This document shows, in pieces, positions 1-64,000 of a stretch of 64,000 nt of DNA. This DNA is from Sulfurihydrogenibium sp. GTDB lineage: Bacteria > Aquificota > Aquificia > Aquificales > Hydrogenothermaceae. Made by a program: the position numbers and the translations under genes. The stretch spans positions 2,325 to 66,324 of the forward strand of contig JBBIPN010000001.1 of the NCBI GenBank assembly GCA_037442825.1, read 5' to 3'. The notes below the pieces were generated by a model. The model searched no databases and was not told where the DNA came from. It was given only the letters and a program-made list of their open reading frames with translations. Positions within the stretch are counted from its first letter, which is position 1, and every line of letters begins with the position of its first letter.

Positions 1-209
1 TTAAAAAAACTTTCTAAATCTAAATCTGTTTCTCCATAAACTACCATATTAAAAAAATCAGGTTGATTTTCATATCCAACTGCCTTTGAAATATATATAC
101 GAGACTTTTTTAGATTAGATAAATGCCTTTGAAGTAAATTTATAGATTTATCTAAGTTTTCTTTCCTATTTCCTACATTACTTCCAAGCCCTAAATATAC
201 TTTATTCAT
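1..209 (-). CDS. folK: 2-amino-4-hydroxy-6-hydroxymethyldihydropteridine diphosphokinase (partial, runs off window edge)
   Basis: Manual translation MNKVYLGLGSNVGNRKENL...YENQPDFFNMVV matches the HPPK N-terminal LGLGSN and QPDF(L)N motifs. Confidence 0.9.
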   Translation of the reverse strand, partial: MNKVYLGLGSNVGNRKENLDKSINLLQRHLSNLKKSRIYISKAVGYENQPDFFNMVVYGETDLDLESFF

Positions 210-350
210 TCATTTAAGTCATAACTTTAATTTCTAAAATTATTATAATATAAAATACTTTTGTATAAAGCAGTAATAGAAGCTTTCCTTAAATATCAAT
301 AAGCTAAATTAATTTTTGGATACTTGGCATTGGTGTTTATTTATAATTGA

Positions 351-812
351 TAGTGTTTTTAAACTGAACATTTTAGTGTAAATTTATATTGTACTTTAAA
401 AAAATTTAAATAGAGGAAAAATAAAATAAAGAAAAAACCCTTTAACCTTGGAAAAGATTTTTCAAAATATAGCTTTTCAATTTCCTATGGGACAAGTTTT
501 AGTTTTGTTACAGTATCTTAGATAAGGAACTTTATGCTAGTTAAGGAAAATTTCTTATTAATACTCTGGATTAAATTGAGTAATTAAAACTGAGAGTCTA
601 GCAAAATAAAGTTTAAAGAATAAAGTAAATCATCCTTTAAAGAAGGCATCTAAAGTTCTTTTTGCAAATATTTCATTGAAAGTGTATTTGCAAGATAAAA
701 CAGAAAAAAATATTCTCTTCTCAGAGTAAGGCTCCCAGATATAACTGAGAAAAAGCATCCTGAATTTCAAAGTCAAAGTAGGCTTAAGGCCTCTAATTTT
801 TGAAACACCCTA
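351..812 (+). mobile_element. Possible degraded DDE-transposase IS remnant
   Basis: Stop-ridden plus-strand fragments (LDKELYAS; KYFIESVFAR*NRKK) resemble DDE DKGY and R-x2-IE-x2-F-x3-K motifs. The end TTTTGAAACACCCTA looks like an IS terminus, with only a weak left-end match at 351-365. Confidence 0.3.
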
Positions 813-853
813 CATCATAATTTGGCTTTAAAATGCAAAATAATATAAAATAA

Positions 854-2224
854 TCAATAAACTTCTAATTTTATAAGATTTTGATTTTCATTTAAAACAG
901 GCATTACATTATACTTTTTATCTTTATTAACAATAATTTCAATAATATTTTCATTTTTTCCTTTAAATTCAATAGTACCTATTTTTTTATCATTAACAAT
1001 TAAATCTCTTGTAAAGGAAACTATATCTAATGACTTATCTCTATTTTCTAAATATGCATATACTATTACTCTATTTTGGATAGATTCTTTTATATCTATC
1101 TTTGATACTGTCCCCAGTTTTTTAGGTACAAATAAATTTACCACCTTAATGGGTGTTTTCGTAGTTTTTTCTTCTATCTTTTTTAAAGATAAATCTTCTT
1201 TCTTTACTATACTAGTATTTTGATCTTCTTGTGAAAACTCATTTTTCTCACTTTTAATATTTAAATTAAATCCTCCTATTTCAGGAGTTATATTTATTAA
1301 TTCATTCTTTGTGTATATAGCTTTTATTTTGGCTATTCCTTTAGAAAACTCTTCTGGTAATACTTTTTCTGGTATTAATTTACCATTCCCATTATGTCTT
1401 AACATGATAGGCTTTCCTATCTTATCGTAAACTTTTATTAAAAGTCCATTTTGGTCATATACTGATAAAATTATTTCAAACTCTTCACCAGCTTTTGTTT
1501 TTTGTGGATAATTTATTTTTACTTCAGATGGAATTTGTTTTACTACAGATAACGTTTTACTACCTAACAATTTCCTTGTAGAACTATCATAAATTTCTAA
1601 GGTTGTATCTTTAATATCAAGAGGTACAATTTTCAATGTTTTTTTACCATTATCAAACTCTTTATTTCTAATTGTTGATTTATACAAACCGTTTAACTGG
1701 ACGATTAATTCCTGTTTATCATAGGATGTATCTTTAACTAAGTTCCCATATTTATCATAAGCATTTATAACAATCTCTTTTTCATACTCTGGAATAAAAT
1801 CAGGAGAAGTAATAATATCTACTTTTTCAATTTTACCGTTTAAAACTTCAACAGAAATATTATCTAGTAAACCATTTGTATATTTATCTTTAATTTTTAT
1901 CGTTTTATTATTCAATAAAAATTCTAATTTATATACTCTAGGTAAGGTTTCTGCAAAATTTAAAGAAGATTTTCCATTTAAGAAATTAATTTTTTTCCTT
2001 ATTCCATTAATATCAACTTCTATAGATCCATTGAAATCTGATATATCGTTATCAAAAGGATCTTTTGCTGTAAGGTTTATACTAATATTTTCCCCAGCTC
2101 TAACTAACTTTTGATATTCTACAAAGAAATATGCTAAGTTTCCAGATTCAATCTTTATCTGACCATAAGAAAAGTTTATCAAATTTAATAGTAAAATTAT
2201 TATTGCAAAAACCTTTTTCATCAT
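854..2224 (-). CDS. Secreted hypothetical protein with three Ig-like repeats
   Basis: Signal peptide; three repeats of the type (AGE)-x4-I-x-(L/I)-x-(A/V)-x-D-x2-(D/G)-(N/L), then a K/E/T-rich linker and a beta-rich C-terminal domain. Confidence 0.55.
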   Translation of the reverse strand: MMKKVFAIIILLLNLINFSYGQIKIESGNLAYFFVEYQKLVRAGENISINLTAKDPFDNDISDFNGSIEVDINGIRKKINFLNGKSSLNFAETLPRVYKLEFLLNNKTIKIKDKYTNGLLDNISVEVLNGKIEKVDIITSPDFIPEYEKEIVINAYDKYGNLVKDTSYDKQELIVQLNGLYKSTIRNKEFDNGKKTLKIVPLDIKDTTLEIYDSSTRKLLGSKTLSVVKQIPSEVKINYPQKTKAGEEFEIILSVYDQNGLLIKVYDKIGKPIMLRHNGNGKLIPEKVLPEEFSKGIAKIKAIYTKNELINITPEIGGFNLNIKSEKNEFSQEDQNTSIVKKEDLSLKKIEEKTTKTPIKVVNLFVPKKLGTVSKIDIKESIQNRVIVYAYLENRDKSLDIVSFTRDLIVNDKKIGTIEFKGKNENIIEIIVNKDKKYNVMPVLNENQNLIKLEVY

Positions 2225-2390
2225 GGTTACCTCTCATAGGTTTTTATTATATTTTAACATAAAAAAATAACTACGGATTTTTTAAAAAGTACAATATTTT
2301 CTTCCTTTAAAATACTAAATTTCCTTTTTATACTATTTTAATTTTATATATAATTATTTTACATCAAAATTTTTGACAAGAGGTTAAAAA

Positions 2391-3266
2391 ATGAAAATAA
2401 TTGAGAAGCTTAAACAAACCGAAATAGGTATATCTTTTGAATTTTTTCCACCAAAAACACAAGATGCTGAAATATCTTTATTTAACACAATAGAAGATCT
2501 TAAACATATCAATCCTACATTTGTATCTGTTACCTATGGAGCAGGCGGTTCTACGAGAGAAAAAACAAGAGATATTGTAAAAAAATTAAATGAAGAAACA
2601 AACTTAACTGTAATGGCACATCTAACATGTGTTGGACATTATAAGGAAGAGATAAAAAATATTCTCGATGATTACAAAAATATCGGGATTGAAAATATTT
2701 TAGCTTTAAGGGGTGATATTCCTTTAAATTTTGAAAGGTCTAAAATACCTTTAGACGCTTGTAAATATGCTTCTGAACTTGTAAGTTTAATTAGGGAAAA
2801 CTATGATGATTATTTTTGTATCGCTGTTGCATCATATCCAGAAGGGCATCCAGAAAGTCCAAACTTAGAAAGGGATTTAATAAACTTTAAAAAGAAAGTA
2901 GAAGCTGGTGCTGATTTTTCTATAACACAGATGTTTTTTGATAATAGATATTTTTATGAGTTTATAGATAGATGCGAAAAAGCAAATATAAATATACCTA
3001 TAATACCAGGTATCATGCCTATAACAAACTTTAATCAGATTCGAAAATTTGCTTTACTGTGTGGTGCTACAATACCAGAAGATGTAGTAAAAATGTTTGA
3101 AAAGTATGCAGATAATTTGGAAGAAACAAAAAAGATAGGTATAGAGTTTGCTATAAAACAGTGTGAAGATTTAATTAAACACAATGTAAAAGGTTTACAT
3201 TTTTATACCTTAAATAAACCAGATGCAACTTTAAAGATTTATGAAAGCATAAAAAAATTGATTTAA
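2391..3266 (+). CDS. metF: 5,10-methylenetetrahydrofolate reductase
   Basis: [30 protein letters not shown] and GLHFYTLN motifs. Confidence 0.97.
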
Positions 3267-3328
3267 AATCATAAATAATAATATGTTTTAATATATAATA
3301 ATTTAAATAATTTTGGAGGTTTTTGTTT

Positions 3329-4624
3329 ATGGGTATGACTGTTACAGAAAAAATAATAGCAGCTCACGCAGGAAAAGATTATGTTGAAGCTGGTGAACTT
3401 GTTACTGTAAAAGTAGATTTAGCTATAGCAAACGATATAACTGCACCTCTTGCTATAAAACAACTTGAAAAATACGGAATAGATAAAATTCACGACCCTA
3501 ATAAAATTGCTCTTGTAATGGATCACTTTTTCCCACCAAAAGATATTTTATCAGCTCAACAAATTAAGATATCAAGAGATTTCGCTAAAAAAATGGGTAT
3601 TAAAAACTACTTTGAAGGTCAAGATAGTGGTGTGATGCACACACTTTTACCAGAAAAAGGTTTTGTAGTTCCAGGAGATCTTGTTATAGGTGCAGATTCC
3701 CATACATGTACATACGGTGGGATAGGAGCATTTTCAACCGGTGTAGGTTCTACAGATATAGCATATATATGGGCTACAGGTGAAACATGGTTGAAAGTGC
3801 CTGAAACTATGAAGTTTGTTTTTTATGGAAAACCTCAAAAATGGGTAGCTGGAAAGGATTTTGTTTTATCTGTAATTGGTAAGATAGGTGTAGATGGTGC
3901 ACTGTACAAAGCTATGGAATACCATGGTGAAGCTATAAAAGCCCTTGATATAGATAACAGATTAACTATTGCAAATATGGCTATTGAAGCAGGTGGAAAA
4001 AATGCAATAATAGAAGCCGATGAAAAAACTATAGAATGGGTAAGAAAAAGAACAAATAGAGAATTTAAAATATACAAAGCAGACCATGATGCAAAGTACT
4101 GCTACGAGTATGAGTTTGATGCAAGTAAAATAGAGCCTGTAGTTGCATGTCCTAACTTACCTTCTAATGTAAAACCAGTAACTGAGGTTGCAGGTACACA
4201 TATAGACCAAGTATTTATAGGTTCTTGTACAAATGGTAGATTGTCAGATTTAAAAATTGCAGCAGCTATACTAAAAGGTAAAAAAGTTCATCCAGAAGTA
4301 AAATGTATAGTAATACCAGCTTCCGACCAAATTTACAAACAAGCTTTACATGAAGGATTACTTGAAATATTAGCAGATGCTGGTTGTTTAATAAGTACTT
4401 CAACTTGTGGACCATGCTTAGGTGGACATATGGGAATATTAGCTGAAGGGGAAGTTTGTTTATCAACATCTAACAGAAACTTTGTAGGAAGAATGGGACA
4501 TCCAAATAGTAAAGTTTATTTATCAAGTCCAGCAGTAGCTGCAGCATCTGCAATACTTGGTAGAATAGCTCATCCAAATGAAGTTGCAAAGTACGAAGAT
4601 GTTGAGACATTGATAACTTTATAA
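3329..4624 (+). CDS. leuC: 3-isopropylmalate dehydratase large subunit (LeuC/homoaconitase family)
   Basis: DSHTCTYG, IGSCTNGR, CGPCLG and STSNRNFVGRMG aconitase-family motifs; ATG at 3329 follows GGAGGT. Confidence 0.88.
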   Translation: MGMTVTEKIIAAHAGKDYVEAGELVTVKVDLAIANDITAPLAIKQLEKYGIDKIHDPNKIALVMDHFFPPKDILSAQQIKISRDFAKKMGIKNYFEGQDSGVMHTLLPEKGFVVPGDLVIGADSHTCTYGGIGAFSTGVGSTDIAYIWATGETWLKVPETMKFVFYGKPQKWVAGKDFVLSVIGKIGVDGALYKAMEYHGEAIKALDIDNRLTIANMAIEAGGKNAIIEADEKTIEWVRKRTNREFKIYKADHDAKYCYEYEFDASKIEPVVACPNLPSNVKPVTEVAGTHIDQVFIGSCTNGRLSDLKIAAAILKGKKVHPEVKCIVIPASDQIYKQALHEGLLEILADAGCLISTSTCGPCLGGHMGILAEGEVCLSTSNRNFVGRMGHPNSKVYLSSPAVAAASAILGRIAHPNEVAKYEDVETLITL

Positions 4625-4639
4625 TCGGAGGTATAAATC

Positions 4640-4843
4640 ATGGCTCTTTGGGATGCAATAGTTAGAATACTTCTTGGTTCTATATTAGTTTTACTTGGTG
4701 TTGAAAAAGGTGGTATTTTTGTTATATCCACAATTTTTGGAGTAGTTTTAATACTAACAGCTATAACTGGATTCTGTTTAATATACAGAATAGCTGGTAT
4801 TTCTTCTAAAGGAGAAGAGAAAGTAGCTTGCAACGAGTGTTAG
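4640..4843 (+). CDS. DUF2892 (YgaP-like) small membrane protein
   Basis: D-x2-VRILLG ... TAITGFCLIY pattern; two TM segments; GGAGGT RBS. Confidence 0.8.
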   Translation: MALWDAIVRILLGSILVLLGVEKGGIFVISTIFGVVLILTAITGFCLIYRIAGISSKGEEKVACNEC

Positions 4844-5235
4844 GTTTAGATATAGGAACAAAAAGAATAGGGGTTGCTTTAAGTGACCCCTTTTTGATAA
4901 TTGCTAAACCTTTAGATTTTATACACAATGATGAAAAAGCTGTTGAAAAGATAAAATCATTAATAAAAGATTATAACGTTTCTACTATTGTAGTAGGTTT
5001 ACCTCTTACATTAAAAGGTAAGGAAGGGGAACAAGCTAAATACACTTATGAATTTACTGAAAAAATAAAAGAAAGTATAGAAAATATAAATATAGTTTTT
5101 ATAGATGAAAGATTTACATCTTCTTTAGCAGAAAAGCAACTTGGCAAAAAGAAAAATAAAAAAGAGAAAATAGATAGTCTCTCTGCTGTCTTTATACTCC
5201 AAACTTACCTTGATAGTTTGCAACTTAAAAAATGA
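4828..5235 (+). CDS. ruvX: Holliday junction resolvase-like / pre-16S rRNA nuclease YqgF
   Basis: LGLDIGTKRIGVALSD, VVGLP, DERFTS and IDSLSAVFILQ motifs. Confidence 0.95.
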   Translation: MQRVLGLDIGTKRIGVALSDPFLIIAKPLDFIHNDEKAVEKIKSLIKDYNVSTIVVGLPLTLKGKEGEQAKYTYEFTEKIKESIENINIVFIDERFTSSLAEKQLGKKKNKKEKIDSLSAVFILQTYLDSLQLKK

Positions 5236-6224
5236 AAAAAATTTTCTTAGCTTTATTTTCAGTAATCTTTACTTTTACTCTTTTAACTGTACTATTAAAT
5301 TATAAACTTTCTTTAAGTAAAGAAATAGAAATTCAAAAAGGATTATCCATCAGTCAGATAGGAGAGAATCTTGAAAATAACAATATTATATTAAATCGGT
5401 ATTTATTTTTAATCTATGCATTAGTAAAAAAAGAGCCATTAAAAGCTGGCATATATGAATTTAAAGGAAAATATTCTATTATTGATGTTTATAACAAAAT
5501 AGCAAAAGGGGAAATTAAATTAAAACTTTTTACGATCGTACCAGGAGATGACCTTATAGATATATCGGAAAAGTTAGAAAAAGAAAATATTATAGAAAAA
5601 AGAGAGTTTTTAGATTACGTTTTTAATAAAGAGAATGTAAAGAAATTCGGACTTGTAGGAGATAGTTTTGAAGGCTATTTTCCTCCAGAAAGCTATGCAG
5701 TAGGAAAAAATGAGACACCAGAAAGCTTAACAAAGAAATTTTTAGAAATATTCAACGAAAGATACTTACTTTATAAAGATTTAATTGAAAAAAAAGATTA
5801 CTCAGATTTTTACAAAAGTAAAATATCTTTTTATGAAGCAATGATTATAGCATCAATGATAGAAAAAGAAACATTTGTAGAAGAAGAAAAACCAACAATT
5901 GCAGGAGTAATATTCAATAGATTAAAAGCAAACATGAGATTGCAAATTGACCCTACAGTAATATATGCTTTAAAACTTACAAACAAATGGAATGGAAAAT
6001 TAGGTAAAAAAGATATAGTTTATAAATCACCATTTAATACATATCAAACTAATGGACTTCCACCTACACCAATATGTAGTTTTTCTTTATCTTCTTTAAA
6101 AGCTGTTTTAAACCCAACTAAAACAAATTACTACTACTATGTTTTATCAAAAGATAAAAGTAAACATATATTTTCTGAAAATTATAAAACACATTTAAAA
6201 AACATAGAAGAAAATTTAAAATAG
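5232..6224 (+). CDS. mltG: Endolytic transglycosylase MltG
   Basis: EGYFPPESY, IASMIEKE, NRLKANMRLQIDPTVIY, SPFNTY and GLPPTPI motifs. Confidence 0.95.
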   Translation: MKKIFLALFSVIFTFTLLTVLLNYKLSLSKEIEIQKGLSISQIGENLENNNIILNRYLFLIYALVKKEPLKAGIYEFKGKYSIIDVYNKIAKGEIKLKLFTIVPGDDLIDISEKLEKENIIEKREFLDYVFNKENVKKFGLVGDSFEGYFPPESYAVGKNETPESLTKKFLEIFNERYLLYKDLIEKKDYSDFYKSKISFYEAMIIASMIEKETFVEEEKPTIAGVIFNRLKANMRLQIDPTVIYALKLTNKWNGKLGKKDIVYKSPFNTYQTNGLPPTPICSFSLSSLKAVLNPTKTNYYYYVLSKDKSKHIFSENYKTHLKNIEENLK

Positions 6225-6298
6225 TTAATGTACTTGATAGAAATTATAATTTTATAGCTATGTTATACTAATTTTAAAACAAAATGGGAGGTTTTAAA

Positions 6299-6955
6299 AT
6301 GAAAGTAGGTGTTTTATTAGCTGGTTGTGGTGTATTTGACGGTGCAGAAATACATGAAGCTACTTTAACACTTTACTTCTTAGATAAAGCTGGTGTAGAA
6401 ACAGTAATTATGGCACCAAATATTAAACAAAAGGACGTTATAAACCACCTTACCGGTGAGTCTATGAACGAAGAGAGAAACTTATTGGTGGAAGCTGCAA
6501 GAATTGCAAGAGGTAACATTAAAAATATAAATGATGTAAAAGTAGAAGATATAGATGCTTTAATAATGCCTGGTGGTTATGGTGTTGCAAAAAACTTTTC
6601 AAACTTCTTAGAAAAAGGCGCAGAAGCAGATGTTATACCTGAAGTTAAAAGATTGTTAGTTGAACTTTTTAAAGCTGGAAAGCCAATAGGTGGAATCTGT
6701 ATATCTCCAGTAATAGTTACATCAGCTTTAAGGGAAGCAAAACCTACTGTTACAATAGGTACAGATATAGATGTTGCTAAAGTTATTGAAGAAATGGGAG
6801 CAAAACATCTATCATGTCCTGTAAATGAGATGATAGTAGATGAAGAAAATAAAATAGTTACTACTCCAGCTTATATGCTCGGTAAAAGTATAAAAGATGT
6901 TGCTGAAGGTATTGAAAAGTTAGTAAACAAAGTTATTGAACTTGCTAAAAAATGA
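6299..6955 (+). CDS. elbB: DJ-1/PfpI-family glyoxalase ElbB
   Basis: LAGCGVFDGAEIHE, EAARIARG, PGGYGVAKN and TTPAYM motifs; ATG at 6299 follows GGAGG. Confidence 0.92.
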   Translation: MKVGVLLAGCGVFDGAEIHEATLTLYFLDKAGVETVIMAPNIKQKDVINHLTGESMNEERNLLVEAARIARGNIKNINDVKVEDIDALIMPGGYGVAKNFSNFLEKGAEADVIPEVKRLLVELFKAGKPIGGICISPVIVTSALREAKPTVTIGTDIDVAKVIEEMGAKHLSCPVNEMIVDEENKIVTTPAYMLGKSIKDVAEGIEKLVNKVIELAKK

Positions 6956-8529
6956 AAATCTTAAAATCAACAGAAATAGCAAACGTTGATAAGCTAACAA
7001 TAGAAGATACAGAGATACCTTCCTTGGTACTAATGGAAAGTGCCGGAAGGTCTGTTGTAGAAGTAATATTAAAAAACTACAGTACTTTAAATAATATTTG
7101 TGTAGTAGCTGGTAATGGTAATAATGGTGGAGATGCTATTGTTGTAGCAAGATATTTAGCAAAGCTAAGTAAAAATGTAAAACTTTTTATCCTCTCTGAA
7201 AGTAAAGAAAAACTATCGGAAGATAATAGGAAAAATTTAGATATTTACGAAAAATTTAACCTTAATTATCGTTTTTTAAATTCAGAAAATTTTGAGATAT
7301 TAAGAGAAGAGTTGAAAGATTGCGAATTAATAGTAGATGGAATATTTGGAACAGGTTTTAAGCCACCAGTAAAAGGTTATAGAGAAGATATCATAAAAAT
7401 AATAAATGAAAGTAAAAAGCCAGTTGTAAGCATAGATTTACCATCTGGAATAGATGCAGATAGTGGAGATATAAAAGGGATATGTATAAAAGCTAAAATT
7501 ACTGTTACATTTGGTTATCTAAAACTTTGTCATATACTTTATCCAGCTTTAGATTACTGTGGTAAAGTATTTTTAGCTAATATAAGTTTAAACGATAAGT
7601 ACGCATATGTTAAAAGGTATCTAATAACTCCAGAAAACTTAACACTTCCAATAAGAGAAAAAACAGGACATAAATACACCTTTGGCCATGTGCTTATTGT
7701 TGGTGGAAGTGTTGGAAAATCTGGTGCAGTAATAATGACATGTAAATCTGCTACAAAATCTGGAAGTGGTTTAACTACAGCTATCATTCCAGAATGTATA
7801 AATTCCATAGTGGAAAATAATATTATAGAAGAAATGAGTATTCCTTTACCTTCTAACGATGGTATGTTTGCAGATAATTGTGAAAATCAGATTTTAAATA
7901 TTATAAATGAAGGTAGATTTTCTTCTGTTGTTGTTGGAATGGGTATGGGGATATCTGATACAAATAAAAATATAATTGATAACTTAATTAAAGTTGATAA
8001 AACAGTTGTAATAGATGCAGATGGTTTAAATAATTTAGCAAACATTGAAAACTTTGAAAAAAAACTATTAAGTAGAAAAAATATAACTGTTTTGACACCA
8101 CATATAGGAGAGTTTTCAAGACTTACAAAAATTTCTACAAAGGAAATTTTAGAAGATTATGAAAGCATTGGGAAAGATTTTGCTATAAAAACAAATAGCT
8201 TTTTAATACTAAAGTTTCATAGGATAGTTTTATTTACACCAGAAGGTGAAATTTACTATAGCAATAAAGGTAATCCTGGAATGGCGACAGCTGGTTCTGG
8301 AGATGTTTTGGCTGGAGTAGTAGGTGCCCTTATAAATAGACTTAAACCGTTAGAAGCTTTAAAGTTAGCTATCTATATACATGGTTTAGCTGGAGATATA
8401 GCAGCACAAGATGTAGGAGAAGAAAGTTTAAAAGCTACTGATATTATAAATTACATTCCGAAAGCTTTTAGATATATATATCAATTAAAAAACAATCAAA
8501 CAGTTTCTTTAGTAAAAGAAATTGGATAA
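6952..8529 (+). CDS. nnr: Bifunctional NAD(P)H-hydrate epimerase/dehydratase (YjeF)
   Basis: LMESAG, GNGNNGGDA, DLPSG, VIDADGL, TPHIGEF and ATAGSGDVLAG motifs. Confidence 0.95.
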   Translation: MKILKSTEIANVDKLTIEDTEIPSLVLMESAGRSVVEVILKNYSTLNNICVVAGNGNNGGDAIVVARYLAKLSKNVKLFILSESKEKLSEDNRKNLDIYEKFNLNYRFLNSENFEILREELKDCELIVDGIFGTGFKPPVKGYREDIIKIINESKKPVVSIDLPSGIDADSGDIKGICIKAKITVTFGYLKLCHILYPALDYCGKVFLANISLNDKYAYVKRYLITPENLTLPIREKTGHKYTFGHVLIVGGSVGKSGAVIMTCKSATKSGSGLTTAIIPECINSIVENNIIEEMSIPLPSNDGMFADNCENQILNIINEGRFSSVVVGMGMGISDTNKNIIDNLIKVDKTVVIDADGLNNLANIENFEKKLLSRKNITVLTPHIGEFSRLTKISTKEILEDYESIGKDFAIKTNSFLILKFHRIVLFTPEGEIYYSNKGNPGMATAGSGDVLAGVVGALINRLKPLEALKLAIYIHGLAGDIAAQDVGEESLKATDIINYIPKAFRYIYQLKNNQTVSLVKEIG

Positions 8530-8977
8530 GTTTATAGATATCGCTTTAAAAGAAGCAGAAAAAGCTTATAAAAAAGGTGAAGTTCCTGTTGGTGCTGTTG
8601 TTGTAAAAGATAATAAGGTAATATCAAAGGCTCATAATCAAAGAATAACTAAAAATAATGCTTTATACCATGCTGAACTGTTAGCTATAGAAAAAGCATG
8701 TAAAAAGCTAAAAACTTGGCGATTAGATGATGCTATTTTATATACAACTTTAGAACCTTGCTTAATGTGTGCTGGAGCTATCATGCAAGCAAGAATAAAA
8801 AAGATTATTTTTTGTAGTAAAGATGAAAAAGGCGGTGTAGTTATAAGTAATTATAAAGTTTTTGATGATAAAAAACTTCCATTTAAAATAGAGTATGAAT
8901 ACATTCCAGATGAAAGATGTATTAAAATTTTAAAAAATTTTTTTAAAGTTTTAAGGGAAGGGCCAAAAAGCCCTTAA
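8522..8977 (+). CDS. tadA: tRNA adenosine(34) deaminase
   Basis: EVPVGAVVV, HAE and TLEPCLMCAGA motifs. Confidence 0.93.
   Translation: MDKFIDIALKEAEKAYKKGEVPVGAVVVKDNKVISKAHNQRITKNNALYHAELLAIEKACKKLKTWRLDDAILYTTLEPCLMCAGAIMQARIKKIIFCSKDEKGGVVISNYKVFDDKKLPFKIEYEYIPDERCIKILKNFFKVLREGPKSP
8958..8975. terminator. Hairpin between convergent tadA and the sox-tail genes
   Basis: AAGGGC-caaaaa-GCCCTT. Confidence 0.55.
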
Positions 8978-8980
8978 ATA

Positions 8981-9470
8981 CTACATTAAATCTTTTATTG
9001 ACTTTTCTATTCTAGTTTCTAACTCTTCAACTGCTTTTTTAGCTTCTGGATATTTTGTCTCATCAAGTAATAAAGATGGTTTTGTCCTTACTATATAAGT
9101 ATATATCTCCTTCAAGTTGATAAATAGTTATAACAAGAGGAGATATTACCATTACATTTGGGTCATTCATAAAAATTTTGTATAGTGTACTCATACTTGT
9201 TACTAAAAAGTTTTGGATGTAATCTACCTTTAGTTTTTTGTAATCTGGAAAAATTTTTATGTTGTTTGCAAGGGGAGCTGCTGGATCTGTTGTGCTTACA
9301 AGGACTATCTGATTTGCTTCTAAATTACCTTTTAAAGCAATCATTACATCACCTGGGTCACCTTCTACTTTGTAAATAATAATTCCTTTACCAGATCCTT
9401 CAGTAGAAGGCTCCCATGCAAAAGCTAAAGAAAATACAACTAAAAACAAAGAAAGTACATATCTAAACAT
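8981..9470 (-). pseudogene. Exported DUF302-like protein with a +1 frameshift
   Basis: The track ORF ends at 9063, but the natural C-terminus IVRTKPSLLLDETKYPEAKKAVEELETRIEKSIKDLM* continues in another frame to TAG at 8981; one extra base near 9095-9098. Confidence 0.75.
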
Positions 9471-9487
9471 AAGCTCCTCCTATAAAT

Positions 9488-9949
9488 TTATTGTAAAGGT
9501 ATATATGCATAACCTTTATTTTGCCAATTTACTAGACCTATAAATGCATTAGGGATTAGCTCCACAAAATCATATAACGTTTCTTTATTTATTTTCTTAC
9601 CTTTCATACCAGCTTCACACATTTGAAACCTAACTTTATAATTTTTAACTAAAAATTCTAACTTTAAAACTATATCTTTTTGATTTTCTAAAAGTTCTTT
9701 ATCATTTTTGTAAGGTGAGTTTTGTAAATCTTTTATAAAAAATTTGTAAGCATCTCCATGTATAATAACTACCACATTAAGTTCCTTTAACTGATTTTTA
9801 TAATACTCTGCTGAGTTAGCCAATCCACTTAATAGATAGGTATTAAATCTACTTAAATCACCAGTTGTAAGATTTATAACTACCTTTGGATTTTCATCTG
9901 CTAAAGAAATATCTATTAAAAAAAGTATTAAAAATATTAATTTCCTCAT
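9488..9949 (-). CDS. Exported DsrE/DsrF-like protein
   Basis: Signal peptide; VVIIHGDA, FQMCEAG (conserved Cys) and QNKGYAYI patterns of the DsrE-like family. Confidence 0.75.
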   Translation of the reverse strand: MRKLIFLILFLIDISLADENPKVVINLTTGDLSRFNTYLLSGLANSAEYYKNQLKELNVVVIIHGDAYKFFIKDLQNSPYKNDKELLENQKDIVLKLEFLVKNYKVRFQMCEAGMKGKKINKETLYDFVELIPNAFIGLVNWQNKGYAYIPLQ

Positions 9950-9960
9950 ATCCTTAACCT

Positions 9961-10884
9961 TTATTGAAAGTTTTCCATATCTAAATCATTATACACTTTA
10001 TATATGTTAGCATCATTAAATACATTATACATCACAAAATTTTTATAAGGAGAATTTTGGTTTATGTATGCTTTTATTTCATCTAAATATTTTCCTTCAT
10101 CTTTTAATTTTCTAACATTTTCTCTTATATAATTTAAATAATCATAAGTAAATGTTATAGCTTTTTTACCCATCGGCATATTATGAGCACCAAGAATGAT
10201 TTTAGGATTTAAAGATTCTATTTCTTTTAATACTTTTAACCAGTTTTTTGTAGAGGATCCCCTATCTCCTGCAAAAGGTATTCTGTTTATATAAACTAAA
10301 TCTCCAGCAAACAACACGTTTTCATTTTTTACAAAAACTACTATATCATTATCAGTATGGGCTGGTGTCATAGGTATTATAGAAATTTCATATTCTCCTA
10401 TTTTTAAATCTTTTTTATCTTCTATCTCAATATCAGCTGGAATAAGGACTACATTTTTATATATATTTCCAAACCTTTGATTTGAAGATTCTAAAACTAT
10501 TTTAGATTCTGGAGAGTTATAAAATTTGTTTAAATTTTTATGAGCTATTACTATAGCGCCTTCTTTTTTAAATGTAGAAGCTCCATACCAATGGTCTGGA
10601 TGATAATGTGTAATTATTAAATATTTTATTTGAAATTTTCTTTCTTTTTTTAGTAATGTTAAAAACTCTTTTGATAGTTCTGGGGTAGATAAACTGTCTA
10701 TAACTATCCAGCCTTCTTTTGTTAAAATTGCATAAGCATTTGACATAAAACCTTTATTTTTTTCAGAAGGTAAGCCATCTTCACCACGAACCATATAAAT
10801 ATTTTTATGAAACTTTATAAGTTCCATAGAAAGACTAAATTTAGTTAGAATTAGTATCAATAAAAAAAGCCTTAATGTTTTCAT
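9961..10884 (-). CDS. Periplasmic metallo-beta-lactamase-fold hydrolase (SoxH-like)
   Basis: Signal peptide; THYHPDHWYG, AHT, FAGDL and GAH metal ligands; located in the sox cluster. Confidence 0.8.
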   Translation of the reverse strand: MKTLRLFLLILILTKFSLSMELIKFHKNIYMVRGEDGLPSEKNKGFMSNAYAILTKEGWIVIDSLSTPELSKEFLTLLKKERKFQIKYLIITHYHPDHWYGASTFKKEGAIVIAHKNLNKFYNSPESKIVLESSNQRFGNIYKNVVLIPADIEIEDKKDLKIGEYEISIIPMTPAHTDNDIVVFVKNENVLFAGDLVYINRIPFAGDRGSSTKNWLKVLKEIESLNPKIILGAHNMPMGKKAITFTYDYLNYIRENVRKLKDEGKYLDEIKAYINQNSPYKNFVMYNVFNDANIYKVYNDLDMENFQ

Positions 10885-10895
10885 ATTTAATACCT

Positions 10896-11332
10896 CTATT
10901 TTTTAAATTTTCTCAAATCATGAACTACCATTGGTATTAATCTATATCCTTCTTCTTGAAAAACTGCAAATCCTACCACTCCAGCAGGTACAACCTCTAC
11001 AAATGGTTGTAATTTTAATTGCTCCAATCCTAAAGCTTTCATTATATTCCTACATACTTAGTTTAACTCCATATGTTTTATTAAAAAATTCTAATCTATC
11101 TACAATATCTTTATACTTATCATAGTTATCTTTTGGAAAAATTAAAACTTCTGGTCCATGAGATACTATAGCTATCTTATGTTCTTCTTACTGTTTCTGC
11201 ATCTTCTGGTTTCTCTAATGTCCAATCAAAAACTGCTTTAATTTTGTCTGGTAAGTCTACTTTAAGTTATGCTGAATAAGAATAAGAAGATATAAAAATT
11301 AACAAGATTAAAAGTTTAAATTTTTTGATCAT
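10896..11332 (-). pseudogene. Second exported DsrE-like gene, inactivated
   Basis: ATG 11332 after a strong RBS; TAA at codon 22 (11267-11269); fragments KAVFDW, KIAIVSHGPEVLIF and FVEVVPAGVVGFAVFQEEGYRLIP lie in different frames. Confidence 0.8.
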
Positions 11333-11359
11333 CTTTTTCTCCTCCCTTCATTAAAAAAA

Positions 11360-11379
11360 CCCAGGCATAAAAGCCTGGG
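11360..11379 (-). terminator. Intrinsic terminator after the porin gene
   Basis: CCCAGGC-ataaaa-GCCTGGG stem followed by a U7 tract on the minus strand. Confidence 0.8.
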
Positions 11380-11387
11380 ATATTCAT

Positions 11388-12671
11388 TTAGAATATTAAC
11401 TGTATTCCTACTCCTATATAATCTCCTGCTTTTCCATTTTGGTTTGTACCTGTATACAATGAATATGCTGATCCATTTTAATCAACGTAATGTAAATTGA
11501 GTTTTAATTTATTCTGTTTTATATACCAATTTAGCCCTACATCTGTAGTCTTAAATTTACCGTTTCCGTTTAAGCTTGAATTACTTCCTTTCCACTCACT
11601 GTATGTTATCGCTGGCTCTAAAATTGTTTTGTTTGGTAGTGTAAAGTTGTATCCTGCCCTTACATGCCATACTTTGTCTTTGTATGATAAATTTGATCTG
11701 TCATAATCTCTTTTTAATTCGTCATACTCTGTATTAAATGTAAAATCTTTGTAATTTGCAAGTATATCAAATCCTAATAGTTGATTGTTTTTAAATGAAT
11801 ATTTTGGAACATTACTCGTAAGATCAGAAGCTGTCCATACACCGCCTTTCACAGCTAATGGATAGCTGTTAGTATCTTGTGCTCTTCCTTGGTAGGAGTA
11901 GTTTACTGCTAATGTTATACCGTTTCTTTTTCCAAAGTAATTTACTTTATAACCCATTCCATATTTTTTCATCTCTGGATCACCAAGAGATAAAGCTATC
12001 CTTGCTGTGTATAGTAAGCTGTCCCCTCCTGTCCCTCCATTAAATTTGCCAGTGTTGAATATTCCAAAGTTGTAGTTTATCCCCCATTTGGATTTCTCAT
12101 CATTGTATAATCCTCCTATGTTTATACCTGTATCACGACCTGGCCCTATTCCTACTATATGTTGTCTTAGATAGAAGTTTGTTAAAGCTTTCTCAAATGA
12201 TGTTACTTCAAATCCTGCTGTTATGCTCTCTCTTCCTACTTGTGGTCTAAAGTATCCTACAGTAATGTTGGCCCAGTTTTTGTGTAAAGCGTATGTAAAG
12301 AATGCATCCCATAGATAAAATTCTTTATTATTACTATTAACACCTATTAATCCATTGTTTGATTTTGTTAAAGCAGTATGTGAGTCTAATCCTACGTTGT
12401 CATAGGCAAACCAAACTCTCCAAGATAGATTTTCTGAAATCTTTCCTTGAAATCCTACCCTAGATCTTCTTAAGAAGAAATCCACCCTGTTGTCGTATTT
12501 TGTATTGTCCTCTACTCTATCTATTGTGTAAACGCCCCAGAGTTGATTCATAAAGAAAATTTCCATTTCTCTTCCTTCACCAAAATAAAACTTTGGTGCC
12601 GCATTTGATGGTGTTGCAAGAAGTCCTGCAACAAAAAGGCTTGTTCCGATACCAAGTAAAACTTTTTTCAT
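11388..12671 (-). pseudogene. Outer-membrane porin (OprO/OprP-like anion porin) with an in-frame TAA 29 codons before the natural end
   Basis: Signal peptide; DFFLRRSRVGFQG, YLWDAF and FNTEY beta-barrel motifs; after the TAA at 11478-11480 the frame continues NGSAYSLYTGTNQNGKAGDYIGVGIQLIF*. Confidence 0.75.
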
Positions 12672-12694
12672 GTTTTTAACCTCCTATAAAATAT

Positions 12695-13327
12695 TTATTT
12701 AACAACCTCATCTATAATTTCTTTTATTTCTAAATCTAATTCTTTAAGTACTTTAATTGCTTCCACATCAAGATTTCCCATATATCTAATGAAAGTACTT
12801 GGTTTATAAGTTCCAACTACAATCTTTCCATCTTTTTCATAAATGTAAACTTTTAGTGGAAACTGTGAAGCAAGTTGTGGGTTGTTTTTTAGTATTACAG
12901 AACATTTTGATAGTTTACATACAAGGTAGATATTCATATTTTTCCAAAAGTTTTTTTCTCCTTGCTCTTCTAATCCTTTAGAAACGTGAATTATATGTAC
13001 TATCTTAAAGTTTTTATTTTCAAGTAGTGTTTGTATTGTTAGTTCTACTTCTTCTATGGATTTTGTTGTGGTTTTTTCATATATATCTGACATTTCTTCG
13101 TCTTCTGTATCTGTAGCTACTGCATTTGCAAGTGTAGATAAGAAAGATTTTTTCTCTGTGTTACTTGTAGTATTTTCTTTATTTGGCTTACTTAAACCTA
13201 TTTTTTCCTGTGGCTTTTCATCATAACCAGTTTCTAAATAATCTCCTGTTTCAAAGGATACATCTTTTATAGCACCACCACAAGAGAGTACAAAAGCAGA
13301 AAATGTTATTAAAAGTATCTTTCTCAT
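12695..13327 (-). CDS. Lipoprotein with C-terminal DUF302 domain
   Basis: Lipobox VLSC; acidic low-complexity linker; YLVCK ... PLKVYIYEKDGKIVVGTYKPS DUF302 pattern; ATGA overlap with soxB. Confidence 0.75.
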   Translation of the reverse strand: MRKILLITFSAFVLSCGGAIKDVSFETGDYLETGYDEKPQEKIGLSKPNKENTTSNTEKKSFLSTLANAVATDTEDEEMSDIYEKTTTKSIEEVELTIQTLLENKNFKIVHIIHVSKGLEEQGEKNFWKNMNIYLVCKLSKCSVILKNNPQLASQFPLKVYIYEKDGKIVVGTYKPSTFIRYMGNLDVEAIKVLKELDLEIKEIIDEVVK

Positions 13328-15057
13328 AAACATTCTCCTCTATCTGTAGGACATCCACAAACATAATCTAACACTCTTACATTTGATTTAAGTGGCGGAT
13401 TTACCTCTTTTACTCTTTTTATATAGTCTATGGTTATATCGTATACAGGTCTAAACTTCTTAGCATTTTTACCTGCTTTGTATAGATTTCCTCCCCATGA
13501 AGCTACCACGTAAGTTCTGTTCGTATCAAGGTCTTTACCATTTACCTTTATATTTGATAATCTTTGACCTGTCGGTGCTGATATTTTTATATCGTAATCT
13601 AATCCTAATGTTCTGCTCATATCTCCACCTTGTTGATAAAGTGGATTAGAGTTAAATGCATTATCTGCAACATCTTCAAGTATATTTTTAATCTGTGCTC
13701 CAGTAAGTTCAAATCTATAAACATTCGGGTATGTAATAGCTGTCATACTATAAACATCATCTACTGTTATATTATCTCCTGGTAATAACGTCGTTCCCCA
13801 TCTATAACCAGGGTTAAATACTATCTCACAGTCTGTTTCATCTTTTATTGCATCCATAATAACTCTATCAAATGTTGAGTAGAAAGTATCTCTCTTGTAC
13901 AAGATTTTTTGGGTTTTTCCAATTACTTCTGAAAGCTGTTTCTCATAAGGTTCGTAAAGTTTGTTTACTAAAGATTCTACTTCTTTATCTGGTTTTATAA
14001 AGTTTGAAGCAACTGGATAAAGTTTGTATGCAAAGTTTGTTATCTTTTTATTTTTTACTTCAAGATCAAGTCTTCCTAAATATTTTCCATGACTACCTGC
14101 TATAACTATAATTGTGTTATTTATCACAATTGGTTTTGGCGCTGGATCATGTGTATGTCCAGAAAGTATAACATCTATACCATTTACCATTTTTGCCAAT
14201 GCTTGGTCAACAGTAAATCCATCGTGAGAAAGTAAAACAACCAAATCAGCTCCTTTATTTCTTACTTCATCAACAAACTTTTGAAGTCTTTCTGGTTGTA
14301 TACCAAATGTCCATCCTTCTGTAAAATCTCTTGGGTTTGCTATAGGTGTGTAAGGAAAAGAGTTTCCAATAACTGCAACATTTACACCGCCAACATCTCT
14401 TATTGTGTAAGGTTTAAATATAAGTTCTCCCCACATATCATCAGCTATATTTTGAGATATAAACTCTGCTTTTAAATGTTTGTTTATAAGTTCTAAAACC
14501 TTTTCTTTTCCATATGTAAACTCCCAGTGACCTACCATAACGTCTATTCCAATAGCATTTTGAACTTCAACTATAGCTTGACCTTTTGTAAACAATCCTA
14601 TAGCTGTTCCTTGCCATGTATCTCCAGAATCCATAAATAAAACTTTATCACTACCTCTTTCAGCTTTTATCTGTTTTACTAAAGAAGATATATAAGCTAC
14701 ACCTCCCATTTTCCCATACTTCTTTGCAAGCTCTTCAAAGGCTATGTGTGTATCAAAATAAGCTCTAATCGTACTTGGTTTTATATTGTAGTATTTCATA
14801 AAAGCTTTACCACACAAAAACCCTGGAGTACCAATAAGTTCTTTCGCTGATATTAATGTTGAAGGTTCTCTCCAGTAAAGTGGTTTTAAATGAGCATGTA
14901 AATCGCATATATGGAGTAATGTCACATTTCCAACTGGCTTAAAATCAAAAAGTTTTTCTGGTTTAATATCGTTTAATTTTGCAAAAACGTTATCTGTAGT
15001 TAAAGATAATCCTGCTATAGCTGCAAGATGAAAAAGTTCTCTTCTTGATATATTCAT
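13324..15057 (-). CDS. soxB: Thiosulfohydrolase SoxB
   Basis: Tat motif SRRELF; CDLHAHL, DSGDTWQG, GHWEFT, LLSHDG and GHTHD motifs of the 5'-nucleotidase fold. Confidence 0.97.
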   Translation of the reverse strand: MNISRRELFHLAAIAGLSLTTDNVFAKLNDIKPEKLFDFKPVGNVTLLHICDLHAHLKPLYWREPSTLISAKELIGTPGFLCGKAFMKYYNIKPSTIRAYFDTHIAFEELAKKYGKMGGVAYISSLVKQIKAERGSDKVLFMDSGDTWQGTAIGLFTKGQAIVEVQNAIGIDVMVGHWEFTYGKEKVLELINKHLKAEFISQNIADDMWGELIFKPYTIRDVGGVNVAVIGNSFPYTPIANPRDFTEGWTFGIQPERLQKFVDEVRNKGADLVVLLSHDGFTVDQALAKMVNGIDVILSGHTHDPAPKPIVINNTIIVIAGSHGKYLGRLDLEVKNKKITNFAYKLYPVASNFIKPDKEVESLVNKLYEPYEKQLSEVIGKTQKILYKRDTFYSTFDRVIMDAIKDETDCEIVFNPGYRWGTTLLPGDNITVDDVYSMTAITYPNVYRFELTGAQIKNILEDVADNAFNSNPLYQQGGDMSRTLGLDYDIKISAPTGQRLSNIKVNGKDLDTNRTYVVASWGGNLYKAGKNAKKFRPVYDITIDYIKRVKEVNPPLKSNVRVLDYVCGCPTDRGECL

Positions 15058-15067
15058 TTTTGCCTCC

Positions 15068-15871
15068 TTATCTGACTAAACCCGGTGCTTCAATAGTTGC
15101 CCCATTTGATAAAGAAGTTACATATAACTCTAAGGCTACCATCTCTTTAGAACCTAATGGTAATACTTTCGTACTTGCTTGACTCATACATTGTTGAAAT
15201 CTTTGTTCTATTGTAAATACTTCACTTTTTGTCATTCTATAACCTGGCCAATGGGCTGCTGCTGTAGTACCTTTTAGACCATTATACTCATGACCTAAAG
15301 GATTGAGTTTCTGCATTCTTAAAACCATTCCAGCTGCGTTTTCATGACAGACAGCACAAGAAAGGTTTCTTTTTCCTCTTTTCAATTCAAAAACATATCT
15401 ACCATAGTTATAGTACTCTTTAACAACTGGGTTGGAAGAGGTATCAACATTTATTTTTTCACCGGAAGCTATATACTTCAAGTAAGTCACCAATGCTGTA
15501 TTCTCTTTGCTTTTTAAATTAAATGGTTTATCAACACCTTGATACAACTTTTGACACATCTGAATTCTCTGTTGAAGAGAGATAACAGCATTTAGTTTTT
15601 CATTGTATTTTGGATATGTTCCTACAGCTTTTTTAAGTTTATCTTCACTATGACAAGATACACATGATTTATTTGAGCTTCCCATAGGTTTATTAAAAAG
15701 CGCTCCACCAACTTCCTGTGCAAAAACTTCACCTGGATTGATACCTGATTGGTATAATTTTAAATCTTCTTCTGATATAGCTTGTCCAGCTTCTTCTGAT
15801 ATTGCTTTTATAGTAAATGATGTTATTAATACTAAAGTACCAAAAAGCAAGACTTTACCCTTTAATTTCAT
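15068..15871 (-). CDS. soxA: Sulfur oxidation c-type cytochrome SoxA (dihaem type)
   Basis: Two CxxCH motifs (CVSCH, CAVCH); HWPGYR and RFQQC axial-Cys region; ATG at 15871 follows GGAGGT. Confidence 0.95.
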   Translation of the reverse strand: MKLKGKVLLFGTLVLITSFTIKAISEEAGQAISEEDLKLYQSGINPGEVFAQEVGGALFNKPMGSSNKSCVSCHSEDKLKKAVGTYPKYNEKLNAVISLQQRIQMCQKLYQGVDKPFNLKSKENTALVTYLKYIASGEKINVDTSSNPVVKEYYNYGRYVFELKRGKRNLSCAVCHENAAGMVLRMQKLNPLGHEYNGLKGTTAAAHWPGYRMTKSEVFTIEQRFQQCMSQASTKVLPLGSKEMVALELYVTSLSNGATIEAPGLVR

Positions 15872-15902
15872 GGCAATGTTTACCTCCGTTTGTTTTTTCA
15901 AG

Positions 15903-15926
15903 AAAAAGGGCCTATAAGCCCTTTTT
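15903..15926 (-). terminator. Terminator-like hairpin between soxZ and soxA
   Basis: AAAAAGGGC-ctataa-GCCCTTTTT, perfect 9-bp stem with a U-tract. Confidence 0.7.
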
Positions 15927-15933
15927 AGATTAA

Positions 15934-16260
15934 CTAAAACTGAATGTTTATTATTTTCTCTGTAATGTCTCCTTGATTATCTTTCCAAACAATTTTAATT
16001 GGTTCTGCTTTTGTCAACTTAACATTAAAAGAAATAAACGGGTTTGCACTTACTGAACCAGAAAGTTTCATGGTAGTTATTTTTTCATTACCATAGTAAA
16101 CTTCTACATCTGTTATATGGTAAGCAGCTATATATTTTCCAGATTCTTTATCCTTTACAAGTTCAGTATCCATAGGATGCATAATAACGCTGTCAATCCT
16201 AACTATATCATCTTTCTTGTATTCTCTTGGATTAATTTTAACCATAGCTTGTTTTAGCAT
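15934..16260 (-). CDS. soxZ: Sulfur carrier subunit SoxZ
   Basis: IMHPMDT, HITDVEV, SVSANPFISF and WKDNQGD motifs; directly after soxY. Confidence 0.93.
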   Translation of the reverse strand: MLKQAMVKINPREYKKDDIVRIDSVIMHPMDTELVKDKESGKYIAAYHITDVEVYYGNEKITTMKLSGSVSANPFISFNVKLTKAEPIKIVWKDNQGDITEKIINIQF

Positions 16261-16303
16261 TTTATATCCTCCTTTTATTTATCAATTTATTTATCAATTT
16301 TTA

Positions 16304-16771
16304 TTAACCACAACCACCTATTGTTACTTTAACTGGTTTTTGAGCTTTTATAAATGTTCCGTCGTTTAGTTCTGCAACTGCTATAACGTTCATAGTCTCA
16401 GCTAATCTTATTCTTGTTGAGATGTAAGCTTTCCCATTTTGTGGAGTGAGATACACACTCATCGTGTGGGCATTATGGTTTTTATCTGCTAGTATATGGA
16501 TTGCTCTTACACTTTCAACTGGGAGCTCAATTTCAACAGTAACTGGAACAACTGCACCATTTTCTGCTATTTCTGGAGCTATAATTTTTACTTTATCTGA
16601 ATCACTTACAGATTTCCCGCCAGTGATTTCTTTTAAAACTTCCTCAAATGGTTTTTTCGGTGGTGGGTTGTCTACTAGTTGAACTGCTAAAGATTCATAA
16701 ATTAAAGAGCTTCCAAATGTTAAACTACCTACTGTTAAAGCAGCCATTTTTAAAAGTTTCCTTCTGTTCAT
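16304..16771 (-). CDS. soxY: Sulfur carrier protein SoxY
   Basis: Tat motif NRRKLL; PEIAENGAVVPV; C-terminal VKVTIGGCG swinging arm. Confidence 0.98.
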   Translation of the reverse strand: MNRRKLLKMAALTVGSLTFGSSLIYESLAVQLVDNPPPKKPFEEVLKEITGGKSVSDSDKVKIIAPEIAENGAVVPVTVEIELPVESVRAIHILADKNHNAHTMSVYLTPQNGKAYISTRIRLAETMNVIAVAELNDGTFIKAQKPVKVTIGGCG

Positions 16772-16781
16772 AAAAAACCTC

Positions 16782-17219
16782 CTAATTATTTTTCATAAAA
16801 TATTCGTTCATATCCATATTTTTATAGTTATCTGATGCGAAATAATCTAAAATTTTAAAGAAATCTTTCTCTTCCCAAGCACCAAATATAGATTTTATTT
16901 TTTTACCATCAGTTTCCAAAAAGTAAAACATAGGTGTTCCTATAAATCCATACTTTTTCCTAAACTCTATACCTTCTTTACTACATTTCCTTAATTTAAC
17001 TGGAATAAAGTCTTTATTTATCAAATCTTCCACTCTTTTACTTTCAAATACATTAAACTCCATAATATCACAGTAATGACAGGAAGGAGAATAAATGTAA
17101 ACAAGAACCAACTTATTTTCTTTCTTTGCCAAATCAAAAGCTTTCTCATAAGAAATCCAGTTTATATCAGCTTTTGCAATCCATATAAACAAAAGTAGAG
17201 GTAAAAATATTTTTCCCAT
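16782..17219 (-). CDS. Periplasmic thioredoxin-family protein (SoxW-like)
   Basis: Signal peptide; CHYC active site; GTPMFYF; located within the sox operon. Confidence 0.8.
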   Translation of the reverse strand: MGKIFLPLLLFIWIAKADINWISYEKAFDLAKKENKLVLVYIYSPSCHYCDIMEFNVFESKRVEDLINKDFIPVKLRKCSKEGIEFRKKYGFIGTPMFYFLETDGKKIKSIFGAWEEKDFFKILDYFASDNYKNMDMNEYFMKNN

Positions 17220-17223
17220 CTTT

Positions 17224-17739
17224 TTATTCCTGTGTTAGCAGATATGCTGTTAATTGGCAAACTTCTTCGTATGTTAACTGTCCTGTTGTTAGCTGAACTG
17301 TCATAATATTATAGTAAGGCACTTTTTCTAAATCTTTTGGTAATAAAACTCTTCCATCAGCTATCTTTTGATATAACCAATCAATGGTTTTTGGGTTTCC
17401 TCTATAATCTGGAGCTTTAAATAAACCATTTCTATATCCAGATAAGGATGGCCCTATATTACCACAACCTTTAGCATCTTTAACACAGTGACATGCTACA
17501 CAGTTACCTTTCTTTACTGTGTGAAAAACTTTAATACCTTTTTCTGCAAGTTTTTTTAGTGATTCTTTATCTGTTAGGTTACACTCTGGAGGAACTGCAT
17601 ATGTTCGTGACTTATCAGGTATATCTTTTAACATTGGTGTTTTTCCATCTGGTGATTCAATTCCTGCTTCATTTAAACTTAAAGCAAAAGTTAAACCTAC
17701 AGTTGAAACTACTGCCAAAAATACCTTTCTAAACTTCAT
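17224..17739 (-). CDS. soxX: Sulfur oxidation c-type cytochrome SoxX
   Basis: KGNCVACH haem motif, GNIGPSL, IMTVQ axial Met region. Confidence 0.93.
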   Translation of the reverse strand: MKFRKVFLAVVSTVGLTFALSLNEAGIESPDGKTPMLKDIPDKSRTYAVPPECNLTDKESLKKLAEKGIKVFHTVKKGNCVACHCVKDAKGCGNIGPSLSGYRNGLFKAPDYRGNPKTIDWLYQKIADGRVLLPKDLEKVPYYNIMTVQLTTGQLTYEEVCQLTAYLLTQE

Positions 17740-17775
17740 AATAACCTCCCACTATTTTTATCATCTTTATCAGTA

Positions 17776-17792
17776 AGCAAATTTTATGCCAA
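17776..17792 (-). promoter_or_regulatory. sigma54 (-24/-12) promoter of the sox operon
   Basis: Minus strand TTGGCATAAAATTTGCT: GG and GC separated by exactly 10 nt, 37 nt upstream of the soxX ATG. Confidence 0.85.
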
Positions 17793-17834
17793 TTTTTAGG
17801 AGGCTATTTATAGTACTTCTCAAATAATAAACTA

Positions 17835-17869
17835 TCCAAAATGGAACAGTGTTGTCCAAAATGGAACAG
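17835..17869 (-). promoter_or_regulatory. Tandem enhancer (UAS) sites for a sigma54 activator
   Basis: Exact 15-bp direct repeat TCCAAAATGGAACAG at 17835 and 17855 (20-bp period); minus strand reads TGT-tccattttgg-ACA and TGT-tccattttgg-ATA. Confidence 0.7.
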
Positions 17870-17870
17870 C

Positions 17871-19145
17871 TTAACCAAACATCTCTCTCCATAAACCTTT
17901 TGCCCACTCTTTATATCTTTTTACAGATGATTCTTTTCTTACATTATCTTCTCTATGAATAGGTGTAACTGTCTTAGTTACTCTGTCCAACTTAAATGCT
18001 GTTTCTGACATAATAGCTTCTTTATCACTTACCATTGAATAACATATAACCATTAAAAGCTCTTCCTGTCTTGTCTTTTTACCTGTTATTCTTTCATTTA
18101 TAATACTTGCAACTACTTTACCTTGCATATTAGCACCAAAACCGGATTTTGGTAAAAATGTTCTTGCAGAATCACCGATAACAAATACATTTTTAACTTC
18201 TGTTTCAAATGTAAACGTATCTACTTCTATCCATTTCTGTCTATTTTTTAATAAACCTATTTTATAAAGTAAATTTGAAGCTTTCATAGGTGGAATTATA
18301 TTAGCTATATCAAATTTAAAATCTCCATTTGTCGTTTTTACTAATTTTTTAGTTGGATCTATCTCTTTAATAGATGTTCCTGTTATATAATCTGCATAAC
18401 CTTTATACAACTCATAGTAAGCTTTCATAAAACCTTCAGAGTTTACTATAGGTCTTTCATTTTCATCAATAAAATATAAATGTGCTTTCAGATTTCTTGA
18501 TTTTAGATAGTTTAGTAACAATGCAGCCCTTTCATAAGGAGCTGGAGGACATCTGTAAGGATAAGAAGGAACAGTTACTACAATATCTCCACCACTAAAT
18601 TCATTAATTATTTTTTTTAAAAATAGATGTTCACTACCTGGTTTAAATGCAGGCGGATAATTTATAAAAATTTCAGCCTTTGTTTCATCAACATCATAAT
18701 CTATACCTGGTGATAAAACTAAAAAGTCATAAGATACTTTGTATTTATTAGTATAAACAACCTTTTTATCAAAATCTATATTGTCCACTTCATCTTTCAA
18801 TACTTGAATGTTATGTTTTACAGTTAGGTTATTATAAGGAAAACAAAGATTAGAAAATTCCATTATATTTACTAAATATAGATTACTCATAGGACAAGAC
18901 ACAAAAAAGTCATTTTTTTCTATCAAAATAATATCTATATCTTTATTATATTTCCTTAAAGCTACTGCTGTAGTTACACCACCATAACCACCACCAACTA
19001 TAACAACCTTAGCTTTTTTTGGAGAAAGTTTACTTTCTGTAGTTTCTGATTTTACTTCATTAAACGAAAGTAAAGTTGAAGCAGAAAGTAATGCAGATGC
19101 TGTTAAAAAATCCCTCCTACTAACATTTAATTTGTTCTTTGACAT
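17871..19145 (-). CDS. Flavocytochrome c sulfide dehydrogenase flavoprotein paralogue (FccB/SoxF family)
   Basis: Tat motif SRRDFL; VVIVGGGYGG; CPMSN; YRCPPAPYER and ICYS catalytic cysteines. Confidence 0.9.
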   Translation of the reverse strand: MSKNKLNVSRRDFLTASALLSASTLLSFNEVKSETTESKLSPKKAKVVIVGGGYGGVTTAVALRKYNKDIDIILIEKNDFFVSCPMSNLYLVNIMEFSNLCFPYNNLTVKHNIQVLKDEVDNIDFDKKVVYTNKYKVSYDFLVLSPGIDYDVDETKAEIFINYPPAFKPGSEHLFLKKIINEFSGGDIVVTVPSYPYRCPPAPYERAALLLNYLKSRNLKAHLYFIDENERPIVNSEGFMKAYYELYKGYADYITGTSIKEIDPTKKLVKTTNGDFKFDIANIIPPMKASNLLYKIGLLKNRQKWIEVDTFTFETEVKNVFVIGDSARTFLPKSGFGANMQGKVVASIINERITGKKTRQEELLMVICYSMVSDKEAIMSETAFKLDRVTKTVTPIHREDNVRKESSVKRYKEWAKGLWREMFG

Positions 19146-19836
19146 ATTTACTTACCTCCATAGCAACAGATTTTTCTACCATTTCTGTAGCTTTCTCAAA
19201 ATCTCCATACAACTCTATTAAATCTGATTTATATATATCTAAAAACTCTTCAAATTGGCTAGGTCCTACAACAGCTGTTGCATAAATATTTCCATTTTCT
19301 TCTACAAGTTCAACATAGGCTAAAGGTAGTTCTGCTGGACCTTCCATTACTTGACCACCTTTTTTTACATCAAAAACAGACATATGTGCGCAACATTGTA
19401 TAACACCGCTTTTCCCTGTTGTAGCAGATTTTTCCGTAGGTGGATAGTAATTGAAAAGCGAAAAATCTTTATTTGGATAATTCCACTGATGAGGACATAT
19501 TGCACTATAAGCAACGATACTTTTATCTTTTCCTATACCTCCATTAAACTGATAATCTTTACCACTATCTAATTTTATAGTCATTGGTTCAACTTTATCA
19601 CCTAAATTTATAATATAACAAGGTGTAGATTTAAACGGGTAATGGAAAAGTAATACAGTGTATGGTAATAGATCAGAAGTTTTTAAAGGTTCACCATTTT
19701 CTTTTACCAACAATGCTTTTTTATAAGTTTTATAAAGTTCTTTTTCTGCAGCAATTAATTTAGTAAAAAGAGTAGAATCTATCATCATTCCAGCAGCTAT
19801 AGCTGAACATGTCTTAAACAATTTCCTCCTATTCAT
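19120..19836 (-). CDS. Tat-exported Rieske [2Fe-2S] protein
   Basis: NRRKLF Tat motif; AYSAICPHQ (CxH) and QCCAHMSVFD (CxxH) boxes; GPA-x2-PL. Confidence 0.85.
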   Translation of the reverse strand: MNRRKLFKTCSAIAAGMMIDSTLFTKLIAAEKELYKTYKKALLVKENGEPLKTSDLLPYTVLLFHYPFKSTPCYIINLGDKVEPMTIKLDSGKDYQFNGGIGKDKSIVAYSAICPHQWNYPNKDFSLFNYYPPTEKSATTGKSGVIQCCAHMSVFDVKKGGQVMEGPAELPLAYVELVEENGNIYATAVVGPSQFEEFLDIYKSDLIELYGDFEKATEMVEKSVAMEVSKYVKEQIKC

Positions 19837-19863
19837 CTTAGAACCTCCTATATATATAAAAAA

Positions 19864-19883
19864 AGGGGGCTAAAAAGCCCCCT
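19864..19883 (-). terminator. Intrinsic terminator after fccB
   Basis: AGGGGGC-taaaaa-GCCCCCT followed by a U-tract on the minus strand. Confidence 0.8.
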
Positions 19884-19916
19884 CTCATTAAACTATGTAT
19901 TATAGAATTATTTATA

Positions 19917-21224
19917 TTATCCTCTTCCCCATGTATCTGCTACTATATTATCATACCAAACTTGAGCATAAATCGCCTCTTTTTCTCTGAACTTTTCATC
20001 TGCACCTGCTGGACTAACACCACCTGCACCTTTAACAGCTTCTATTCCTTTTTCTGAAACATTATAAACAGCTGCTACAGAAATGCCATAGGTTGGAGAT
20101 ACTAAACTATAACAAGTGTTTACGACTGTTGTATTTTCTGGTTCTTTTCCGTTTATTTGAGATACAATAGCTGCTGCGGCCACTTTACCATGGCTATTAG
20201 CTGAGAATCCTGATTTAGGCATTATAGTATTAGAAGAGTCACCAATTACAAATACATCTTTAGCAACTTTTGACTCAAATGTTTTTGGATTTATATCTGC
20301 CCAACCTTTTTCATTAGCAAGTTTTGAAGATGAAATTATATCTGCTGCTTTTTGATGTGGTATAAAGTTTATAACATCACCTTTAATTTTTTCACCAGAA
20401 GATGTAACTACAACTTTTTCTTTAGGATCTATTTTTATAACTTTACCACCAACATCCGATGAAACCCATTCAACCATATCTCCATATAGAGCACTCCAGC
20501 CTTCCATAAAAAGCTTTTGTTTAGGAAAGTTATTTTTAGCATCTAAAAGTATTATTTTTGACTTTGGTTTATTATTTTTAAGATACCAAGCCACTAAAGA
20601 AGCTCTTTCGTATGGCCCAGGTGGACATCTGTATGGCATAGGTGGAATAACCATTATAAATGTACCACCATCTGGCATAGCTTCTAACTGTTTTCTAAGT
20701 AACAATGTTTGTGGTCCAGCTTTCCATGCATGTGGTATTTCTTCAGCCATTTGAGGTGTAGCACCTTCTACTGCTTCATATTTGAAGCTTATACCAGGTG
20801 ATAGTACAAGTTTATCATACTTAACTTTTTTACCATCAGACAGTATTACATGTTTAGCAGTTGTGTCGATTTCTTGAACATGACCTTTTATAAAGTTGAC
20901 TCCGTACTTACCTTTTAGAATGGAATAATCTACTTCTAAATCTTCAATTTTCTTAAATCCACCGATAACTGTGTTACTAAATGGACATGTATAGTACTTG
21001 TCAGAACCTTCAATGATAGTAACAGCAATGTCTTTATCGAATATTTTTATATACTTAGCAACTGTTGAACCACCAAATCCACCACCTACTACTACAACAT
21101 GAGCTTTCCCTTTTATTTCATATTCAGAAACTTTTTGAGACATAGAAAAAGCTTTATCTACTCCTGCTACTGTTGCTACACCTACTAAACCCGTTAATTT
21201 CAATAAATCTCTTCTTGTAATCAT
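19917..21224 (-). CDS. fccB: Flavocytochrome c sulfide dehydrogenase flavoprotein subunit
   Basis: Tat motif TRRDLL; GGGFGG; TCPFSN; YRCPPGPYER; PKSGFSANSHGK; NTCYS. Confidence 0.93.
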   Translation of the reverse strand: MITRRDLLKLTGLVGVATVAGVDKAFSMSQKVSEYEIKGKAHVVVVGGGFGGSTVAKYIKIFDKDIAVTIIEGSDKYYTCPFSNTVIGGFKKIEDLEVDYSILKGKYGVNFIKGHVQEIDTTAKHVILSDGKKVKYDKLVLSPGISFKYEAVEGATPQMAEEIPHAWKAGPQTLLLRKQLEAMPDGGTFIMVIPPMPYRCPPGPYERASLVAWYLKNNKPKSKIILLDAKNNFPKQKLFMEGWSALYGDMVEWVSSDVGGKVIKIDPKEKVVVTSSGEKIKGDVINFIPHQKAADIISSSKLANEKGWADINPKTFESKVAKDVFVIGDSSNTIMPKSGFSANSHGKVAAAAIVSQINGKEPENTTVVNTCYSLVSPTYGISVAAVYNVSEKGIEAVKGAGGVSPAGADEKFREKEAIYAQVWYDNIVADTWGRG

Positions 21225-21236
21225 CTTATCTCCTCC

Positions 21237-21530
21237 TTATTTTAATGTTGATAGATACTCTGCTACTTTTTTGATTTCTTCATCTGTATAACCTTTTGCA
21301 AGACGGTTCATTACGGTACCTTTAAGTTTGCCTTCCTTATACTGAAGCAATGTTTTTTCAATAACTGCTGCTGGTTTTCCTGCAATAGAATACCCTTTCT
21401 TATTTGTAGTTTTACCTTCTGGGCCATGACAACCAAAACAAGTAGCAGCAATAACTTTTACAGATTCTACAGCGTTAGCTGTAAATGTAAAACACAAGGC
21501 CAAGACTCCTGCGGTTAAAAACCTCTTCAT
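21237..21530 (-). CDS. fccA: Monohaem c-type cytochrome subunit of flavocytochrome c
   Basis: Signal peptide; AATCFGCHG; GTVMNRLAKGY; directly upstream of fccB; ATG at 21530 follows GGAGG. Confidence 0.85.
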   Translation of the reverse strand: MKRFLTAGVLALCFTFTANAVESVKVIAATCFGCHGPEGKTTNKKGYSIAGKPAAVIEKTLLQYKEGKLKGTVMNRLAKGYTDEEIKKVAEYLSTLK

Positions 21531-21564
21531 TTTTAAACCTCCAAAAATGTTTTTTTCCATGGAA

Positions 21565-21593
21565 AATATAAATCATCTTTAAGTTATTGTCAA
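21565..21593 (-). promoter_or_regulatory. sigma70-type promoter of fccAB
   Basis: TTGACA-N17-TATATT on the minus strand. Confidence 0.75.
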
Positions 21594-21599
21594 ATACAT

Positions 21600-21661
21600 A
21601 TTTAAATTAGTATATTTACATAATTTAAATTAGTATATTTATATATTTAAATTAGTATATT
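21600..21661. repeat. Three direct repeats ATTTAAATTAGTATATT
   Basis: Exact 17-mers at 21600, 21623 and 21645, immediately upstream of the fccA -35 box. Confidence 0.85.
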
Positions 21662-21748
21662 AATATTAACCTTTTTTTATTTTTATTAGAATATACATGT
21701 AAAAATTATTAATTATATTAATATGATTATTAATATATAATATTGTTC

Positions 21749-23068
21749 TTATAATAAACCAAAGTTCTTCATCTTGGTTCTTAACTGCTTCCTTGATATA
21801 CCTAATTTTTGAGCTGCCCTTGTTTGATTAAAATTTTCTTCTTCAAGAACTTTTAATATTACTCTTTTTTCTATTTCATAAAGATTTAAATTATCTTTAT
21901 CTAATATAGTATCAACTTTATTTTTAAAACTATTTTTTACTCTATCAGGTAAATGATCTACGTTAATTATCTCTCCCTGACATAAAACTACTGCCCTTTC
22001 TATAACATTTTCAAGCTGTCTAACATTTCCTGGCCAATCGTAATTAACAAGAACATCTAAAGCTTCCTTATCAATATCATAAATATTTTTCCCATTTATT
22101 TTGCTAAATTTACTAATAAATTTTTCAACAAGTAAAGATATATCTTCCTTTCTTTCTCTTAACGGTGGTATTTTTAAGTGTATTACGTTTATTCGATAAA
22201 ATAGATCTTCTCTAAATTCTTTATTTTCAACCATTTCTTCAAGATTTCTATTTGTTGCAGATATAAACCTGCATTTTACTTTCACTAATTCTTTTCCACC
22301 AATTCTAAAAAATTCTTTCTCTTGTAAAACTCTAAGTAATTTAGCTTGCATAAAAAGTGGCATATCTCCTATTTCATCTAAAAACAATGTTCCTTCTTCT
22401 GCAATTTCTATCTTTCCTATCTCCTTATTTAATGCTCCAGTGTATGCTCCTTTTTCATGTCCAAAAAGTTCATTCTCAAATAGGTCAGAAGGTATAGCAG
22501 AGCAGTTGATTGCTATAAAAGGCTTATCTTTTCTTTTTGAACGTTTATGGATAGCTTTAGCTACAAGTTCTTTTCCTGTCCCACTTTCTCCTTCTATAAG
22601 TATTGAAGATTCACTTTTACTAACAATATCAATTTCTTTAAAAAGTTCTCTCATCTTTTTACTTTTTCCTATTATTCCTTCAAATTCAGATTCTTCAAAT
22701 TTTTTTTCTTGTTTTTCTTTATAAAACTCAATAATCTTAATTAAGTTATCTGTATCTATAGGTTTTGGTATATAGTGATTTGCTCCTTTTTTTACCGCAT
22801 CTACAGCTCCATTTATAGAACCATAAGCTGTAATAATAATAAAAGGTGTATTAATATCAATTTTCCTAAAATATTCTAATATTTCTATCCCTGTCCCATC
22901 TTCTAAAAGAAAATCTGAAAGGATAAGGTTATATTGATTTTTAGATATTAAGTTTAAGCTGTCAGTTTTTGTTTTCGCTATATCAACACTGTATCCAGCT
23001 TGAGTTAAAACTGTTTTAATAACTCTTAATATACTTTCTTCATCATCAATAAGTAGAATCTTAAACAT
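21749..23068 (-). CDS. sigma54-dependent response regulator (NtrC family)
   Basis: Receiver domain (LLIDDE, ILSD, ITAYG); GESGTGKE; GAYTGA; LFLDEIGD; RFISATN; WPGNVRQLEN; Fis-type HTH. Confidence 0.96.
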   Translation of the reverse strand: MFKILLIDDEESILRVIKTVLTQAGYSVDIAKTKTDSLNLISKNQYNLILSDFLLEDGTGIEILEYFRKIDINTPFIIITAYGSINGAVDAVKKGANHYIPKPIDTDNLIKIIEFYKEKQEKKFEESEFEGIIGKSKKMRELFKEIDIVSKSESSILIEGESGTGKELVAKAIHKRSKRKDKPFIAINCSAIPSDLFENELFGHEKGAYTGALNKEIGKIEIAEEGTLFLDEIGDMPLFMQAKLLRVLQEKEFFRIGGKELVKVKCRFISATNRNLEEMVENKEFREDLFYRINVIHLKIPPLRERKEDISLLVEKFISKFSKINGKNIYDIDKEALDVLVNYDWPGNVRQLENVIERAVVLCQGEIINVDHLPDRVKNSFKNKVDTILDKDNLNLYEIEKRVILKVLEEENFNQTRAAQKLGISRKQLRTKMKNFGLL

Positions 23069-24617
23069 TTCTTCTAACCTTTATAGGTAGTTCTATTATA
23101 AATTTAGTGTATTTACGATACTCTGAATTTAAATTTATTGTTCCTCCATTTAAGAAAACGATTTTATAAACCATTGGTAAACCAAGACCTGTACCTTTTG
23201 GTTTTGTAGTAAAAAATGGTTTAAATATCCTTTCTTTATGCTCTTGTTTTATTCCTATCCCATTATCCTCTATAGTTAAAACGATTTTTTGTTTATTATC
23301 TACAAAACTGGTTTTTATTTTTATATATCCATCGTCTATATTTTTTTCTTTTATAGCATCTATAGAATTAAGAACAAGATTTACAATAGCTTGTTTTAGT
23401 AAGTTATCATCTAAAAAAATCAAAGGTAAATTTTCATCTAACTCTAAAATAAGTTTTATATTGTTATCTTCACAATCATAAATTAAAAGTTTAACAGAAT
23501 CTTTTACAACTTCATTTATATCTGTCAGTTTAAAGTTTGGTTCTATAAGTTTAGAGAAATTTAAAAATGATATTGTCATATCATTAAGTCTATTACTTTT
23601 TTCTTTTATAATTTTCCCAAACTCTCTTATTATTTCATCTTTAGAATTATTTTTTATATAGTTTGCTGCATTAGATATAGAATAAAGGGCATTTTTTATT
23701 TCATGTGCTATTTTTGCACTCATCTCCCCCATAGTAGCCATACAACGCAGTGTTTCCCTTTCTTTATAAGCTTCTTCAAGTTTCTTTATATAATCATTTA
23801 ATGATGCAACCATTATATAAAAACTGTAAGTAAGCTTGTCTACCTCATCTCCAGTGTATTTATTAAATACTTCACATTTAGAACACTCTTTAATAGCAAT
23901 TTCTCCTATATTTAAAAGTATGTCAGCTGAATCTTTTGAAGCTAACCAGCAAGTATCTAAAATATTTTTAATACACTCTCTATCATTTTTTGAGATTGGT
24001 TTTATATCTATTATTGTATTTAGATTATTAAAATCTTGAACAAATAAATTTAAAATTTTTTCTTTCAAATTTACAAGAGGTCTTACATTATAAGAAGAAA
24101 TTAAAAATATACCTACAAAGGAAGCAAAAAATATAAATAGTATTACTAAAGATAGGGGATATATAATATTTTCTATATCTTTGGCAAGTTCTTCTTTAAT
24201 AGTATCTTCATCGTAAAAGACAATTATTTTTCCTATAACATCATCACCAACGTCAAGATTAAAATAAAAAGATTTAAAACTTTGTTTGGTAAATCCAGTA
24301 TAAATTTTCCCTATATAAGATATATTTGAACTTCCAATTATTTTCCCCTCTTTGTCTGTTATAAAAACTTCTTTAACAGATTTATTTTTCATAACAAAAT
24401 TGACTAATTCATCTATCTTCTCAAAATTTTTAACAACTATTTTCTCTTTATAGCTTTCTGATAAACTAATAATATTATCTTCTAATGATTCAATTCTATC
24501 ATTTAAAATTTTTCCATAGAAACTATAGACAGTTAAAATCATAGAAGCAAAAAGAATAACTAATATATAAATTGAGATTGATAAAGATGTTTTAATCTTT
24601 ATGGATAAATTTTTCAT
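23061..24617 (-). CDS. Membrane sensor histidine kinase with a Cys-rich insert in HAMP
   Basis: Two TM segments, small periplasmic domain, HAMP, AHEIKN H-box, N-box, EDNGIG, PFFTTK and GTGLGL. Confidence 0.93.
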   Translation of the reverse strand: MKNLSIKIKTSLSISIYILVILFASMILTVYSFYGKILNDRIESLEDNIISLSESYKEKIVVKNFEKIDELVNFVMKNKSVKEVFITDKEGKIIGSSNISYIGKIYTGFTKQSFKSFYFNLDVGDDVIGKIIVFYDEDTIKEELAKDIENIIYPLSLVILFIFFASFVGIFLISSYNVRPLVNLKEKILNLFVQDFNNLNTIIDIKPISKNDRECIKNILDTCWLASKDSADILLNIGEIAIKECSKCEVFNKYTGDEVDKLTYSFYIMVASLNDYIKKLEEAYKERETLRCMATMGEMSAKIAHEIKNALYSISNAANYIKNNSKDEIIREFGKIIKEKSNRLNDMTISFLNFSKLIEPNFKLTDINEVVKDSVKLLIYDCEDNNIKLILELDENLPLIFLDDNLLKQAIVNLVLNSIDAIKEKNIDDGYIKIKTSFVDNKQKIVLTIEDNGIGIKQEHKERIFKPFFTTKPKGTGLGLPMVYKIVFLNGGTINLNSEYRKYTKFIIELPIKVRRNV

Positions 24618-25423
24618 TTTAAAACTGGGAAAAGGTCAAGTATTTTTCTATAGTTTTTTATTATTTCAAACATTTTTGGTTTTGGTTTTTCAAAGCCATC
24701 AATTTCCATACTCTTTAATGTTTCTTTATCTACTGTAAAAAGTGCTTTTTCTATTTGGTTATCTAAATTTTTATCTAAATTTTTATCAACCATTATAATA
24801 TGTCTTGGAAAAGAAGGTGATTTAGCTATAACTCTAAGCTGAGATTGATAAGGTATTAAACTTTCTTCTCTAATACCAGCAACATCTGCAACACCTGCTA
24901 AAAGTGATAAAATAGCACCTTTGTCTGTCCCAGAACTCCATATATTTACTACATCTTCCTGTGTAATACCAGCATTCGTAAGCATGTACAATGGCATAAC
25001 ACAGTTACTCATACAAATTGGACTACCAAGTGTTATTTTCTTTCCTTTCACATCACCTATAGACTTTATATTACTATCCTTTTTTACTACTAAAACACCA
25101 TTTTCAACAGCTTTTCCGTTTATTTTCATAACAGCTACTGCCTCTACGTTAAACTTCCTTTTCAACTCAAAATATACAACTGAGCAACCAACAGCTAAAT
25201 GAGCTTCTTTCTTTTTAAATAACCTATAAACTTCATCTACTTTTTCTACTATAATAACTTCCACTTCTTTATTTAGATTTTTAGATAGATATTTAGATAA
25301 CGCTGAATATCTTTTATATTCTTCAATAGGATTTCCATAAGATAAAACCACAAAGTTTAATCGTTCCTGTGCAAAAGATATACTAAATATACTGAATATA
25401 GCAATAATTATTTTTACAATCAT
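24614..25423 (-). CDS. Periplasmic binding protein, PhnD/phosphonate-binding fold
   Basis: Signal peptide; GVLVVKKDSNIKSIGDVKGK, LLAGVADVAG and KSPSFPRH patterns; ATGA overlap with the kinase; no ABC permease nearby. Confidence 0.85.
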   Translation of the reverse strand: MIVKIIIAIFSIFSISFAQERLNFVVLSYGNPIEEYKRYSALSKYLSKNLNKEVEVIIVEKVDEVYRLFKKKEAHLAVGCSVVYFELKRKFNVEAVAVMKINGKAVENGVLVVKKDSNIKSIGDVKGKKITLGSPICMSNCVMPLYMLTNAGITQEDVVNIWSSGTDKGAILSLLAGVADVAGIREESLIPYQSQLRVIAKSPSFPRHIIMVDKNLDKNLDNQIEKALFTVDKETLKSMEIDGFEKPKPKMFEIIKNYRKILDLFPVLK

Positions 25424-25541
25424 GGAAATAATATATTACAAAAACATTAAGTTAGCAAATACTAAGTTTTTATAAACTTGAAAGATAAAAAAAAGGAAAT
25501 ATTTTTAGATTTGAAAAAACATAAAAAAGAAGGTAGTAAAA

Positions 25542-26342
25542 ATGGAAACCGTTAGAAAGCCAGCTGTATCAAATCTTTTTTATACAGGAGATAGAGAAAA
25601 CCTTTTATATACAGTTAAGAAATATCTAAACAATGCTATGTTATACGATTATAAACCAGAAGGTTTAATTGCACCACATGCTGGTTATATGTATTCTGGT
25701 ATTGTTGCTGCTGTATCATACAAACAACTTCTAAACCTTGATTTAAACAAACATTACACATTCTTATTGATTGGTCCATCCCATCATGTTTATTTAAATG
25801 GTATTTCTTTTGGTCTATATGAATACTGGCAAACACCTCTTGGAAACGTAAAAGTAGCAAAAGAAAAAATATTAGATTTTATCAAAAACAACCCAGATTT
25901 TCCTTCTACAACAAACACATTGCCTCATAAAAAAGAACATTCCTTAGAAGTTCAAGTTCCATTTTTACAAGTTTTACTAAAAGATTTTGATATTATCCCT
26001 GTTGTTTATGGTGACATTTCTAGTAGTTATGTAAAACATATAATTGAATATTTTAAAAAAGATGATAACACAGTTGTAATAATAAGCTCAGACCTAAGTC
26101 ATTACTACCCTGACAATATAGCAAGGGAGATAGATAAATACTGTCATTTAGCTTTAAACTCTTTAGATATAAAATTTTTAGAAAACTGCGAAGCTTGTGG
26201 GAAAATAGGCATAGAAGCTATGATAAATTATGCTAAAGAAAAAAATTTAAAAGCCAAACTCCTTTATTATAAAACTTCAGGAGATACTGGAGGAGATTAT
26301 AGTAGTGTTGTCGGATATGGAAGTTATATCTTCTATAAATGA
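25542..26342 (+). CDS. amrB: AmmeMemoRadiSAM system protein B (MEMO1 family)
   Basis: RKPAVSNLFY, APHAGYMYSG, GPSHH, EHSLEVQVPFLQ, SSDLSHY and VVGYGS motifs. Confidence 0.92.
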   Translation: METVRKPAVSNLFYTGDRENLLYTVKKYLNNAMLYDYKPEGLIAPHAGYMYSGIVAAVSYKQLLNLDLNKHYTFLLIGPSHHVYLNGISFGLYEYWQTPLGNVKVAKEKILDFIKNNPDFPSTTNTLPHKKEHSLEVQVPFLQVLLKDFDIIPVVYGDISSSYVKHIIEYFKKDDNTVVIISSDLSHYYPDNIAREIDKYCHLALNSLDIKFLENCEACGKIGIEAMINYAKEKNLKAKLLYYKTSGDTGGDYSSVVGYGSYIFYK

Positions 26343-26892
26343 GGAAGAAGGCAAGTTTTTAGTAGATTTAGCAAGAGTAAGTACTGAGTATTATTTAAAG
26401 TATGAAAAGATTCCAGATATTAAAAATGTTCCATATAAAAATTTAAAAAAACTTGGTGCATCTTTTGTTACAATAGAAACAAAATATGGAGATTTAAGAG
26501 GCTGTATAGGTTCTATTATACCCCATAAACCTTTATATCAAGATGTAATAAATAATGCAATATCAGCTGCCACATCAGATCCAAGATTTTATCCATTAAA
26601 TTTAGAAGAACTTTTCAATGTAAAAATAAAAGTTTCTGTTTTAACTTATCCTATAAAAGTGGGATATACAGATTGGAAAAATTTACTAAATAAAATAAAA
26701 CCTTTTAAAGATGGTTTGATAGTTAAATATAAAAACTTTTCTGCTACATTTTTACCTGAAGTTTGGGAAAAAATACCAACCAAAGAGGATTTTTTAACTC
26801 ATTTATGTTTGAAAGCAGGTTTAGCAGGTAATTTTTGGAAAACAGGATTATTAGAGGTATACAGATATAACACTATTACTTTTAGTGAATAA
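26305..26892 (+). CDS. amrA: AmmeMemoRadiSAM system protein A (AMMECR1 family)
   Basis: ASFVTI, LRGCIG, AATSDPRF, ATFLPEVW and FLTHLCLKAG motifs. Confidence 0.92.
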   Translation: MLSDMEVISSINEEEGKFLVDLARVSTEYYLKYEKIPDIKNVPYKNLKKLGASFVTIETKYGDLRGCIGSIIPHKPLYQDVINNAISAATSDPRFYPLNLEELFNVKIKVSVLTYPIKVGYTDWKNLLNKIKPFKDGLIVKYKNFSATFLPEVWEKIPTKEDFLTHLCLKAGLAGNFWKTGLLEVYRYNTITFSE

Positions 26893-26959
26893 TTTAAAAC
26901 ATTAAGCCTTAACCTTTGAAAGTAAACAAACATTCAAAATGAGCCAATCTATAAAAAAA

Positions 26960-27925
26960 TTAACCTCCAATACTTGTCATAACTCTTACACAATCTGAAA
27001 ATGCATAATTTGATTTTTGTATATTCATATTAGATATTTCTTTTGCTATTAAGACATTTTGTAAAAACTCATCTAAATCTCTATCACTTCCATTCCTTAA
27101 CACTTCTTTAACATGTATCTCTTCATCTGTACGAAGACATAATTTTATACTTCCTTCCGCTGTAACTCTTAGCTTTGAACAACCATCACAGAAAGGATTT
27201 GAAATAGGTGTTATAAATCCAATCTTTATATTTTTATTAGGTAATTTATAAACTCTTGCTGCACCACTTCCAATAGACAAAGAAGGTATAAGTTTTCCAT
27301 ACCTATCCTCAATCAACATTTTAACCTCTTCTAAAGGCTTTACCATATCTTTTTCCCATTTAATAAAACCTTGTCCAAGAGGCATCATCTCAATAAATCT
27401 CACTTCTACACCATACTCTATAGCAAAATCTACAAAATCTAATGCTTCATTTTCATTCAAACCTTTTATAATAACAGCATTAACTTTTATAGGGTCAAAT
27501 CCTAATTCTTTACTTACTCTAATACCCTCTAAAACATCTTCAAGCTTACCTTTGGTTATTTGAAAAAATAAATCCGGTTTTAAACTATCTATACTAATAT
27601 TTAATCTATTTAGCCCAGCTTCTTTTAGCTTTTTTGCATGATGTTTTAACGTTATTCCATTTGTAGTCATACTTATATCTTCAATCGCTGGAATATCTCT
27701 TAACATCTTTATCAATTTTTCTATCTCAGGTCTAACAAGCGGTTCGCCACCGGTAATTCTCACTTTTTTCAAACCATAATTTGTCATAGCCTTAACAAGA
27801 CGTGCTATCTCTTCATAACTTAGGATTTCTTCATGGGGTATATATTCTTGATTGTCAGGTCTACAGTAGAAACATTTTAGATTACATTTATCTGTCACAG
27901 ATATTCTTAAATATGATATTTCCAT
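26960..27925 (-). CDS. moaA: GTP 3',8-cyclase MoaA
   Basis: YLRISVTDKCNLKCFYC; RITGGEPL; FCDGCSKLR; C-terminal IGG. Confidence 0.97.
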   Translation of the reverse strand: MEISYLRISVTDKCNLKCFYCRPDNQEYIPHEEILSYEEIARLVKAMTNYGLKKVRITGGEPLVRPEIEKLIKMLRDIPAIEDISMTTNGITLKHHAKKLKEAGLNRLNISIDSLKPDLFFQITKGKLEDVLEGIRVSKELGFDPIKVNAVIIKGLNENEALDFVDFAIEYGVEVRFIEMMPLGQGFIKWEKDMVKPLEEVKMLIEDRYGKLIPSLSIGSGAARVYKLPNKNIKIGFITPISNPFCDGCSKLRVTAEGSIKLCLRTDEEIHVKEVLRNGSDRDLDEFLQNVLIAKEISNMNIQKSNYAFSDCVRVMTSIGG

Positions 27926-27957
27926 ACTAATCCTCCTTTATTAAAACTTTCAAATAA

Positions 27958-27986
27958 AGAATATGACTTTTTTGTCAAATTGTCAA
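27958..27986 (-). promoter_or_regulatory. sigma70-type promoter of moaA
   Basis: TTGACA-N17-TATTCT on the minus strand. Confidence 0.65.
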
Positions 27987-28004
27987 TAATGGAATAACAA
28001 AAGA

Positions 28005-28023
28005 TTGCACAAAATAAGTGCAA
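28005..28023. promoter_or_regulatory. Palindromic operator TTGCAC-N7-GTGCAA
   Basis: Perfect 6-bp inverted repeat between the divergent moaA and csp promoters. Confidence 0.55.
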
Positions 28024-28030
28024 AACAAGA

Positions 28031-28059
28031 TTGACTTTTTACAGGATATAATACATACT
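28031..28059 (+). promoter_or_regulatory. sigma70-type promoter of the csp pair
   Basis: TTGACT-N17-CATACT, which predicts a 5' UTR of about 145 nt. Confidence 0.55.
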
Positions 28060-28210
28060 ATTTGAAATAAAAATAGAAGATGTTTAAAGAGGTACTAGAG
28101 GGTAGAGGTAATATATCAAGTAAACTCTCAAATTCCCAAAAATTCTAAGTGTTTCTTTAAACCTCTTCTGTTAGAGGTAATTTAATTAATTTTTTGGAGG
28201 TATTTTAGTC

Positions 28211-28417
28211 GTGCGTATCACAGGTACAGTTAAGTGGTTCAACTCAAAGAAGGGTTTTGGCTTCATCACAAGGGATGATGGTCAAGGAGATGTTTTCGTT
28301 CACTTTTCAGCTATTCAATCAAGAGGTTTCAAAACTCTTGAAGAAGGTCAGAAAGTAGAGTTCGAAATAGCTCAGGACGAAAAGGGTCCAAAAGCTGCAA
28401 ACGTCGTTAGAGTTTAA
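28211..28417 (+). CDS. Cold-shock protein (CSD)
   Basis: [15 protein letters not shown] and DVFVHFSAI (RNP1/RNP2); GTG start after GGAGGT. Confidence 0.97.
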
Positions 28418-28430
28418 GGAGGCAATAGAA

Positions 28431-28637
28431 ATGGCAGTAACAGGAACAGTTAAATGGTTTGATTCTAAAAAAGGTTTTGGTTTTATTACAAGAGATGATA
28501 ATGGGCAAGATATATTTGTTCACTTCTCAGCAATAGAAGGAAAAGGATTTAAAAACTTAGAAGAAGGACAAAAAGTTCAATTTGAAATAGTCCAAGACGA
28601 AAAAGGTCCAAGAGCTGATAAAGTAGTAAAACTTTAA
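28431..28637 (+). CDS. Cold-shock protein (CSD), tandem paralogue
   Basis: [15 protein letters not shown] and DIFVHFSAI. Confidence 0.97.
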
Positions 28638-28645
28638 TCTAATAT

Positions 28646-28670
28646 ATGTGAGGGGTTTTTGCCCTCACAT
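28646..28670 (+). terminator. Terminator after the csp pair
   Basis: ATGTGAGGG-gtttttg-CCCTCACAT, 9-bp stem. Confidence 0.75.
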
Positions 28671-28687
28671 CTTTAATTAAAAAATTA

Positions 28688-28985
28688 ATGCTAAAAAATA
28701 TATAAAACATATATATTACCACTTCAGCAAAAGTATAAAATATTAGCAAAAAAGCTTTCAATACAATCAGGTAGAACCTATTCTAAATTATATGTCTTGC
28801 AGGTTTAGATTGACTATATTGCTACACTTAAGAAAATAAGATAAGGTTTGCTTTAAGAAATCAGCAATAAAATTAAAAGATAATAAACTAATCTTATTTA
28901 ATAAGAAAAATAGAAATAAACGTAAAAGGTAAGTGTTATATCCATATTGCTATAAGTGGAAAAAAGATTTTCGAATCTTTAAACC
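28688..28985 (+). mobile_element. Probable IS200/IS605 TnpB remnant
   Basis: Broken frames ILAKKLSIQSGRTYSKL, FKKSAIKLKDNKLILFN and KCYIHIAI resemble the TnpB N-terminal region. Confidence 0.45.
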
Positions 28986-29132
28986 TTTTTATTAAAATCT
29001 CTAATTACAATTTTCTACAAAGATAGAGTTATTATCATCCCTTTCACAATGTCCTAGAAAAGATAGTTTTTTATTTTTGAAAACATATAAGTTATAATAT
29101 TACTAAAAAACTTTATTTATCTTGGAGGTTTT

Positions 29133-30335
29133 ATGTTATCTGCAGAAGAACAGCTTAAATTAATTAAAAAAGGGACTATTGAGATAATATCTGAAGAAGA
29201 ACTTTTAAAAAAGTTAAAAGAAAATAGACCTTTAATAGTTAAAGCAGGTTTTGACCCTACAGCACCAGACTTACATTTAGGACATACTGTTTTATTACAA
29301 AAATTAAGAACATTCCAACAACTTGGCCATACTATATTCTTTATTATTGGTGATTTTACAGCTATGATCGGGGACCCCTCTGGAAGAGATAAAACAAGAC
29401 CGCCTCTCTCAAAAGAACAAGTATTGGAAAATGCTAAAACTTATAAAGAACAAGTTTTTAAAGTTTTAGATCCAGAAAAAACTGTTGTTATTTTCAATAG
29501 TGAGTGGCTTGGAAAACTTTCTGCAGAAGATATTGTAAAGTTAACAGCAAAATATACAGTTGCAAGAATGCTTGAAAGAGAGGATTTTAAAAATAGGTTT
29601 AAAGAAAATGTTCCAATATCTATACATGAATTTTTATATCCTTTGTTCCAAGCTTATGACTCTGTAGCTATTAAAGCAGATGTTGAACTTGGCGGTTCAG
29701 ATCAAAGATTTAATTTACTTATAGGTAGAGACATTCAAAAAGAGTATGAAATAGAGAAACCACAAGTTGCAATACTATTACCTCTTTTAGTTGGAACTGA
29801 TGGTGTTAAAAAAATGAGTAAGTCTTATGGAAACTACATCGGAATAACAGAACAACCTGAAGATATGTTTGGAAAGATAATGTCTATCTCTGATGAACTT
29901 ATGTGGCAATACTGGGAATTACTTACAGATTTAACAGTAGAAAAGATTGAGCAACTAAAAGAAGATGTAGCAAAAGGAATAGTTCATCCTATGGAAGTTA
30001 AAAAACAGCTTGGTATGTATATAGTTGAAAGATTTCATAACAAAGAAGCTGCAATAAAATCAAAAGAGCACTTTGAAAAAGTTCATTCAAAAAGAGAAAT
30101 ACCAGATGATATTCCAACATTATCCTTAGACATAAAAGAGTTAGAACTCTTTGAATTACTTTTTACAACAAATTTAGTAGAGTCAAAGGCAGAAGCAAAA
30201 AGATTAATTAAACAAGGTGGAGTGAAAATTAACGGTGAAAAAATTACAGATCCACTACTAAAGGTTAATCTATCAAAAGAGATAGTTATTCAAGCAGGAA
30301 AAAGAAAGTTTTTAAAAGTTATTCCAAAGTTATAA
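29133..30335 (+). CDS. tyrS: Tyrosine--tRNA ligase
   Basis: [13 protein letters not shown] (HIGH), ELGGSDQ, KMSKS and a C-terminal S4 domain. Confidence 0.98.
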
Positions 30336-30666
30336 TATTTTCTATATGTTCAACCTGATTGCTATTGATGGCAATCAGGTCAAATCTAAAATCATAATCA
30401 AACAAAACGTTTCTAGCAATAAAATGTCTAGCAGTTTCTAAAATTTTTTTAGCTTTTGGTAATGTTATGCTTTCTTCAGACAGTCCAAAATTATCTGATG
30501 TTTTTCCTCTAACTTCAACAAAAACTATCAAATTGTCTTTTTTAGCGATTATATCTATTTCACCTTGTCTTGTTCTATAATTTCTATATAAAATCTCAAA
30601 ACCTTTTTCTTTTAAATATTTTTCAGCTATATCTTCAAAGATCCTTCCTTTCTCTCTTTTATTCAA
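30319..30666 (-). CDS. YraN family protein
   Basis: [28 protein letters not shown] and RFDLIA motifs. Confidence 0.93.
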
Positions 30667-31510
30667 GATACTGTATAACTGCCTGCTCTCTTAACTTTTT
30701 AAGGTATAACTCATACTCTTGTTTAAATTTCTGTAAATCTTTATCACTTAACTGTTCTTTTGGTATAAGTTTTTTATCTTCTTTTTCTATAAAAACAAAG
30801 TATATACCTTCTTTTGTATCTACCTTAAATATATCTCCTACTTTATGGGAAAAAATCTCTTTTTCAAGGTCTTCTACTAAATCTCCTTTTCTAACTTCAC
30901 CTAACAAACCTTTGTTTTCAGCTGTGTATTTATCATCAGAGTATTTAGAAGCATAGGTAGGAAAGTTTTCTTTATTTAGCTCTTTTTCTAATTTTGATAC
31001 TACATCTTTATAATCTTCTCTACCTTTTGATATAAAGATAACCCTAACCTGTTTTACATCTTCTATTGTTCCTTCTATAATACCTTGAGTTATTTTATTT
31101 CTTAGATAAAAATGAAGAAACTTGTTTCCTATTAAATCTATTTCTATAAATCCTCTCAACTTTTTATAAGAAATGCCACTTTCTTCAAGTCTCTTTTTAA
31201 ATGTTTCAATATCGTTAACACCATTAGCTTTTGCTATATTTAAAAATGCATTATCTATTTCCGTTGATGTCACAGAGATACCCATCTTTTTTGCATGTTG
31301 AGACATAAGTATAGAATCTATAAGTTTTTCTTTTACTTCTTTATCATCTTTTAAGTTATACCAATTTTTTGCAAAATCTAAATCTGATTTTAAAATAGGT
31401 TGTCCATTTACTACCATAACTACTTTATCAAAAAGATCTTCCTTCTCTTCTGCAAAAATAGAAAAACTTAAAATAAGGATAATTAAAAATGCTTTAAAAA
31501 CTTTAACCAT
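30659..31510 (-). CDS. SurA-like periplasmic chaperone / parvulin PPIase
   Basis: DKVVMVVNGQPILKSD SurA N-terminus; ASKYSDD, GLLGEV PPIase region; LKKLREQAVI. Confidence 0.85.
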   Translation of the reverse strand: MVKVFKAFLIILILSFSIFAEEKEDLFDKVVMVVNGQPILKSDLDFAKNWYNLKDDKEVKEKLIDSILMSQHAKKMGISVTSTEIDNAFLNIAKANGVNDIETFKKRLEESGISYKKLRGFIEIDLIGNKFLHFYLRNKITQGIIEGTIEDVKQVRVIFISKGREDYKDVVSKLEKELNKENFPTYASKYSDDKYTAENKGLLGEVRKGDLVEDLEKEIFSHKVGDIFKVDTKEGIYFVFIEKEDKKLIPKEQLSDKDLQKFKQEYELYLKKLREQAVIQYLE

Positions 31511-32951
31511 TTTTACCTCTCTTTTTCTTTCTTATCTCAGTATAGTTTTCTATAATTTTTTGCTGATTTCTTTCTATTGCAAGGGCTTTATCTGGTACTT
31601 CTTTTGTTATTACAGAACCAGAACCTGTTATAGCTTCCTCGCCAATAACAACTGGAGCCACCAACATAGTATCACTTCCTATAAATGCTTTATCTTTTAT
31701 AACCGTTTTATGTTTTTCAAATCCATCATAATTACAGGTAATTGTACCTGCTCCTATATTCACATCTTTTCCTATCTCTGCATCACCTAAGTATGTTAGA
31801 TGTTTTGCATTTGTTCTTTCTCCAATTACGCTATTTTTAACTTCTACAAAATTTCCAATAACTACATTCTCTTTTATACAGCTGCCGTTTCTAATCCTTG
31901 CAAAAGGTCCTATTATAGATCCATCTTCTATAACAGAATCTTCTATATAGCTGTTAGCTAAGATTTTTACATTGTTGCCTATCTTTGAGTTTTTTATTAC
32001 ACAGTTTGGTTCTATAACTGTTCTTTCCCCAATTTGAGTTTTTCCAGAAATGAAACAGTTTTGAAAGATTTCTACATCTTTTGAAAAATCTACATCAAAC
32101 TCTATCCATATACTTTCTGGATTGTGGAATGTGGTACCATTTAGCCCCCAAAATGTCATAAATCTTTGTTTTAAGATATTTTCAACACCAGCTAAAGCAA
32201 GCCTATCATTTACATTTAAAATTTCTGTATAATCTGGTATCTCTAAAGCATATAAATATTTTCCTTCTTCCCTTAAAATCTCTATAACGTCTGTTAGATA
32301 GTATTCTCCTTGGTTATTGTTGTTATTTACTTTTTTTAAAGCTTCACATAGATATGGTGCATAGAAAAAGTAAATACCAGAGTTTATCTCATTTATATTT
32401 TTTTCTTGTTGATTTGCATCTTTTTCTTCAACAATCTTTAATATTCTATGACTTTTATCTTTTATAATCCTTCCATATCCATATGGATTTGGAACTCTTG
32501 CTGTCATTACAACTCCAGCTATACTTTCATTTCTATATCCTCTATAGGTTTCAAGGTTTGCACCTTCATACCTAACTAAGGCTTTTAAAAATTCCCCTGC
32601 ATTATGTAATGTTTCCCCTCTTATTAATGGTATATCTCCATTTATAACTAAAACATAGCCATCAAAATCTTTGAAATGTTCTGAAGCTGTAACAACAGCA
32701 TGAGCAGTTCCAAGCTGTTCTTCTTGATAAACAAAAATACATTTATCACAGTTTATAGCATTTATAACCTCTTCTTTTTTATATCCAACTACAAAAACAG
32801 TTTTTTGAGGCTTAATCCAATTAACAGCATACTTTACATAAGAAATCATGGGTTTTCCTAAGATTGTATGTAAAACTTTTGGTTTTTCTGATTTAAATCT
32901 TGTTCCTTTCCCGGCTGCAAGTATAATAGCTACTAATGGAAAATCTATCAT
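31503..32951 (-). CDS. glmU: Bifunctional GlcNAc-1-P uridyltransferase/acetyltransferase
   Basis: LAAGKGTRF, QLGTAHA, GYGRI, EINSG, EYYLTD, HLTYLGDA and GTITCNYDG motifs. Confidence 0.98.
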   Translation of the reverse strand: MIDFPLVAIILAAGKGTRFKSEKPKVLHTILGKPMISYVKYAVNWIKPQKTVFVVGYKKEEVINAINCDKCIFVYQEEQLGTAHAVVTASEHFKDFDGYVLVINGDIPLIRGETLHNAGEFLKALVRYEGANLETYRGYRNESIAGVVMTARVPNPYGYGRIIKDKSHRILKIVEEKDANQQEKNINEINSGIYFFYAPYLCEALKKVNNNNNQGEYYLTDVIEILREEGKYLYALEIPDYTEILNVNDRLALAGVENILKQRFMTFWGLNGTTFHNPESIWIEFDVDFSKDVEIFQNCFISGKTQIGERTVIEPNCVIKNSKIGNNVKILANSYIEDSVIEDGSIIGPFARIRNGSCIKENVVIGNFVEVKNSVIGERTNAKHLTYLGDAEIGKDVNIGAGTITCNYDGFEKHKTVIKDKAFIGSDTMLVAPVVIGEEAITGSGSVITKEVPDKALAIERNQQKIIENYTEIRKKKRGKNG

Positions 32952-33587
32952 CTAAACCTCCTGCAAGTACTTTTCAATATTATCAATAACATAGAAGATA
33001 TTTTTAGATTTCAATTTATAACTAATTCTATTTACAATTAACTTTGCCGTAGATGGTCTTATAGTATCTATTACTACCAATCCATTTTCTCTTAGAGTTG
33101 TTCCAGTTTCTACTATATCAACTATAAAGTGTGATAAACCTACCAATGGTGCTAGTTCGACAGAACCATAAAGTTCAAAAATTTTAACATTAATACCTTT
33201 TTTTGAGAAAAATTCTTGGGTTATTTTAGGGTATTTTGTAGCTACAGCTAAAGAAGAAGGGTTTGAGAAATAAAAATCTCTATCTTCAGGCTTGCCGGCT
33301 ACTACAATATTACAATATCCTACTTTAAGGTCTACTGGTTTGTATACATCTGGAAGAGATTCTAATAAAACATCATCTCCAGCTACACCTATATCTGCTA
33401 TACCATTTTCTACATAAGTTGGGACGTCTTTTGACCTAACAACTAAAAACCTAAACTTTTCTGATTCCAAGATGAGTTTTCTTGTATTTTGGTTTATATA
33501 TTCCTTTAAAACACCTGATTTTTTTAGTATATCTATAGTTTGATCAAAAAGTCTCCCTTTTGGTAGTGCAAAGGTTATTTTATCCAT
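32952..33587 (-). CDS. hisG: ATP phosphoribosyltransferase (short form)
   Basis: ALPKGRL, DVPTYVE, VATKYP, GSVELAP and DIVETGTTLRENGL motifs. Confidence 0.97.
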   Translation of the reverse strand: MDKITFALPKGRLFDQTIDILKKSGVLKEYINQNTRKLILESEKFRFLVVRSKDVPTYVENGIADIGVAGDDVLLESLPDVYKPVDLKVGYCNIVVAGKPEDRDFYFSNPSSLAVATKYPKITQEFFSKKGINVKIFELYGSVELAPLVGLSHFIVDIVETGTTLRENGLVVIDTIRPSTAKLIVNRISYKLKSKNIFYVIDNIEKYLQEV

Positions 33588-33833
33588 CTACTTCCCGTTT
33601 GCAAAAGGTATACTTATCCAAAGTTCATCTCTATCATTCTCTGATTTGATTTCAACTTCAATATTGTTAGAATCAAACTGAGGATACTTAGAAAATACTA
33701 AAATAAGATCATCTTTAAGTAAATCTGCAAAGTTAGGAGGAAGTCCTTTTCTCTCATATGATAAAACCATCATCAATCTTTCTTTAGCTTTATTAGCTGA
33801 TGACTGTCCTTTAAAAAAACTAAAAATTGACAT
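33588..33833 (-). CDS. minE: Cell division topological specificity factor
   Basis: SANKAKERL motif; follows minD. Confidence 0.92.
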   Translation of the reverse strand: MSIFSFFKGQSSANKAKERLMMVLSYERKGLPPNFADLLKDDLILVFSKYPQFDSNNIEVEIKSENDRDELWISIPFANGK

Positions 33834-33842
33834 TACATCCTC

Positions 33843-34625
33843 CTATTTCCCAAAAAGTTTAGTAAAAAATCCTTTTTTCTCTTCAAGTTCTGTAAATGGA
33901 ATATTTTCACCTTCAAGTCTCTTTACAATATTCCTAATGGCTTTTGCAGCAGCAAAATTTTCACTTAGTACTATAGGTTCTCCTTTGTTTGTAAAGTCTA
34001 CTAATTTTTCTTCATCAGGTACTATACCTATTTTTGGAATTTGTAAGATCTCTTCTATATCTTCAACAGACAACATCTCCCCTTTTTTTACTTGATGAAG
34101 CTTTATTCTATTTATTACAAGTTTTATATCATTTTTTTCCATTGATTCTAAAAGTCCGATTATCCTATCTGCATCTCTCACTGAAGAAACTTCTGGATTT
34201 ACTACTACTATAGCCTCTGTTGCCGGTGCAGACGCCGTTTTAAAACCACTTTCTATACCAGCTGGAGAGTCTATAAGTATATAATCAAAGTTATCTTTTA
34301 CTTTTTCAACTATCTCAACCATCTGATCCGGTTTAACTGCATCCTTATCTTTTGTTTGAGCTGCTGGTAAAAGATAGAGAGACAATCCTCTCTTATCTTT
34401 AACAAAAGCTTTTTCAGGTGAAACTCTTCCCTCTACTACGTCAACAATATCGTAAACAATCCTATTTTCAAGACCTAAAATCATATCAAGGTTTCTAAGA
34501 CCTATATCTGCATCTATTGCTAAAACTTTTTTACCTATAAGGGCGATAGCTGTTCCTATATTTGCTGTCATGGTTGTTTTTCCTACACCACCTTTTCCTG
34601 AAGTTATAACAATAACTCTTGCCAT
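33843..34625 (-). CDS. minD: Septum site-determining ATPase
   Basis: SGKGGVGKTT, DADIGLRNLD and DSPAGIE motifs; C-terminal amphipathic helix. Confidence 0.98.
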   Translation of the reverse strand: MARVIVITSGKGGVGKTTMTANIGTAIALIGKKVLAIDADIGLRNLDMILGLENRIVYDIVDVVEGRVSPEKAFVKDKRGLSLYLLPAAQTKDKDAVKPDQMVEIVEKVKDNFDYILIDSPAGIESGFKTASAPATEAIVVVNPEVSSVRDADRIIGLLESMEKNDIKLVINRIKLHQVKKGEMLSVEDIEEILQIPKIGIVPDEEKLVDFTNKGEPIVLSENFAAAKAIRNIVKRLEGENIPFTELEEKKGFFTKLFGK

Positions 34626-34637
34626 ACTTTCACCTCA

Positions 34638-35228
34638 TTAAATTTTTTCTATAATTATAGAATCACCTTCTATAAAAGCAATCTCTGGATGGTTTACCTC
34701 TTCAATATTATCTGGAGCTCTAGCAATATAATGACCTATCCTTATCTGTTGAGGTCTAAGTTTTAATGCCATAATAACAGCTGTTTCATCTCCATTAGCT
34801 CCTGCATGAACAACACCTCTTAATGCACCCATAACAACTACACTTCCAGAAGCTATAATATAAGCATCTGGATTTACATCTCCAAGTATAACTACATCAC
34901 TATCATACTCTACTTTTTGTCCACTTCTTAATGTTTTATTTATAATCTTTAAAGATTTTTTTTGATTAAGAGTTATATTTTTCTGCTCTGATTTATTATT
35001 TTGATAACCAAGTATATTTGTATTGAAATTTTTTAGTAATATTTCTATCTCTTTTTTTTCTCTATCACTAACTTCAAGTCCATTATAATCAACAACAGCA
35101 TAAGAACCTTTAAAAAATGTAGAAGACATCTTTTCAGAAAGTTCTTTCAGATTATCCTTTAAACTTATATTTGGGTCTAATTTAATTAATAAAGCTGGAA
35201 CTGTCAAACCTTTTATCTCAACTCCCAT
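34638..35228 (-). CDS. minC: Septum site-determining protein
   Basis: TLRSGQ, GDVNPDA, GALRGVVHAGANG and QIRI motifs; likely start MGVEIKG at 35228. Confidence 0.95.
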   Translation of the reverse strand: MGVEIKGLTVPALLIKLDPNISLKDNLKELSEKMSSTFFKGSYAVVDYNGLEVSDREKKEIEILLKNFNTNILGYQNNKSEQKNITLNQKKSLKIINKTLRSGQKVEYDSDVVILGDVNPDAYIIASGSVVVMGALRGVVHAGANGDETAVIMALKLRPQQIRIGHYIARAPDNIEEVNHPEIAFIEGDSIIIEKI

Positions 35229-35306
35229 ACTTATCCTTCTTGAAAATTTAAAAAATTTATGATTATCTATTCTACTGCAAATTTTTACCGGAGGCAAAAT
35301 TTTTTA

Positions 35307-36560
35307 ATGTTTAAGGATTATTTCGGATATAAAGATAAAAAACTTTACTGTGAAGATGTAAGTATACAAAATTTAGCTTTAAAGGTAGGAACACCTTTCT
35401 TTATTTATAGTAAAAAAGCTATATTAGATAGTATAAAAAGTTATAAAGATGCATTTAAAGATTATGACACACTAATATGTTATGCATTAAAAGCAAATTC
35501 TAACTTATCTCTATTAAAGATATTTGAAGAAAATGGACTTGGTGCTGATATAGTTTCAGGCGGGGAACTTTACAAAGCTAAAAAAGCCGGGTTTTCTCCA
35601 AATAAGATAGTTTATGCAGGTGTAGGAAAAACAGATCCAGAGATAAACTATGCCCTCAGTGAGAATATCTTATCTTTCAATGTTGAAAGTTTTATGGAAC
35701 TTGAAGTTATAAATGAACTTGCAAAGAAGCAAAATAAAAAAGCTAACATCTCAATTAGAGTTAATCCAAACGTAGACCCAAAGACCCATCCATACATATC
35801 TACAGGCCTAAAGAAAAGCAAATTTGGAATAGATATTGAATATGCTTTAAATGCTTATAAAAAAGCAGTAAAGTTAGAAAATCTAAATATAGTAGGGATA
35901 CATTGTCATATTGGATCTCAAATTATGGATGTGTCTGTATTTGGAGAAGCTGCAGAAAAAGTTGTAGACCTTGTTTTCAAACTTAAAAAAGAAGGTATAG
36001 AACTTCAATTTATTGACTTAGGTGGTGGTCTTGGAGTAAAATATTTATCTGAGGATAATCCTCCAACACCTGAGGATTTAGCTAATATTATACTACCTAT
36101 AGTAAAGCAGACAGGTTTAAAGCTTATACTTGAACCAGGAAGATCACTTATAGCTCAAGCGGGAGCATTAATAACAAAAGTTATATTTTTAAAGAATAAA
36201 GGAGAAAAACATTTTGTTATTGTTGACTCAGGAATGAATGATTTATTAAGACCTGCTATTTATAATGCGTATCATCATATAATCACAGTAGACGAAAAGG
36301 AAGATGAGATTATAGCTGACATAGTTGGTCCTATATGTGAAACTGGCGATTTTTTTGCATTGGATAGGAAGATAGGAGCTGTAACAAGGGGAGAACTTTT
36401 AGCTATACTAACAGCAGGTGCATACGGTAGCAGTATGTCTTCTAATTACAATGTTAGACCAAAGGCATTAGAAGTATTGGTAGATGGTAGTAATTTTAAA
36501 ATTATAAAAGAGAGGGAAGATTATAAACATATATCAAAATACGAAGAGGAAGTGTTATGA
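35307..36560 (+). CDS. lysA: Diaminopimelate decarboxylase
   Basis: YALKAN, DIVSGGEL, HCHIGSQ, DLGGG, EPGR, VGPICETGD and GAYG motifs; ATG at 35307. Confidence 0.97.
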   Translation: MFKDYFGYKDKKLYCEDVSIQNLALKVGTPFFIYSKKAILDSIKSYKDAFKDYDTLICYALKANSNLSLLKIFEENGLGADIVSGGELYKAKKAGFSPNKIVYAGVGKTDPEINYALSENILSFNVESFMELEVINELAKKQNKKANISIRVNPNVDPKTHPYISTGLKKSKFGIDIEYALNAYKKAVKLENLNIVGIHCHIGSQIMDVSVFGEAAEKVVDLVFKLKKEGIELQFIDLGGGLGVKYLSEDNPPTPEDLANIILPIVKQTGLKLILEPGRSLIAQAGALITKVIFLKNKGEKHFVIVDSGMNDLLRPAIYNAYHHIITVDEKEDEIIADIVGPICETGDFFALDRKIGAVTRGELLAILTAGAYGSSMSSNYNVRPKALEVLVDGSNFKIIKEREDYKHISKYEEEVL

Positions 36561-37834
36561 AAGTACTTGTTGTTGGGAATGGTGGAAGAGAGCATGCCTT
36601 AGTATGGAAAGTAAAACAAAGTCCAGTGGTAAAAGAGGTTTACTGTGCAAGTGGTAACGCTGGAATAGCTAAGATAGCAAAAAAAGTAAACATATCACCA
36701 ACAGATATTTACAACTTAGTAAAATTTGCAAAAGAAAATAAGATAGATTTAACAATAGTAGGACCAGAACAACCTTTGTCAGAAGGTATAGCTGATAGAT
36801 TCAACAGTGAAGGACTTAAAATATTTGGTCACCAACAGTCTGCCGCAATACTTGAAGCAAGTAAAGTATTTGCAAAAAATCTTATGAAAAAATACAACAT
36901 CCCTACTGCGAGATTTGAAAGTTTTGATAACGAATCAGATGCTATATCTTTTATAAAAAACGTTGGTGCTCCAATAGTAATAAAAGCAGATGGACTTGCT
37001 GCCGGTAAAGGTGTAATAGTAGCTAAAACAGAAGAACAAGCTATTCAAGCAGTAAAAGATATGTTCTCTGGAAAGTTTGGTCCAACAAGTAAAAGAGTTG
37101 TTATTGAAGAGTTTTTAGAAGGGGAAGAAGCATCTTATATATGTTTTGTTAAAGAAGATAAACTTATACCTATACCAACATCTCAAGACCATAAAAGAGT
37201 TTTTGATAATGACGAAGGACCAAACACCGGTGGAATGGGTGCTTATTCACCATGTTCCTTAATAACGTCAGAGATGGAAAAAGAGATCCAAGAAAAAATA
37301 ATGTATCCAACTTTAAAAGCAATGATAAATGAAAATAGAAGTATGTGTGGATTCTTATATGCTGGTTTAATGATAGGACCTAAAGGTATAAACGTTTTAG
37401 AATTTAATGTAAGGATGGGTGATCCAGAAACTCAACCTATAATGAGAAGATTAAAATCTGATCTTGTAGAACATATACTGGAAATTTTAGAAGGCAAAAT
37501 AGAAAATGTAAAACCAACCTGGTCTGGAGATTATGCTCTTGGCATAGTTATGGCATCAAAAGGTTATCCAGATAGTTATGAAAAGGGTAAAGTTATAACA
37601 GGTATAGAAGAAGTTGAAAAAGATAACGACATAGTAGTATTCCATGCTGGAACGGAAGAAATAAATGGAAAATTGGTTACAAATGGTGGTAGAGTTTTAA
37701 CTGTCACTGCAACAGGGGAAACTATAGAAAAAGCAAGAGAAAAAGTTTATAATGCAGTTGAGAAGATAAAATTTGAAGGTGCACATTATAGAAAAGATAT
37801 TGGATTTAGAGAACTAAACAGAAAAAGACCTTAA
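36557..37834 (+). CDS. purD: Phosphoribosylamine--glycine ligase
   Basis: GGREHAL, KADGLAAGKGV, QDHKR, GPNTGGMG and EFNVRMGDPE motifs. Confidence 0.98.
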   Translation: MKVLVVGNGGREHALVWKVKQSPVVKEVYCASGNAGIAKIAKKVNISPTDIYNLVKFAKENKIDLTIVGPEQPLSEGIADRFNSEGLKIFGHQQSAAILEASKVFAKNLMKKYNIPTARFESFDNESDAISFIKNVGAPIVIKADGLAAGKGVIVAKTEEQAIQAVKDMFSGKFGPTSKRVVIEEFLEGEEASYICFVKEDKLIPIPTSQDHKRVFDNDEGPNTGGMGAYSPCSLITSEMEKEIQEKIMYPTLKAMINENRSMCGFLYAGLMIGPKGINVLEFNVRMGDPETQPIMRRLKSDLVEHILEILEGKIENVKPTWSGDYALGIVMASKGYPDSYEKGKVITGIEEVEKDNDIVVFHAGTEEINGKLVTNGGRVLTVTATGETIEKAREKVYNAVEKIKFEGAHYRKDIGFRELNRKRP

Positions 37835-37836
37835 GA

Positions 37837-37856
37837 AGGTGGCATAAAAGCCACCT
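37837..37856. terminator. Hairpin between convergent purD and the ferredoxin gene
   Basis: AGGTGGC-ataaaa-GCCACCT. Confidence 0.7.
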
Positions 37857-37861
37857 ATTTA

Positions 37862-38188
37862 TTAAAACATTCCTGGTGGTTTACCTTTAGAAACAATAAG
37901 TCTTTCTACTGGTTGACCTTCTATAATATGTTTTTGAACTATTTCTTCTACATCTGCAGGTGTTATATTCCCATACCAAATAGCATCAGGATATACAACG
38001 ACATTTGGTCCAAACATACAAGGTCCTAAACAGCCTGTTGGTGTCACTGCCATCTTGTTAAAAAGTCCTTTCATCATAAGAGCTTCTTGAAACTTAATAA
38101 ATATCTGGTCTGAACCTTTATCACCACATGATGGCATACCAGGTGGTTTTCTTTGCATACAAACAAAAACATGTTTAAAATCTGACAT
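37862..38188 (-). CDS. Thioredoxin-like [2Fe-2S] ferredoxin
   Basis: HVFVC...SC ... TGCLGPC..GPNVVVYPD..WY pattern. Confidence 0.93.
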   Translation of the reverse strand: MSDFKHVFVCMQRKPPGMPSCGDKGSDQIFIKFQEALMMKGLFNKMAVTPTGCLGPCMFGPNVVVYPDAIWYGNITPADVEEIVQKHIIEGQPVERLIVSKGKPPGMF

Positions 38189-38259
38189 TTTATAACCTCC
38201 TATCTAATCATTTTTATTTAGATTATAAAAAAAACAATCATGCTTTTAAATGATTTTTA

Positions 38260-41013
38260 TTAGTAAAATAGAATATATTTTAAATAAAGATATAATTGCT
38301 TATCAAAAGATTGCTGGATACTTTTAGTATAGGAAAATCCAAAACTTAAATTATCTTGCCTTAGTATGCTTCCTCCAATACCTCCTTCTAAAGAATACCC
38401 AAGATTTAAAACATCACTGTATATTAAACCTAAACTCATAAATGGTCTCCAAGGTCTTACATAAATTTGATCGTTATCATAACCAAAAGAAAAAGTTAAA
38501 CCTAATAAATTAAAAGATTTTGGTAAAAATTTTGTATCTGCAAAAAGAGATAAAGTTTCTATATTTCCTTTATTTCCTTCTTTTTCATTATATTTTCCAT
38601 GAGAAGAATAAACTTTAAAAGTATAGTCAGGATAACCTACTCTTAATTTATAAGAAAGTTCATCATAAAGGTTAACTGAACTTCCTATTTTCATTTTATC
38701 TGAAGAATAATAAATACTATAACTTGGGTTTATATAAACGGAAGTTCTATTGTTTAAATTATGAGTTATACCTACACTATATAAATCTTTTATCCCTCCA
38801 AATTTTAAAAATAATGTATCATCACTAGATATATTTTTTCCTATATTAATTGCTAGGTAAGATTTATCTTTTAAGTATCTATTTAATGAAAATTTAAAAT
38901 ATATATCGGTTGATAGATTATATAAAGATCCTAATCCAAATTTAAGACTGCCTTCGTCTAACTTTTTCTCAATACCAATGTAAAAATCATAGATATTATT
39001 AATGTTTTTAATACCTGTATTTTTGTTTGATAACAGGAAAAAGTTATTTATATCAGTGTTGAAAAATAAATCATTTTTTACATTATAAGACAAAGATAAA
39101 TTACTTTGTATTCCATTAATGTTTGATAAATCTAAATAAGATGATTTCATATCTAATTTTGGTCTATTTGATACAATTAAATCCCTCTGTTGTTTATAAA
39201 GCAAATAGTCTTCGGAATTATCTTCTAACCCTTTATAGCCATAATACATAGCTTTATCTCTTTCTCCTACGTCAACAAGGGCAGTTACCCTATCCCTAAT
39301 AGGTAAAATTTCGATATATTTTTTGAGAATTTCTTGTTGATAATAAGTATCATACTGATTTAATGCTATATTTAGCTTCATCCAAGGCTTTAAATCAACA
39401 GAAGATCTATTAGCTAAGTATTCTACATATTCATAATCTTCTCGTTTTAATAGATGAGATAGATAAATATCTTTATAAGTATCTTCAGATATTCTATCTT
39501 TGCTTTTTTCAAGAATTTCTAAAAATTCCCTTTCTGGTAAAAATGTATCTGCCAATCTTAAAAACTCAACCAGCTCATCATCTTCCAATATTTTCTTATT
39601 TTTTAGTTCAGTAAATATCTCATATCTAATTTTATTACTTTCATCTACTCTACCGAGAGTATAAAGTATATCTGCATAAATAATCCTATCTGATATAGAA
39701 GAATTACTATAGCTTTTAAAAATATTCTGTGCTTTGTATGAGTTTTGGAGTATAAGATATAAAATTGCAAAGGGTTTTTTCAAATCATTTTGATATTCTG
39801 AGTAGTTATCAATTATATACTTAGCAAGTTCTTGATTGGATGTTTCAATAGAAGTGTATATAAGTTCTGTTAAGATTGATGGATCAACTTTTTCCTTTAA
39901 TAAGCTTTTAGTAATATCTAAAGCTTTGCTTAGATTATTAATTCTGATCAAGCTATTTATGTATTTAGAAGCTATAAAAATATTTTTTTTATAATCTATA
40001 TCCTTATTTTCTATAAAATCTACAATAGCTTTAAAATCCTTTAAATCATAAAGAGATTCAACACAAATTGAAGCTAAATATTCATTTTTAAATTTCTTAT
40101 ATCCTTCAAAACTATATTTTGAAGCATTTTTAAAATCTTTTTTTTGAAAATAGTACAAAGAAAGCCTAATGTATTCGTTCTCTCTTTCTTTTTTATCTCT
40201 AATCAATATTTTAGAAATTTTCACAACAAACTCATAATCTCTCAAAAGCCAACTTAAATCGGATAAGTTATATAGATACTCATAATACAAACTTTTTTCT
40301 TCATCAGAATATATTTTTACTTTAGTAAAAATAGATTTTAAAAATTCATACAGTTGCCTAAGTTTATTCTTAGCATATAGGATATTGGAATATAATATTA
40401 TATCCTTTAAAGAGGGATAATAATTTTTAACTAAAGTTTCACTATATTTCTCAGCTTTATCCATATATCCATACTTATATGTAACATACCCAAGATTGTA
40501 TAAAACTTCTTTATCTTTATATTTAAGATATATTTCTTCTAAGATTTTAACTAACTCTTCAATTCTTCCTGCATGAATATAAACATAAACAAAGTCTTTC
40601 ACATTTTTAGGGTTTTTTTCTAAAACATCAATAAATTTAATAGCTACATCAAACCTGTTTGCATTTACTGCAAGATTAAATAAAGTTTTCTTAAAATTTT
40701 CATCTTTTGTTATTTCATAATACTTTAACAAAGCATCTAACGACTCATATGGTTTGTTTAACCAGAGAGATATCTGTCCGAGCATCTTCCACCAATAAGG
40801 ATTTTCAGGATATGCCTGTAAACCTTTTTGTACTACTAAATAAGCATTTTCTAAATCATTATTACCTAAGAATACAGTCAATAATAACTTTAGAGATTCT
40901 TCATCTAAATTTGATTTAGAATATTTATCTACATGTTTATTTTTATCTTCTATTTCGGTTTCGCTATAGGAAAAAGATATAAAAATGAGAAGTAAAATTA
41001 AGATTACTATCAT
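38260..41013 (-). CDS. pelB: PelB C-terminal part (TPRs plus outer-membrane beta-barrel) with its own signal peptide
   Basis: Last gene of the pel cluster; TPR-rich N-terminal half, beta-strand C-terminal half ending in an aromatic residue (YLKYILFY); YVRPWRPF. Confidence 0.75.
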   Translation of the reverse strand: MIVILILLLIFISFSYSETEIEDKNKHVDKYSKSNLDEESLKLLLTVFLGNNDLENAYLVVQKGLQAYPENPYWWKMLGQISLWLNKPYESLDALLKYYEITKDENFKKTLFNLAVNANRFDVAIKFIDVLEKNPKNVKDFVYVYIHAGRIEELVKILEEIYLKYKDKEVLYNLGYVTYKYGYMDKAEKYSETLVKNYYPSLKDIILYSNILYAKNKLRQLYEFLKSIFTKVKIYSDEEKSLYYEYLYNLSDLSWLLRDYEFVVKISKILIRDKKERENEYIRLSLYYFQKKDFKNASKYSFEGYKKFKNEYLASICVESLYDLKDFKAIVDFIENKDIDYKKNIFIASKYINSLIRINNLSKALDITKSLLKEKVDPSILTELIYTSIETSNQELAKYIIDNYSEYQNDLKKPFAILYLILQNSYKAQNIFKSYSNSSISDRIIYADILYTLGRVDESNKIRYEIFTELKNKKILEDDELVEFLRLADTFLPEREFLEILEKSKDRISEDTYKDIYLSHLLKREDYEYVEYLANRSSVDLKPWMKLNIALNQYDTYYQQEILKKYIEILPIRDRVTALVDVGERDKAMYYGYKGLEDNSEDYLLYKQQRDLIVSNRPKLDMKSSYLDLSNINGIQSNLSLSYNVKNDLFFNTDINNFFLLSNKNTGIKNINNIYDFYIGIEKKLDEGSLKFGLGSLYNLSTDIYFKFSLNRYLKDKSYLAINIGKNISSDDTLFLKFGGIKDLYSVGITHNLNNRTSVYINPSYSIYYSSDKMKIGSSVNLYDELSYKLRVGYPDYTFKVYSSHGKYNEKEGNKGNIETLSLFADTKFLPKSFNLLGLTFSFGYDNDQIYVRPWRPFMSLGLIYSDVLNLGYSLEGGIGGSILRQDNLSFGFSYTKSIQQSFDKQLYLYLKYILFY

Positions 41014-42101
41014 TTTAGCACCTCATTTTTAATTTCTAATGCAATTTCATGAGCAAATTTGGGATCTCCTGTAGCTAAAGCTGATTTTAGTATAAATTTA
41101 ACCATTTCTCTGTCTTGTAGGAAATTTTTATAATTTTTTCTAATTGTTTCTTTTACAAGTCTATAATTTTTGCTATACATAGCAATTTCTAAGGTCTTTT
41201 TGAAATATTCTTTTTTCTTATTAAAGTTTCTTTCTTTTTCTAAGAGAAATAAACAGTAATCCATAGCTTTAATATAATCTCTTCTGATTAAGTATAAATC
41301 TAAAATCTTTTTATTATAAGAAACTTCATTATTTTTATCTAAAACTTTAAGATAATTTAAAGACCATAAAGCTTCGTCGTAATCTTTAAGCATTAAAGAA
41401 ATGTTATAAAATTTTTGAAGCCAAAAAACTTTATCCTTTTCATCCTTCATTATCAACTTTCTAAGTATATTTAAAGCAATGGAATAATTTTCTGTAGCTA
41501 ATGATTGTTTATAACTTTCTTCTAACCAATGTAAATTTTCTGGTTTTATTGAGTTTATTTTTAAACTAACTTCAAGAGCTATATCTGGAAAAGCCATAGA
41601 TAAAGATTCTTTAAAAATCTCCTCTAAAAAGTTTAGATCTAACGATTTTCTATAACTTGATTTTAATATTTCTTTCATCTCTTGTCTAATCTTTTCTTTA
41701 TCTTCTTCTGAAAATTGATCTGAAAAATATTTAGTTTTTAATATTAAATATTTTGAAAAAAAAGCTTTTGCTTTAATATTTTCTTCTGGATATAACTCTA
41801 ATTCCTTGATATAATCCAGTACTTCATCATATTTGCCTAATTTTATAAGTCTTTCTACCATTAAAATTTTTAAATTTGGATCTGGATTTAATTTTATTAA
41901 TTGTTTTAAGTATATATTTGATAAATTTATATTAGAATCTTCTTCTAGAATAAAACGCTCTATTTTACCTTTAGGAAATAAAATATAAGCTATAAGAAAG
42001 AAAATTATAACAAATACTGCTATCTCCTTATTATCTATAAACTTAGCTTTTACAGTAGGCTTCCACATTGACTTCTTTCTCTTTTTTAAATTTGTACTCA
42101 T
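41010..42101 (-). CDS. PelB N-terminal-like TPR protein with an N-terminal membrane anchor
   Basis: TM segment then LSNIYLKQLIKLNPD..LKILMVERLIKLGKYDEV, resembling the recalled N-terminus of Pseudomonas PelB. Confidence 0.65.
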   Translation of the reverse strand: MSTNLKKRKKSMWKPTVKAKFIDNKEIAVFVIIFFLIAYILFPKGKIERFILEEDSNINLSNIYLKQLIKLNPDPNLKILMVERLIKLGKYDEVLDYIKELELYPEENIKAKAFFSKYLILKTKYFSDQFSEEDKEKIRQEMKEILKSSYRKSLDLNFLEEIFKESLSMAFPDIALEVSLKINSIKPENLHWLEESYKQSLATENYSIALNILRKLIMKDEKDKVFWLQKFYNISLMLKDYDEALWSLNYLKVLDKNNEVSYNKKILDLYLIRRDYIKAMDYCLFLLEKERNFNKKKEYFKKTLEIAMYSKNYRLVKETIRKNYKNFLQDREMVKFILKSALATGDPKFAHEIALEIKNEVLK

Positions 42102-44781
42102 AGATATCTTTCTCTTTAACTATTTCATAGTTTTTATTTGGATCTACAATAACTTCACAATTCTTATTTAAAATTTTAAAATTTAGAGGAAGATAACTTT
42201 TTAGTTTAAAATAAATCTTATCATTCTCTTTTTTATAGGATACTATCTGACCGTTCGAATCAATAAGTAAAAATTTTGGAATTTCATTAGATAGAATAAT
42301 TTTAGAATTTCCTTCATTTGAAAGATGTACATATATTGAGTTATTGATTTTTTTATATCCTAAAATTCCTTCACTTTTAAAAATATCAATATCTATATCT
42401 TTATCAAATCTAACTGTTTTTAAATTTCCTTCACTTCTAATAACAAAATTATCAACTAAATCTTTAGCTATTACGGTGTTTCTAAACTCTAAAACTCTTT
42501 GAGCATATTCAGATAAAAACATAGGATTATTATCTTGAGAAATAGCATAGTTGTATACTTCTTTTAATGCTTGTAATGAAGATATTTTTTGACCAGAATA
42601 AAAATGATAGTATATATTTAGTGGTTTAAATCTATAAGGTTTATCTGTAAGTTTAAAAGTCGATATAACATTTAAATAACCATTATAATATGTCCATAAA
42701 TCTGTATAAATATTTTCGTTTTGAATAGGTGCATATATTTGAAAGTACTCTCCTTTATTTACTCCCATAGATGATATAAGAGAAAAATAGGGGAATTTAG
42801 AGCTAATTTCAGTATTTCCACCATTTACATTATATATACCATATTTATAAGTAAGTTTTATTGCTTCTTGCGGTGGGACACAATCCCCTGTCCATAAGAA
42901 AACTTTAACTTTTTTTCCAGGTGGCAAAAGGTTTTTATCTATATAATCTATAGAATCTGTTATTTCTCTTTCAAGACTAAATTTGTAATCTTTTATATTT
43001 AAATTATAGATTCCTTCCTTATAAGAATTACGATCCTTATGTTTAAAATATTCATATAAAAGTATCCACTTATAAGGATGGGAAAAAGAATGACTTGCCG
43101 GTTCTACATTTTCAAGTTGAAAAATAGATTTAGCAATACTTTCAAGATTTTTACTTTTATCAGGATATAATCCATTAGGACTTATCTCTCCTTCTATAAT
43201 AGATATGGTATGAGGTATTTTATAAACCTTTAGTATTTCATCTCTAATTATTTCTCCTAAATTTTTTTGTGGGTTAAAATCAGCTACACCAAAAAAAGCA
43301 TCTCCATCTATATGAGAAATCAATATTCTTTTACCGTTTTCTGTAGTAACATCAGGAATAGGAAAAGATGGTTTAAAAACATCTTTAAATATCTCTACAG
43401 GATTAAAAACAAAAAGAGCAGGATCTAGCCCTGCAAACAAAAATGTATTTTCAAGAGCATAGCCTCCCCAATCTGTAATTGCAAAAGGAAAAAACTCTTT
43501 ATTACCTACATAAATAGATAAAACAGGTTTATAATTTCCAAATGGGACTATTTTTTGGATAGAACCAAAATTTTCAGGTTTTATCTCAAAATATTTGTAA
43601 TCGTAGGTTTTATAATCTACTTTTTCAAAAAGAGATAATGTTCCTATGTTTTTGAGTTTTAAAACATTTGATAAAAAATCTTCATCATATGGAAGAGTTA
43701 AAAAAAATACTTTTAATCCATCTTTTATCTGATTTTCTATCCAAGCAAGTATTTCTTTAGAAAACTCTTCTGGTTGAAGATTTACTATTACACCAGCATA
43801 CTCATCCCCAATATAATTTTTTGGAATCTCTTTTATATCAACTAAAACAGGAACAAATCCTAAATATTCTAAAAAAACTTGGAAATTTTGATGAACTTCA
43901 TTATAAGAGGGATCTGTTTTAGAAGAGTTATATGGTATTAATATCTTCCTTGGTATTATTTGATATATACTTGTTCCTAACGTTTGTAAAAATTTATCTG
44001 TAACGTAAGGAATAAAACCATACTGATAAATTTTTTTTGCTACTTCTTTTTGTAATTTTTTATCTTTTGGATTTACATAATCTATAACTATAACTTTTAA
44101 ACCTAATTCTTTTATTTTGCTTAATTGGTTTAAAAGCCAGTTTCTATCTTCTTCTTCTTTTTGTTTTTTATAATACATACTTTTTGTATCTAACCCATAA
44201 AACAAAGATTCTGCAACTACAGCATCTATTTTATCTTTTACATATGGAACAACTTCAAAACCTCTATTTAGTATTATTTTTTTTGTTGAATATTTAGATT
44301 TCACCTCATTTATAAATGAAATTATAGATTCTTGGTACGCTTTAATTTCTTCTGGCTTCTTTAAAACAGCTTGATAACTATCTACTGTATCAAAGAAAAA
44401 ACCATCATATTTTTCTAACTTAGACATAACATTGTTTATTAGAAACTCCATATAACCTTTATTTCTTAAATCTGCTATATATGTTTTCCAATCTTTGTTT
44501 TCTCCTAATATCCATTCTTTCTTTATATCTTTATAATAACTTCTGTAAGGTTCTATTTCTCCAATAGATACATATGCAAAAAGTTTTGACTTTTTATTTT
44601 TTATATAAAATTTTTCATTTAGTTTTTCAAAAGAAAAATTGTCTGGATCTACTACTAACCAATCATAAAGATAAAAAGCTTCTTCAGGTGGTTGTTTATA
44701 AATAAATCCTACACTTATATTTTCAGCCCAAACTATGTTAATAAAACTAAATAAGCATAAAAGTTTGATAATGTATTTCAT
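42043..44781 (-). CDS. pelA: Bifunctional alpha-1,4-GalNAc glycoside hydrolase / deacetylase PelA
   Basis: YVSIGE, FFFDTVDSY, ILNRGFE and VVAES (GH domain); HIDGD, ASHSFSHP and YYHFYSG (deacetylase domain). Confidence 0.92.
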   Translation of the reverse strand: MKYIIKLLCLFSFINIVWAENISVGFIYKQPPEEAFYLYDWLVVDPDNFSFEKLNEKFYIKNKKSKLFAYVSIGEIEPYRSYYKDIKKEWILGENKDWKTYIADLRNKGYMEFLINNVMSKLEKYDGFFFDTVDSYQAVLKKPEEIKAYQESIISFINEVKSKYSTKKIILNRGFEVVPYVKDKIDAVVAESLFYGLDTKSMYYKKQKEEEDRNWLLNQLSKIKELGLKVIVIDYVNPKDKKLQKEVAKKIYQYGFIPYVTDKFLQTLGTSIYQIIPRKILIPYNSSKTDPSYNEVHQNFQVFLEYLGFVPVLVDIKEIPKNYIGDEYAGVIVNLQPEEFSKEILAWIENQIKDGLKVFFLTLPYDEDFLSNVLKLKNIGTLSLFEKVDYKTYDYKYFEIKPENFGSIQKIVPFGNYKPVLSIYVGNKEFFPFAITDWGGYALENTFLFAGLDPALFVFNPVEIFKDVFKPSFPIPDVTTENGKRILISHIDGDAFFGVADFNPQKNLGEIIRDEILKVYKIPHTISIIEGEISPNGLYPDKSKNLESIAKSIFQLENVEPASHSFSHPYKWILLYEYFKHKDRNSYKEGIYNLNIKDYKFSLEREITDSIDYIDKNLLPPGKKVKVFLWTGDCVPPQEAIKLTYKYGIYNVNGGNTEISSKFPYFSLISSMGVNKGEYFQIYAPIQNENIYTDLWTYYNGYLNVISTFKLTDKPYRFKPLNIYYHFYSGQKISSLQALKEVYNYAISQDNNPMFLSEYAQRVLEFRNTVIAKDLVDNFVIRSEGNLKTVRFDKDIDIDIFKSEGILGYKKINNSIYVHLSNEGNSKIILSNEIPKFLLIDSNGQIVSYKKENDKIYFKLKSYLPLNFKILNKNCEVIVDPNKNYEIVKEKDIYEYKFKKEKEVNVEAYCKS

Positions 44782-46114
44782 TTAAAAACCTCCTTAACAG
44801 CAATACTGCAAATATATTACAAATAAATAAAGAAGTTAAAAAACCATAGCCATAAAAATAAGGTCCTAAAGCTATACTTATATATGTAAAACTTCCATTT
44901 AAAAGAACAAAAAATAAACTTAGTATTAACACTTCTTTTCTTCTATCAAAGTAATTTAAAATAGCTAACAACACCATAAAAATAAGTTGCATATAAACAG
45001 CCAACAATAGTATATGAAAGATAGGTATGTATAAAAAAGATAAGTTAAACATTTTAAAAATTGTTTTATCAAAAAAGATAATAATGATAAAAAATATACC
45101 TTGTATTCTTAAAGTATCAAAAATTACATTCCGTGCTGAGTATAGTAAATTATCTCCAAATTCATAAATCTTATTTAATGTAGCTCCTTCCCTTACAGCT
45201 TTATAATATTTATTGTAATATTCAGCAAACTCTGTTTCTAACTTTAAAAAGAATATGGCTATTCCTGGTGTTATAGATAAGTATGCTAAAAACATAGGTA
45301 TATCATAAACAATTGATGATCTTATAGGTCCTAAGATTTCTAAACCTGTATCTCTATGAAACCAAAAGATAAATTTATCAATCCAAATCCCAAGGTTATA
45401 AAAAAATCCCGAAAATATAAGAGAAATATAAATTTTATCCTTTTCTAAGAAATCAAAAGCTATTAAATTTTTAGATGGGTAACTTCTCACAAAATAAGAT
45501 AATAAAAGGAAATATATAACCCCTTGACCTAAGAAAAAGGAAACTAAAAGACCAGTTAAATTGTACTTAACAGTTAAAAAAGAGGAAAGAAAAAATACTA
45601 AGTAACCCAATAAAAAAGAGAAAACAATAAATTTATAACTTTTAAAACCTACAATTACTATATTAATAATCCAAATCCCACTCATTATTGAAAATGTTCC
45701 GGTAAAAGCTATAATAAAAGGAACTCCTAAATCTTTAAAAAAATATAGTGAAAAAAGCAAAGATAATATAAAAGCTGCAGACATATTTAATAACATATTA
45801 CCCATTAGATTTGGCAGTATAATTTCTTCTTTTCCTTCAAACAGTCTATCTGCTAAAAACCTTGTTATCATCAACTGAGAAAATCCTGTAATTACTAAAG
45901 TAAAAGCCGTAAGATAAGTTACAACAATACCAAACTGTATAATTACCTTATCAGAAATAAATGGTCTTAAAAAAACAAAAGCTAAAATCAAAGTTAAAAT
46001 AGAGATTATATAAGGACCTGCCATTAGTACAACCGAGTATCCAAATGCTTTTAAAATAGAACCAAGAGTATTTTCCTTTAATATTTTCCTTAGTTCAAAA
46101 CTTATTCCTGCCAA
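44747..46114 (-). CDS. pelG: Pel exopolysaccharide transporter PelG
   Basis: MAGISFELRK start, LGIWIDKFIFW, YDIPMFLAYLS and LNYFDRR motifs; multiple TM segments. Confidence 0.95.
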   Translation of the reverse strand: MAGISFELRKILKENTLGSILKAFGYSVVLMAGPYIISILTLILAFVFLRPFISDKVIIQFGIVVTYLTAFTLVITGFSQLMITRFLADRLFEGKEEIILPNLMGNMLLNMSAAFILSLLFSLYFFKDLGVPFIIAFTGTFSIMSGIWIINIVIVGFKSYKFIVFSFLLGYLVFFLSSFLTVKYNLTGLLVSFFLGQGVIYFLLLSYFVRSYPSKNLIAFDFLEKDKIYISLIFSGFFYNLGIWIDKFIFWFHRDTGLEILGPIRSSIVYDIPMFLAYLSITPGIAIFFLKLETEFAEYYNKYYKAVREGATLNKIYEFGDNLLYSARNVIFDTLRIQGIFFIIIIFFDKTIFKMFNLSFLYIPIFHILLLAVYMQLIFMVLLAILNYFDRRKEVLILSLFFVLLNGSFTYISIALGPYFYGYGFLTSLFICNIFAVLLLRRFLNEIHYQTFMLI

Positions 46115-47628
46115 CTTTTTAATACCTCTTGGTATATTTTTTTATAATTATTTAAAAATTGATCTTTTCTATAAAATCTATTGACTCTTTTTAAAGCATT
46201 TAATTGGTATTTTCTCCATAAATTTTCATCTGTTAATATTGAAATATAAGCTTTTGACAACAACTCTGGATTTGCTATTGGAACCACCTCTCCAGCTTCT
46301 CCTATTTCTAGATCTTCTTGATTTAAACCTCCATAAATTAGTTGTCTACAAGATCCAACGTCAGTAGTAACTGCTGGTAACCCTGCTGCAAATCCTTCAA
46401 GAACAACCAAAGGCATTCCTTCACTTATAGATGTTAAAGTTAATATTCCTGTCTTCGGGAAAATGTCCTTAGGATTTTGAAATCCTAAAAATTTTACATT
46501 TTCTTCTAACGAATATGCTTTTACAAGTAATAAACATTCCTGATAGTAATTAGGATCCTCATCTGTAGGACCCACTATCCATCCTTCTACATCTGGTAAA
46601 TTATTCACTACAATTCTCATAGCCTTTATAAATGTTTTTATATCTTTTATAGGAACAACCCTTCCTAATAAAGTTATAACTTTCGGTATATATGATGGCC
46701 TTTTTTCTAAAGCTAAAGCATATCCATCTACATCAACACCATTCGGAATTACTATACATTTATCTTCAGGTGCATCATAGGAAATTTGTATTTTCCTTGC
46801 ATCATCAAAAAGAGATATAATAAGATCACTAGCATGGTAAATAAATCTTCCAATACTTTCAAAAAATTTTATCCATATATTTTTTATATGGCTCACTTCC
46901 CCTATATCCCTTTGGAAAAAGAATCTTTCATCTTTTAACCAGTCTGAATGCATTAAATCAATTTTTCTTTCTTTTGTATAAATACCGTGTTCTGTAAGAA
47001 TAAAAGGCTTTTTTTTATGATACTTAAGGAGAGAAGCTAAAAAACCAGCATATCCTGTGGACGGACTATGTACTAAACCAAAATCCGGAATATTTGATGC
47101 TACTTTTGCAACAGTCCATATTGGAGCATGCATATTCCTTATATTCCAAAAATAATCAATAAAAGGGCTTTCTTGGTCATATTCAGCATACATATTTATT
47201 ATAAAGTCCCAAGCCTCTCTACTAAATAGAAAATCTTCGTGTTTTATATCTTCTATAAAAAATCTAATATCTTTCAATTTGTCTGGTAAATCTAATTTTT
47301 TATCAAAATTTTCTTTAAACCAATTATGTAAAAATTCTATATATTTAAATTTCTCTTTATCTACATTTCTTTCCTTAGGTTTAACTTCTTCTTTATAATC
47401 AAATATATAAGAAACAGAAAGGTAAACTATGTTTTCAGGTAATTTATACTTTATTTCTCCATAATCTTCTGGTCTACTTCCTAAAAAAACGACACCAAAA
47501 TTAATATCACTTAATCCACTTACTAACTCATGAATCCAAGAAGAAACACCTCCTCTTATATAGGGGTAAGTCCCTTCTGCAATTATAAGTATATCTATTT
47601 TTTTATTTTTATTGATTATCTCTATCAT
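46102..47628 (-). CDS. pelF: GT4 glycosyltransferase PelF
   Basis: EGTYPYIRGGVSSW, STGYAG, TEHGIYTKER, RVVPIKDIKTFI and SEGMPLVVLE motifs. Confidence 0.95.
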   Translation of the reverse strand: MIEIINKNKKIDILIIAEGTYPYIRGGVSSWIHELVSGLSDINFGVVFLGSRPEDYGEIKYKLPENIVYLSVSYIFDYKEEVKPKERNVDKEKFKYIEFLHNWFKENFDKKLDLPDKLKDIRFFIEDIKHEDFLFSREAWDFIINMYAEYDQESPFIDYFWNIRNMHAPIWTVAKVASNIPDFGLVHSPSTGYAGFLASLLKYHKKKPFILTEHGIYTKERKIDLMHSDWLKDERFFFQRDIGEVSHIKNIWIKFFESIGRFIYHASDLIISLFDDARKIQISYDAPEDKCIVIPNGVDVDGYALALEKRPSYIPKVITLLGRVVPIKDIKTFIKAMRIVVNNLPDVEGWIVGPTDEDPNYYQECLLLVKAYSLEENVKFLGFQNPKDIFPKTGILTLTSISEGMPLVVLEGFAAGLPAVTTDVGSCRQLIYGGLNQEDLEIGEAGEVVPIANPELLSKAYISILTDENLWRKYQLNALKRVNRFYRKDQFLNNYKKIYQEVLKSWQE

Positions 47629-48616
47629 TTTCTTTACACCAAAGTATTTTCATAAAATGAGTTCTAACCTGCGGTGTTGTGTCAAGTTGTGAAAACAATC
47701 GCTTAACCATGTCATATTTTTTTTCATAAAAATAACATTCTACAAGATAAGGTATAACTTTATTTTTTCTAACTTTGTTAGAAAAGTAGGCTTTTACTAA
47801 GTATTCTTTAGCTTTGATATAGTCTTTAATATATAAATAAATTCTTCCAAGTAAAAAGTAAGCTAAAAAGTTTTCTTTTATATTTAAACTCTCTTTTACA
47901 TAAAAAATGGTTTTTTCAATAAAAAATTTTCTCATCTCTTCATCTGCAATTTTAAAAATGATAAAGTTCCAATAAATTTGCCCTAACTCCAGATAAATTT
48001 CTGCTTTTTCTTCATTAGATAAATCTTCCTCCTTTAATTTCTCATTTAACATATAAATCTTTTCATTTAAATCTTTTTCCATTTTTGAGATTAAACTAAA
48101 TGCCATTAGCCTTATTTCATCAATACTACTTGATATACTTTCTTTTACAACTGCCATAGTATTTGGATCTAAATTTTCTTGGATATAAAGAAAAATTTTC
48201 TCCGCCAAACCTTTTGAAGAATTTTTATTTAAACTAACAATGTTTATAGAACCTTCACCAAATTTTCTACTATTAAATTTAAAATCTTCACTATAAACTT
48301 CATTAATAGTAAATTTTTCAAAAAGTTTAACTCCAGCATCCCTCTCTTTCTTTAAGACAAAAATTGCTAAAAGTAGGAAAATGTATCCTAATACAAGTCC
48401 AAAAAAACCTACCAAAAAAAATACAGTTAAAACGGATAGATATTTTTGATCTATATTTATCTTCCTCTTTAAAAGTACAGATATAACTGAAGATAATAGA
48501 AAAATTGCTATTCCATGAAAGAGGAAAAAAAGAAAAATCGCTAAATAAATATTTTCAATAAAGATAGTACCCATAGACAAAATTTCAAAAAAACCAGAGT
48601 AATAAATTTTATTCAT
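47609..48616 (-). CDS. pelE: PelE-like membrane protein with TPR
   Basis: N-terminal TMs; DEIRLMAFSL; C-terminal TPRs; lies between pelD and pelF. Confidence 0.8.
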   Translation of the reverse strand: MNKIYYSGFFEILSMGTIFIENIYLAIFLFFLFHGIAIFLLSSVISVLLKRKINIDQKYLSVLTVFFLVGFFGLVLGYIFLLLAIFVLKKERDAGVKLFEKFTINEVYSEDFKFNSRKFGEGSINIVSLNKNSSKGLAEKIFLYIQENLDPNTMAVVKESISSSIDEIRLMAFSLISKMEKDLNEKIYMLNEKLKEEDLSNEEKAEIYLELGQIYWNFIIFKIADEEMRKFFIEKTIFYVKESLNIKENFLAYFLLGRIYLYIKDYIKAKEYLVKAYFSNKVRKNKVIPYLVECYFYEKKYDMVKRLFSQLDTTPQVRTHFMKILWCKENDRDNQ

Positions 48617-49893
48617 TTTTCAAAACCTTCATAATCTAAAATATAATTTAAAGATTCTTCAACATTTTCATTTATTTCTCTAACATTAATTCTTAAATTC
48701 TTTTCCAAGAAAGATCTTGAAAAATGTTCTACTATTTCACTTTCAAACCTTTTGATAAAAGAATATGCTCCTGATATAGGAGTAAATGGAAGAAGTATTG
48801 GTACAATAAGTAAGTCTTTTTGTTTCATATAGATTTCATCTCCAATATCTAATCCTCTTATCTGTTTTTGAATAAAGTAATAGAAACTTCCTTTATAAGG
48901 ATAGTTTTTCACGTAAATAACTACAAGAGACGAATCGAGGCCAAAGTTTTCATAAATTTCTGCCATTCTTATAGTCTCTTTCAAAAATTCAAAGCTGAAA
49001 TCTCTGTATTTTGAAATAAGTTTACTATTTTTCATTATAAAACTTTCTTCATTTGCAATATAGGAAATAAATAAACTTATCATTAACAAATTATCTAAAT
49101 TTAAAGAAAGAAAATCCATCTTTTCAATGACAAATAGATATGCTTTATTTTCATTAATAAACACAGGAACAACTGCAAGATATTTTGTAGATTTTTCTAC
49201 ATAAGTTAAAAATGTTATAGATTTATCTTCTAATGCTTTTTGAATAAGTATATCATCTACATCTATTTTAAAATCATCATCTGTTAAAAAAATAGTTTTG
49301 TATTCTTTTTCATATACTGAAATCTTTATAAATCCAGCTCTTTCTATATTAAAGGTATGAATTATTAAAGAACAGAGATTTTGAAAAACAGAATTAATGT
49401 TTTTCTCTTCTAACATTTGTTGTCTAATTTGAATAATAATTCCTCTAATACTAACAGGTTTTAAAATATACTGTTTTTCTAATTGATCATGGGAAACTTT
49501 TAAAATCATAAACTCTTTTGCTAAATCTCTCAATTTCTCTTCTATATATTTATATTTCTCTTCACTTCTTTTTGTTTTCTCTTGCCAGTAATAGTAAAAT
49601 TCAGAACATATCAATAAAATCAAAAAAGACAATAAGAAAATCTCCGTTGGAAAATATTTATAGAATAAAGTAAAACTCCCAATAAATAGTATTAAATAAA
49701 CGAATCCAGCTAAAAATCCATAATACAAGGAAAAAACAATAAGAGGTATAAGATAAATAAAGTATATATAAAATACATTCGTCTTTAAAAGAAAAGGGTC
49801 ATTAGGACTAAAATAGTAACCAATTCCTACAATTAATAATAAAAATAGAATTACTTCGGCAACTAATATTTTTAAGCTTATTTCTTTTAACAC
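48613..49893 (-). CDS. pelD: c-di-GMP receptor PelD (TM-GAF-degenerate GGDEF)
   Basis: Four TMs; LKVSHDQLE coiled coil; I-site RGLD at 48847-48858; ILLPFT. Confidence 0.88.
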   Translation of the reverse strand: MLKEISLKILVAEVILFLLLIVGIGYYFSPNDPFLLKTNVFYIYFIYLIPLIVFSLYYGFLAGFVYLILFIGSFTLFYKYFPTEIFLLSFLILLICSEFYYYWQEKTKRSEEKYKYIEEKLRDLAKEFMILKVSHDQLEKQYILKPVSIRGIIIQIRQQMLEEKNINSVFQNLCSLIIHTFNIERAGFIKISVYEKEYKTIFLTDDDFKIDVDDILIQKALEDKSITFLTYVEKSTKYLAVVPVFINENKAYLFVIEKMDFLSLNLDNLLMISLFISYIANEESFIMKNSKLISKYRDFSFEFLKETIRMAEIYENFGLDSSLVVIYVKNYPYKGSFYYFIQKQIRGLDIGDEIYMKQKDLLIVPILLPFTPISGAYSFIKRFESEIVEHFSRSFLEKNLRINVREINENVEESLNYILDYEGFEK

Positions 49894-49907
49894 TTTAAAC
49901 TACCTTA

Positions 49908-50393
49908 TTAAGGTATTATACTATTCAAAATTTTCTGTGCTACTGTTGTAATAGATTCATGAGACCAACCTGTTTTTGATCCTACACTTGTATAGAGCTC
50001 TCGACCTTCTTTAATATCATAGATCTTTAACGTTATACTTACAGCTGGTTCACCATCAATACCTGTTTTATATCTAAATTCATTTACTGAGCCAGTGATA
50101 GCATAATCAATATTGTCTTCTTTTAATTTCTCTATCATACTTTTTATTTCACTAGGGCTATAATCTTTATCTTGATTTATTTGCTGAAAAGTAATTTTAT
50201 AACCCTTTGAAGTCAAAACTCCTTCAGTAATAGATTTAACTCTAAGTCCTGCTAAAGGCGTCTCAGTATAATTTTCGAAAGGTAAAACTGTTATTATCTT
50301 ATTTTTCAAATTAGCTTTTGATTTATCTATATTTGTTATGGTAGAGCATGAGGCAATAAGCACAAAGAAACATAAAAAAAGTATTTTTTTCAT
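49908..50393 (-). CDS. pelC: Outer-membrane lipoprotein PelC
   Basis: Lipobox IASC; VLPFENYTETPLAG; EFRYKTGIDGEPAV. Confidence 0.9.
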   Translation of the reverse strand: MKKILFLCFFVLIASCSTITNIDKSKANLKNKIITVLPFENYTETPLAGLRVKSITEGVLTSKGYKITFQQINQDKDYSPSEIKSMIEKLKEDNIDYAITGSVNEFRYKTGIDGEPAVSITLKIYDIKEGRELYTSVGSKTGWSHESITTVAQKILNSIIP

Positions 50394-50425
50394 TTTTCCA
50401 TTCCTCCAATTAATTAGTTAAATCT

Positions 50426-51433
50426 TTATCTTTTTTCCCATTCTAAAGCTGTTTTACAAATAAAATTTAAATCATCATACTTTGGTTTCCAGTTTAATTT
50501 TTTTAATATTTTCTCATTATCTGCTACTAATACTGCTGGATCTCCTTCCCTTCTTTTTGTTATCTCTACTTTAAAATCTAATCCTGATACTTTTTTCATC
50601 GTATTGACAACTTCTAACACAGAATATCCTTTACCATATCCACAGTTAAAAATATCACTTTCATTATCGGATAAATACTCTAAACTCTTTAAATGTGCAT
50701 CTGCTAAATCATCAACATGAATAAAATCTCTTATACATGTTCCATCAGATGTTGGATAATCTGTACCATATACAAACATTTTATCTCTTTTACCAACAGC
50801 AGTTTCTGCTGCTACTTTTATTAAATGGGTTGCATTTGGAAATCTTTGTCCTATTCTAATTTTTGCATCTGCACCAGCTACATTAAAGTATCTAAGAATT
50901 ACATATTTAAAGTTAGAGTTGGAAAAACCAACATCTTTTAATACCATCTCACTCATTAATTTAGTTCTACCGTAAGGATTTATAGGGTTTGTTGGTGTAG
51001 TCTCTTTAACAGGAATTTCATCCGGTTCTCCATATACAGCAGCTGTAGAAGAAAATATAAATTTATTTACATTGTATTTTAGGCATAGATTTATTAAATT
51101 TGCTGTATTAACTGTGTTATTTATATAATACTTAATAGGATTTCTAACACTTTCTGGAACAACTATACTTGCAGCAAAATGTATAACAGCATCAAAATCA
51201 CTCGCTTTAAAAATTCCTTCCATTATACTAAAATCTTTTAAATCAGCTTCAATAAACTTAAAATCTCTATTTTTACCAGATTGTTTATTTATATCTTCTA
51301 AAGTTTTTATTGTTTCTATGGATCCAGTTGACAGATTATCTATTATAGTGATGTCAAAATCTGTATTTTCTATTAGCTGTTTTACTACATGACTTCCTAT
51401 ATATCCTGCTCCTCCTGTTATAAGAATATTCAT
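50426..51433 (-). CDS. galE: UDP-glucose/UDP-GlcNAc 4-epimerase (PelX-like position)
   Basis: TGGAGYIGSH, FSSTAAVYG, YGRTK, LRYFN and RDFIHV motifs. Confidence 0.93.
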   Translation of the reverse strand: MNILITGGAGYIGSHVVKQLIENTDFDITIIDNLSTGSIETIKTLEDINKQSGKNRDFKFIEADLKDFSIMEGIFKASDFDAVIHFAASIVVPESVRNPIKYYINNTVNTANLINLCLKYNVNKFIFSSTAAVYGEPDEIPVKETTPTNPINPYGRTKLMSEMVLKDVGFSNSNFKYVILRYFNVAGADAKIRIGQRFPNATHLIKVAAETAVGKRDKMFVYGTDYPTSDGTCIRDFIHVDDLADAHLKSLEYLSDNESDIFNCGYGKGYSVLEVVNTMKKVSGLDFKVEITKRREGDPAVLVADNEKILKKLNWKPKYDDLNFICKTALEWEKR

Positions 51434-51933
51434 TTCCTACCTCTCAATTTGTTAATTATTTCTTCTACTATCTGATTGGGATTTTTTCTATCTGCATTAA
51501 TTCTTATATTAGCTAAACTATATATCTTTTTTCTATTTTCATATAATTTTTTTAAATCGGCTGGTGGGAGTTTTAACAAAGGTCTATTTTCATCATTTTT
51601 ACACCTTTCAAGTATAGTATTTAAAGTTACATCTAACCAAATAACATTACCTGTTTCTCTCATAACTTTCATATTATCTAAATCTGCTCCAAGACCACCA
51701 CCAGTAGAAACAACATAACCCTTACTTTTTGATAAATTATTAATTTCGATTTTTTCTAAATTTCTAAAGTACGATTCTCCTTCTTTTTCAAAAATCTCTT
51801 TAATATATCTATTTTCCTTTTTTTCTATCAATTTATCAACATCTATAAATGTTAAACTAAGTTTAGTTGCAAGTAACTTTCCAACAGTTGATTTACCACT
51901 GCCCATAAAGCCTACAAGATATATATTTTCCAT
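51430..51933 (-). CDS. aroK: Shikimate kinase
   Basis: GFMGSGKST, GESYFR, STGGG and RPLL motifs. Confidence 0.96.
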   Translation of the reverse strand: MENIYLVGFMGSGKSTVGKLLATKLSLTFIDVDKLIEKKENRYIKEIFEKEGESYFRNLEKIEINNLSKSKGYVVSTGGGLGADLDNMKVMRETGNVIWLDVTLNTILERCKNDENRPLLKLPPADLKKLYENRKKIYSLANIRINADRKNPNQIVEEIINKLRGRK

Positions 51934-52001
51934 AAATTGCCGCCTAAGTTTATGATATAATCATTTTAACATAGTTAGAGATAATAAACCTTGGAGGAAA
52001 A

Positions 52002-53687
52002 ATGTTAGCCAGTAAGTATTTTATGCCTACACTTAAAGAAACTCCATCTGATGCTGTAGTACCAAGTCATATATATTTAGTAAGGGGAGGATTTATAAGA
52101 AATTTAGCTGCAGGTCTATACGAATATCTTCCACTTGGACTTAGAGTATTGAAAAAAATAGAAAATGTAATAAGAAAGTATATGGATGAAGCCGGAGCTT
52201 TAGAACTACTTCTTCCTATACTTACACCTGCAGAACTTTGGAAGGAAACAGGTAGATGGGATGTATACGGAAAAGAGCTTTTTAGACTAAAAGATAGGAA
52301 AGATGCTGAATTTGCCCTCGGTCCTACTCATGAAGAAACAATAACAGATTTAGTCAGGAAAAATGTAAAATCGTACAAAGATTTACCATTAAACTTCTAT
52401 CAAATACAAACAAAGTTTAGAGATGAAGCAAGACCAAGGTACGGACTAATCAGAGGTAGAGAATTCGTAATGAAAGATGGATATTCCTTTGACATATCAG
52501 AAGAAGATGCTATTAAAACATACGAGATTATGAAAGAAGCATACAATAAAATATTTAAAGATCTTAAATTAGATTTTCTTATGGTTGAAGCAGATGTAGG
52601 AGCAATAGGTGGTAAGTTTTCCCATGAATTTGTTGTAAAAGTGCCTTCTGGAGAAGCTCATATTGTATACTGTCAAAACTGTGGTTATGCTGCAAATATA
52701 GAAGCTGCTAAATTTCATCACCACAAACTACCACCAGAAGAACCAAAAAATTTAGAGAAAGTTTATACACCAAATATAAAATCTGTTGAAGAAGTAAGTC
52801 AATTTTTAAATGTTCCGATAAATAAGATTGTAAAAACATTAATCTATAAAATAGATGATAAAGATTTTGTAGCTATCTTAATAAGAGGTGATAGAGATAT
52901 AAACGAAACAAAACTTTCAAACTATTTTAAAGCATTAGATGTAAGACTTGCAACATCTGAAGAACTTGAGAAATTAAACATACCAGAAGGTTTTGTAGGA
53001 CCTATAAATTTAAACTTTCCAATCTATGGAGATTACTCAATTAAAGAGCTTTACAACTTTGTTGTAGGTGCAAATGAAAAAGATCATCACTATATTAATA
53101 TAAATCTTGATAGAGATTTTAAAGTAAAAGCATTTCATGATTTTGCAACAGCTAAAGAATCAGATCCTTGCCCTGTTTGTAAAAATCCATTAAAAGAAAC
53201 TACAGGCCTTGAAGTTGGGCATATTTTCCTACTTGGAACCAAGTATTCAGCAGCAATGGAAGCAAATTTTGTAGATAGAGATGGTAAAGAAAAACCAATT
53301 ATTATGGGATGTTATGGTATTGGTGTAAGCAGATTAATTGCAGCTATGGTAGAGCAGTACCATGATGAAAAAGGTATAGTATGGCCTGAAAACATAGCTC
53401 CATTTCAATACCATATACTTGTTTTAAACCCTAAAGACGAAAAAAGTATAGATGTAGGATTTATGATATACGACAAATTAAGAAAGAAAAATAAGGAAGT
53501 TCTTCTAGATGAAAGGGATATATCTCCAGGTGCAAAATTTAAAGATGCTGACTTAATAGGTATCCCTTATAGAATAGTAATAGGAAAAGCTTTATCTGAA
53601 GGAAAAGTTGAGTATCAAACAAGAGATGGAAAAGTAAAAGAATTGATAGATATTAAAGACATAGATAGTTTTATAGGAAAGGTTTAA
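52002..53687 (+). CDS. proS: Proline--tRNA ligase
   Basis: GPTHEE, QTKFRDEARPR and MGCYGIG motifs; INS editing domain. Confidence 0.98.
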   Translation: MLASKYFMPTLKETPSDAVVPSHIYLVRGGFIRNLAAGLYEYLPLGLRVLKKIENVIRKYMDEAGALELLLPILTPAELWKETGRWDVYGKELFRLKDRKDAEFALGPTHEETITDLVRKNVKSYKDLPLNFYQIQTKFRDEARPRYGLIRGREFVMKDGYSFDISEEDAIKTYEIMKEAYNKIFKDLKLDFLMVEADVGAIGGKFSHEFVVKVPSGEAHIVYCQNCGYAANIEAAKFHHHKLPPEEPKNLEKVYTPNIKSVEEVSQFLNVPINKIVKTLIYKIDDKDFVAILIRGDRDINETKLSNYFKALDVRLATSEELEKLNIPEGFVGPINLNFPIYGDYSIKELYNFVVGANEKDHHYININLDRDFKVKAFHDFATAKESDPCPVCKNPLKETTGLEVGHIFLLGTKYSAAMEANFVDRDGKEKPIIMGCYGIGVSRLIAAMVEQYHDEKGIVWPENIAPFQYHILVLNPKDEKSIDVGFMIYDKLRKKNKEVLLDERDISPGAKFKDADLIGIPYRIVIGKALSEGKVEYQTRDGKVKELIDIKDIDSFIGKV

Positions 53688-53691
53688 AGAT

Positions 53692-53830
53692 ATGGATGAA
53701 AAAGATGAATTAGATTTAAATAATCTATGCTTTATCACAAGGAATGAAAACATTAAGACAAGATGGAATGTTAAAAGCTTTAAATGGGATAACAACTGTT
53801 GAAGAAGTTATTAAAAATACTTTAGAATAA
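53692..53830 (+). pseudogene. C-terminal remnant of a GspE/PilB-type secretion ATPase
   Basis: 53729-53830 translates to ALSQGMKTLRQDGMLKALNGITTVEEVIKNTLE*, the typical GspE/PilB tail; no ATPase domain upstream. Confidence 0.8.
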
Positions 53831-53852
53831 TATAAAAATTCTGTGAGGCAAA

Positions 53853-55229
53853 ATGAAGGTAATAATACTTGCTGGTGGTTCTGGAACAAGACTTTGGCCT
53901 TTATCAAGGAAAAACTATCCAAAACAGTTTTTAAAAATAGGAAATGATAAATCTCTTTTACAACAGACAGTTGAAAGAGTAAAAAAACTTGTAGCAGATG
54001 AGGATATTTTAGTTATAACAAATAAAGATTATAAATTTCACATAAAAGCAGAACTTAAAAATCTACCAGAAGAAAATATAATACTTGAACCAGAAGCTAA
54101 AAACACAGCACCAGCTATAGCTTTAGCTGTTAAATACTGTTTAGATAAACTTCAATGTAGTGAAGATGAAACCATACTTATTTTGCCTTCAGACCATATC
54201 ATAAAACCAAAAGAAAAATTTAACGATTATATAAAATCAGCATCAGATTTAGCTAAAGATCATATTATTACATTTGGTATAAAGCTAACAAAACCAGAAA
54301 CAGGATATGGATACATTAAGATAGGAGAAAAAATAAAAGACAACTTTTTTAAAGTAAATAAATTTACAGAAAAACCAGATTTAGAAACAGCAAAAAGATA
54401 TATAGAAAGTGGTGACTATTTCTGGAATTCTGGGATGTTTATGTTTAGCATTAAAACAATAAAAGAAGAGTTTGAAAAATATTCTCCAGAAATATCTAAA
54501 ATATTTTCTCAAACTTTTGAAGAATCTGTTAATACTTTTTCTAAAATGCCAAATATATCCATAGATTATGAAATTATAGAAAAATCAAACAGAGTAATAA
54601 CAACTCTTTTAGATATTAAGTGGAGTGATATAGGTTCTTGGGATGCTTTAGATGAAATTTCAGAAAAAGACAGTTTTGGAAATGTAAAAGTAGGAGATGC
54701 TTTAACCTTTGACACAAAAAATACATTTATACTTGGAAATAAAAGGCTTATTGTAGCTTTAGGTTTAGAAGATTTAATTATAGCAGAAACAGATGATGCA
54801 ATACTGATAGCCAAGAAAGGAGAAACTCAAAAGGTTAAAAATGTTGTTGAAAGCCTTTCAAAAACTGGAAGAAAGGAAGCAATAGAACATACTACCGTCT
54901 ATAGACCATGGGGGTCATATACATTACTTGAAACAGGTGAAAGGTATAAGATAAAAAAAATAGTTGTAAACCCAGGACAAAAACTTAGCTTTCAGATGCA
55001 TCATCATAGGAGTGAACACTGGGTTGTAGTTAAAGGAACAGCAAAAGTTACTATAGAAAACAAAGAAATATTTTTACATGAAAATGAATCTACATACGTA
55101 CCAAAATCTACACCACATAGGCTTGAAAATGTAGGAAAGATACCACTTGAGATAATAGAAGTTCAAAATGGAGAATATATAGAAGAAGATGATATTATAA
55201 GGTTTGACGATGCATATGGCAGACAATAA
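53853..55229 (+). CDS. manC: Mannose-1-phosphate guanylyltransferase / mannose-6-phosphate isomerase
   Basis: LAGGSGTRLWPLSR, WNSGMF, SIDY and WSDIGSW motifs; C-terminal cupin RPWG ... HHHRSEHW. Confidence 0.95.
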   Translation: MKVIILAGGSGTRLWPLSRKNYPKQFLKIGNDKSLLQQTVERVKKLVADEDILVITNKDYKFHIKAELKNLPEENIILEPEAKNTAPAIALAVKYCLDKLQCSEDETILILPSDHIIKPKEKFNDYIKSASDLAKDHIITFGIKLTKPETGYGYIKIGEKIKDNFFKVNKFTEKPDLETAKRYIESGDYFWNSGMFMFSIKTIKEEFEKYSPEISKIFSQTFEESVNTFSKMPNISIDYEIIEKSNRVITTLLDIKWSDIGSWDALDEISEKDSFGNVKVGDALTFDTKNTFILGNKRLIVALGLEDLIIAETDDAILIAKKGETQKVKNVVESLSKTGRKEAIEHTTVYRPWGSYTLLETGERYKIKKIVVNPGQKLSFQMHHHRSEHWVVVKGTAKVTIENKEIFLHENESTYVPKSTPHRLENVGKIPLEIIEVQNGEYIEEDDIIRFDDAYGRQ

Positions 55230-56817
55230 ACATCAGATAAATCTTTTTATTTTTCTAACTATCTTTATACTTATATGGAACTTCTGGTATAACGATATTT
55301 GGATTCCAAATGAAAGCTTTTATGCTGAATCTGTTAGAGAGATGTTTGAATCTAAAAATTTTTTAGATATATACTACAACTATGAACCACGTTTTAATAA
55401 ACCACCATTAACTTACTGGTCCCTAGCTTTATCTGTATTTATCTTTGGATTAAACGAGTTTGCTATAAGATTACCTATAGTCTTAATGGCTATTGGAAGC
55501 ATTTTTCTCACTTATAAAATAGCCCAGATTCTTTTTGATAAAAAAGTAGCTATTTTTTCTTTTTTTGTTATGGCATTTAGTTTTCAATTTGTAATAAACT
55601 CTCGTTATGCTTCTCCAGAAATTCCACTTTTATTTTTCTTTACTCTTACGTTATACTTTTTCATAAAAGGTTATAAGGAGAATAGATATTTTTACATCTA
55701 TCTATCATATATCTCTTTAGGACTTACTATCTTAACAAAAGGTTATCCTTATCTGGTGGTTTTAAGTGGTATTGTAGGATTTTATCTTCTCTTGGAAAGT
55801 AATTTCAACATTAAAGAATGGATAAAAAAAATTTTAAAACTTAAAGTTTATATAGGACTTCCTATAGCTATAATTGTAGGTTTTAGCTGGATTTTATATA
55901 TGCATTTTAAGTTTGGAAATCAGTTTTGGGACGTTTACAATAAAGAAACCATAAAAAGAGCTTTTGGAGATGATTTCAAATTTTCTAATCTATTTTTCTA
56001 TACTATTGTAATACTTTGGGGATTTTTACCTTACTCTTTAACATTTTATTTCGGCTTCTTAAATAGTTATAGAAGATGGATTAAAGATTTTTCTTTTATA
56101 TTTAGCTGGATTTTTGTAATGTTTGTAATATTTACTATTGCAAAAGGTAAAATACCAACTTACTTTATACAAGCTCATCCAGCATTATCTATTTTTGTTG
56201 GTTATTATCTCGTAAATTATAAACCAGATGGATTAAAAAAGTATCTATGGAACTTTTCTCTTATATTCCCAACGTTAATAGTAATAACTTTAAATTTTCT
56301 TCTTGTGTACCTATTTAAATTAGACTATCTTTATTATCTAATATCTTTCTTTCCTATCTTATACTTTTTAAAGTATAAAGACACCAGACTTTTACCTTTT
56401 ACAGCTATACTTACAACATTTTTAATTTTTACAGTTTCTTTACTCCCAAAAGTTGAAAACTATAGACCTTATAAAGAGATCGGATATATTGTAAACTACA
56501 ATGTACCAGATAGAAAACTACCTTTGATAATTGAAAGAAGATTTTTCCATAACTTACCTTTTTATGCTAAGAGAAAAGTATTGAGAGACTATAGTTTAGA
56601 AGATATAGAAAATTTTAGAAAAGAAAATGGATTCCTACTTGCTTTGATAGATGAAGACAGTTTAAAAAAGCTTGATAATGTTAAAATACTATGGAGCGGT
56701 TATTTATACACTGAAAGCGAGTCACGGTTTGCAGTATTTCTAAAAAATATATATAAACTTGAAAATGGGGAAAAATCAAAATTTGTAAAAATGTATCTTG
56801 TTAAATCACTGTTTTAA
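55204..56817 (+). CDS. ArnT/PMT-family (GT-C) integral-membrane glycosyltransferase
   Basis: NESFYAESVREM, RFNKPPLTYW, EFAIRLP and LTKG motifs; about 13 TM segments. Confidence 0.88.
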   Translation: MTMHMADNKHQINLFIFLTIFILIWNFWYNDIWIPNESFYAESVREMFESKNFLDIYYNYEPRFNKPPLTYWSLALSVFIFGLNEFAIRLPIVLMAIGSIFLTYKIAQILFDKKVAIFSFFVMAFSFQFVINSRYASPEIPLLFFFTLTLYFFIKGYKENRYFYIYLSYISLGLTILTKGYPYLVVLSGIVGFYLLLESNFNIKEWIKKILKLKVYIGLPIAIIVGFSWILYMHFKFGNQFWDVYNKETIKRAFGDDFKFSNLFFYTIVILWGFLPYSLTFYFGFLNSYRRWIKDFSFIFSWIFVMFVIFTIAKGKIPTYFIQAHPALSIFVGYYLVNYKPDGLKKYLWNFSLIFPTLIVITLNFLLVYLFKLDYLYYLISFFPILYFLKYKDTRLLPFTAILTTFLIFTVSLLPKVENYRPYKEIGYIVNYNVPDRKLPLIIERRFFHNLPFYAKRKVLRDYSLEDIENFRKENGFLLALIDEDSLKKLDNVKILWSGYLYTESESRFAVFLKNIYKLENGEKSKFVKMYLVKSLF

Positions 56818-57075
56818 ATGTTGAATACCTAAAAAAACTATCCTGTATACAAATAGTAACGTAGTTAATGCCCATCCTAAAACTATAGATATTAGGAAGA
56901 TAGAGAGAAGAGATTTTCTCTCCTCTTTTGGTTTTCTATTATAATAGATAGTTAGAGCTATATTAAAAATAATTGTTAAAACCATTATTGATATTATAAA
57001 AACAACAACAGATATTGTTAGGTCTGTACCAACTTGGACAAGCTTTTCCTCTGCCTGCCTCATAATATCATACAT
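56806..57075 (-). CDS. Small hypothetical membrane protein (2 TM)
   Basis: ATG at 57075 follows GGAGAGG; two hydrophobic helices. Confidence 0.6.
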   Translation of the reverse strand: MYDIMRQAEEKLVQVGTDLTISVVVFIISIMVLTIIFNIALTIYYNRKPKEERKSLLSIFLISIVLGWALTTLLFVYRIVFLGIQHLKQ

Positions 57076-57088
57076 TTTAAACCTCTCC

Positions 57089-59165
<2,077 letters not shown>

Positions 59166-59227
59166 AAAAACCTCCTTTCAGTAATGTATAATAATTTTAT
59201 CATAAATAAAAAGGATGATTAAAACAA

Positions 59228-60250
59228 TTAAATAAAACTTTTTCTATTTTGATACTTATAAACCGATAAAAAGAAAACAACTAAAACTAATGGGTAAACA
59301 AAAAATAAAATAGGTAATTTTTCTATGAGTTTCAAAAAGTAAAAATTTAAAATCATATAAGATATACCTATACTTATTGAATATACTAAAAGACTTTCTT
59401 TACTTTGAAATAGCATTAAACCAATCAAAAAACCGATGTATCCTAAAAATGCAAAAGGAATAAAAAAGAATATCCTATCAGCTAAAACAGTTAATACTTT
59501 TTCTTTAGCATTATATTTATCAAAAAATGTTTTAACAAGTATTGATGTTTTGTAATCTTCAATTGGAATTTCCTTTAAATATGTAACATCTATGTTAAAT
59601 TTATACTTTTCGTACTTTATAGTGTTAAAAGATTTTTCAGATGGGATTTGTATATAGCCGTCTTTTAATAAAAGTTTATTCCTAAAAAAAGTTCCCTCTT
59701 TTGCCGTTATAAGATAACCATTTGATAAGTTATATATAAAAACGTTATAAAAGATATTTCCTTCTTTTTTTTCTATATAAACAGTTATCCTTTCACTAAC
59801 CTTTGAAAAATTTTTCGATGAGATATTTTCAAGAATATAATCTCTTACTTTGTAAGTTAAAAATTTTGCCCTCTCTCTATTTGCATAAGGTATAATTACT
59901 AAAGAAAATATAAAAGAGGCCAACACAAACATTACAGTAGTTATAAATACTGGCTTTAAAAGTTTTTGTTTTGATATACCAGCAGAAAATAAAGCATATA
60001 TCTCATTCCTTTCCCTAATACTTATACCTACAAGTAGCCATCCAATAAAAAATCCAAAAAGAAGTTGATATTTAATAAAAGAGATATCTAAAAGAATTAG
60101 CAACCTTGAAAAATCTAATATGTTCATACCATAAGCAAAGCTTGGTAAATGCAAAAGCTGAGAAGATATAACAATTAAAGAAAAAATTCCTATAAGCATA
60201 AAAAAATTTTTTATAAAAAGCTTGAGGATGTATCTCTCAATAATTTTCAC
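59228..60250 (-). CDS. LptF/LptG-family LPS export permease
   Basis: IIERYILK start, RERNEIYALFSAGIS motif, 3+3 TM layout with a periplasmic domain. Confidence 0.85.
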   Translation of the reverse strand: MKIIERYILKLFIKNFFMLIGIFSLIVISSQLLHLPSFAYGMNILDFSRLLILLDISFIKYQLLFGFFIGWLLVGISIRERNEIYALFSAGISKQKLLKPVFITTVMFVLASFIFSLVIIPYANRERAKFLTYKVRDYILENISSKNFSKVSERITVYIEKKEGNIFYNVFIYNLSNGYLITAKEGTFFRNKLLLKDGYIQIPSEKSFNTIKYEKYKFNIDVTYLKEIPIEDYKTSILVKTFFDKYNAKEKVLTVLADRIFFFIPFAFLGYIGFLIGLMLFQSKESLLVYSISIGISYMILNFYFLKLIEKLPILFFVYPLVLVVFFLSVYKYQNRKSFI

Positions 60251-60753
60251 AGACTAAACCATCCTTCAGGTGGTGTTATCTCTATATTTCCTTCTTCAAG
60301 GTTTATAGACTTAACAAAATTATTTATAAAAGGTAAATGTCTTACTTTATTATCAACACATCTTATTAAGAGATAAACCTGAGATAATCTATCATCTATC
60401 TTTTCAACTTTCCCAATAAGTTTTCCATTAAAGTATACATCTAAACCTAAGAGTTGAAACTCATAGTACTCATTCTCATCCAACTTTGGAAGTAATTCTT
60501 GTGGAATATAGATAAACTTTTGACTTATCTCTTTTGCCTTTTCTAATGTATCATATCCCTTTATCTTTATAAGATTTTTTTTCCTATCTACAATTTCTAT
60601 TTCTAAAGGTATAAAATTATTTTCTTCATCTTTAATATAAATCTCTTTTGGTAGATAAAATCCTTCCAGAAAAATTTCCAACTTTAAATTACCTTTTAAT
60701 CCATGTGTTGAATGAAGTTTTCCTATAATAACTTTATTACTGTTTTTAACCAT
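60247..60753 (-). CDS. rimM: Ribosome maturation factor RimM
   Basis: IGKLHSTHGLKG, EYYEFQLLGL, HLPFI and V-x3-NLEEG motifs. Confidence 0.92.
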   Translation of the reverse strand: MVKNSNKVIIGKLHSTHGLKGNLKLEIFLEGFYLPKEIYIKDEENNFIPLEIEIVDRKKNLIKIKGYDTLEKAKEISQKFIYIPQELLPKLDENEYYEFQLLGLDVYFNGKLIGKVEKIDDRLSQVYLLIRCVDNKVRHLPFINNFVKSINLEEGNIEITPPEGWFSL

Positions 60754-60756
60754 ATT

Positions 60757-63516
60757 TTACCTTACACATTTTGGTAATTTTTTTAATTTATTTTTAGCTA
60801 AATTTTTAAATTCTTCAATATCTGAATCCTTTAATGGTGATATCAAACAAGAAGCTTCTTTTAACTTCTTAAATTTTATAAGAATATCTGTAGCTTCTAA
60901 CCTTGCTTTTGCTGTAATCTCTTTTGCATCAGGATAAAGGTAAATAGTATTTAGGAAAAAGTTTAACGCTTTATTCAAATCTTTATCTTTATGTATTAAA
61001 CCCAGTATATAATAACTTTCAGCTGCATCTTGATAGTTTGATGATTTTTGCCCATTTAATAAATAATCAGTAGCACTACCAAACTCATTCATTAAAAAGT
61101 ATGATTTACCAATATAAAAACTTATATCATTTGATTTTTCTGGATATTTTTCTAAAAGATATTTGAGATTATTTATAGCATTTTGATAATCACCTTTTAA
61201 AATAAGTAATTTTGCAATTTTAAATTTTATGTCATCATTATCTTTTATAGTAGTATATATATTTATTGCATCATCATACTTATTTTCTTTCTCATAGACC
61301 TCTCCAAGAAGTAATTTTGCATTAATATCTTCCTGATTTTCGTTTAGAATATCAAGTAATAAAAATTTTGCTTTTTCTGTATCGTTGGTTTTATAGTAAA
61401 CTTCAGCTAATTTATACTTTGCAAAATAAGATTCCTTTGAGTTTGATTGTACAATTTCATTATATATGTTTATCGCATTTTCTATCTGACCTTTTTCTTG
61501 GTATAAAGAAGCAAGCTGAAGTTTTAAGTTATCAACTAACGGATAGTCTGGATACTTTTCTATAAAATGTTTTATAGTTTCTTCCTGATTTTCAAGTTGG
61601 TCTTTACTTTCAAGTAGTATAAGGTTATAAGCAGCATCTATCCCATCTTTTGTATTTGAATATCTTTTAATAAAATCTGCATAAATACTTCTCGATAACT
61701 CTTTTTCTCCTAAATTGTAATAACTGTCTGCTAATCTAAGAATAGCTTTTTTTGTATAACTATCATCTCTATCTTTATACTTATCAATAAAGTTTTTAAA
61801 AGCTTCTATAGCATTTTTATAATCTTCAGAAGAAAAGTATAAGTATGCATAGAGATAGTCTGCTTTTTCTGATAACTCATCAAAACCTGACGATATACTT
61901 TTCAAAATCTCTTGGGCTTTTTCTATACTACCTTCTTTTATCTGAATATAAGCAGACAAAAATTTACTTTTATTATCTCCAATTACTTGGACTAAATTTT
62001 TTGCTGTCTGAACATCACCAGCGTTAAAGGCTGATACAGCTTTCATATAGCTATCTCTAAAAGCTTTATATGCATTTTGATAATCTTCATCCATAAAAAA
62101 GTACCAACCTAAGAAATTATAAGCTTCTACTGAATCTATATCTTTAAGCTTATCAATGGTATCTATAAATTTCTCATCTTCTTTACTTAAAAAGTAAACT
62201 TCTGCTAAATAAATTAAAGCTAATTTTTTTATCTGTATATTTTCTGTATTTATAGCATTTTCTAAAAATTCTTTAGTTTTTGGAAAATCTTTCAAGTTAT
62301 AAGCAGATAAACCAGCGTAAAGGTATATATCAGGTTCCTTTGTTTCTTTAGTAAGGTCAGAGAAAAATTTTAAAGCATATTCATAGTTCCCTAAGTTGTA
62401 TAAAGATGTTGCTATAGCTTTTTTAAGGTATGTTTTGTTTGTATTGGACAAATTTATACCTTTTTGGAAAAATATAAAAGCATCTAAAAATCTACCTTTT
62501 TGAAAATAAGCATTCCCAAGTTTCAAATATAAATTGTAAGCTAAATATTCATCTCTTGTCTCTAAAATATAAGCATAATCTTTAATGTCCTTTTGTTGTA
62601 TTAAAGCTTTCCCATATAGAGATAGATTATATATATATCCATTTGATATATTTTGGATTAGTTTATCAAAAATTTCTACAGCTTCTGAGTAATCTTTTAA
62701 GAAAAATAAACTATAACCATCCATTAAATCACTTTGAATTTTTATCTCTTTTAAACTTTCATCAATTTTTATATCTAATGCTTTTTTATAGTTTGCAACT
62801 TTAAATAAAAAATATTTTTTCATATATTTACAATATTCAAAACTGCCAACATTAATACTATTACAATCAATTTGAGATAAATCTACTTTTTTAGCATCTA
62901 AGAAATCTAAAACAACGTTGTAAAACATAACATCTCCATCTTGAGTTAACTGAGATAAAATAGATTTTGATTTTTCAAAATTTCCAAGTATTATATTAAC
63001 AATTCCTGCAGAAAGACATATTTCTTTAATATTTACCATCTGACAGCTTTTATATAGAAGTGGCTCTGATTCTTCTATCTCTCCTAAATTGAATTTTGTA
63101 ACACCAAGTAAATAGTATACATAGTATAAATATTTATTATCTTTATACTTGTGTAAAAATGTTTCTAAATTTGATTTTGCAAAAAGGAAATCTCCTTTAT
63201 TAAAGTAATCTATAGCTTCAGATAAAAGAGCATTTGATGGTGGAATTCCTAAGTATGATGTAGGTTTTTCTATCGTGTACAAGGGAAGATTTACATACAT
63301 AGGTTTAAAAGGTTTTATATATCTATTTAAATCAACATCTCCATCAAAATATTTCAGTGCTATATAATTTGGAGCTTCTCTAAATGGTTTTTTTTCTAAA
63401 ATTTTTGATGTTATCTCTAAAGGAAAGTACACTTCTGGAAGATTAATTTTTCCATAGGAGTTTATAAATAAAAGGAAGAATGATAGAAAAACATACCTAA
63501 TTTTCATAACCTTCAC
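60757..63516 (-). CDS. Large exported tetratricopeptide-repeat protein
   Basis: Signal peptide; many TPR-like helical pairs (e.g. AILRLADSYYNLG). Confidence 0.85.
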   Translation of the reverse strand: MKVMKIRYVFLSFFLLFINSYGKINLPEVYFPLEITSKILEKKPFREAPNYIALKYFDGDVDLNRYIKPFKPMYVNLPLYTIEKPTSYLGIPPSNALLSEAIDYFNKGDFLFAKSNLETFLHKYKDNKYLYYVYYLLGVTKFNLGEIEESEPLLYKSCQMVNIKEICLSAGIVNIILGNFEKSKSILSQLTQDGDVMFYNVVLDFLDAKKVDLSQIDCNSINVGSFEYCKYMKKYFLFKVANYKKALDIKIDESLKEIKIQSDLMDGYSLFFLKDYSEAVEIFDKLIQNISNGYIYNLSLYGKALIQQKDIKDYAYILETRDEYLAYNLYLKLGNAYFQKGRFLDAFIFFQKGINLSNTNKTYLKKAIATSLYNLGNYEYALKFFSDLTKETKEPDIYLYAGLSAYNLKDFPKTKEFLENAINTENIQIKKLALIYLAEVYFLSKEDEKFIDTIDKLKDIDSVEAYNFLGWYFFMDEDYQNAYKAFRDSYMKAVSAFNAGDVQTAKNLVQVIGDNKSKFLSAYIQIKEGSIEKAQEILKSISSGFDELSEKADYLYAYLYFSSEDYKNAIEAFKNFIDKYKDRDDSYTKKAILRLADSYYNLGEKELSRSIYADFIKRYSNTKDGIDAAYNLILLESKDQLENQEETIKHFIEKYPDYPLVDNLKLQLASLYQEKGQIENAINIYNEIVQSNSKESYFAKYKLAEVYYKTNDTEKAKFLLLDILNENQEDINAKLLLGEVYEKENKYDDAINIYTTIKDNDDIKFKIAKLLILKGDYQNAINNLKYLLEKYPEKSNDISFYIGKSYFLMNEFGSATDYLLNGQKSSNYQDAAESYYILGLIHKDKDLNKALNFFLNTIYLYPDAKEITAKARLEATDILIKFKKLKEASCLISPLKDSDIEEFKNLAKNKLKKLPKCVR

Positions 63517-64000
63517 CTAAAATGTTTTTTGCTACCTCTATATCTAATTTTATCTGATTTTTTAAATCCTCTACACTTTTAAACTGTTTTTCTTCTCTAA
63601 TGTAATGTTTAAAAATAACTTTAATATAATCATTTACTGTTGGACTGATTTTATAATCTTCTATAATGTGAGCTTCCATAAATGTTTTTTTTCCATCAAC
63701 AGTAGGTCTGTTGCCGTAGTTAATAACAGCTTTTTGACATATTTCTCTAAAGCAGACATAACCTGCATATACACCTTTTTTTAAGCATACATCTTCTTCT
63801 GGTTTTAAATTTAATGTAGGAAAACCTATCTCTCTACCCTTTTTATCACCTTCTACAACTTTTTCTATCAAATAGTAATCTCTTCCAAGGAATTCTTTAA
63901 CTTTCCCAACATCCCCATTTTTCAAATATTTTCTAATTTCACTACTACTTACTCTTTTATCACCATCTTTTACATCTTCTATAGTAAAAACTTCATAATC
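63497..64000 (-). CDS. ribF: Riboflavin kinase / FAD synthetase (5' part outside the window)
   Basis: GREIGFPTLN, GVY, NYGNRPTV, EAHI and IREEKQF motifs; the frame stays open to the window edge. Confidence 0.95.
   Translation of the reverse strand, partial: DYEVFTIEDVKDGDKRVSSSEIRKYLKNGDVGKVKEFLGRDYYLIEKVVEGDKKGREIGFPTLNLKPEEDVCLKKGVYAGYVCFREICQKAVINYGNRPTVDGKKTFMEAHIIEDYKISPTVNDYIKVIFKHYIREEKQFKSVEDLKNQIKLDIEVAKNILGEGYEN

Follow-up and report, generated by a model that had tools for sequence, protein, structure and literature searches.

The window, a 64,000-nucleotide stretch of a contig of the hot-spring bacterium Sulfurihydrogenibium sp., carries on its minus strand the genes of an exported binding protein, a membrane histidine kinase and a sigma54-dependent response regulator (the X, S and R subunits of an X-S-R system), which are translationally coupled and lie upstream of fcc and sox genes. 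The features, in window coordinates, are the following:

24614..25423, minus strand: gene for the exported PhnD-fold binding protein (X subunit of X-S-R), an open reading frame of 269 aa matching PF12974
23061..24617, minus strand: gene for the membrane histidine kinase (S subunit, 518 aa), whose ATG overlaps the stop codon of the binding-protein gene (ATGA)
21749..23068, minus strand: gene for the sigma54-dependent response regulator (R subunit, 439 aa), with an 8-base overlap with the kinase gene
17833..17868, minus strand: pair of enhancer-like sites, TGTTCCATTTTGGACA and TGTTCCATTTTGGATA, separated by 20 bp and resembling the TspR site TGTCCCAAATGGGACA
17777..17791, minus strand: predicted sigma54 promoter TGGCATAAAATTTGC, 38 bp before the ATG (17739) of the cytochrome c gene in the soxX position
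13324..17739, minus strand: presumed target operon, comprising by Pfam matches the soxX-position cytochrome c, a SoxW-like thioredoxin, soxY, soxZ, soxA and soxB

Judged from the arrangement of its genes, the binding protein is encoded by the first gene of a binding-protein/histidine-kinase/sigma54-regulator operon. SoxB of the presumed target operon matches TIGR04486 (E 3.8e-251), rpoN was found in the genome, and a matching sigma54 promoter pattern stands ahead of soxX in four loci of relatives (L003-L006). A phosphate-type porin gene is present at the end of the cluster, and the sequencing runs for the stretch comprise four subsurface DNA metagenomes and no RNA runs.

This arrangement resembles TspS/TspR of the Acidithiobacillus caldus sox-II cluster (PMC6335251, PMC12194929) in that genes for a kinase and a sigma54 regulator immediately precede soxXYZA-B, and in combining a sigma54 promoter with a TGT..GGACA palindrome that resembles the TspR site, published as TGTCCCAAATGGGACA (PMC6335251). 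TspS is a kinase with a periplasmic sCache_3_2 domain (PMC12194929). The periplasmic part of the window kinase had no Pfam match, while kinases of relatives gave sub-threshold sCache_3_2 matches (E 5.5e-5 to 0.03, one of them listed as "weak"), and this weak similarity, reported for TspS as well, is seen in the kinases beside the related binding proteins of Acidithiobacillia and Thiohalorhabdus. The published model differs in that TspS itself senses thiosulfate, with no binding protein mentioned in either paper (PMC6335251, PMC12194929), whereas both here and in at least 20 loci of Acidithiobacillia a binding protein with the pair of cysteines described below precedes the kinase.

Linkage of the binding protein to sox genes was found at ~40 loci in several phyla. 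Where members of its clade had enough flanking DNA, a kinase, a sigma54 regulator and sox genes followed in nearly all of them, and the order binding protein-kinase-regulator-sox occurs in Hydrogenothermaceae, in Nitrospirota- and Desulfobacterota-labelled assemblies, and in Thiohalorhabdus, Acidithiobacillia and Thermithiobacillus. A thioredoxin-fold gene is conserved in the cluster, and YeeE-family genes adjoin the X-S-R genes at three loci (L007-L009). Within Hydrogenothermaceae, the presence of the binding protein tracks that of SoxB (both, 28; binding protein only, 2; SoxB only, 3; neither, 11). Two observations count against a role as receptor of a sox switch: in another genome of the same genus (G032) the binding-protein gene lies 79 kb from soxB, and at one locus (L001) no kinase or sox genes were found within 10 kb. 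Taken together, the fcc/sox neighbourhood, the linkage across phyla and the co-occurrence with SoxB in Hydrogenothermaceae support the claim, made earlier from the sequence, that the signal is a reduced inorganic sulfur compound, and we regard this as almost certainly correct.

The binding protein starts with a predicted N-terminal signal peptide (approximately residues 1-19, …SISFA/QE) and matches the Phosphonate-bd family PF12974 with E 2.1e-50 (171.8 bits against a cut-off of 27), the alignment spanning residues 24-251 and profile positions 1-241 of 242. Its AF2 model (pLDDT 90, pTM 0.80) has a two-lobed fold that appears superposable on PhnD and PtxB, and Foldseek matched this model to PtxB, ArrX, PhnD and AioX (PtxB 5o2j, E 9.9e-25, TM 0.71-0.73; PhnD, TM 0.64-0.66). 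While PhnD, PtxB and HtxB are its nearest matches in sequence and structure (PtxB, E 6e-14 by HMMER; Foldseek, ~1e-24), the protein differs from them in having no transporter partner, in the replacement of the anion-binding residues and in missing the family cut-offs.

[quoted passage not shown] However, the protein scores below the cut-offs of both the PhnD equivalog (TIGR03431, 85.9 against 261.1 bits) and the PhnD subfamily (TIGR01098, 94.4 against 112.05 bits), no PhnE permease over the cut-off was found in the 99%-complete genome (best 27.9 against 216.7 bits), C-M-S, D167 and V62/E107 stand in place of the PhnD-type Ser-Thr-Ser loop, the pocket His and both Tyr, and the genes to which this one is coupled encode a kinase and a regulator instead. 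We rejected the phosphonate-transporter reading on the sub-cut-off PhnD scores and the lack of PhnE, and a transporter role for any of these anions appears extremely improbable. Since the genes overlap (by ATGA and by 8 bases), the PhnD scores fall short and the genome has no PhnE match over the cut-off, the protein is better read as a receptor than as a transporter part, as had been claimed before; the sigma54 promoter before soxX and the sox linkage at ~40 loci speak for the same claim, and the protein is very probably the periplasmic receptor of a TspSR-type sox switch.

The 269-aa protein contains exactly three cysteines, C80, C137 and C141, which lie in two segments:

25172..25195, minus strand: AVGC80SVVY, in which C80 lies at the turn that follows strand 76-79 of lobe 1 and corresponds to AioX Cys106 and PhnD Gly65
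24992..25027, minus strand: G133-S-P-I-C137-M-S-N-C141-V-M-P144, the former anion loop, situated at the N-terminal end of helix 138-150 in lobe 2

On the raw sequence, the codon of C80 was read at 25184-25186 (gca, reverse complement TGC) and those of C137 and C141 at 25013-25015 and 25001-25003 (aca, reverse complement TGT), within the contexts ...HLAVGC80SVVYF... and ...LGSPIC137MSNC141VMPLY.... The HMMER alignment to PtxB places GSPICMSNCVMP of the binding protein over GDRASTSSHLIP of PtxB, and LAVGCSVVY over LAYFGPLSY. By alignment, C137 takes the position of the first Ser of the anion loop in PhnD and PtxB, with C137/M138/S139 aligning with S161/N162/S163 of AioX and the Ser-Thr-Ser loop of PhnD/PtxB, while C80 takes the position of PhnD Gly65, in a column that holds Cys in ArrX too and, via the genome's own AioX paralogue, Cys106 of AioX. 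The sequence-only reading had put cysteines at the oxyanion-loop site of PhnD-family proteins and a third in AVGCSVVY, all within 24995-25190; the raw codons and the PtxB alignment agree with this placement, and all three codons fall within that span.

C80 follows a lobe-1 strand and C137 begins a lobe-2 helix in the AF2 topology, and we infer the proximity of the two residues from the AioX alignment together with the topology of class II binding proteins. The pocket around them has been rebuilt: the His of PhnD and AioX is Asp in 93% of the clade (D167 in the window protein), the loop Ser/Thr hydroxyls are mostly gone from the clade (C-A-A-S, C-P-G-S), and both pocket Tyr positions are changed (V62, E107). 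Because of these three replacements, the cleft looks ill-suited to a tri-oxo dianion.

C80 and C137 are invariant in 74 of 74 distinct clade sequences, with identity down to ~22%. These 74 Cys-pair proteins are monophyletic in the tree (SH-aLRT 98) and come from Hydrogenothermaceae, Nitrospirota- and Desulfobacterota-labelled assemblies, Thiohalorhabdus and many Acidithiobacillia. By comparison, Cys occupies the C80 column in 9% and the C137 column in 1% of 91 other PhnD-type domains, and whenever the column read-outs showed C137 in a PhnD domain that was single or first, C80 was present too. Since the pair is invariant across relatives and rare in the 91 other domains, the pattern of cysteines at these two columns is, on the aligned sequences, not due to chance. 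Neither Ser nor Thr was found at either position among clade members with 22-29% overall identity, and the signature residues of the clade are Y36, C80, C137, D167 and A170. All 28 closer relatives (identity down to 46%) have C80 and C137, and 27 have C141, which is limited to the Hydrogenothermaceae subclade and is Ala in one member there. Thus, of the three-cysteine unit proposed from the sequence, the C80/C137 pair stands as a conserved element while C141 does not. Because C141 occurs only in this one subclade and is missing from most of the clade, the ligand-independent C137-C141 disulfide that had been put forward as the counter-explanation cannot be the reason for the retention of C137. 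The Cys-pair proteins constitute a previously undescribed family, present in several phyla, that probably acts as the outside sensor by which sulfur oxidation is turned on.

We propose that the cleft of the exported receptor would hold a reduced inorganic sulfur species between the two lobes, and that the receptor, once liganded and closed, would dock on the neighbouring kinase at its periplasmic domain. This kinase would phosphorylate the sigma54 activator, which would bind the two TGT-N10-ACA sites and open the sigma54 promoter that serves the sox operon (soxX-position cytochrome c, SoxW-like thioredoxin, soxYZAB). Each lobe would present one invariant cysteine to the ligand (lobe 1, C80; lobe 2, C137), and from the positions of these cysteines we consider it probable that the pair contacts the ligand. 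The pair may capture sulfane sulfur (from polysulfide/persulfide or derived from thiosulfate) reversibly, in the form of a persulfide or of a Cys-S(n)-Cys bridge, which would tie the lobes together; C141 might act as a family-specific third thiol, as a resolving or stabilising partner, and the SoxW-like thioredoxin of the cluster could reset the sensor. We favor covalent capture of this kind only tentatively, giving it slightly less than an even chance. It would amount to the chemistry of SoxR, SqrR and BigR, the ArsR-family two-Cys sulfane-sulfur sensors that likewise regulate sulfur oxidation genes, transferred to the periplasm and to the scaffold of AioX. [quoted passage not shown] These proteins are, however, cytoplasmic DNA-binding repressors of unrelated fold, and their likeness to the binding protein is functional only.

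The known regulators of sox fall into two groups, repressors in the cytoplasm (SoxR, CsoR-type) and kinases for which direct binding of thiosulfate is assumed (TspS, SulS). A passage of one source describes the sensing of reduced sulfur outside the cytoplasm by sulfur-oxidising bacteria as poorly understood (PMC11582611). It is possible, although less likely than not, that the binding protein represents the first extracytoplasmic two-Cys sulfane-sulfur receptor, a Venus-flytrap protein closed by a ligand-derived C80-C137 sulfur bridge, and that it provides the true signal input for the TspSR-type sox regulators of Aquificota, Nitrospirota, Desulfobacterota, Acidithiobacillia and Thiohalorhabdales. 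If the two-Cys receptor reading held, the published two-component model would have been drawn without its receptor. The proteins of the family are small, soluble and easily expressed, and are likely the primary receptor of the sigma54-type sox switch. If they are, the question of how reduced sulfur is sensed would become directly testable, the model for the Acidithiobacillia used in bioleaching would need revision, and biosensors that detect reduced sulfur species could be built on a thermostable scaffold.

Several points count against covalent capture. Thiosulfate without an oxidant does not add to thiols, the pair is conserved in extreme acidophiles too, where thiolate chemistry is slow, and ArrX has the C80-equivalent cysteine, yet the ligand described for it is the oxyanion arsenate. 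In addition, the literature proposes thiosulfate as the TspS/TspR signal (PMC6335251), and the essential, non-replaceable cysteines of YeeE can act on thiosulfate without covalent bonds (PMC7449682). The cleft could instead bind thiosulfate (or tetrathionate or sulfite) non-covalently, the sulfonate being held by the amides of the helix N-terminus, S139/N140 and R/K185, and the terminal sulfur by S-H···S contacts from the thiols, which would select thiosulfate over sulfate and phosphate. In favor of such a receptor are the proposed TspS/TspR signal itself, the YeeE-family genes that adjoin X-S-R at L007-L009, the basic residue 185 that replaces AioX Asp210 in the Hydrogenothermaceae subclade, and two precedents. 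One is the thiosulfate channel YeeE/TsuA (PMC7449682), whose three conserved, essential cysteines cannot be replaced by Ser, line the thiosulfate path and are proposed to relay thiosulfate by S-H-S hydrogen bonds, although as a membrane channel of unrelated fold it is a precedent only for cysteine-sulfur recognition. The other is ThsS and TtrS (PMC5408782, PMC11293645), in which PhnD-like domains are the proposed thiosulfate and tetrathionate modules; by description these also sense a sulfur oxyanion outside the cytoplasm, but they are fused to their kinases, and the regulators involved do not depend on sigma54. The NF040750 profile, for TtrS, gave no match over the cut-off in its control genomes. 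Non-covalent binding is less easily reconciled with the rebuilt pocket, from which the oxyanion-binding hydroxyl and His donors of PhnD, PtxB and AioX are largely gone and which carries an Asp in 93% of the clade, or with R/K185, which is not conserved beyond the Hydrogenothermaceae subclade; moreover, where two cysteines of opposite lobes are both strictly invariant, a reactive pair is the more typical case. We rank covalent sulfane-sulfur capture first and consider non-covalent thiosulfate binding rather unlikely.

The cysteines might also make no contact with the ligand and form a structural disulfide (C80-C137 or C137-C141), or a general thiol/disulfide switch responding to the periplasmic redox state. 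Disulfides are frequent in exported proteins, the cluster has its conserved thioredoxin-fold gene, and the genome gave one weak DsbA-like match. On the other hand, C137 is invariant while most of the clade lacks C141, clamshell signalling would be abolished if a fixed C80-C137 bond held the lobes together, and both cysteines map to ligand-contact positions of AioX and PhnD. A search of the genome detected neither DsbB nor VKOR, so constitutive oxidation of periplasmic thiols would not be expected, and we judge a purely structural or redox role very unlikely. Alternatively, the thiols together with D167 (and E107) could hold a sulfide-binding metal or bind a thio-metalloid (arsenite, thioarsenate). 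A site of three thiols is classic for As(III), interlobe metal sites occur in the wider PhnD/transferrin fold, the clade signature includes the acidic D167 and Y36, and C80 occupies the arsenite-bonding position of AioX. Yet the third cysteine is absent outside one family, and sox linkage was found at every target-clade locus that showed its neighbouring operon, in a screen to which arsenic oxidoreductase genes did not belong. A metal- or metalloid-mediated sensor therefore seems improbable, and the comparison with the arsenic sensors also separates the two groups.

AioX, ArxX and ArrX share with the binding protein the PhnD fold (Foldseek TM 0.62-0.76) and the X-S-R gene order with a sigma54 regulator. 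The AioX pocket consists of Cys106, Tyr88, Tyr131, Ser161, Ser163, His192 and Asp210, and the crystal structure shows Cys106 linked to arsenite (PMC5908839). The binding protein keeps a cysteine at the Cys106 position (C80) and the Ser163 equivalent (S139), but differs at five of the seven pocket residues (Y88 to V62, Y131 to E107, S161 to C137, H192 to D167 and D210 to R185), has a second invariant cysteine from the other lobe, and is encoded beside fcc and sox genes rather than arsenic oxidoreductases. In the tree, AioX-like sequences form a clade of their own (99), which includes the paralogue encoded beside aioBA in the same genome, and the target clade is separate (98). Since that genome holds a canonical aioB-aioA-aioX-aioS-aioR cluster on contig C31, arsenite sensing is already covered. 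The arsenite-sensor reading, which the AioX-like cysteine had made the first candidate, was downgraded on this genuine cluster and on the sox linkage across phyla. The AioX of the genome matches NT-26 AioX with E 4e-35 and keeps the C, S-N-S and H residues (one cysteine plus the Ser loop), the aligned NT-26 motif at Cys106 being WICGYPF. This one-cysteine paralogue constitutes a natural specificity control within the same genome.

The binding protein under study is encoded by a single ORF in the window:

24614-25423, minus strand: target gene, ORF of 269 aa

Its cysteine codons were verified on the raw DNA at 25184-25186 (C80, in LAVGC80SVVY), 25013-25015 (C137) and 25001-25003 (C141; both in LGSPIC137MSNC141VMPLY). 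The protein contains no other Cys, and the motifs quoted in the sequence-only reading were borne out as written. The N-terminus (MIVKIIIAIFSIFSISFA/QE) reads as a predicted Sec signal peptide. The protein matched Pfam PF12974 over its whole length (E 2.1e-50), scored far under the cut-off of the true-PhnD NCBIfam model (85.9 bits, cut-off 261.1) and fell under that of the NCBIfam phosphate/phosphite/phosphonate subfamily model (94.4 bits, cut-off 112.05). Its AF2 model (pLDDT 90, pTM 0.80) is a two-lobed class II binding protein, for which the best Foldseek matches were PtxB, ArrX, PhnD, AioX and HtxB (TM 0.62-0.80). HMMER aligned GSPICMSNCVMP of the target with GDRASTSSHLIP of PtxB and LAVGCSVVY with PtxB LAYFGPLSY, and alignment to ArrX paired C80 with the Cys of LAFICTYSF.

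The target stop codon shares ATGA with the start of a 518-aa membrane histidine kinase gene, which in turn overlaps the gene of a 439-aa sigma54-dependent response regulator by 8 bases. Downstream of the regulator on the same strand lie, first, cytochrome c and FCSD flavoprotein genes, and also genes for a Rieske-like protein and a second FCSD-like flavoprotein, a soxX-position cytochrome c, a SoxW-like thioredoxin, SoxY, SoxZ, SoxA, SoxB, a DUF302 protein and a porin. The sole good sigma54 promoter of this region, TGGCATAAAATTTGC, is located 38 bp 5' of the soxX-position ATG, and ahead of it stand two copies of TGTTCCATTTTGGA(C/T)A, a palindrome resembling the published TspR site of Acidithiobacillus caldus, TGTCCCAAATGGGACA (PMC6335251). 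The promoter pattern also precedes soxX in related loci, and rpoN is present in the source genome. No PhnE-type permease exceeded its cut-off in this 99%-complete genome, which, with the binding protein/kinase/regulator composition of the operon, argues that the target is not a transporter part. Thus, the operon coupling, the soxX promoter and the lack of PhnE mark the target as the first subunit of a binding-protein/kinase/regulator (X-S-R) system that very probably controls sox.

The regulator gene is separated from the cytochrome c/FCSD genes by a 188-bp gap with three direct copies of AATATACTAATTTAAAT (21565-21661). This gap has no sigma54 box, which suggests that control of the fcc genes is separate from that of sox. 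Within the kinase, a cytoplasmic linker (23850-24020, residues about 200-255) carries four Cys, C-x9-C … C-x2-C, at the expected HAMP place.

The source genome has a single further PhnD-fold protein, encoded on contig C31 (locus L042) within an aioB-aioA-X-S-R cluster:

C31 7355-14435, minus strand: complete arsenite oxidase cluster
C31 13941-14435, minus strand: aioB (Rieske subunit)
C31 11302-13914, minus strand: aioA (molybdopterin subunit with Rieske_3)
C31 10361-11194, minus strand: AioX-like binding protein with one pocket Cys, a Ser-Asn-Ser loop and His
C31 8697-10364, minus strand: PAS kinase
C31 7355-8707, minus strand: sigma54 regulator

This paralogue matched AioX of strain NT-26 (E 4e-35), reproducing WICGYPF, FSDPDSNSG and TYGH, and can thereby serve as a natural control, with one Cys, for the sox-linked protein with three. 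In crystallised NT-26 AioX, arsenite is joined to the sulfur of Cys106 in a pocket formed by Tyr88, Cys106, Tyr131, Ser161, Ser163, His192 and Asp210 (PMC5908839). We derived the equivalent target residues by aligning the target with the paralogue.

AioX residues and their equivalents in the target
Tyr88: V62
Cys106: C80
Tyr131: E107
Ser161: C137
Asn162: M138
Ser163: S139
His192: D167
Asp210: R185

Two of the three cysteines, C80 and C137, stand where AioX contacts its ligand. Of the seven pocket residues, five are changed, making the earlier description of a "rebuilt" cleft a fair one. In the AF2 topology, lobe-1 strand 76-79 leads into C80, and C137 stands at the N-terminal end of lobe-2 helix 138-150, which suggests that the two belong to opposite lobes; C141 is one helical turn beyond C137.

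Among 28 aligned members of the 33 close relatives (at least 46% identity, from Hydrogenothermaceae-type genomes and metagenomes), C80 and C137 were invariant and C141 was present in 27. In an exhaustive profile search of 1.84 billion representatives, the target clade was a single representative (396 bits), followed by a match at 188 bits. The nearest sequences outside the close relatives keep C80 and C137 without C141; the same columns read Cys and Ser in AioX/ArrX-like proteins and Gly and Ser in ordinary PhnD/PtxB. A maximum-likelihood tree of 119 PhnD-type domains united the Cys-pair proteins in one clade (SH-aLRT 98), with the three-Cys Hydrogenothermaceae proteins as a subclade (support 100) and AioX-like sequences, including the C31 paralogue, in a different clade (support 99).

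Residue frequencies in 74 distinct Cys-pair clade members and in 91 other PhnD-type domains
Y36: clade 0.95, other 0.20
C80: clade 1.00, other 0.09
C137: clade 1.00, other 0.01
D167: clade 0.93, other 0.08
A170: clade 1.00, other 0.08

The Cys pair is therefore a real, strongly conserved feature, and C141 is a Hydrogenothermaceae addition. The target would best be classed as an AioX-type sensor binding-protein variant dedicated to sulfur and defined by the inter-lobe pair. In the Acidithiobacillia loci L016-L037, plus L008 and L009, the sox-linked protein, about 480-530 aa long, consists of two PhnD-type domains in tandem; in Acidithiobacillia the second domain, where read out, keeps the C137-equivalent Cys (SPYCS) and has Thr or Ser at position 80.

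Across 151 Aquificota genomes, the three-Cys protein was confined to Hydrogenothermaceae, the window's own family, in which 28 genomes had both it and SoxB, 2 the protein only, 3 SoxB only and 11 neither (Fisher's test, p = 3e-6, indicative only, the genomes being related). The gene lies 5-13 kb from soxB in 18 of the 19 genomes with both on one contig, the exception being the same-genus genome G032 (79 kb). Three outsider loci, on a metagenome contig (protein closest to 'Candidatus Sulfobium', Nitrospirota, entries), a Desulfobacterota-labelled assembly and a third assembly, carry soxYZ and soxB (soxA in two) followed by the binding protein, kinase, sigma54 regulator, a YeeE-like transporter and DUF302. 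Thiohalorhabdus has the module with soxXYZAB, one further lineage has it with soxYBZ, and an Acidithiobacillus MAG has the tandem binding protein, kinase, regulator, soxYZ, DUF302 and soxB. A scan of named genomes yielded 25 loci, including those of A. ferrivorans, A. ferriphilus, A. ferrianus, A. marinus, A. sulfurivorans, A. montserratensis, A. sulfuriphilus, Igneacidithiobacillus copahuensis and Thermithiobacillus tepidarius; in local-BLAST gene maps, nearly all were arranged as binding protein, kinase, regulator and then sox, and every first domain had C80 and C137.

At the non-Aquificota loci L007 (11995-14038), L008 (12558-14370) and L009 (12396-14101), a YeeE-family transporter and DUF302 directly follow X-S-R, suggesting that the same switch also controls sulfur import; a TusA gene follows too at L007. 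At the Aquificota loci L001 (8992-10816) and L005/L006 (9016-10819), the Cys-lined binding-protein gene shows translational coupling to a pair of DsrE-like genes upstream of it and runs divergently from the regulator-sox operon, and no kinase or sox genes were found within 10 kb of the L001 gene.

Taken together, the operon structure, the soxX promoter, the lack of a transporter and the conserved link to sox make it very probable that the target is the receptor of a sox-controlling switch, and the signal it reads must be something announcing Sox substrates. That it is instead a phosphonate transporter binding protein is extremely improbable given its scores under the PhnD and subfamily cut-offs and the lack of PhnE. 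We rank first, tentatively and at somewhat less than even chances, that the Cys pair would capture sulfane sulfur covalently. Neither Cys is ever swapped for Ser at 22-29% overall identity, the two come from opposite lobes, and the C80-equivalent position of AioX forms the link to its ligand; the pocket carries a fixed Asp and has lost most of the fold's oxygen-binding hydroxyls as well as its His and Tyr. SoxR, a sox repressor of the cytoplasm, detects sulfane sulfur by means of just such a pair, between which tri- to pentasulfide bridges form (PMC10451225). No DsbB or VKOR homologue was detected in the source genome and its only DsbA-like match was weak; its periplasmic disulfide-forming machinery seems absent or unconventional, and without DsbB/VKOR the resting target probably has free thiols.

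Non-covalent thiosulfate binding, which we rank second, is possible but rather doubtful. Thiosulfate is the proposed TspSR signal (PMC6335251), PhnD-like modules are the proposed thiosulfate/tetrathionate sensing domains of ThsS and TtrS (PMC5408782, PMC11293645), and YeeE has essential cysteines, not replaceable by Ser, with proposed S-H-S hydrogen bonds to thiosulfate (PMC7449682); acidophiles, in which thiolates react slowly, also keep the pair. A metal or metalloid site is unlikely, as the same genome has a genuine AioX and the Cys-pair family is linked to sox. A purely structural or generic redox role is a shade less likely again, as most of the clade does without C141 and permanent bonding of the two lobes would keep the clamshell from moving.

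The X-S-R layout is common to AioXSR, and the regulator, promoter and target operon match those of TspS/TspR. TspSR has been described as a two-component system in which TspS senses thiosulfate (PMC6335251, PMC12194929), with an sCache_3_2 domain reported in TspS (PMC12194929), and neither description mentions a binding protein. The kinases adjoining Cys-pair proteins in Acidithiobacillia and Thiohalorhabdus give a weak sCache_3_2 signal, as in TspS, and thus look like TspS relatives with an unnoticed binding-protein partner. Full-text literature searches returned nothing relevant on a PhnD-type protein in sox regulation.

L010 (9001-14396) wires this sensor fold differently. Its AioX-like (Cys and Ser) binding protein stands ahead of a membrane HAMP-sigma54 activator, a lone receiver protein and multihaem cytochromes, and no separate kinase is encoded there. 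The SulRS-controlled sox operon of Sulfurimonas hydrogeniphila shares its transcript with an unstudied 'ABC transporter substrate-binding protein' (PMC12936845), which might be another sensor-type binding protein.

Follow-up and report, generated by a model that had tools for sequence, protein, structure and literature searches.

The stretch of DNA analysed here (the window, 64,000 nucleotides) carries nine consecutive open reading frames, all intact, on the minus strand between positions 38260 and 51433, and these run in the order galE-pelC-pelD-pelE-pelF-pelG-pelA-pelB(N)-pelB(C) (Table 1). The preliminary description had given this order and had called the genes tightly overlapped. Indeed, most genes overlap the next or are separated from it by a few bases, the junctions being +32 nt (galE/pelC), +14 (pelC/pelD), -4 (pelD/pelE), -20 (pelE/pelF), -13 (pelF/pelG), -35 (pelG/pelA), -59 (pelA/pelBn) and -4 (pelBn/pelBc). 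Upstream, aroK overlaps the start of galE by 4 nt (-4) and is probably co-transcribed with the galE-pel genes, although it has no pel function itself; the order aroK-galE-pelC is also found in strain YO3AOP1. A sigma-70 promoter scan returned 88 sites, fewer than the mean of 100.6 in shuffled sequence, and was uninformative for DNA so rich in A and T. The terminator search gave none that was convincing inside the operon and no mark of the operon end, and an Rfam search of the whole window found no RNA families. The pel region has a G+C content of 23-28%, lower than the 30-33% of its flanks, which hold housekeeping genes (purD, a decarboxylase, minCD, proS, manC, purA and rph) and no mobile-element genes.

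Table 1. Genes of the galE-pel cluster and the adjoining aroK, with predicted products (window positions)
Gene	Position	Strand	Predicted product	Main match or feature
aroK	51430..51933	-	shikimate kinase	PF01202, 166 bits
galE	50426..51433	-	Gne-type UDP-Glc/GlcNAc 4-epimerase	TIGR01179, 482 bits
pelC	49908..50393	-	outer-membrane lipoprotein, periplasmic ring	PDB PelC matches
pelD	48613..49893	-	inner-membrane putative c-di-GMP receptor	PF16963 PelD_GGDEF
pelE	47609..48616	-	inner-membrane TPR protein	hydrophobic segments, weak TPR_8
pelF	46102..47628	-	cytoplasmic GT4 glycosyltransferase (polymerase)	NF038011
pelG	44747..46114	-	polytopic inner-membrane exporter component	PF16933
pelA	42043..44781	-	periplasmic bifunctional glycoside hydrolase/de-N-acetylase	PDB 9cgy
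pelB N-terminal part (Bn)	41010..42101	-	uncleaved membrane anchor and TPRs	
pelB C-terminal part (Bc)	38260..41013	-	own signal peptide, TPRs, outer-membrane beta-barrel	

Each component could be identified by family models and solved structures. PelF reaches 627.8 bits with the NF038011 PelF equivalog model (cut-off 100) and consists of DUF3492 (PF11997, 287.8 bits) and Glycos_transf_1; in the PelF alignment, its EX7E residues (E403..E411) and R323/K328 do not vary. Since NF038011 matches above cut-off also occur in Deinococcus and Thermotoga, PelF alone is no proof of a GalNAc polymer. PelG matches PF16933 over its full length (residues 1-452 of 452; 440 bits) and has about 12 hydrophobic segments. 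PelC, with the lipobox IAS-C16 (Cys16), is matched by the PDB PelC entries 5t0z (E 1e-22), 9h80_C (E 2.2e-21) and 5t10/5t11 (about 6e-20). In PelD, membrane segments (hydrophobic, residues 1-99) are followed by a GAF and a degenerate GGDEF domain; PF16963 scores 37.9 bits (cut-off 27), and residues 153-407 match the PDB PelD 4euv (E 1.8e-4). R346-G-L-D349 and R382 align with P. aeruginosa R367/D370 and R402, that is, with the RxxD I-site and the second arginine, and on these conserved ligand residues PelD is predicted to bind c-di-GMP as a receptor. In PelE, hydrophobic segments occupy the N-terminal residues 12-90, and TPR_8 matches weakly, below cut-off. The protein shares 48% identity with the YO3AOP1 gene product at 543620..544609, classed as PelE_G2-1 by the HMMs of PMC7112194, and every locus that has both flanking genes carries pelE between pelD and pelF; PelE has no curated model, and its identification is indirect, by membrane segments, TPR similarity, position and likeness to the YO3AOP1 gene.

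PelA aligns over residues 23-879 with P. thermotolerans PelA (PDB 9cgy, E 1e-126), and its hydrolase domain matches 5tcb (E 1.5e-27). The roles of the conserved residues in PelA, PelD, PelF and GalE follow PMC12022489, PMC7112168 and bioRxiv 10.1101/2020.09.22.308395. In PelA, the hydrolase residues D131/E191 align with P. aeruginosa D160/E218, and H490, D492, D494, H564 and H568 with H526, D528, D530, H600 and H604; the motifs around P. aeruginosa E723 and H761 are also kept, the histidine lying within IYYHFYSG. PelA and PelF thus keep their catalytic motifs intact, as had been stated beforehand, and HMMs and structure-sequence matches assigned all genes to the Pel system and none to another polysaccharide system. 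The claim of a complete Pel operon was upheld.

Among PDB entries, GalE is most similar to 7k3p, the Gne of C. jejuni (443 bits, E 6e-132), compared with about 240 bits for E. coli GalE. In the alignment to 7k3p, L302 falls at the specificity position, occupied by L294 in C. jejuni Gne and Y299 in E. coli GalE, and the catalytic set is kept: T130 (SSTAAVYG), N184 (RYFNVAG) and Y154-K158 (YxxxK). This small residue, together with the catalytic set, predicts a GalE/Gne group 2 UDP-hexose 4-epimerase. No PelX-named chain occurs among the 33 PDB matches at E <= 1e-40, and assignment to PelX or a WbpP-like group 3 epimerase was rejected, the nearest enzyme being the group 2 C. jejuni Gne. The latter is a two-substrate UDP-Glc/GlcNAc 4-epimerase proven to make UDP-GalNAc, and the GalE described here plausibly supplies UDP-GalNAc for Pel, PelX-like in role. 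Genome-wide it is the sole GalE above cut-off, so its adjacency to pelC may stem from a general function in housekeeping and not from dedication to Pel.

Judged from its genes, the locus most probably gives this Sulfurihydrogenibium species a working Pel exopolysaccharide system of the synthase-dependent type, resident on the chromosome; beyond the identity and intactness of the genes, the conserved residues and layout and the purifying selection, all of which the data demonstrate, we infer the polymer chemistry, the c-di-GMP control, the cooperation of Bn and Bc and a role in streamers. The mechanism is modelled on the characterised Pseudomonas and Bacillus systems. The Gne-type GalE would convert UDP-GlcNAc to UDP-GalNAc, and PelF would polymerise the sugar in the cytoplasm; a PelD/PelE/PelG complex in the inner membrane would move the chain across when c-di-GMP occupies the RxxD site of PelD. 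In the periplasm, PelA would partially de-N-acetylate and trim the alpha-1,4-GalNAc chain, which would then leave through the PelB beta-barrel, capped by the PelC lipoprotein ring. We consider it unlikely that the cluster is Pel-like but yields a chemically distinct polymer (another hexosamine or degree of acetylation), with PelA, PelF and GalE specificities unlike those of Pseudomonas. Similarity is moderate, with PelD at E 1.8e-4 and PelB found via profiles alone, the GalE belongs with the two-substrate enzymes of group 2 and is not a GlcNAc-preferring PelX, and PMC7112194 cautions that the polymer may not be identical where pel operons are divergent. However, all hydrolase and deacetylase catalytic residues of PelA are kept in a full-length alignment, a conservation which PMC12022489 argues to imply a GalNAc-rich substrate, and the neighbouring epimerase is closest to the enzyme proven for UDP-GalNAc.

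All seven functions of P. aeruginosa pelABCDEFG (PA3058-PA3064) are present, the PelA, PelD and PelF residues are conserved, and PelC and PelB match the solved PelBC complex. In P. aeruginosa, however, pelA and pelB precede pelC, whereas here both follow pelG, and PelB is one protein of 1193 aa, whereas here it is split at about Pseudomonas residue 280; the adjacent epimerase gene and the thermophile host are further features of the window relative to P. aeruginosa. A pel-linked UDP-GlcNAc/GalNAc 4-epimerase, as a source of UDP-GalNAc, is known from Bacillus cereus ATCC 10987, in pelDEA(DA)FG plus galE (PMC7112168), and as PelX from Pseudomonas protegens (bioRxiv 10.1101/2020.05.26.111013), the latter belonging to group 3 and the enzyme here to group 2. 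The B. cereus system shares the PelD RxxD c-di-GMP site with the window but, being Gram-positive, is without PelB and PelC, both of which are present here. Two adjacent PelB genes are listed for Geobacter lovleyi SZ (PMC7112194, supplementary file 5), and the order there is the canonical pelA-B-B-C-D-E-F-G, unlike that of the window.

The cluster is real but ordinary, in that it adds one more genome to an operon already catalogued in the genus. Bundalovic-Torma et al. 2020 (PMC7112194, Fig 5(iii) legend and supplementary file 5) list the operon, with two PelB genes each, for YO3AOP1 (NC_010730 541851..554145) and S. azorense Az-Fu1 (NC_012438 833057..845395), and the pel coordinates of the two same-genus reference genomes are those published for YO3AOP1 and Az-Fu1. 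Both have the order pelC-D-E-F-G-A-B-B and galE directly upstream, as here, and no difference in architecture from the window; identity of the proteins ranges from 43% (PelBn) to 82% (GalE). A full-text literature search for the pel operon with Aquificae gave no match, the earlier record lying in supplementary tables; since then, PelA, PelC and PelG have been noted from Aquificota in further papers.

The order had been called rearranged, and it does differ from Pseudomonas pelABCDEFG, but this genome is no exception: each of the 12 Aquificales loci that we examined, three complete isolate genomes among them, has pelCDEFGA-B-B with PelB split at the same place. The same order and split PelB recur in nearly all of the best 80 PelF loci whose length allows a verdict, many of them from Campylobacterota, of which a few relatives have a single PelB of 1183-1217 aa. 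A large operon clade from Aquificota, Campylobacterota and some Desulfobacterota has two-gene PelB in pelCDEFGA-B-B as its norm. PelF occurs in 8/9 Sulfurihydrogenibium genomes (this one counted) and in 67/178 Aquificota genomes from 22/34 genera; the window copy is 72-75% identical to those of isolates and 88% to that of an uncultured Aquificales MAG. Against the nearest relative, the dN/dS values of pelE, F, G, A, Bn and Bc lie between 0.10 and 0.24.

As to vertical or horizontal origin, the question raised by the preliminary description, our reading is that the operon is passed on vertically within the genus and, further back in time, moved between lineages of vents and hot springs. Recent acquisition in place of a long-standing lineage trait, for instance from Campylobacterota, might be suggested by the lower G+C of the pel region, by the patchy occurrence of PelF in the phylum and by the PelF tree, in which Aquificota are non-monophyletic, at least 4 changes are required by starred branches and the clade of Persephonella sits closer to Nautiliaceae. 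Set against this, PelF is nearly genus-wide, the window falls inside a starred Sulfurihydrogenibium clade, YO3AOP1 has the same aroK-galE context upstream and the housekeeping flanks are free of mobile-element genes. Transfer was thus deep and not recent in this genome, and a recent acquisition was rejected as very improbable.

The two PelB frames together contain all PelB regions, collinear with the PDB PelB 9h80_M, on two polypeptides instead of one. Single-sequence PDB searches with either half found generic TPR proteins only, and orthologue profiles were needed to reach PelB. The profile of Bn (11 orthologues) has 9h80_M residues 8-234 as its best PDB match (E 1.1e-12), and Bn, with a single hydrophobic helix at residues 22-47 behind a basic N-terminus, also matches the N-terminus of the fused 1183-1217 aa PelBs. 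By these alignments Bn corresponds roughly to residues 1-280 of the Pseudomonas protein. Bc is assigned by PF24604 B-barrel_PelB_C (E 5.5e-35) and also matches TPR_15; its profile covers 9h80_M residues 283-743 and 977-1057 (E 6.3e-36), which aligns it as the equivalent of about residues 283-1193. The notion of a gene broken by frameshift or assembly error, leaving export and the operon defective, which the single-chain PelBs of Pseudomonas and a few Campylobacterota might prompt, is hardly credible and was rejected, given the split site conserved across the Aquificales loci, those of complete isolate genomes included, the ATGA overlap with GAGGTG just upstream, the hydrophobic signal sequence of Bc and the anchor of Bn, purifying selection on both halves (dN/dS 0.24 for Bn and 0.19 for Bc) and the two PelB genes tabulated for YO3AOP1 and Az-Fu1. 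Indeed, Bundalovic-Torma et al. 2020 (PMC7112194) already refer to "pelB fission ... in aquatic thermophilic species". For the intact two-gene PelB, Bn would act as an inner-membrane-anchored TPR module that stays with the PelDEFG synthase, and Bc as an outer-membrane TPR-porin with a PelA-docking region, exported on its own signal peptide, the two joining non-covalently.

The host, previously described as a probable Aquificota sulfur oxidiser, does belong to that phylum as a member of the sulfur-oxidising genus Sulfurihydrogenibium, which grows at around 70 degrees C. Its hot-spring genome assembly is MAG-like (1.35 Mb in 137 contigs) and differs at species level from YO3AOP1 and Az-Fu1. The genome encodes 10 GGDEF-domain proteins, so c-di-GMP signalling exists in the host. 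That Pel may form the matrix of streamers and that the enzymes may be thermostable, both put forward in the preliminary description, are reasonable suggestions, and Pel as a streamer matrix has already been suggested in outline in a 2025 MAG study (PMC12297393). A cellulose (bcs) operon has been reported in S. azorense, so Pel is not necessarily the main matrix polymer in the genus.

To conclude, the finding leaves existing knowledge unchanged, the cluster being already catalogued in the genus. That Pel genes are common in Aquificota supports a possible Pel-type contribution to hot-spring and vent streamer mats, and proteins from such thermophiles are possibly good structural material for PelB, PelD, PelE and PelG. 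One modest new angle is offered by the two-gene PelB, which is ancient, widespread and under purifying selection and constitutes a natural experiment on how the Pel scaffold spans the periplasm. It has been proposed that Pseudomonas PelB bridges two membranes (PMC12141448), and the split protein, if it works as a bridge, would be a natural dissection of that proposal. We judge it an evenly balanced call whether the split PelB is a working two-protein, non-covalent bridge and Pel also a possible cationic scaffold of sulfur-streamer mats at about 70 degrees C. If so, the Aquificota/Campylobacterota clade would show that a single PelB chain reaching across both membranes is not required.

We found nine consecutive intact genes, all on the minus strand by ORF listing, in the pel region of this Sulfurihydrogenibium genome (1.35 Mb, 137 contigs, 99% complete), and Pfam and NCBIfam profiles together with solved structures name the parts of a complete pel operon. 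The preliminary description had claimed such an operon, tightly packed and in rearranged order, in a probable member of the Aquificota, and this observation is confirmed: the matches to NF038011, PF16933, PF16963 and PF24604 are strong and specific, junction distances between neighbouring genes range from +32 to -59 nt, and among named genomes the best matches to PelF are 88% identical, in an uncultured Aquificales MAG, and 75% identical, in S. yellowstonense SS-5, so that the host is a Sulfurihydrogenibium species. Comparison with solved structures relates the 161 aa lipoprotein to PelC (5t0z, E 1e-22; 9h80_C, E 2e-21) and the 426 aa protein to PelD (4euv), and aligns residues 23-879 of the 912 aa protein to full-length PelA (9cgy, E 1e-126). 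The putative PelE was assigned from architecture, position and the published classification of its orthologue. NF038011 also scored above its cut-off in the control genomes of Deinococcus radiodurans and Thermotoga maritima, and a PelF match alone is therefore no sign of a complete Gram-negative pel system.

Features of the pel region and its flanks, with the evidence that names them
Feature	Position (strand)	Evidence
aroK	51430-51933	precedes the nine pel-cluster genes
pel cluster	38260-51433 (-)	galE, pelC, pelD, pelE, pelF, pelG, pelA, Bn, Bc
GalE		TIGR01179, 482 bits (NCBIfam)
PelD		PelD_GGDEF PF16963, 37.9 bits, cut-off 27 (Pfam)
PelF		NF038011 equivalog, 627.8 bits, cut-off 100; DUF3492 and GT4 domains (Pfam, NCBIfam)
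PelG		PF16933, 440 bits, full length (Pfam)
PelA, 912 aa		GH114 (Pfam/NCBIfam)
Bn (PelB N-terminal part)	41010-42101 (-)	
Bc (PelB C-terminal part), 917 aa	38260-41013 (-)	B-barrel_PelB_C PF24604, E 5.5e-35; TPR_15 (Pfam)
Thioredoxin-like ferredoxin, 108 aa	37862-38188 (-)	weak Suc_Fer-like match; directly downstream of pelBc
manC-type mannose-1-phosphate guanylyltransferase/isomerase, then overlapping PMT-family (dolichyl-phosphate-mannose type) glycosyltransferase	53853-56817 (+)	

The neighbouring ferredoxin is 95% identical to its positional counterpart in another genus (L027, 15535-15861; PelF there only about 57%) and 97% identical in another relative (L033, dN/dS 0.05); judged from sequence, conservation of this small protein is very strong. 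The manC-type/PMT-family pair is a predicted second envelope-glycan module, unrelated and 2.4 kb from the pel cluster.

The gene content, order and PelB split of the cluster are already known. For strains YO3AOP1 and Az-Fu1, pel operons of eight genes, PelB being entered twice, have been catalogued along with one in Persephonella marina (Bundalovic-Torma et al. 2020, PMC7112194). Our PelF matches at 544639-546102 in YO3AOP1 and 835861-837321 in Az-Fu1 coincide with the 544606..546120 and 835864..837351 of its supplementary tables, as does the position in P. marina EX-H1. Full-length PelA homologues are also on record for the Aquificota, one of the phyla named in the 2025 PelA structure study (PMC12022489). 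Streamer-biofilm MAGs described in 2025 contained PelC, PelG and a GH114/deacetylase protein in Aquificota, tied to matrix formation (PMC12297393), and multi-omics of Sulfurihydrogenibium mats at Mammoth Hot Springs found abundant EPS-biosynthesis transcripts and proteins, Pel being unnamed in the text (PMC6918859). The literature searched held no demonstration of the Pel polymer itself in any member of the Aquificota. The earlier assignment of the cluster to the Pel system is supported; the proposals that Pel could form the matrix of sulfur-streamer biofilms and that, given the growth temperature of the genus, its enzymes may be thermostable are reasonable.

Among solved structures the GalE is closest to 7k3p (E 6e-132, 443 bits, compared with about 240 bits for E. 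coli GalE), the group 2 UDP-Glc/GlcNAc 4-epimerase Gne that is the sole source of UDP-GalNAc in C. jejuni. The GalE retains the catalytic Thr, Asn and YxxxK, and Leu302 occupies the specificity position (L294 in CjGne, Y299 in EcGalE). Since no other GalE in the genome scores above the cut-off, it probably supplies several pathways. It is not an orthologue of PelX, although it is predicted to do the same job. In Sulfurihydrogenibium galE adjoins pelC, and a few Campylobacterota loci have more distant homologues beside their pel genes.

The catalytic motifs of PelA and PelF, described earlier as intact, indeed are. Every PelA residue named for P. aeruginosa (PMC12022489) is kept: hydrolase D160 and E218 (here D131 and E191, by alignment to P. 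thermotolerans PelA), and in the deacetylase H526, the catalytic base D528 and the metal triad D530/H600/H604 (H490, D492, D494, H564 and H568), with E723 and the catalytic acid H761 matched by the Glu of IQNENIY and the His of IYYHFYSG. The PelF EX7E pair E403/E411 and R323/K328 are invariant across 11 Aquificales sequences, and PelC has a lipobox (Cys16). PelD R346-G-L-D349 and R382 line up with P. aeruginosa R367, D370 and R402, and a c-di-GMP input is plausible because the genome encodes ten GGDEF-domain proteins. By homology, we infer both this control and the chemistry of the polymer.

Counting this genome, 8 of 9 members of the genus have PelF, as do 19 of 41 close relatives; across the Aquificota it is present in 67 of 178 genomes, from 22 of 34 genera. 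The named-genome scan returned 592 PelF relatives, the nearest 80 of which belong to Aquificota, Campylobacterota, a few Desulfobacterota, Elusimicrobiota and others, with pelCDEFGA-Bn-Bc in nearly all loci that were long enough. In a quick maximum-likelihood tree, midpoint-rooted without an outgroup, the PelF sits within a starred clade of Sulfurihydrogenibium sequences. Housekeeping genes flank the cluster on both sides, YO3AOP1 has the same aroK-galE arrangement upstream, and G+C is 23-28% in the pel region (38001-50000) versus 30-33% in the housekeeping flanks. On the question of vertical versus horizontal origin, the starred clade and shared context favour vertical descent within the genus, but this does not extend across the phylum: Aquificota PelF sequences do not form a single clade, the starred branches require four changes or more, and the Persephonella sequences fall closer to those of Nautiliaceae. 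We read the operon as vertically inherited in Sulfurihydrogenibium, with apparently older exchange among thermophilic and sulfidic lineages. PelF sequences from MAGs labelled Acidobacteria J001 (L037, 64% identity) and Candidatus Micrarchaeia archaeon (L039, 60%) nested in Aquificota clades; these contigs are probably mis-binned Aquificota, transfers being less likely. The former carries its pelG-A-Bn-Bc half inverted relative to pelCDEF. Campylobacterota MAG243 (L070) has PelA twice in tandem inside its pel operon, full length in both copies (938 and 924 aa). One genome of the same family (G016) has two full-length PelF (C155:5461-6930 and C86:1244-2692; 683 and 498 bits), a hint that this one genome has two pel loci that differ in origin.

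All 12 Aquificales loci from related genomes have two PelB ORFs after pelC-D-E-F-G-A (Bn 306-398 aa; Bc 896-1022 aa in most), as a rule with a 4 nt overlap; here the junction is an ATGA overlap with GAGGTG directly upstream. The top PDB match for both orthologue profiles was P. aeruginosa PelB (9h80_M, 1193 aa), at residues 8-234 for Bn (E 1.1e-12) and 283-743 plus 977-1057, the barrel, for Bc (E 6.3e-36), pointing to a collinear fission near residue 280. Fused PelB of 1183-1217 aa occurs in a few Campylobacterota relatives, its N-terminus resembling Bn and the remainder Bc. The dN/dS values against the nearest relative (Bn 0.24, Bc 0.19) resemble the 0.10-0.24 of other pel genes; the two-protein PelB is thus an old arrangement under selection rather than damage. 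Bc itself is in two ORFs (529 and 673 aa) in another family member (L028 of G012, 12745-16355), giving a three-piece PelB, and a Campylobacterales MAG (L064) has a comparable 526 and 565 aa pair.

In Pseudomonas, the apolar PelB N-terminus is uncleaved, a bridging of the two membranes has been proposed, and PelA binds at residues 332-436 (PelBC cryo-EM, PMC12141448). The N-terminus of Bn is basic, and its one hydrophobic helix (residues 22-47) lacks an obvious cleavage site; Bc begins with a separate hydrophobic signal sequence. Dividing PelB leaves the anchor on Bn, and the PelA-docking region and porin on Bc; with these on separate proteins, any bridge across the periplasm would have to be non-covalent.
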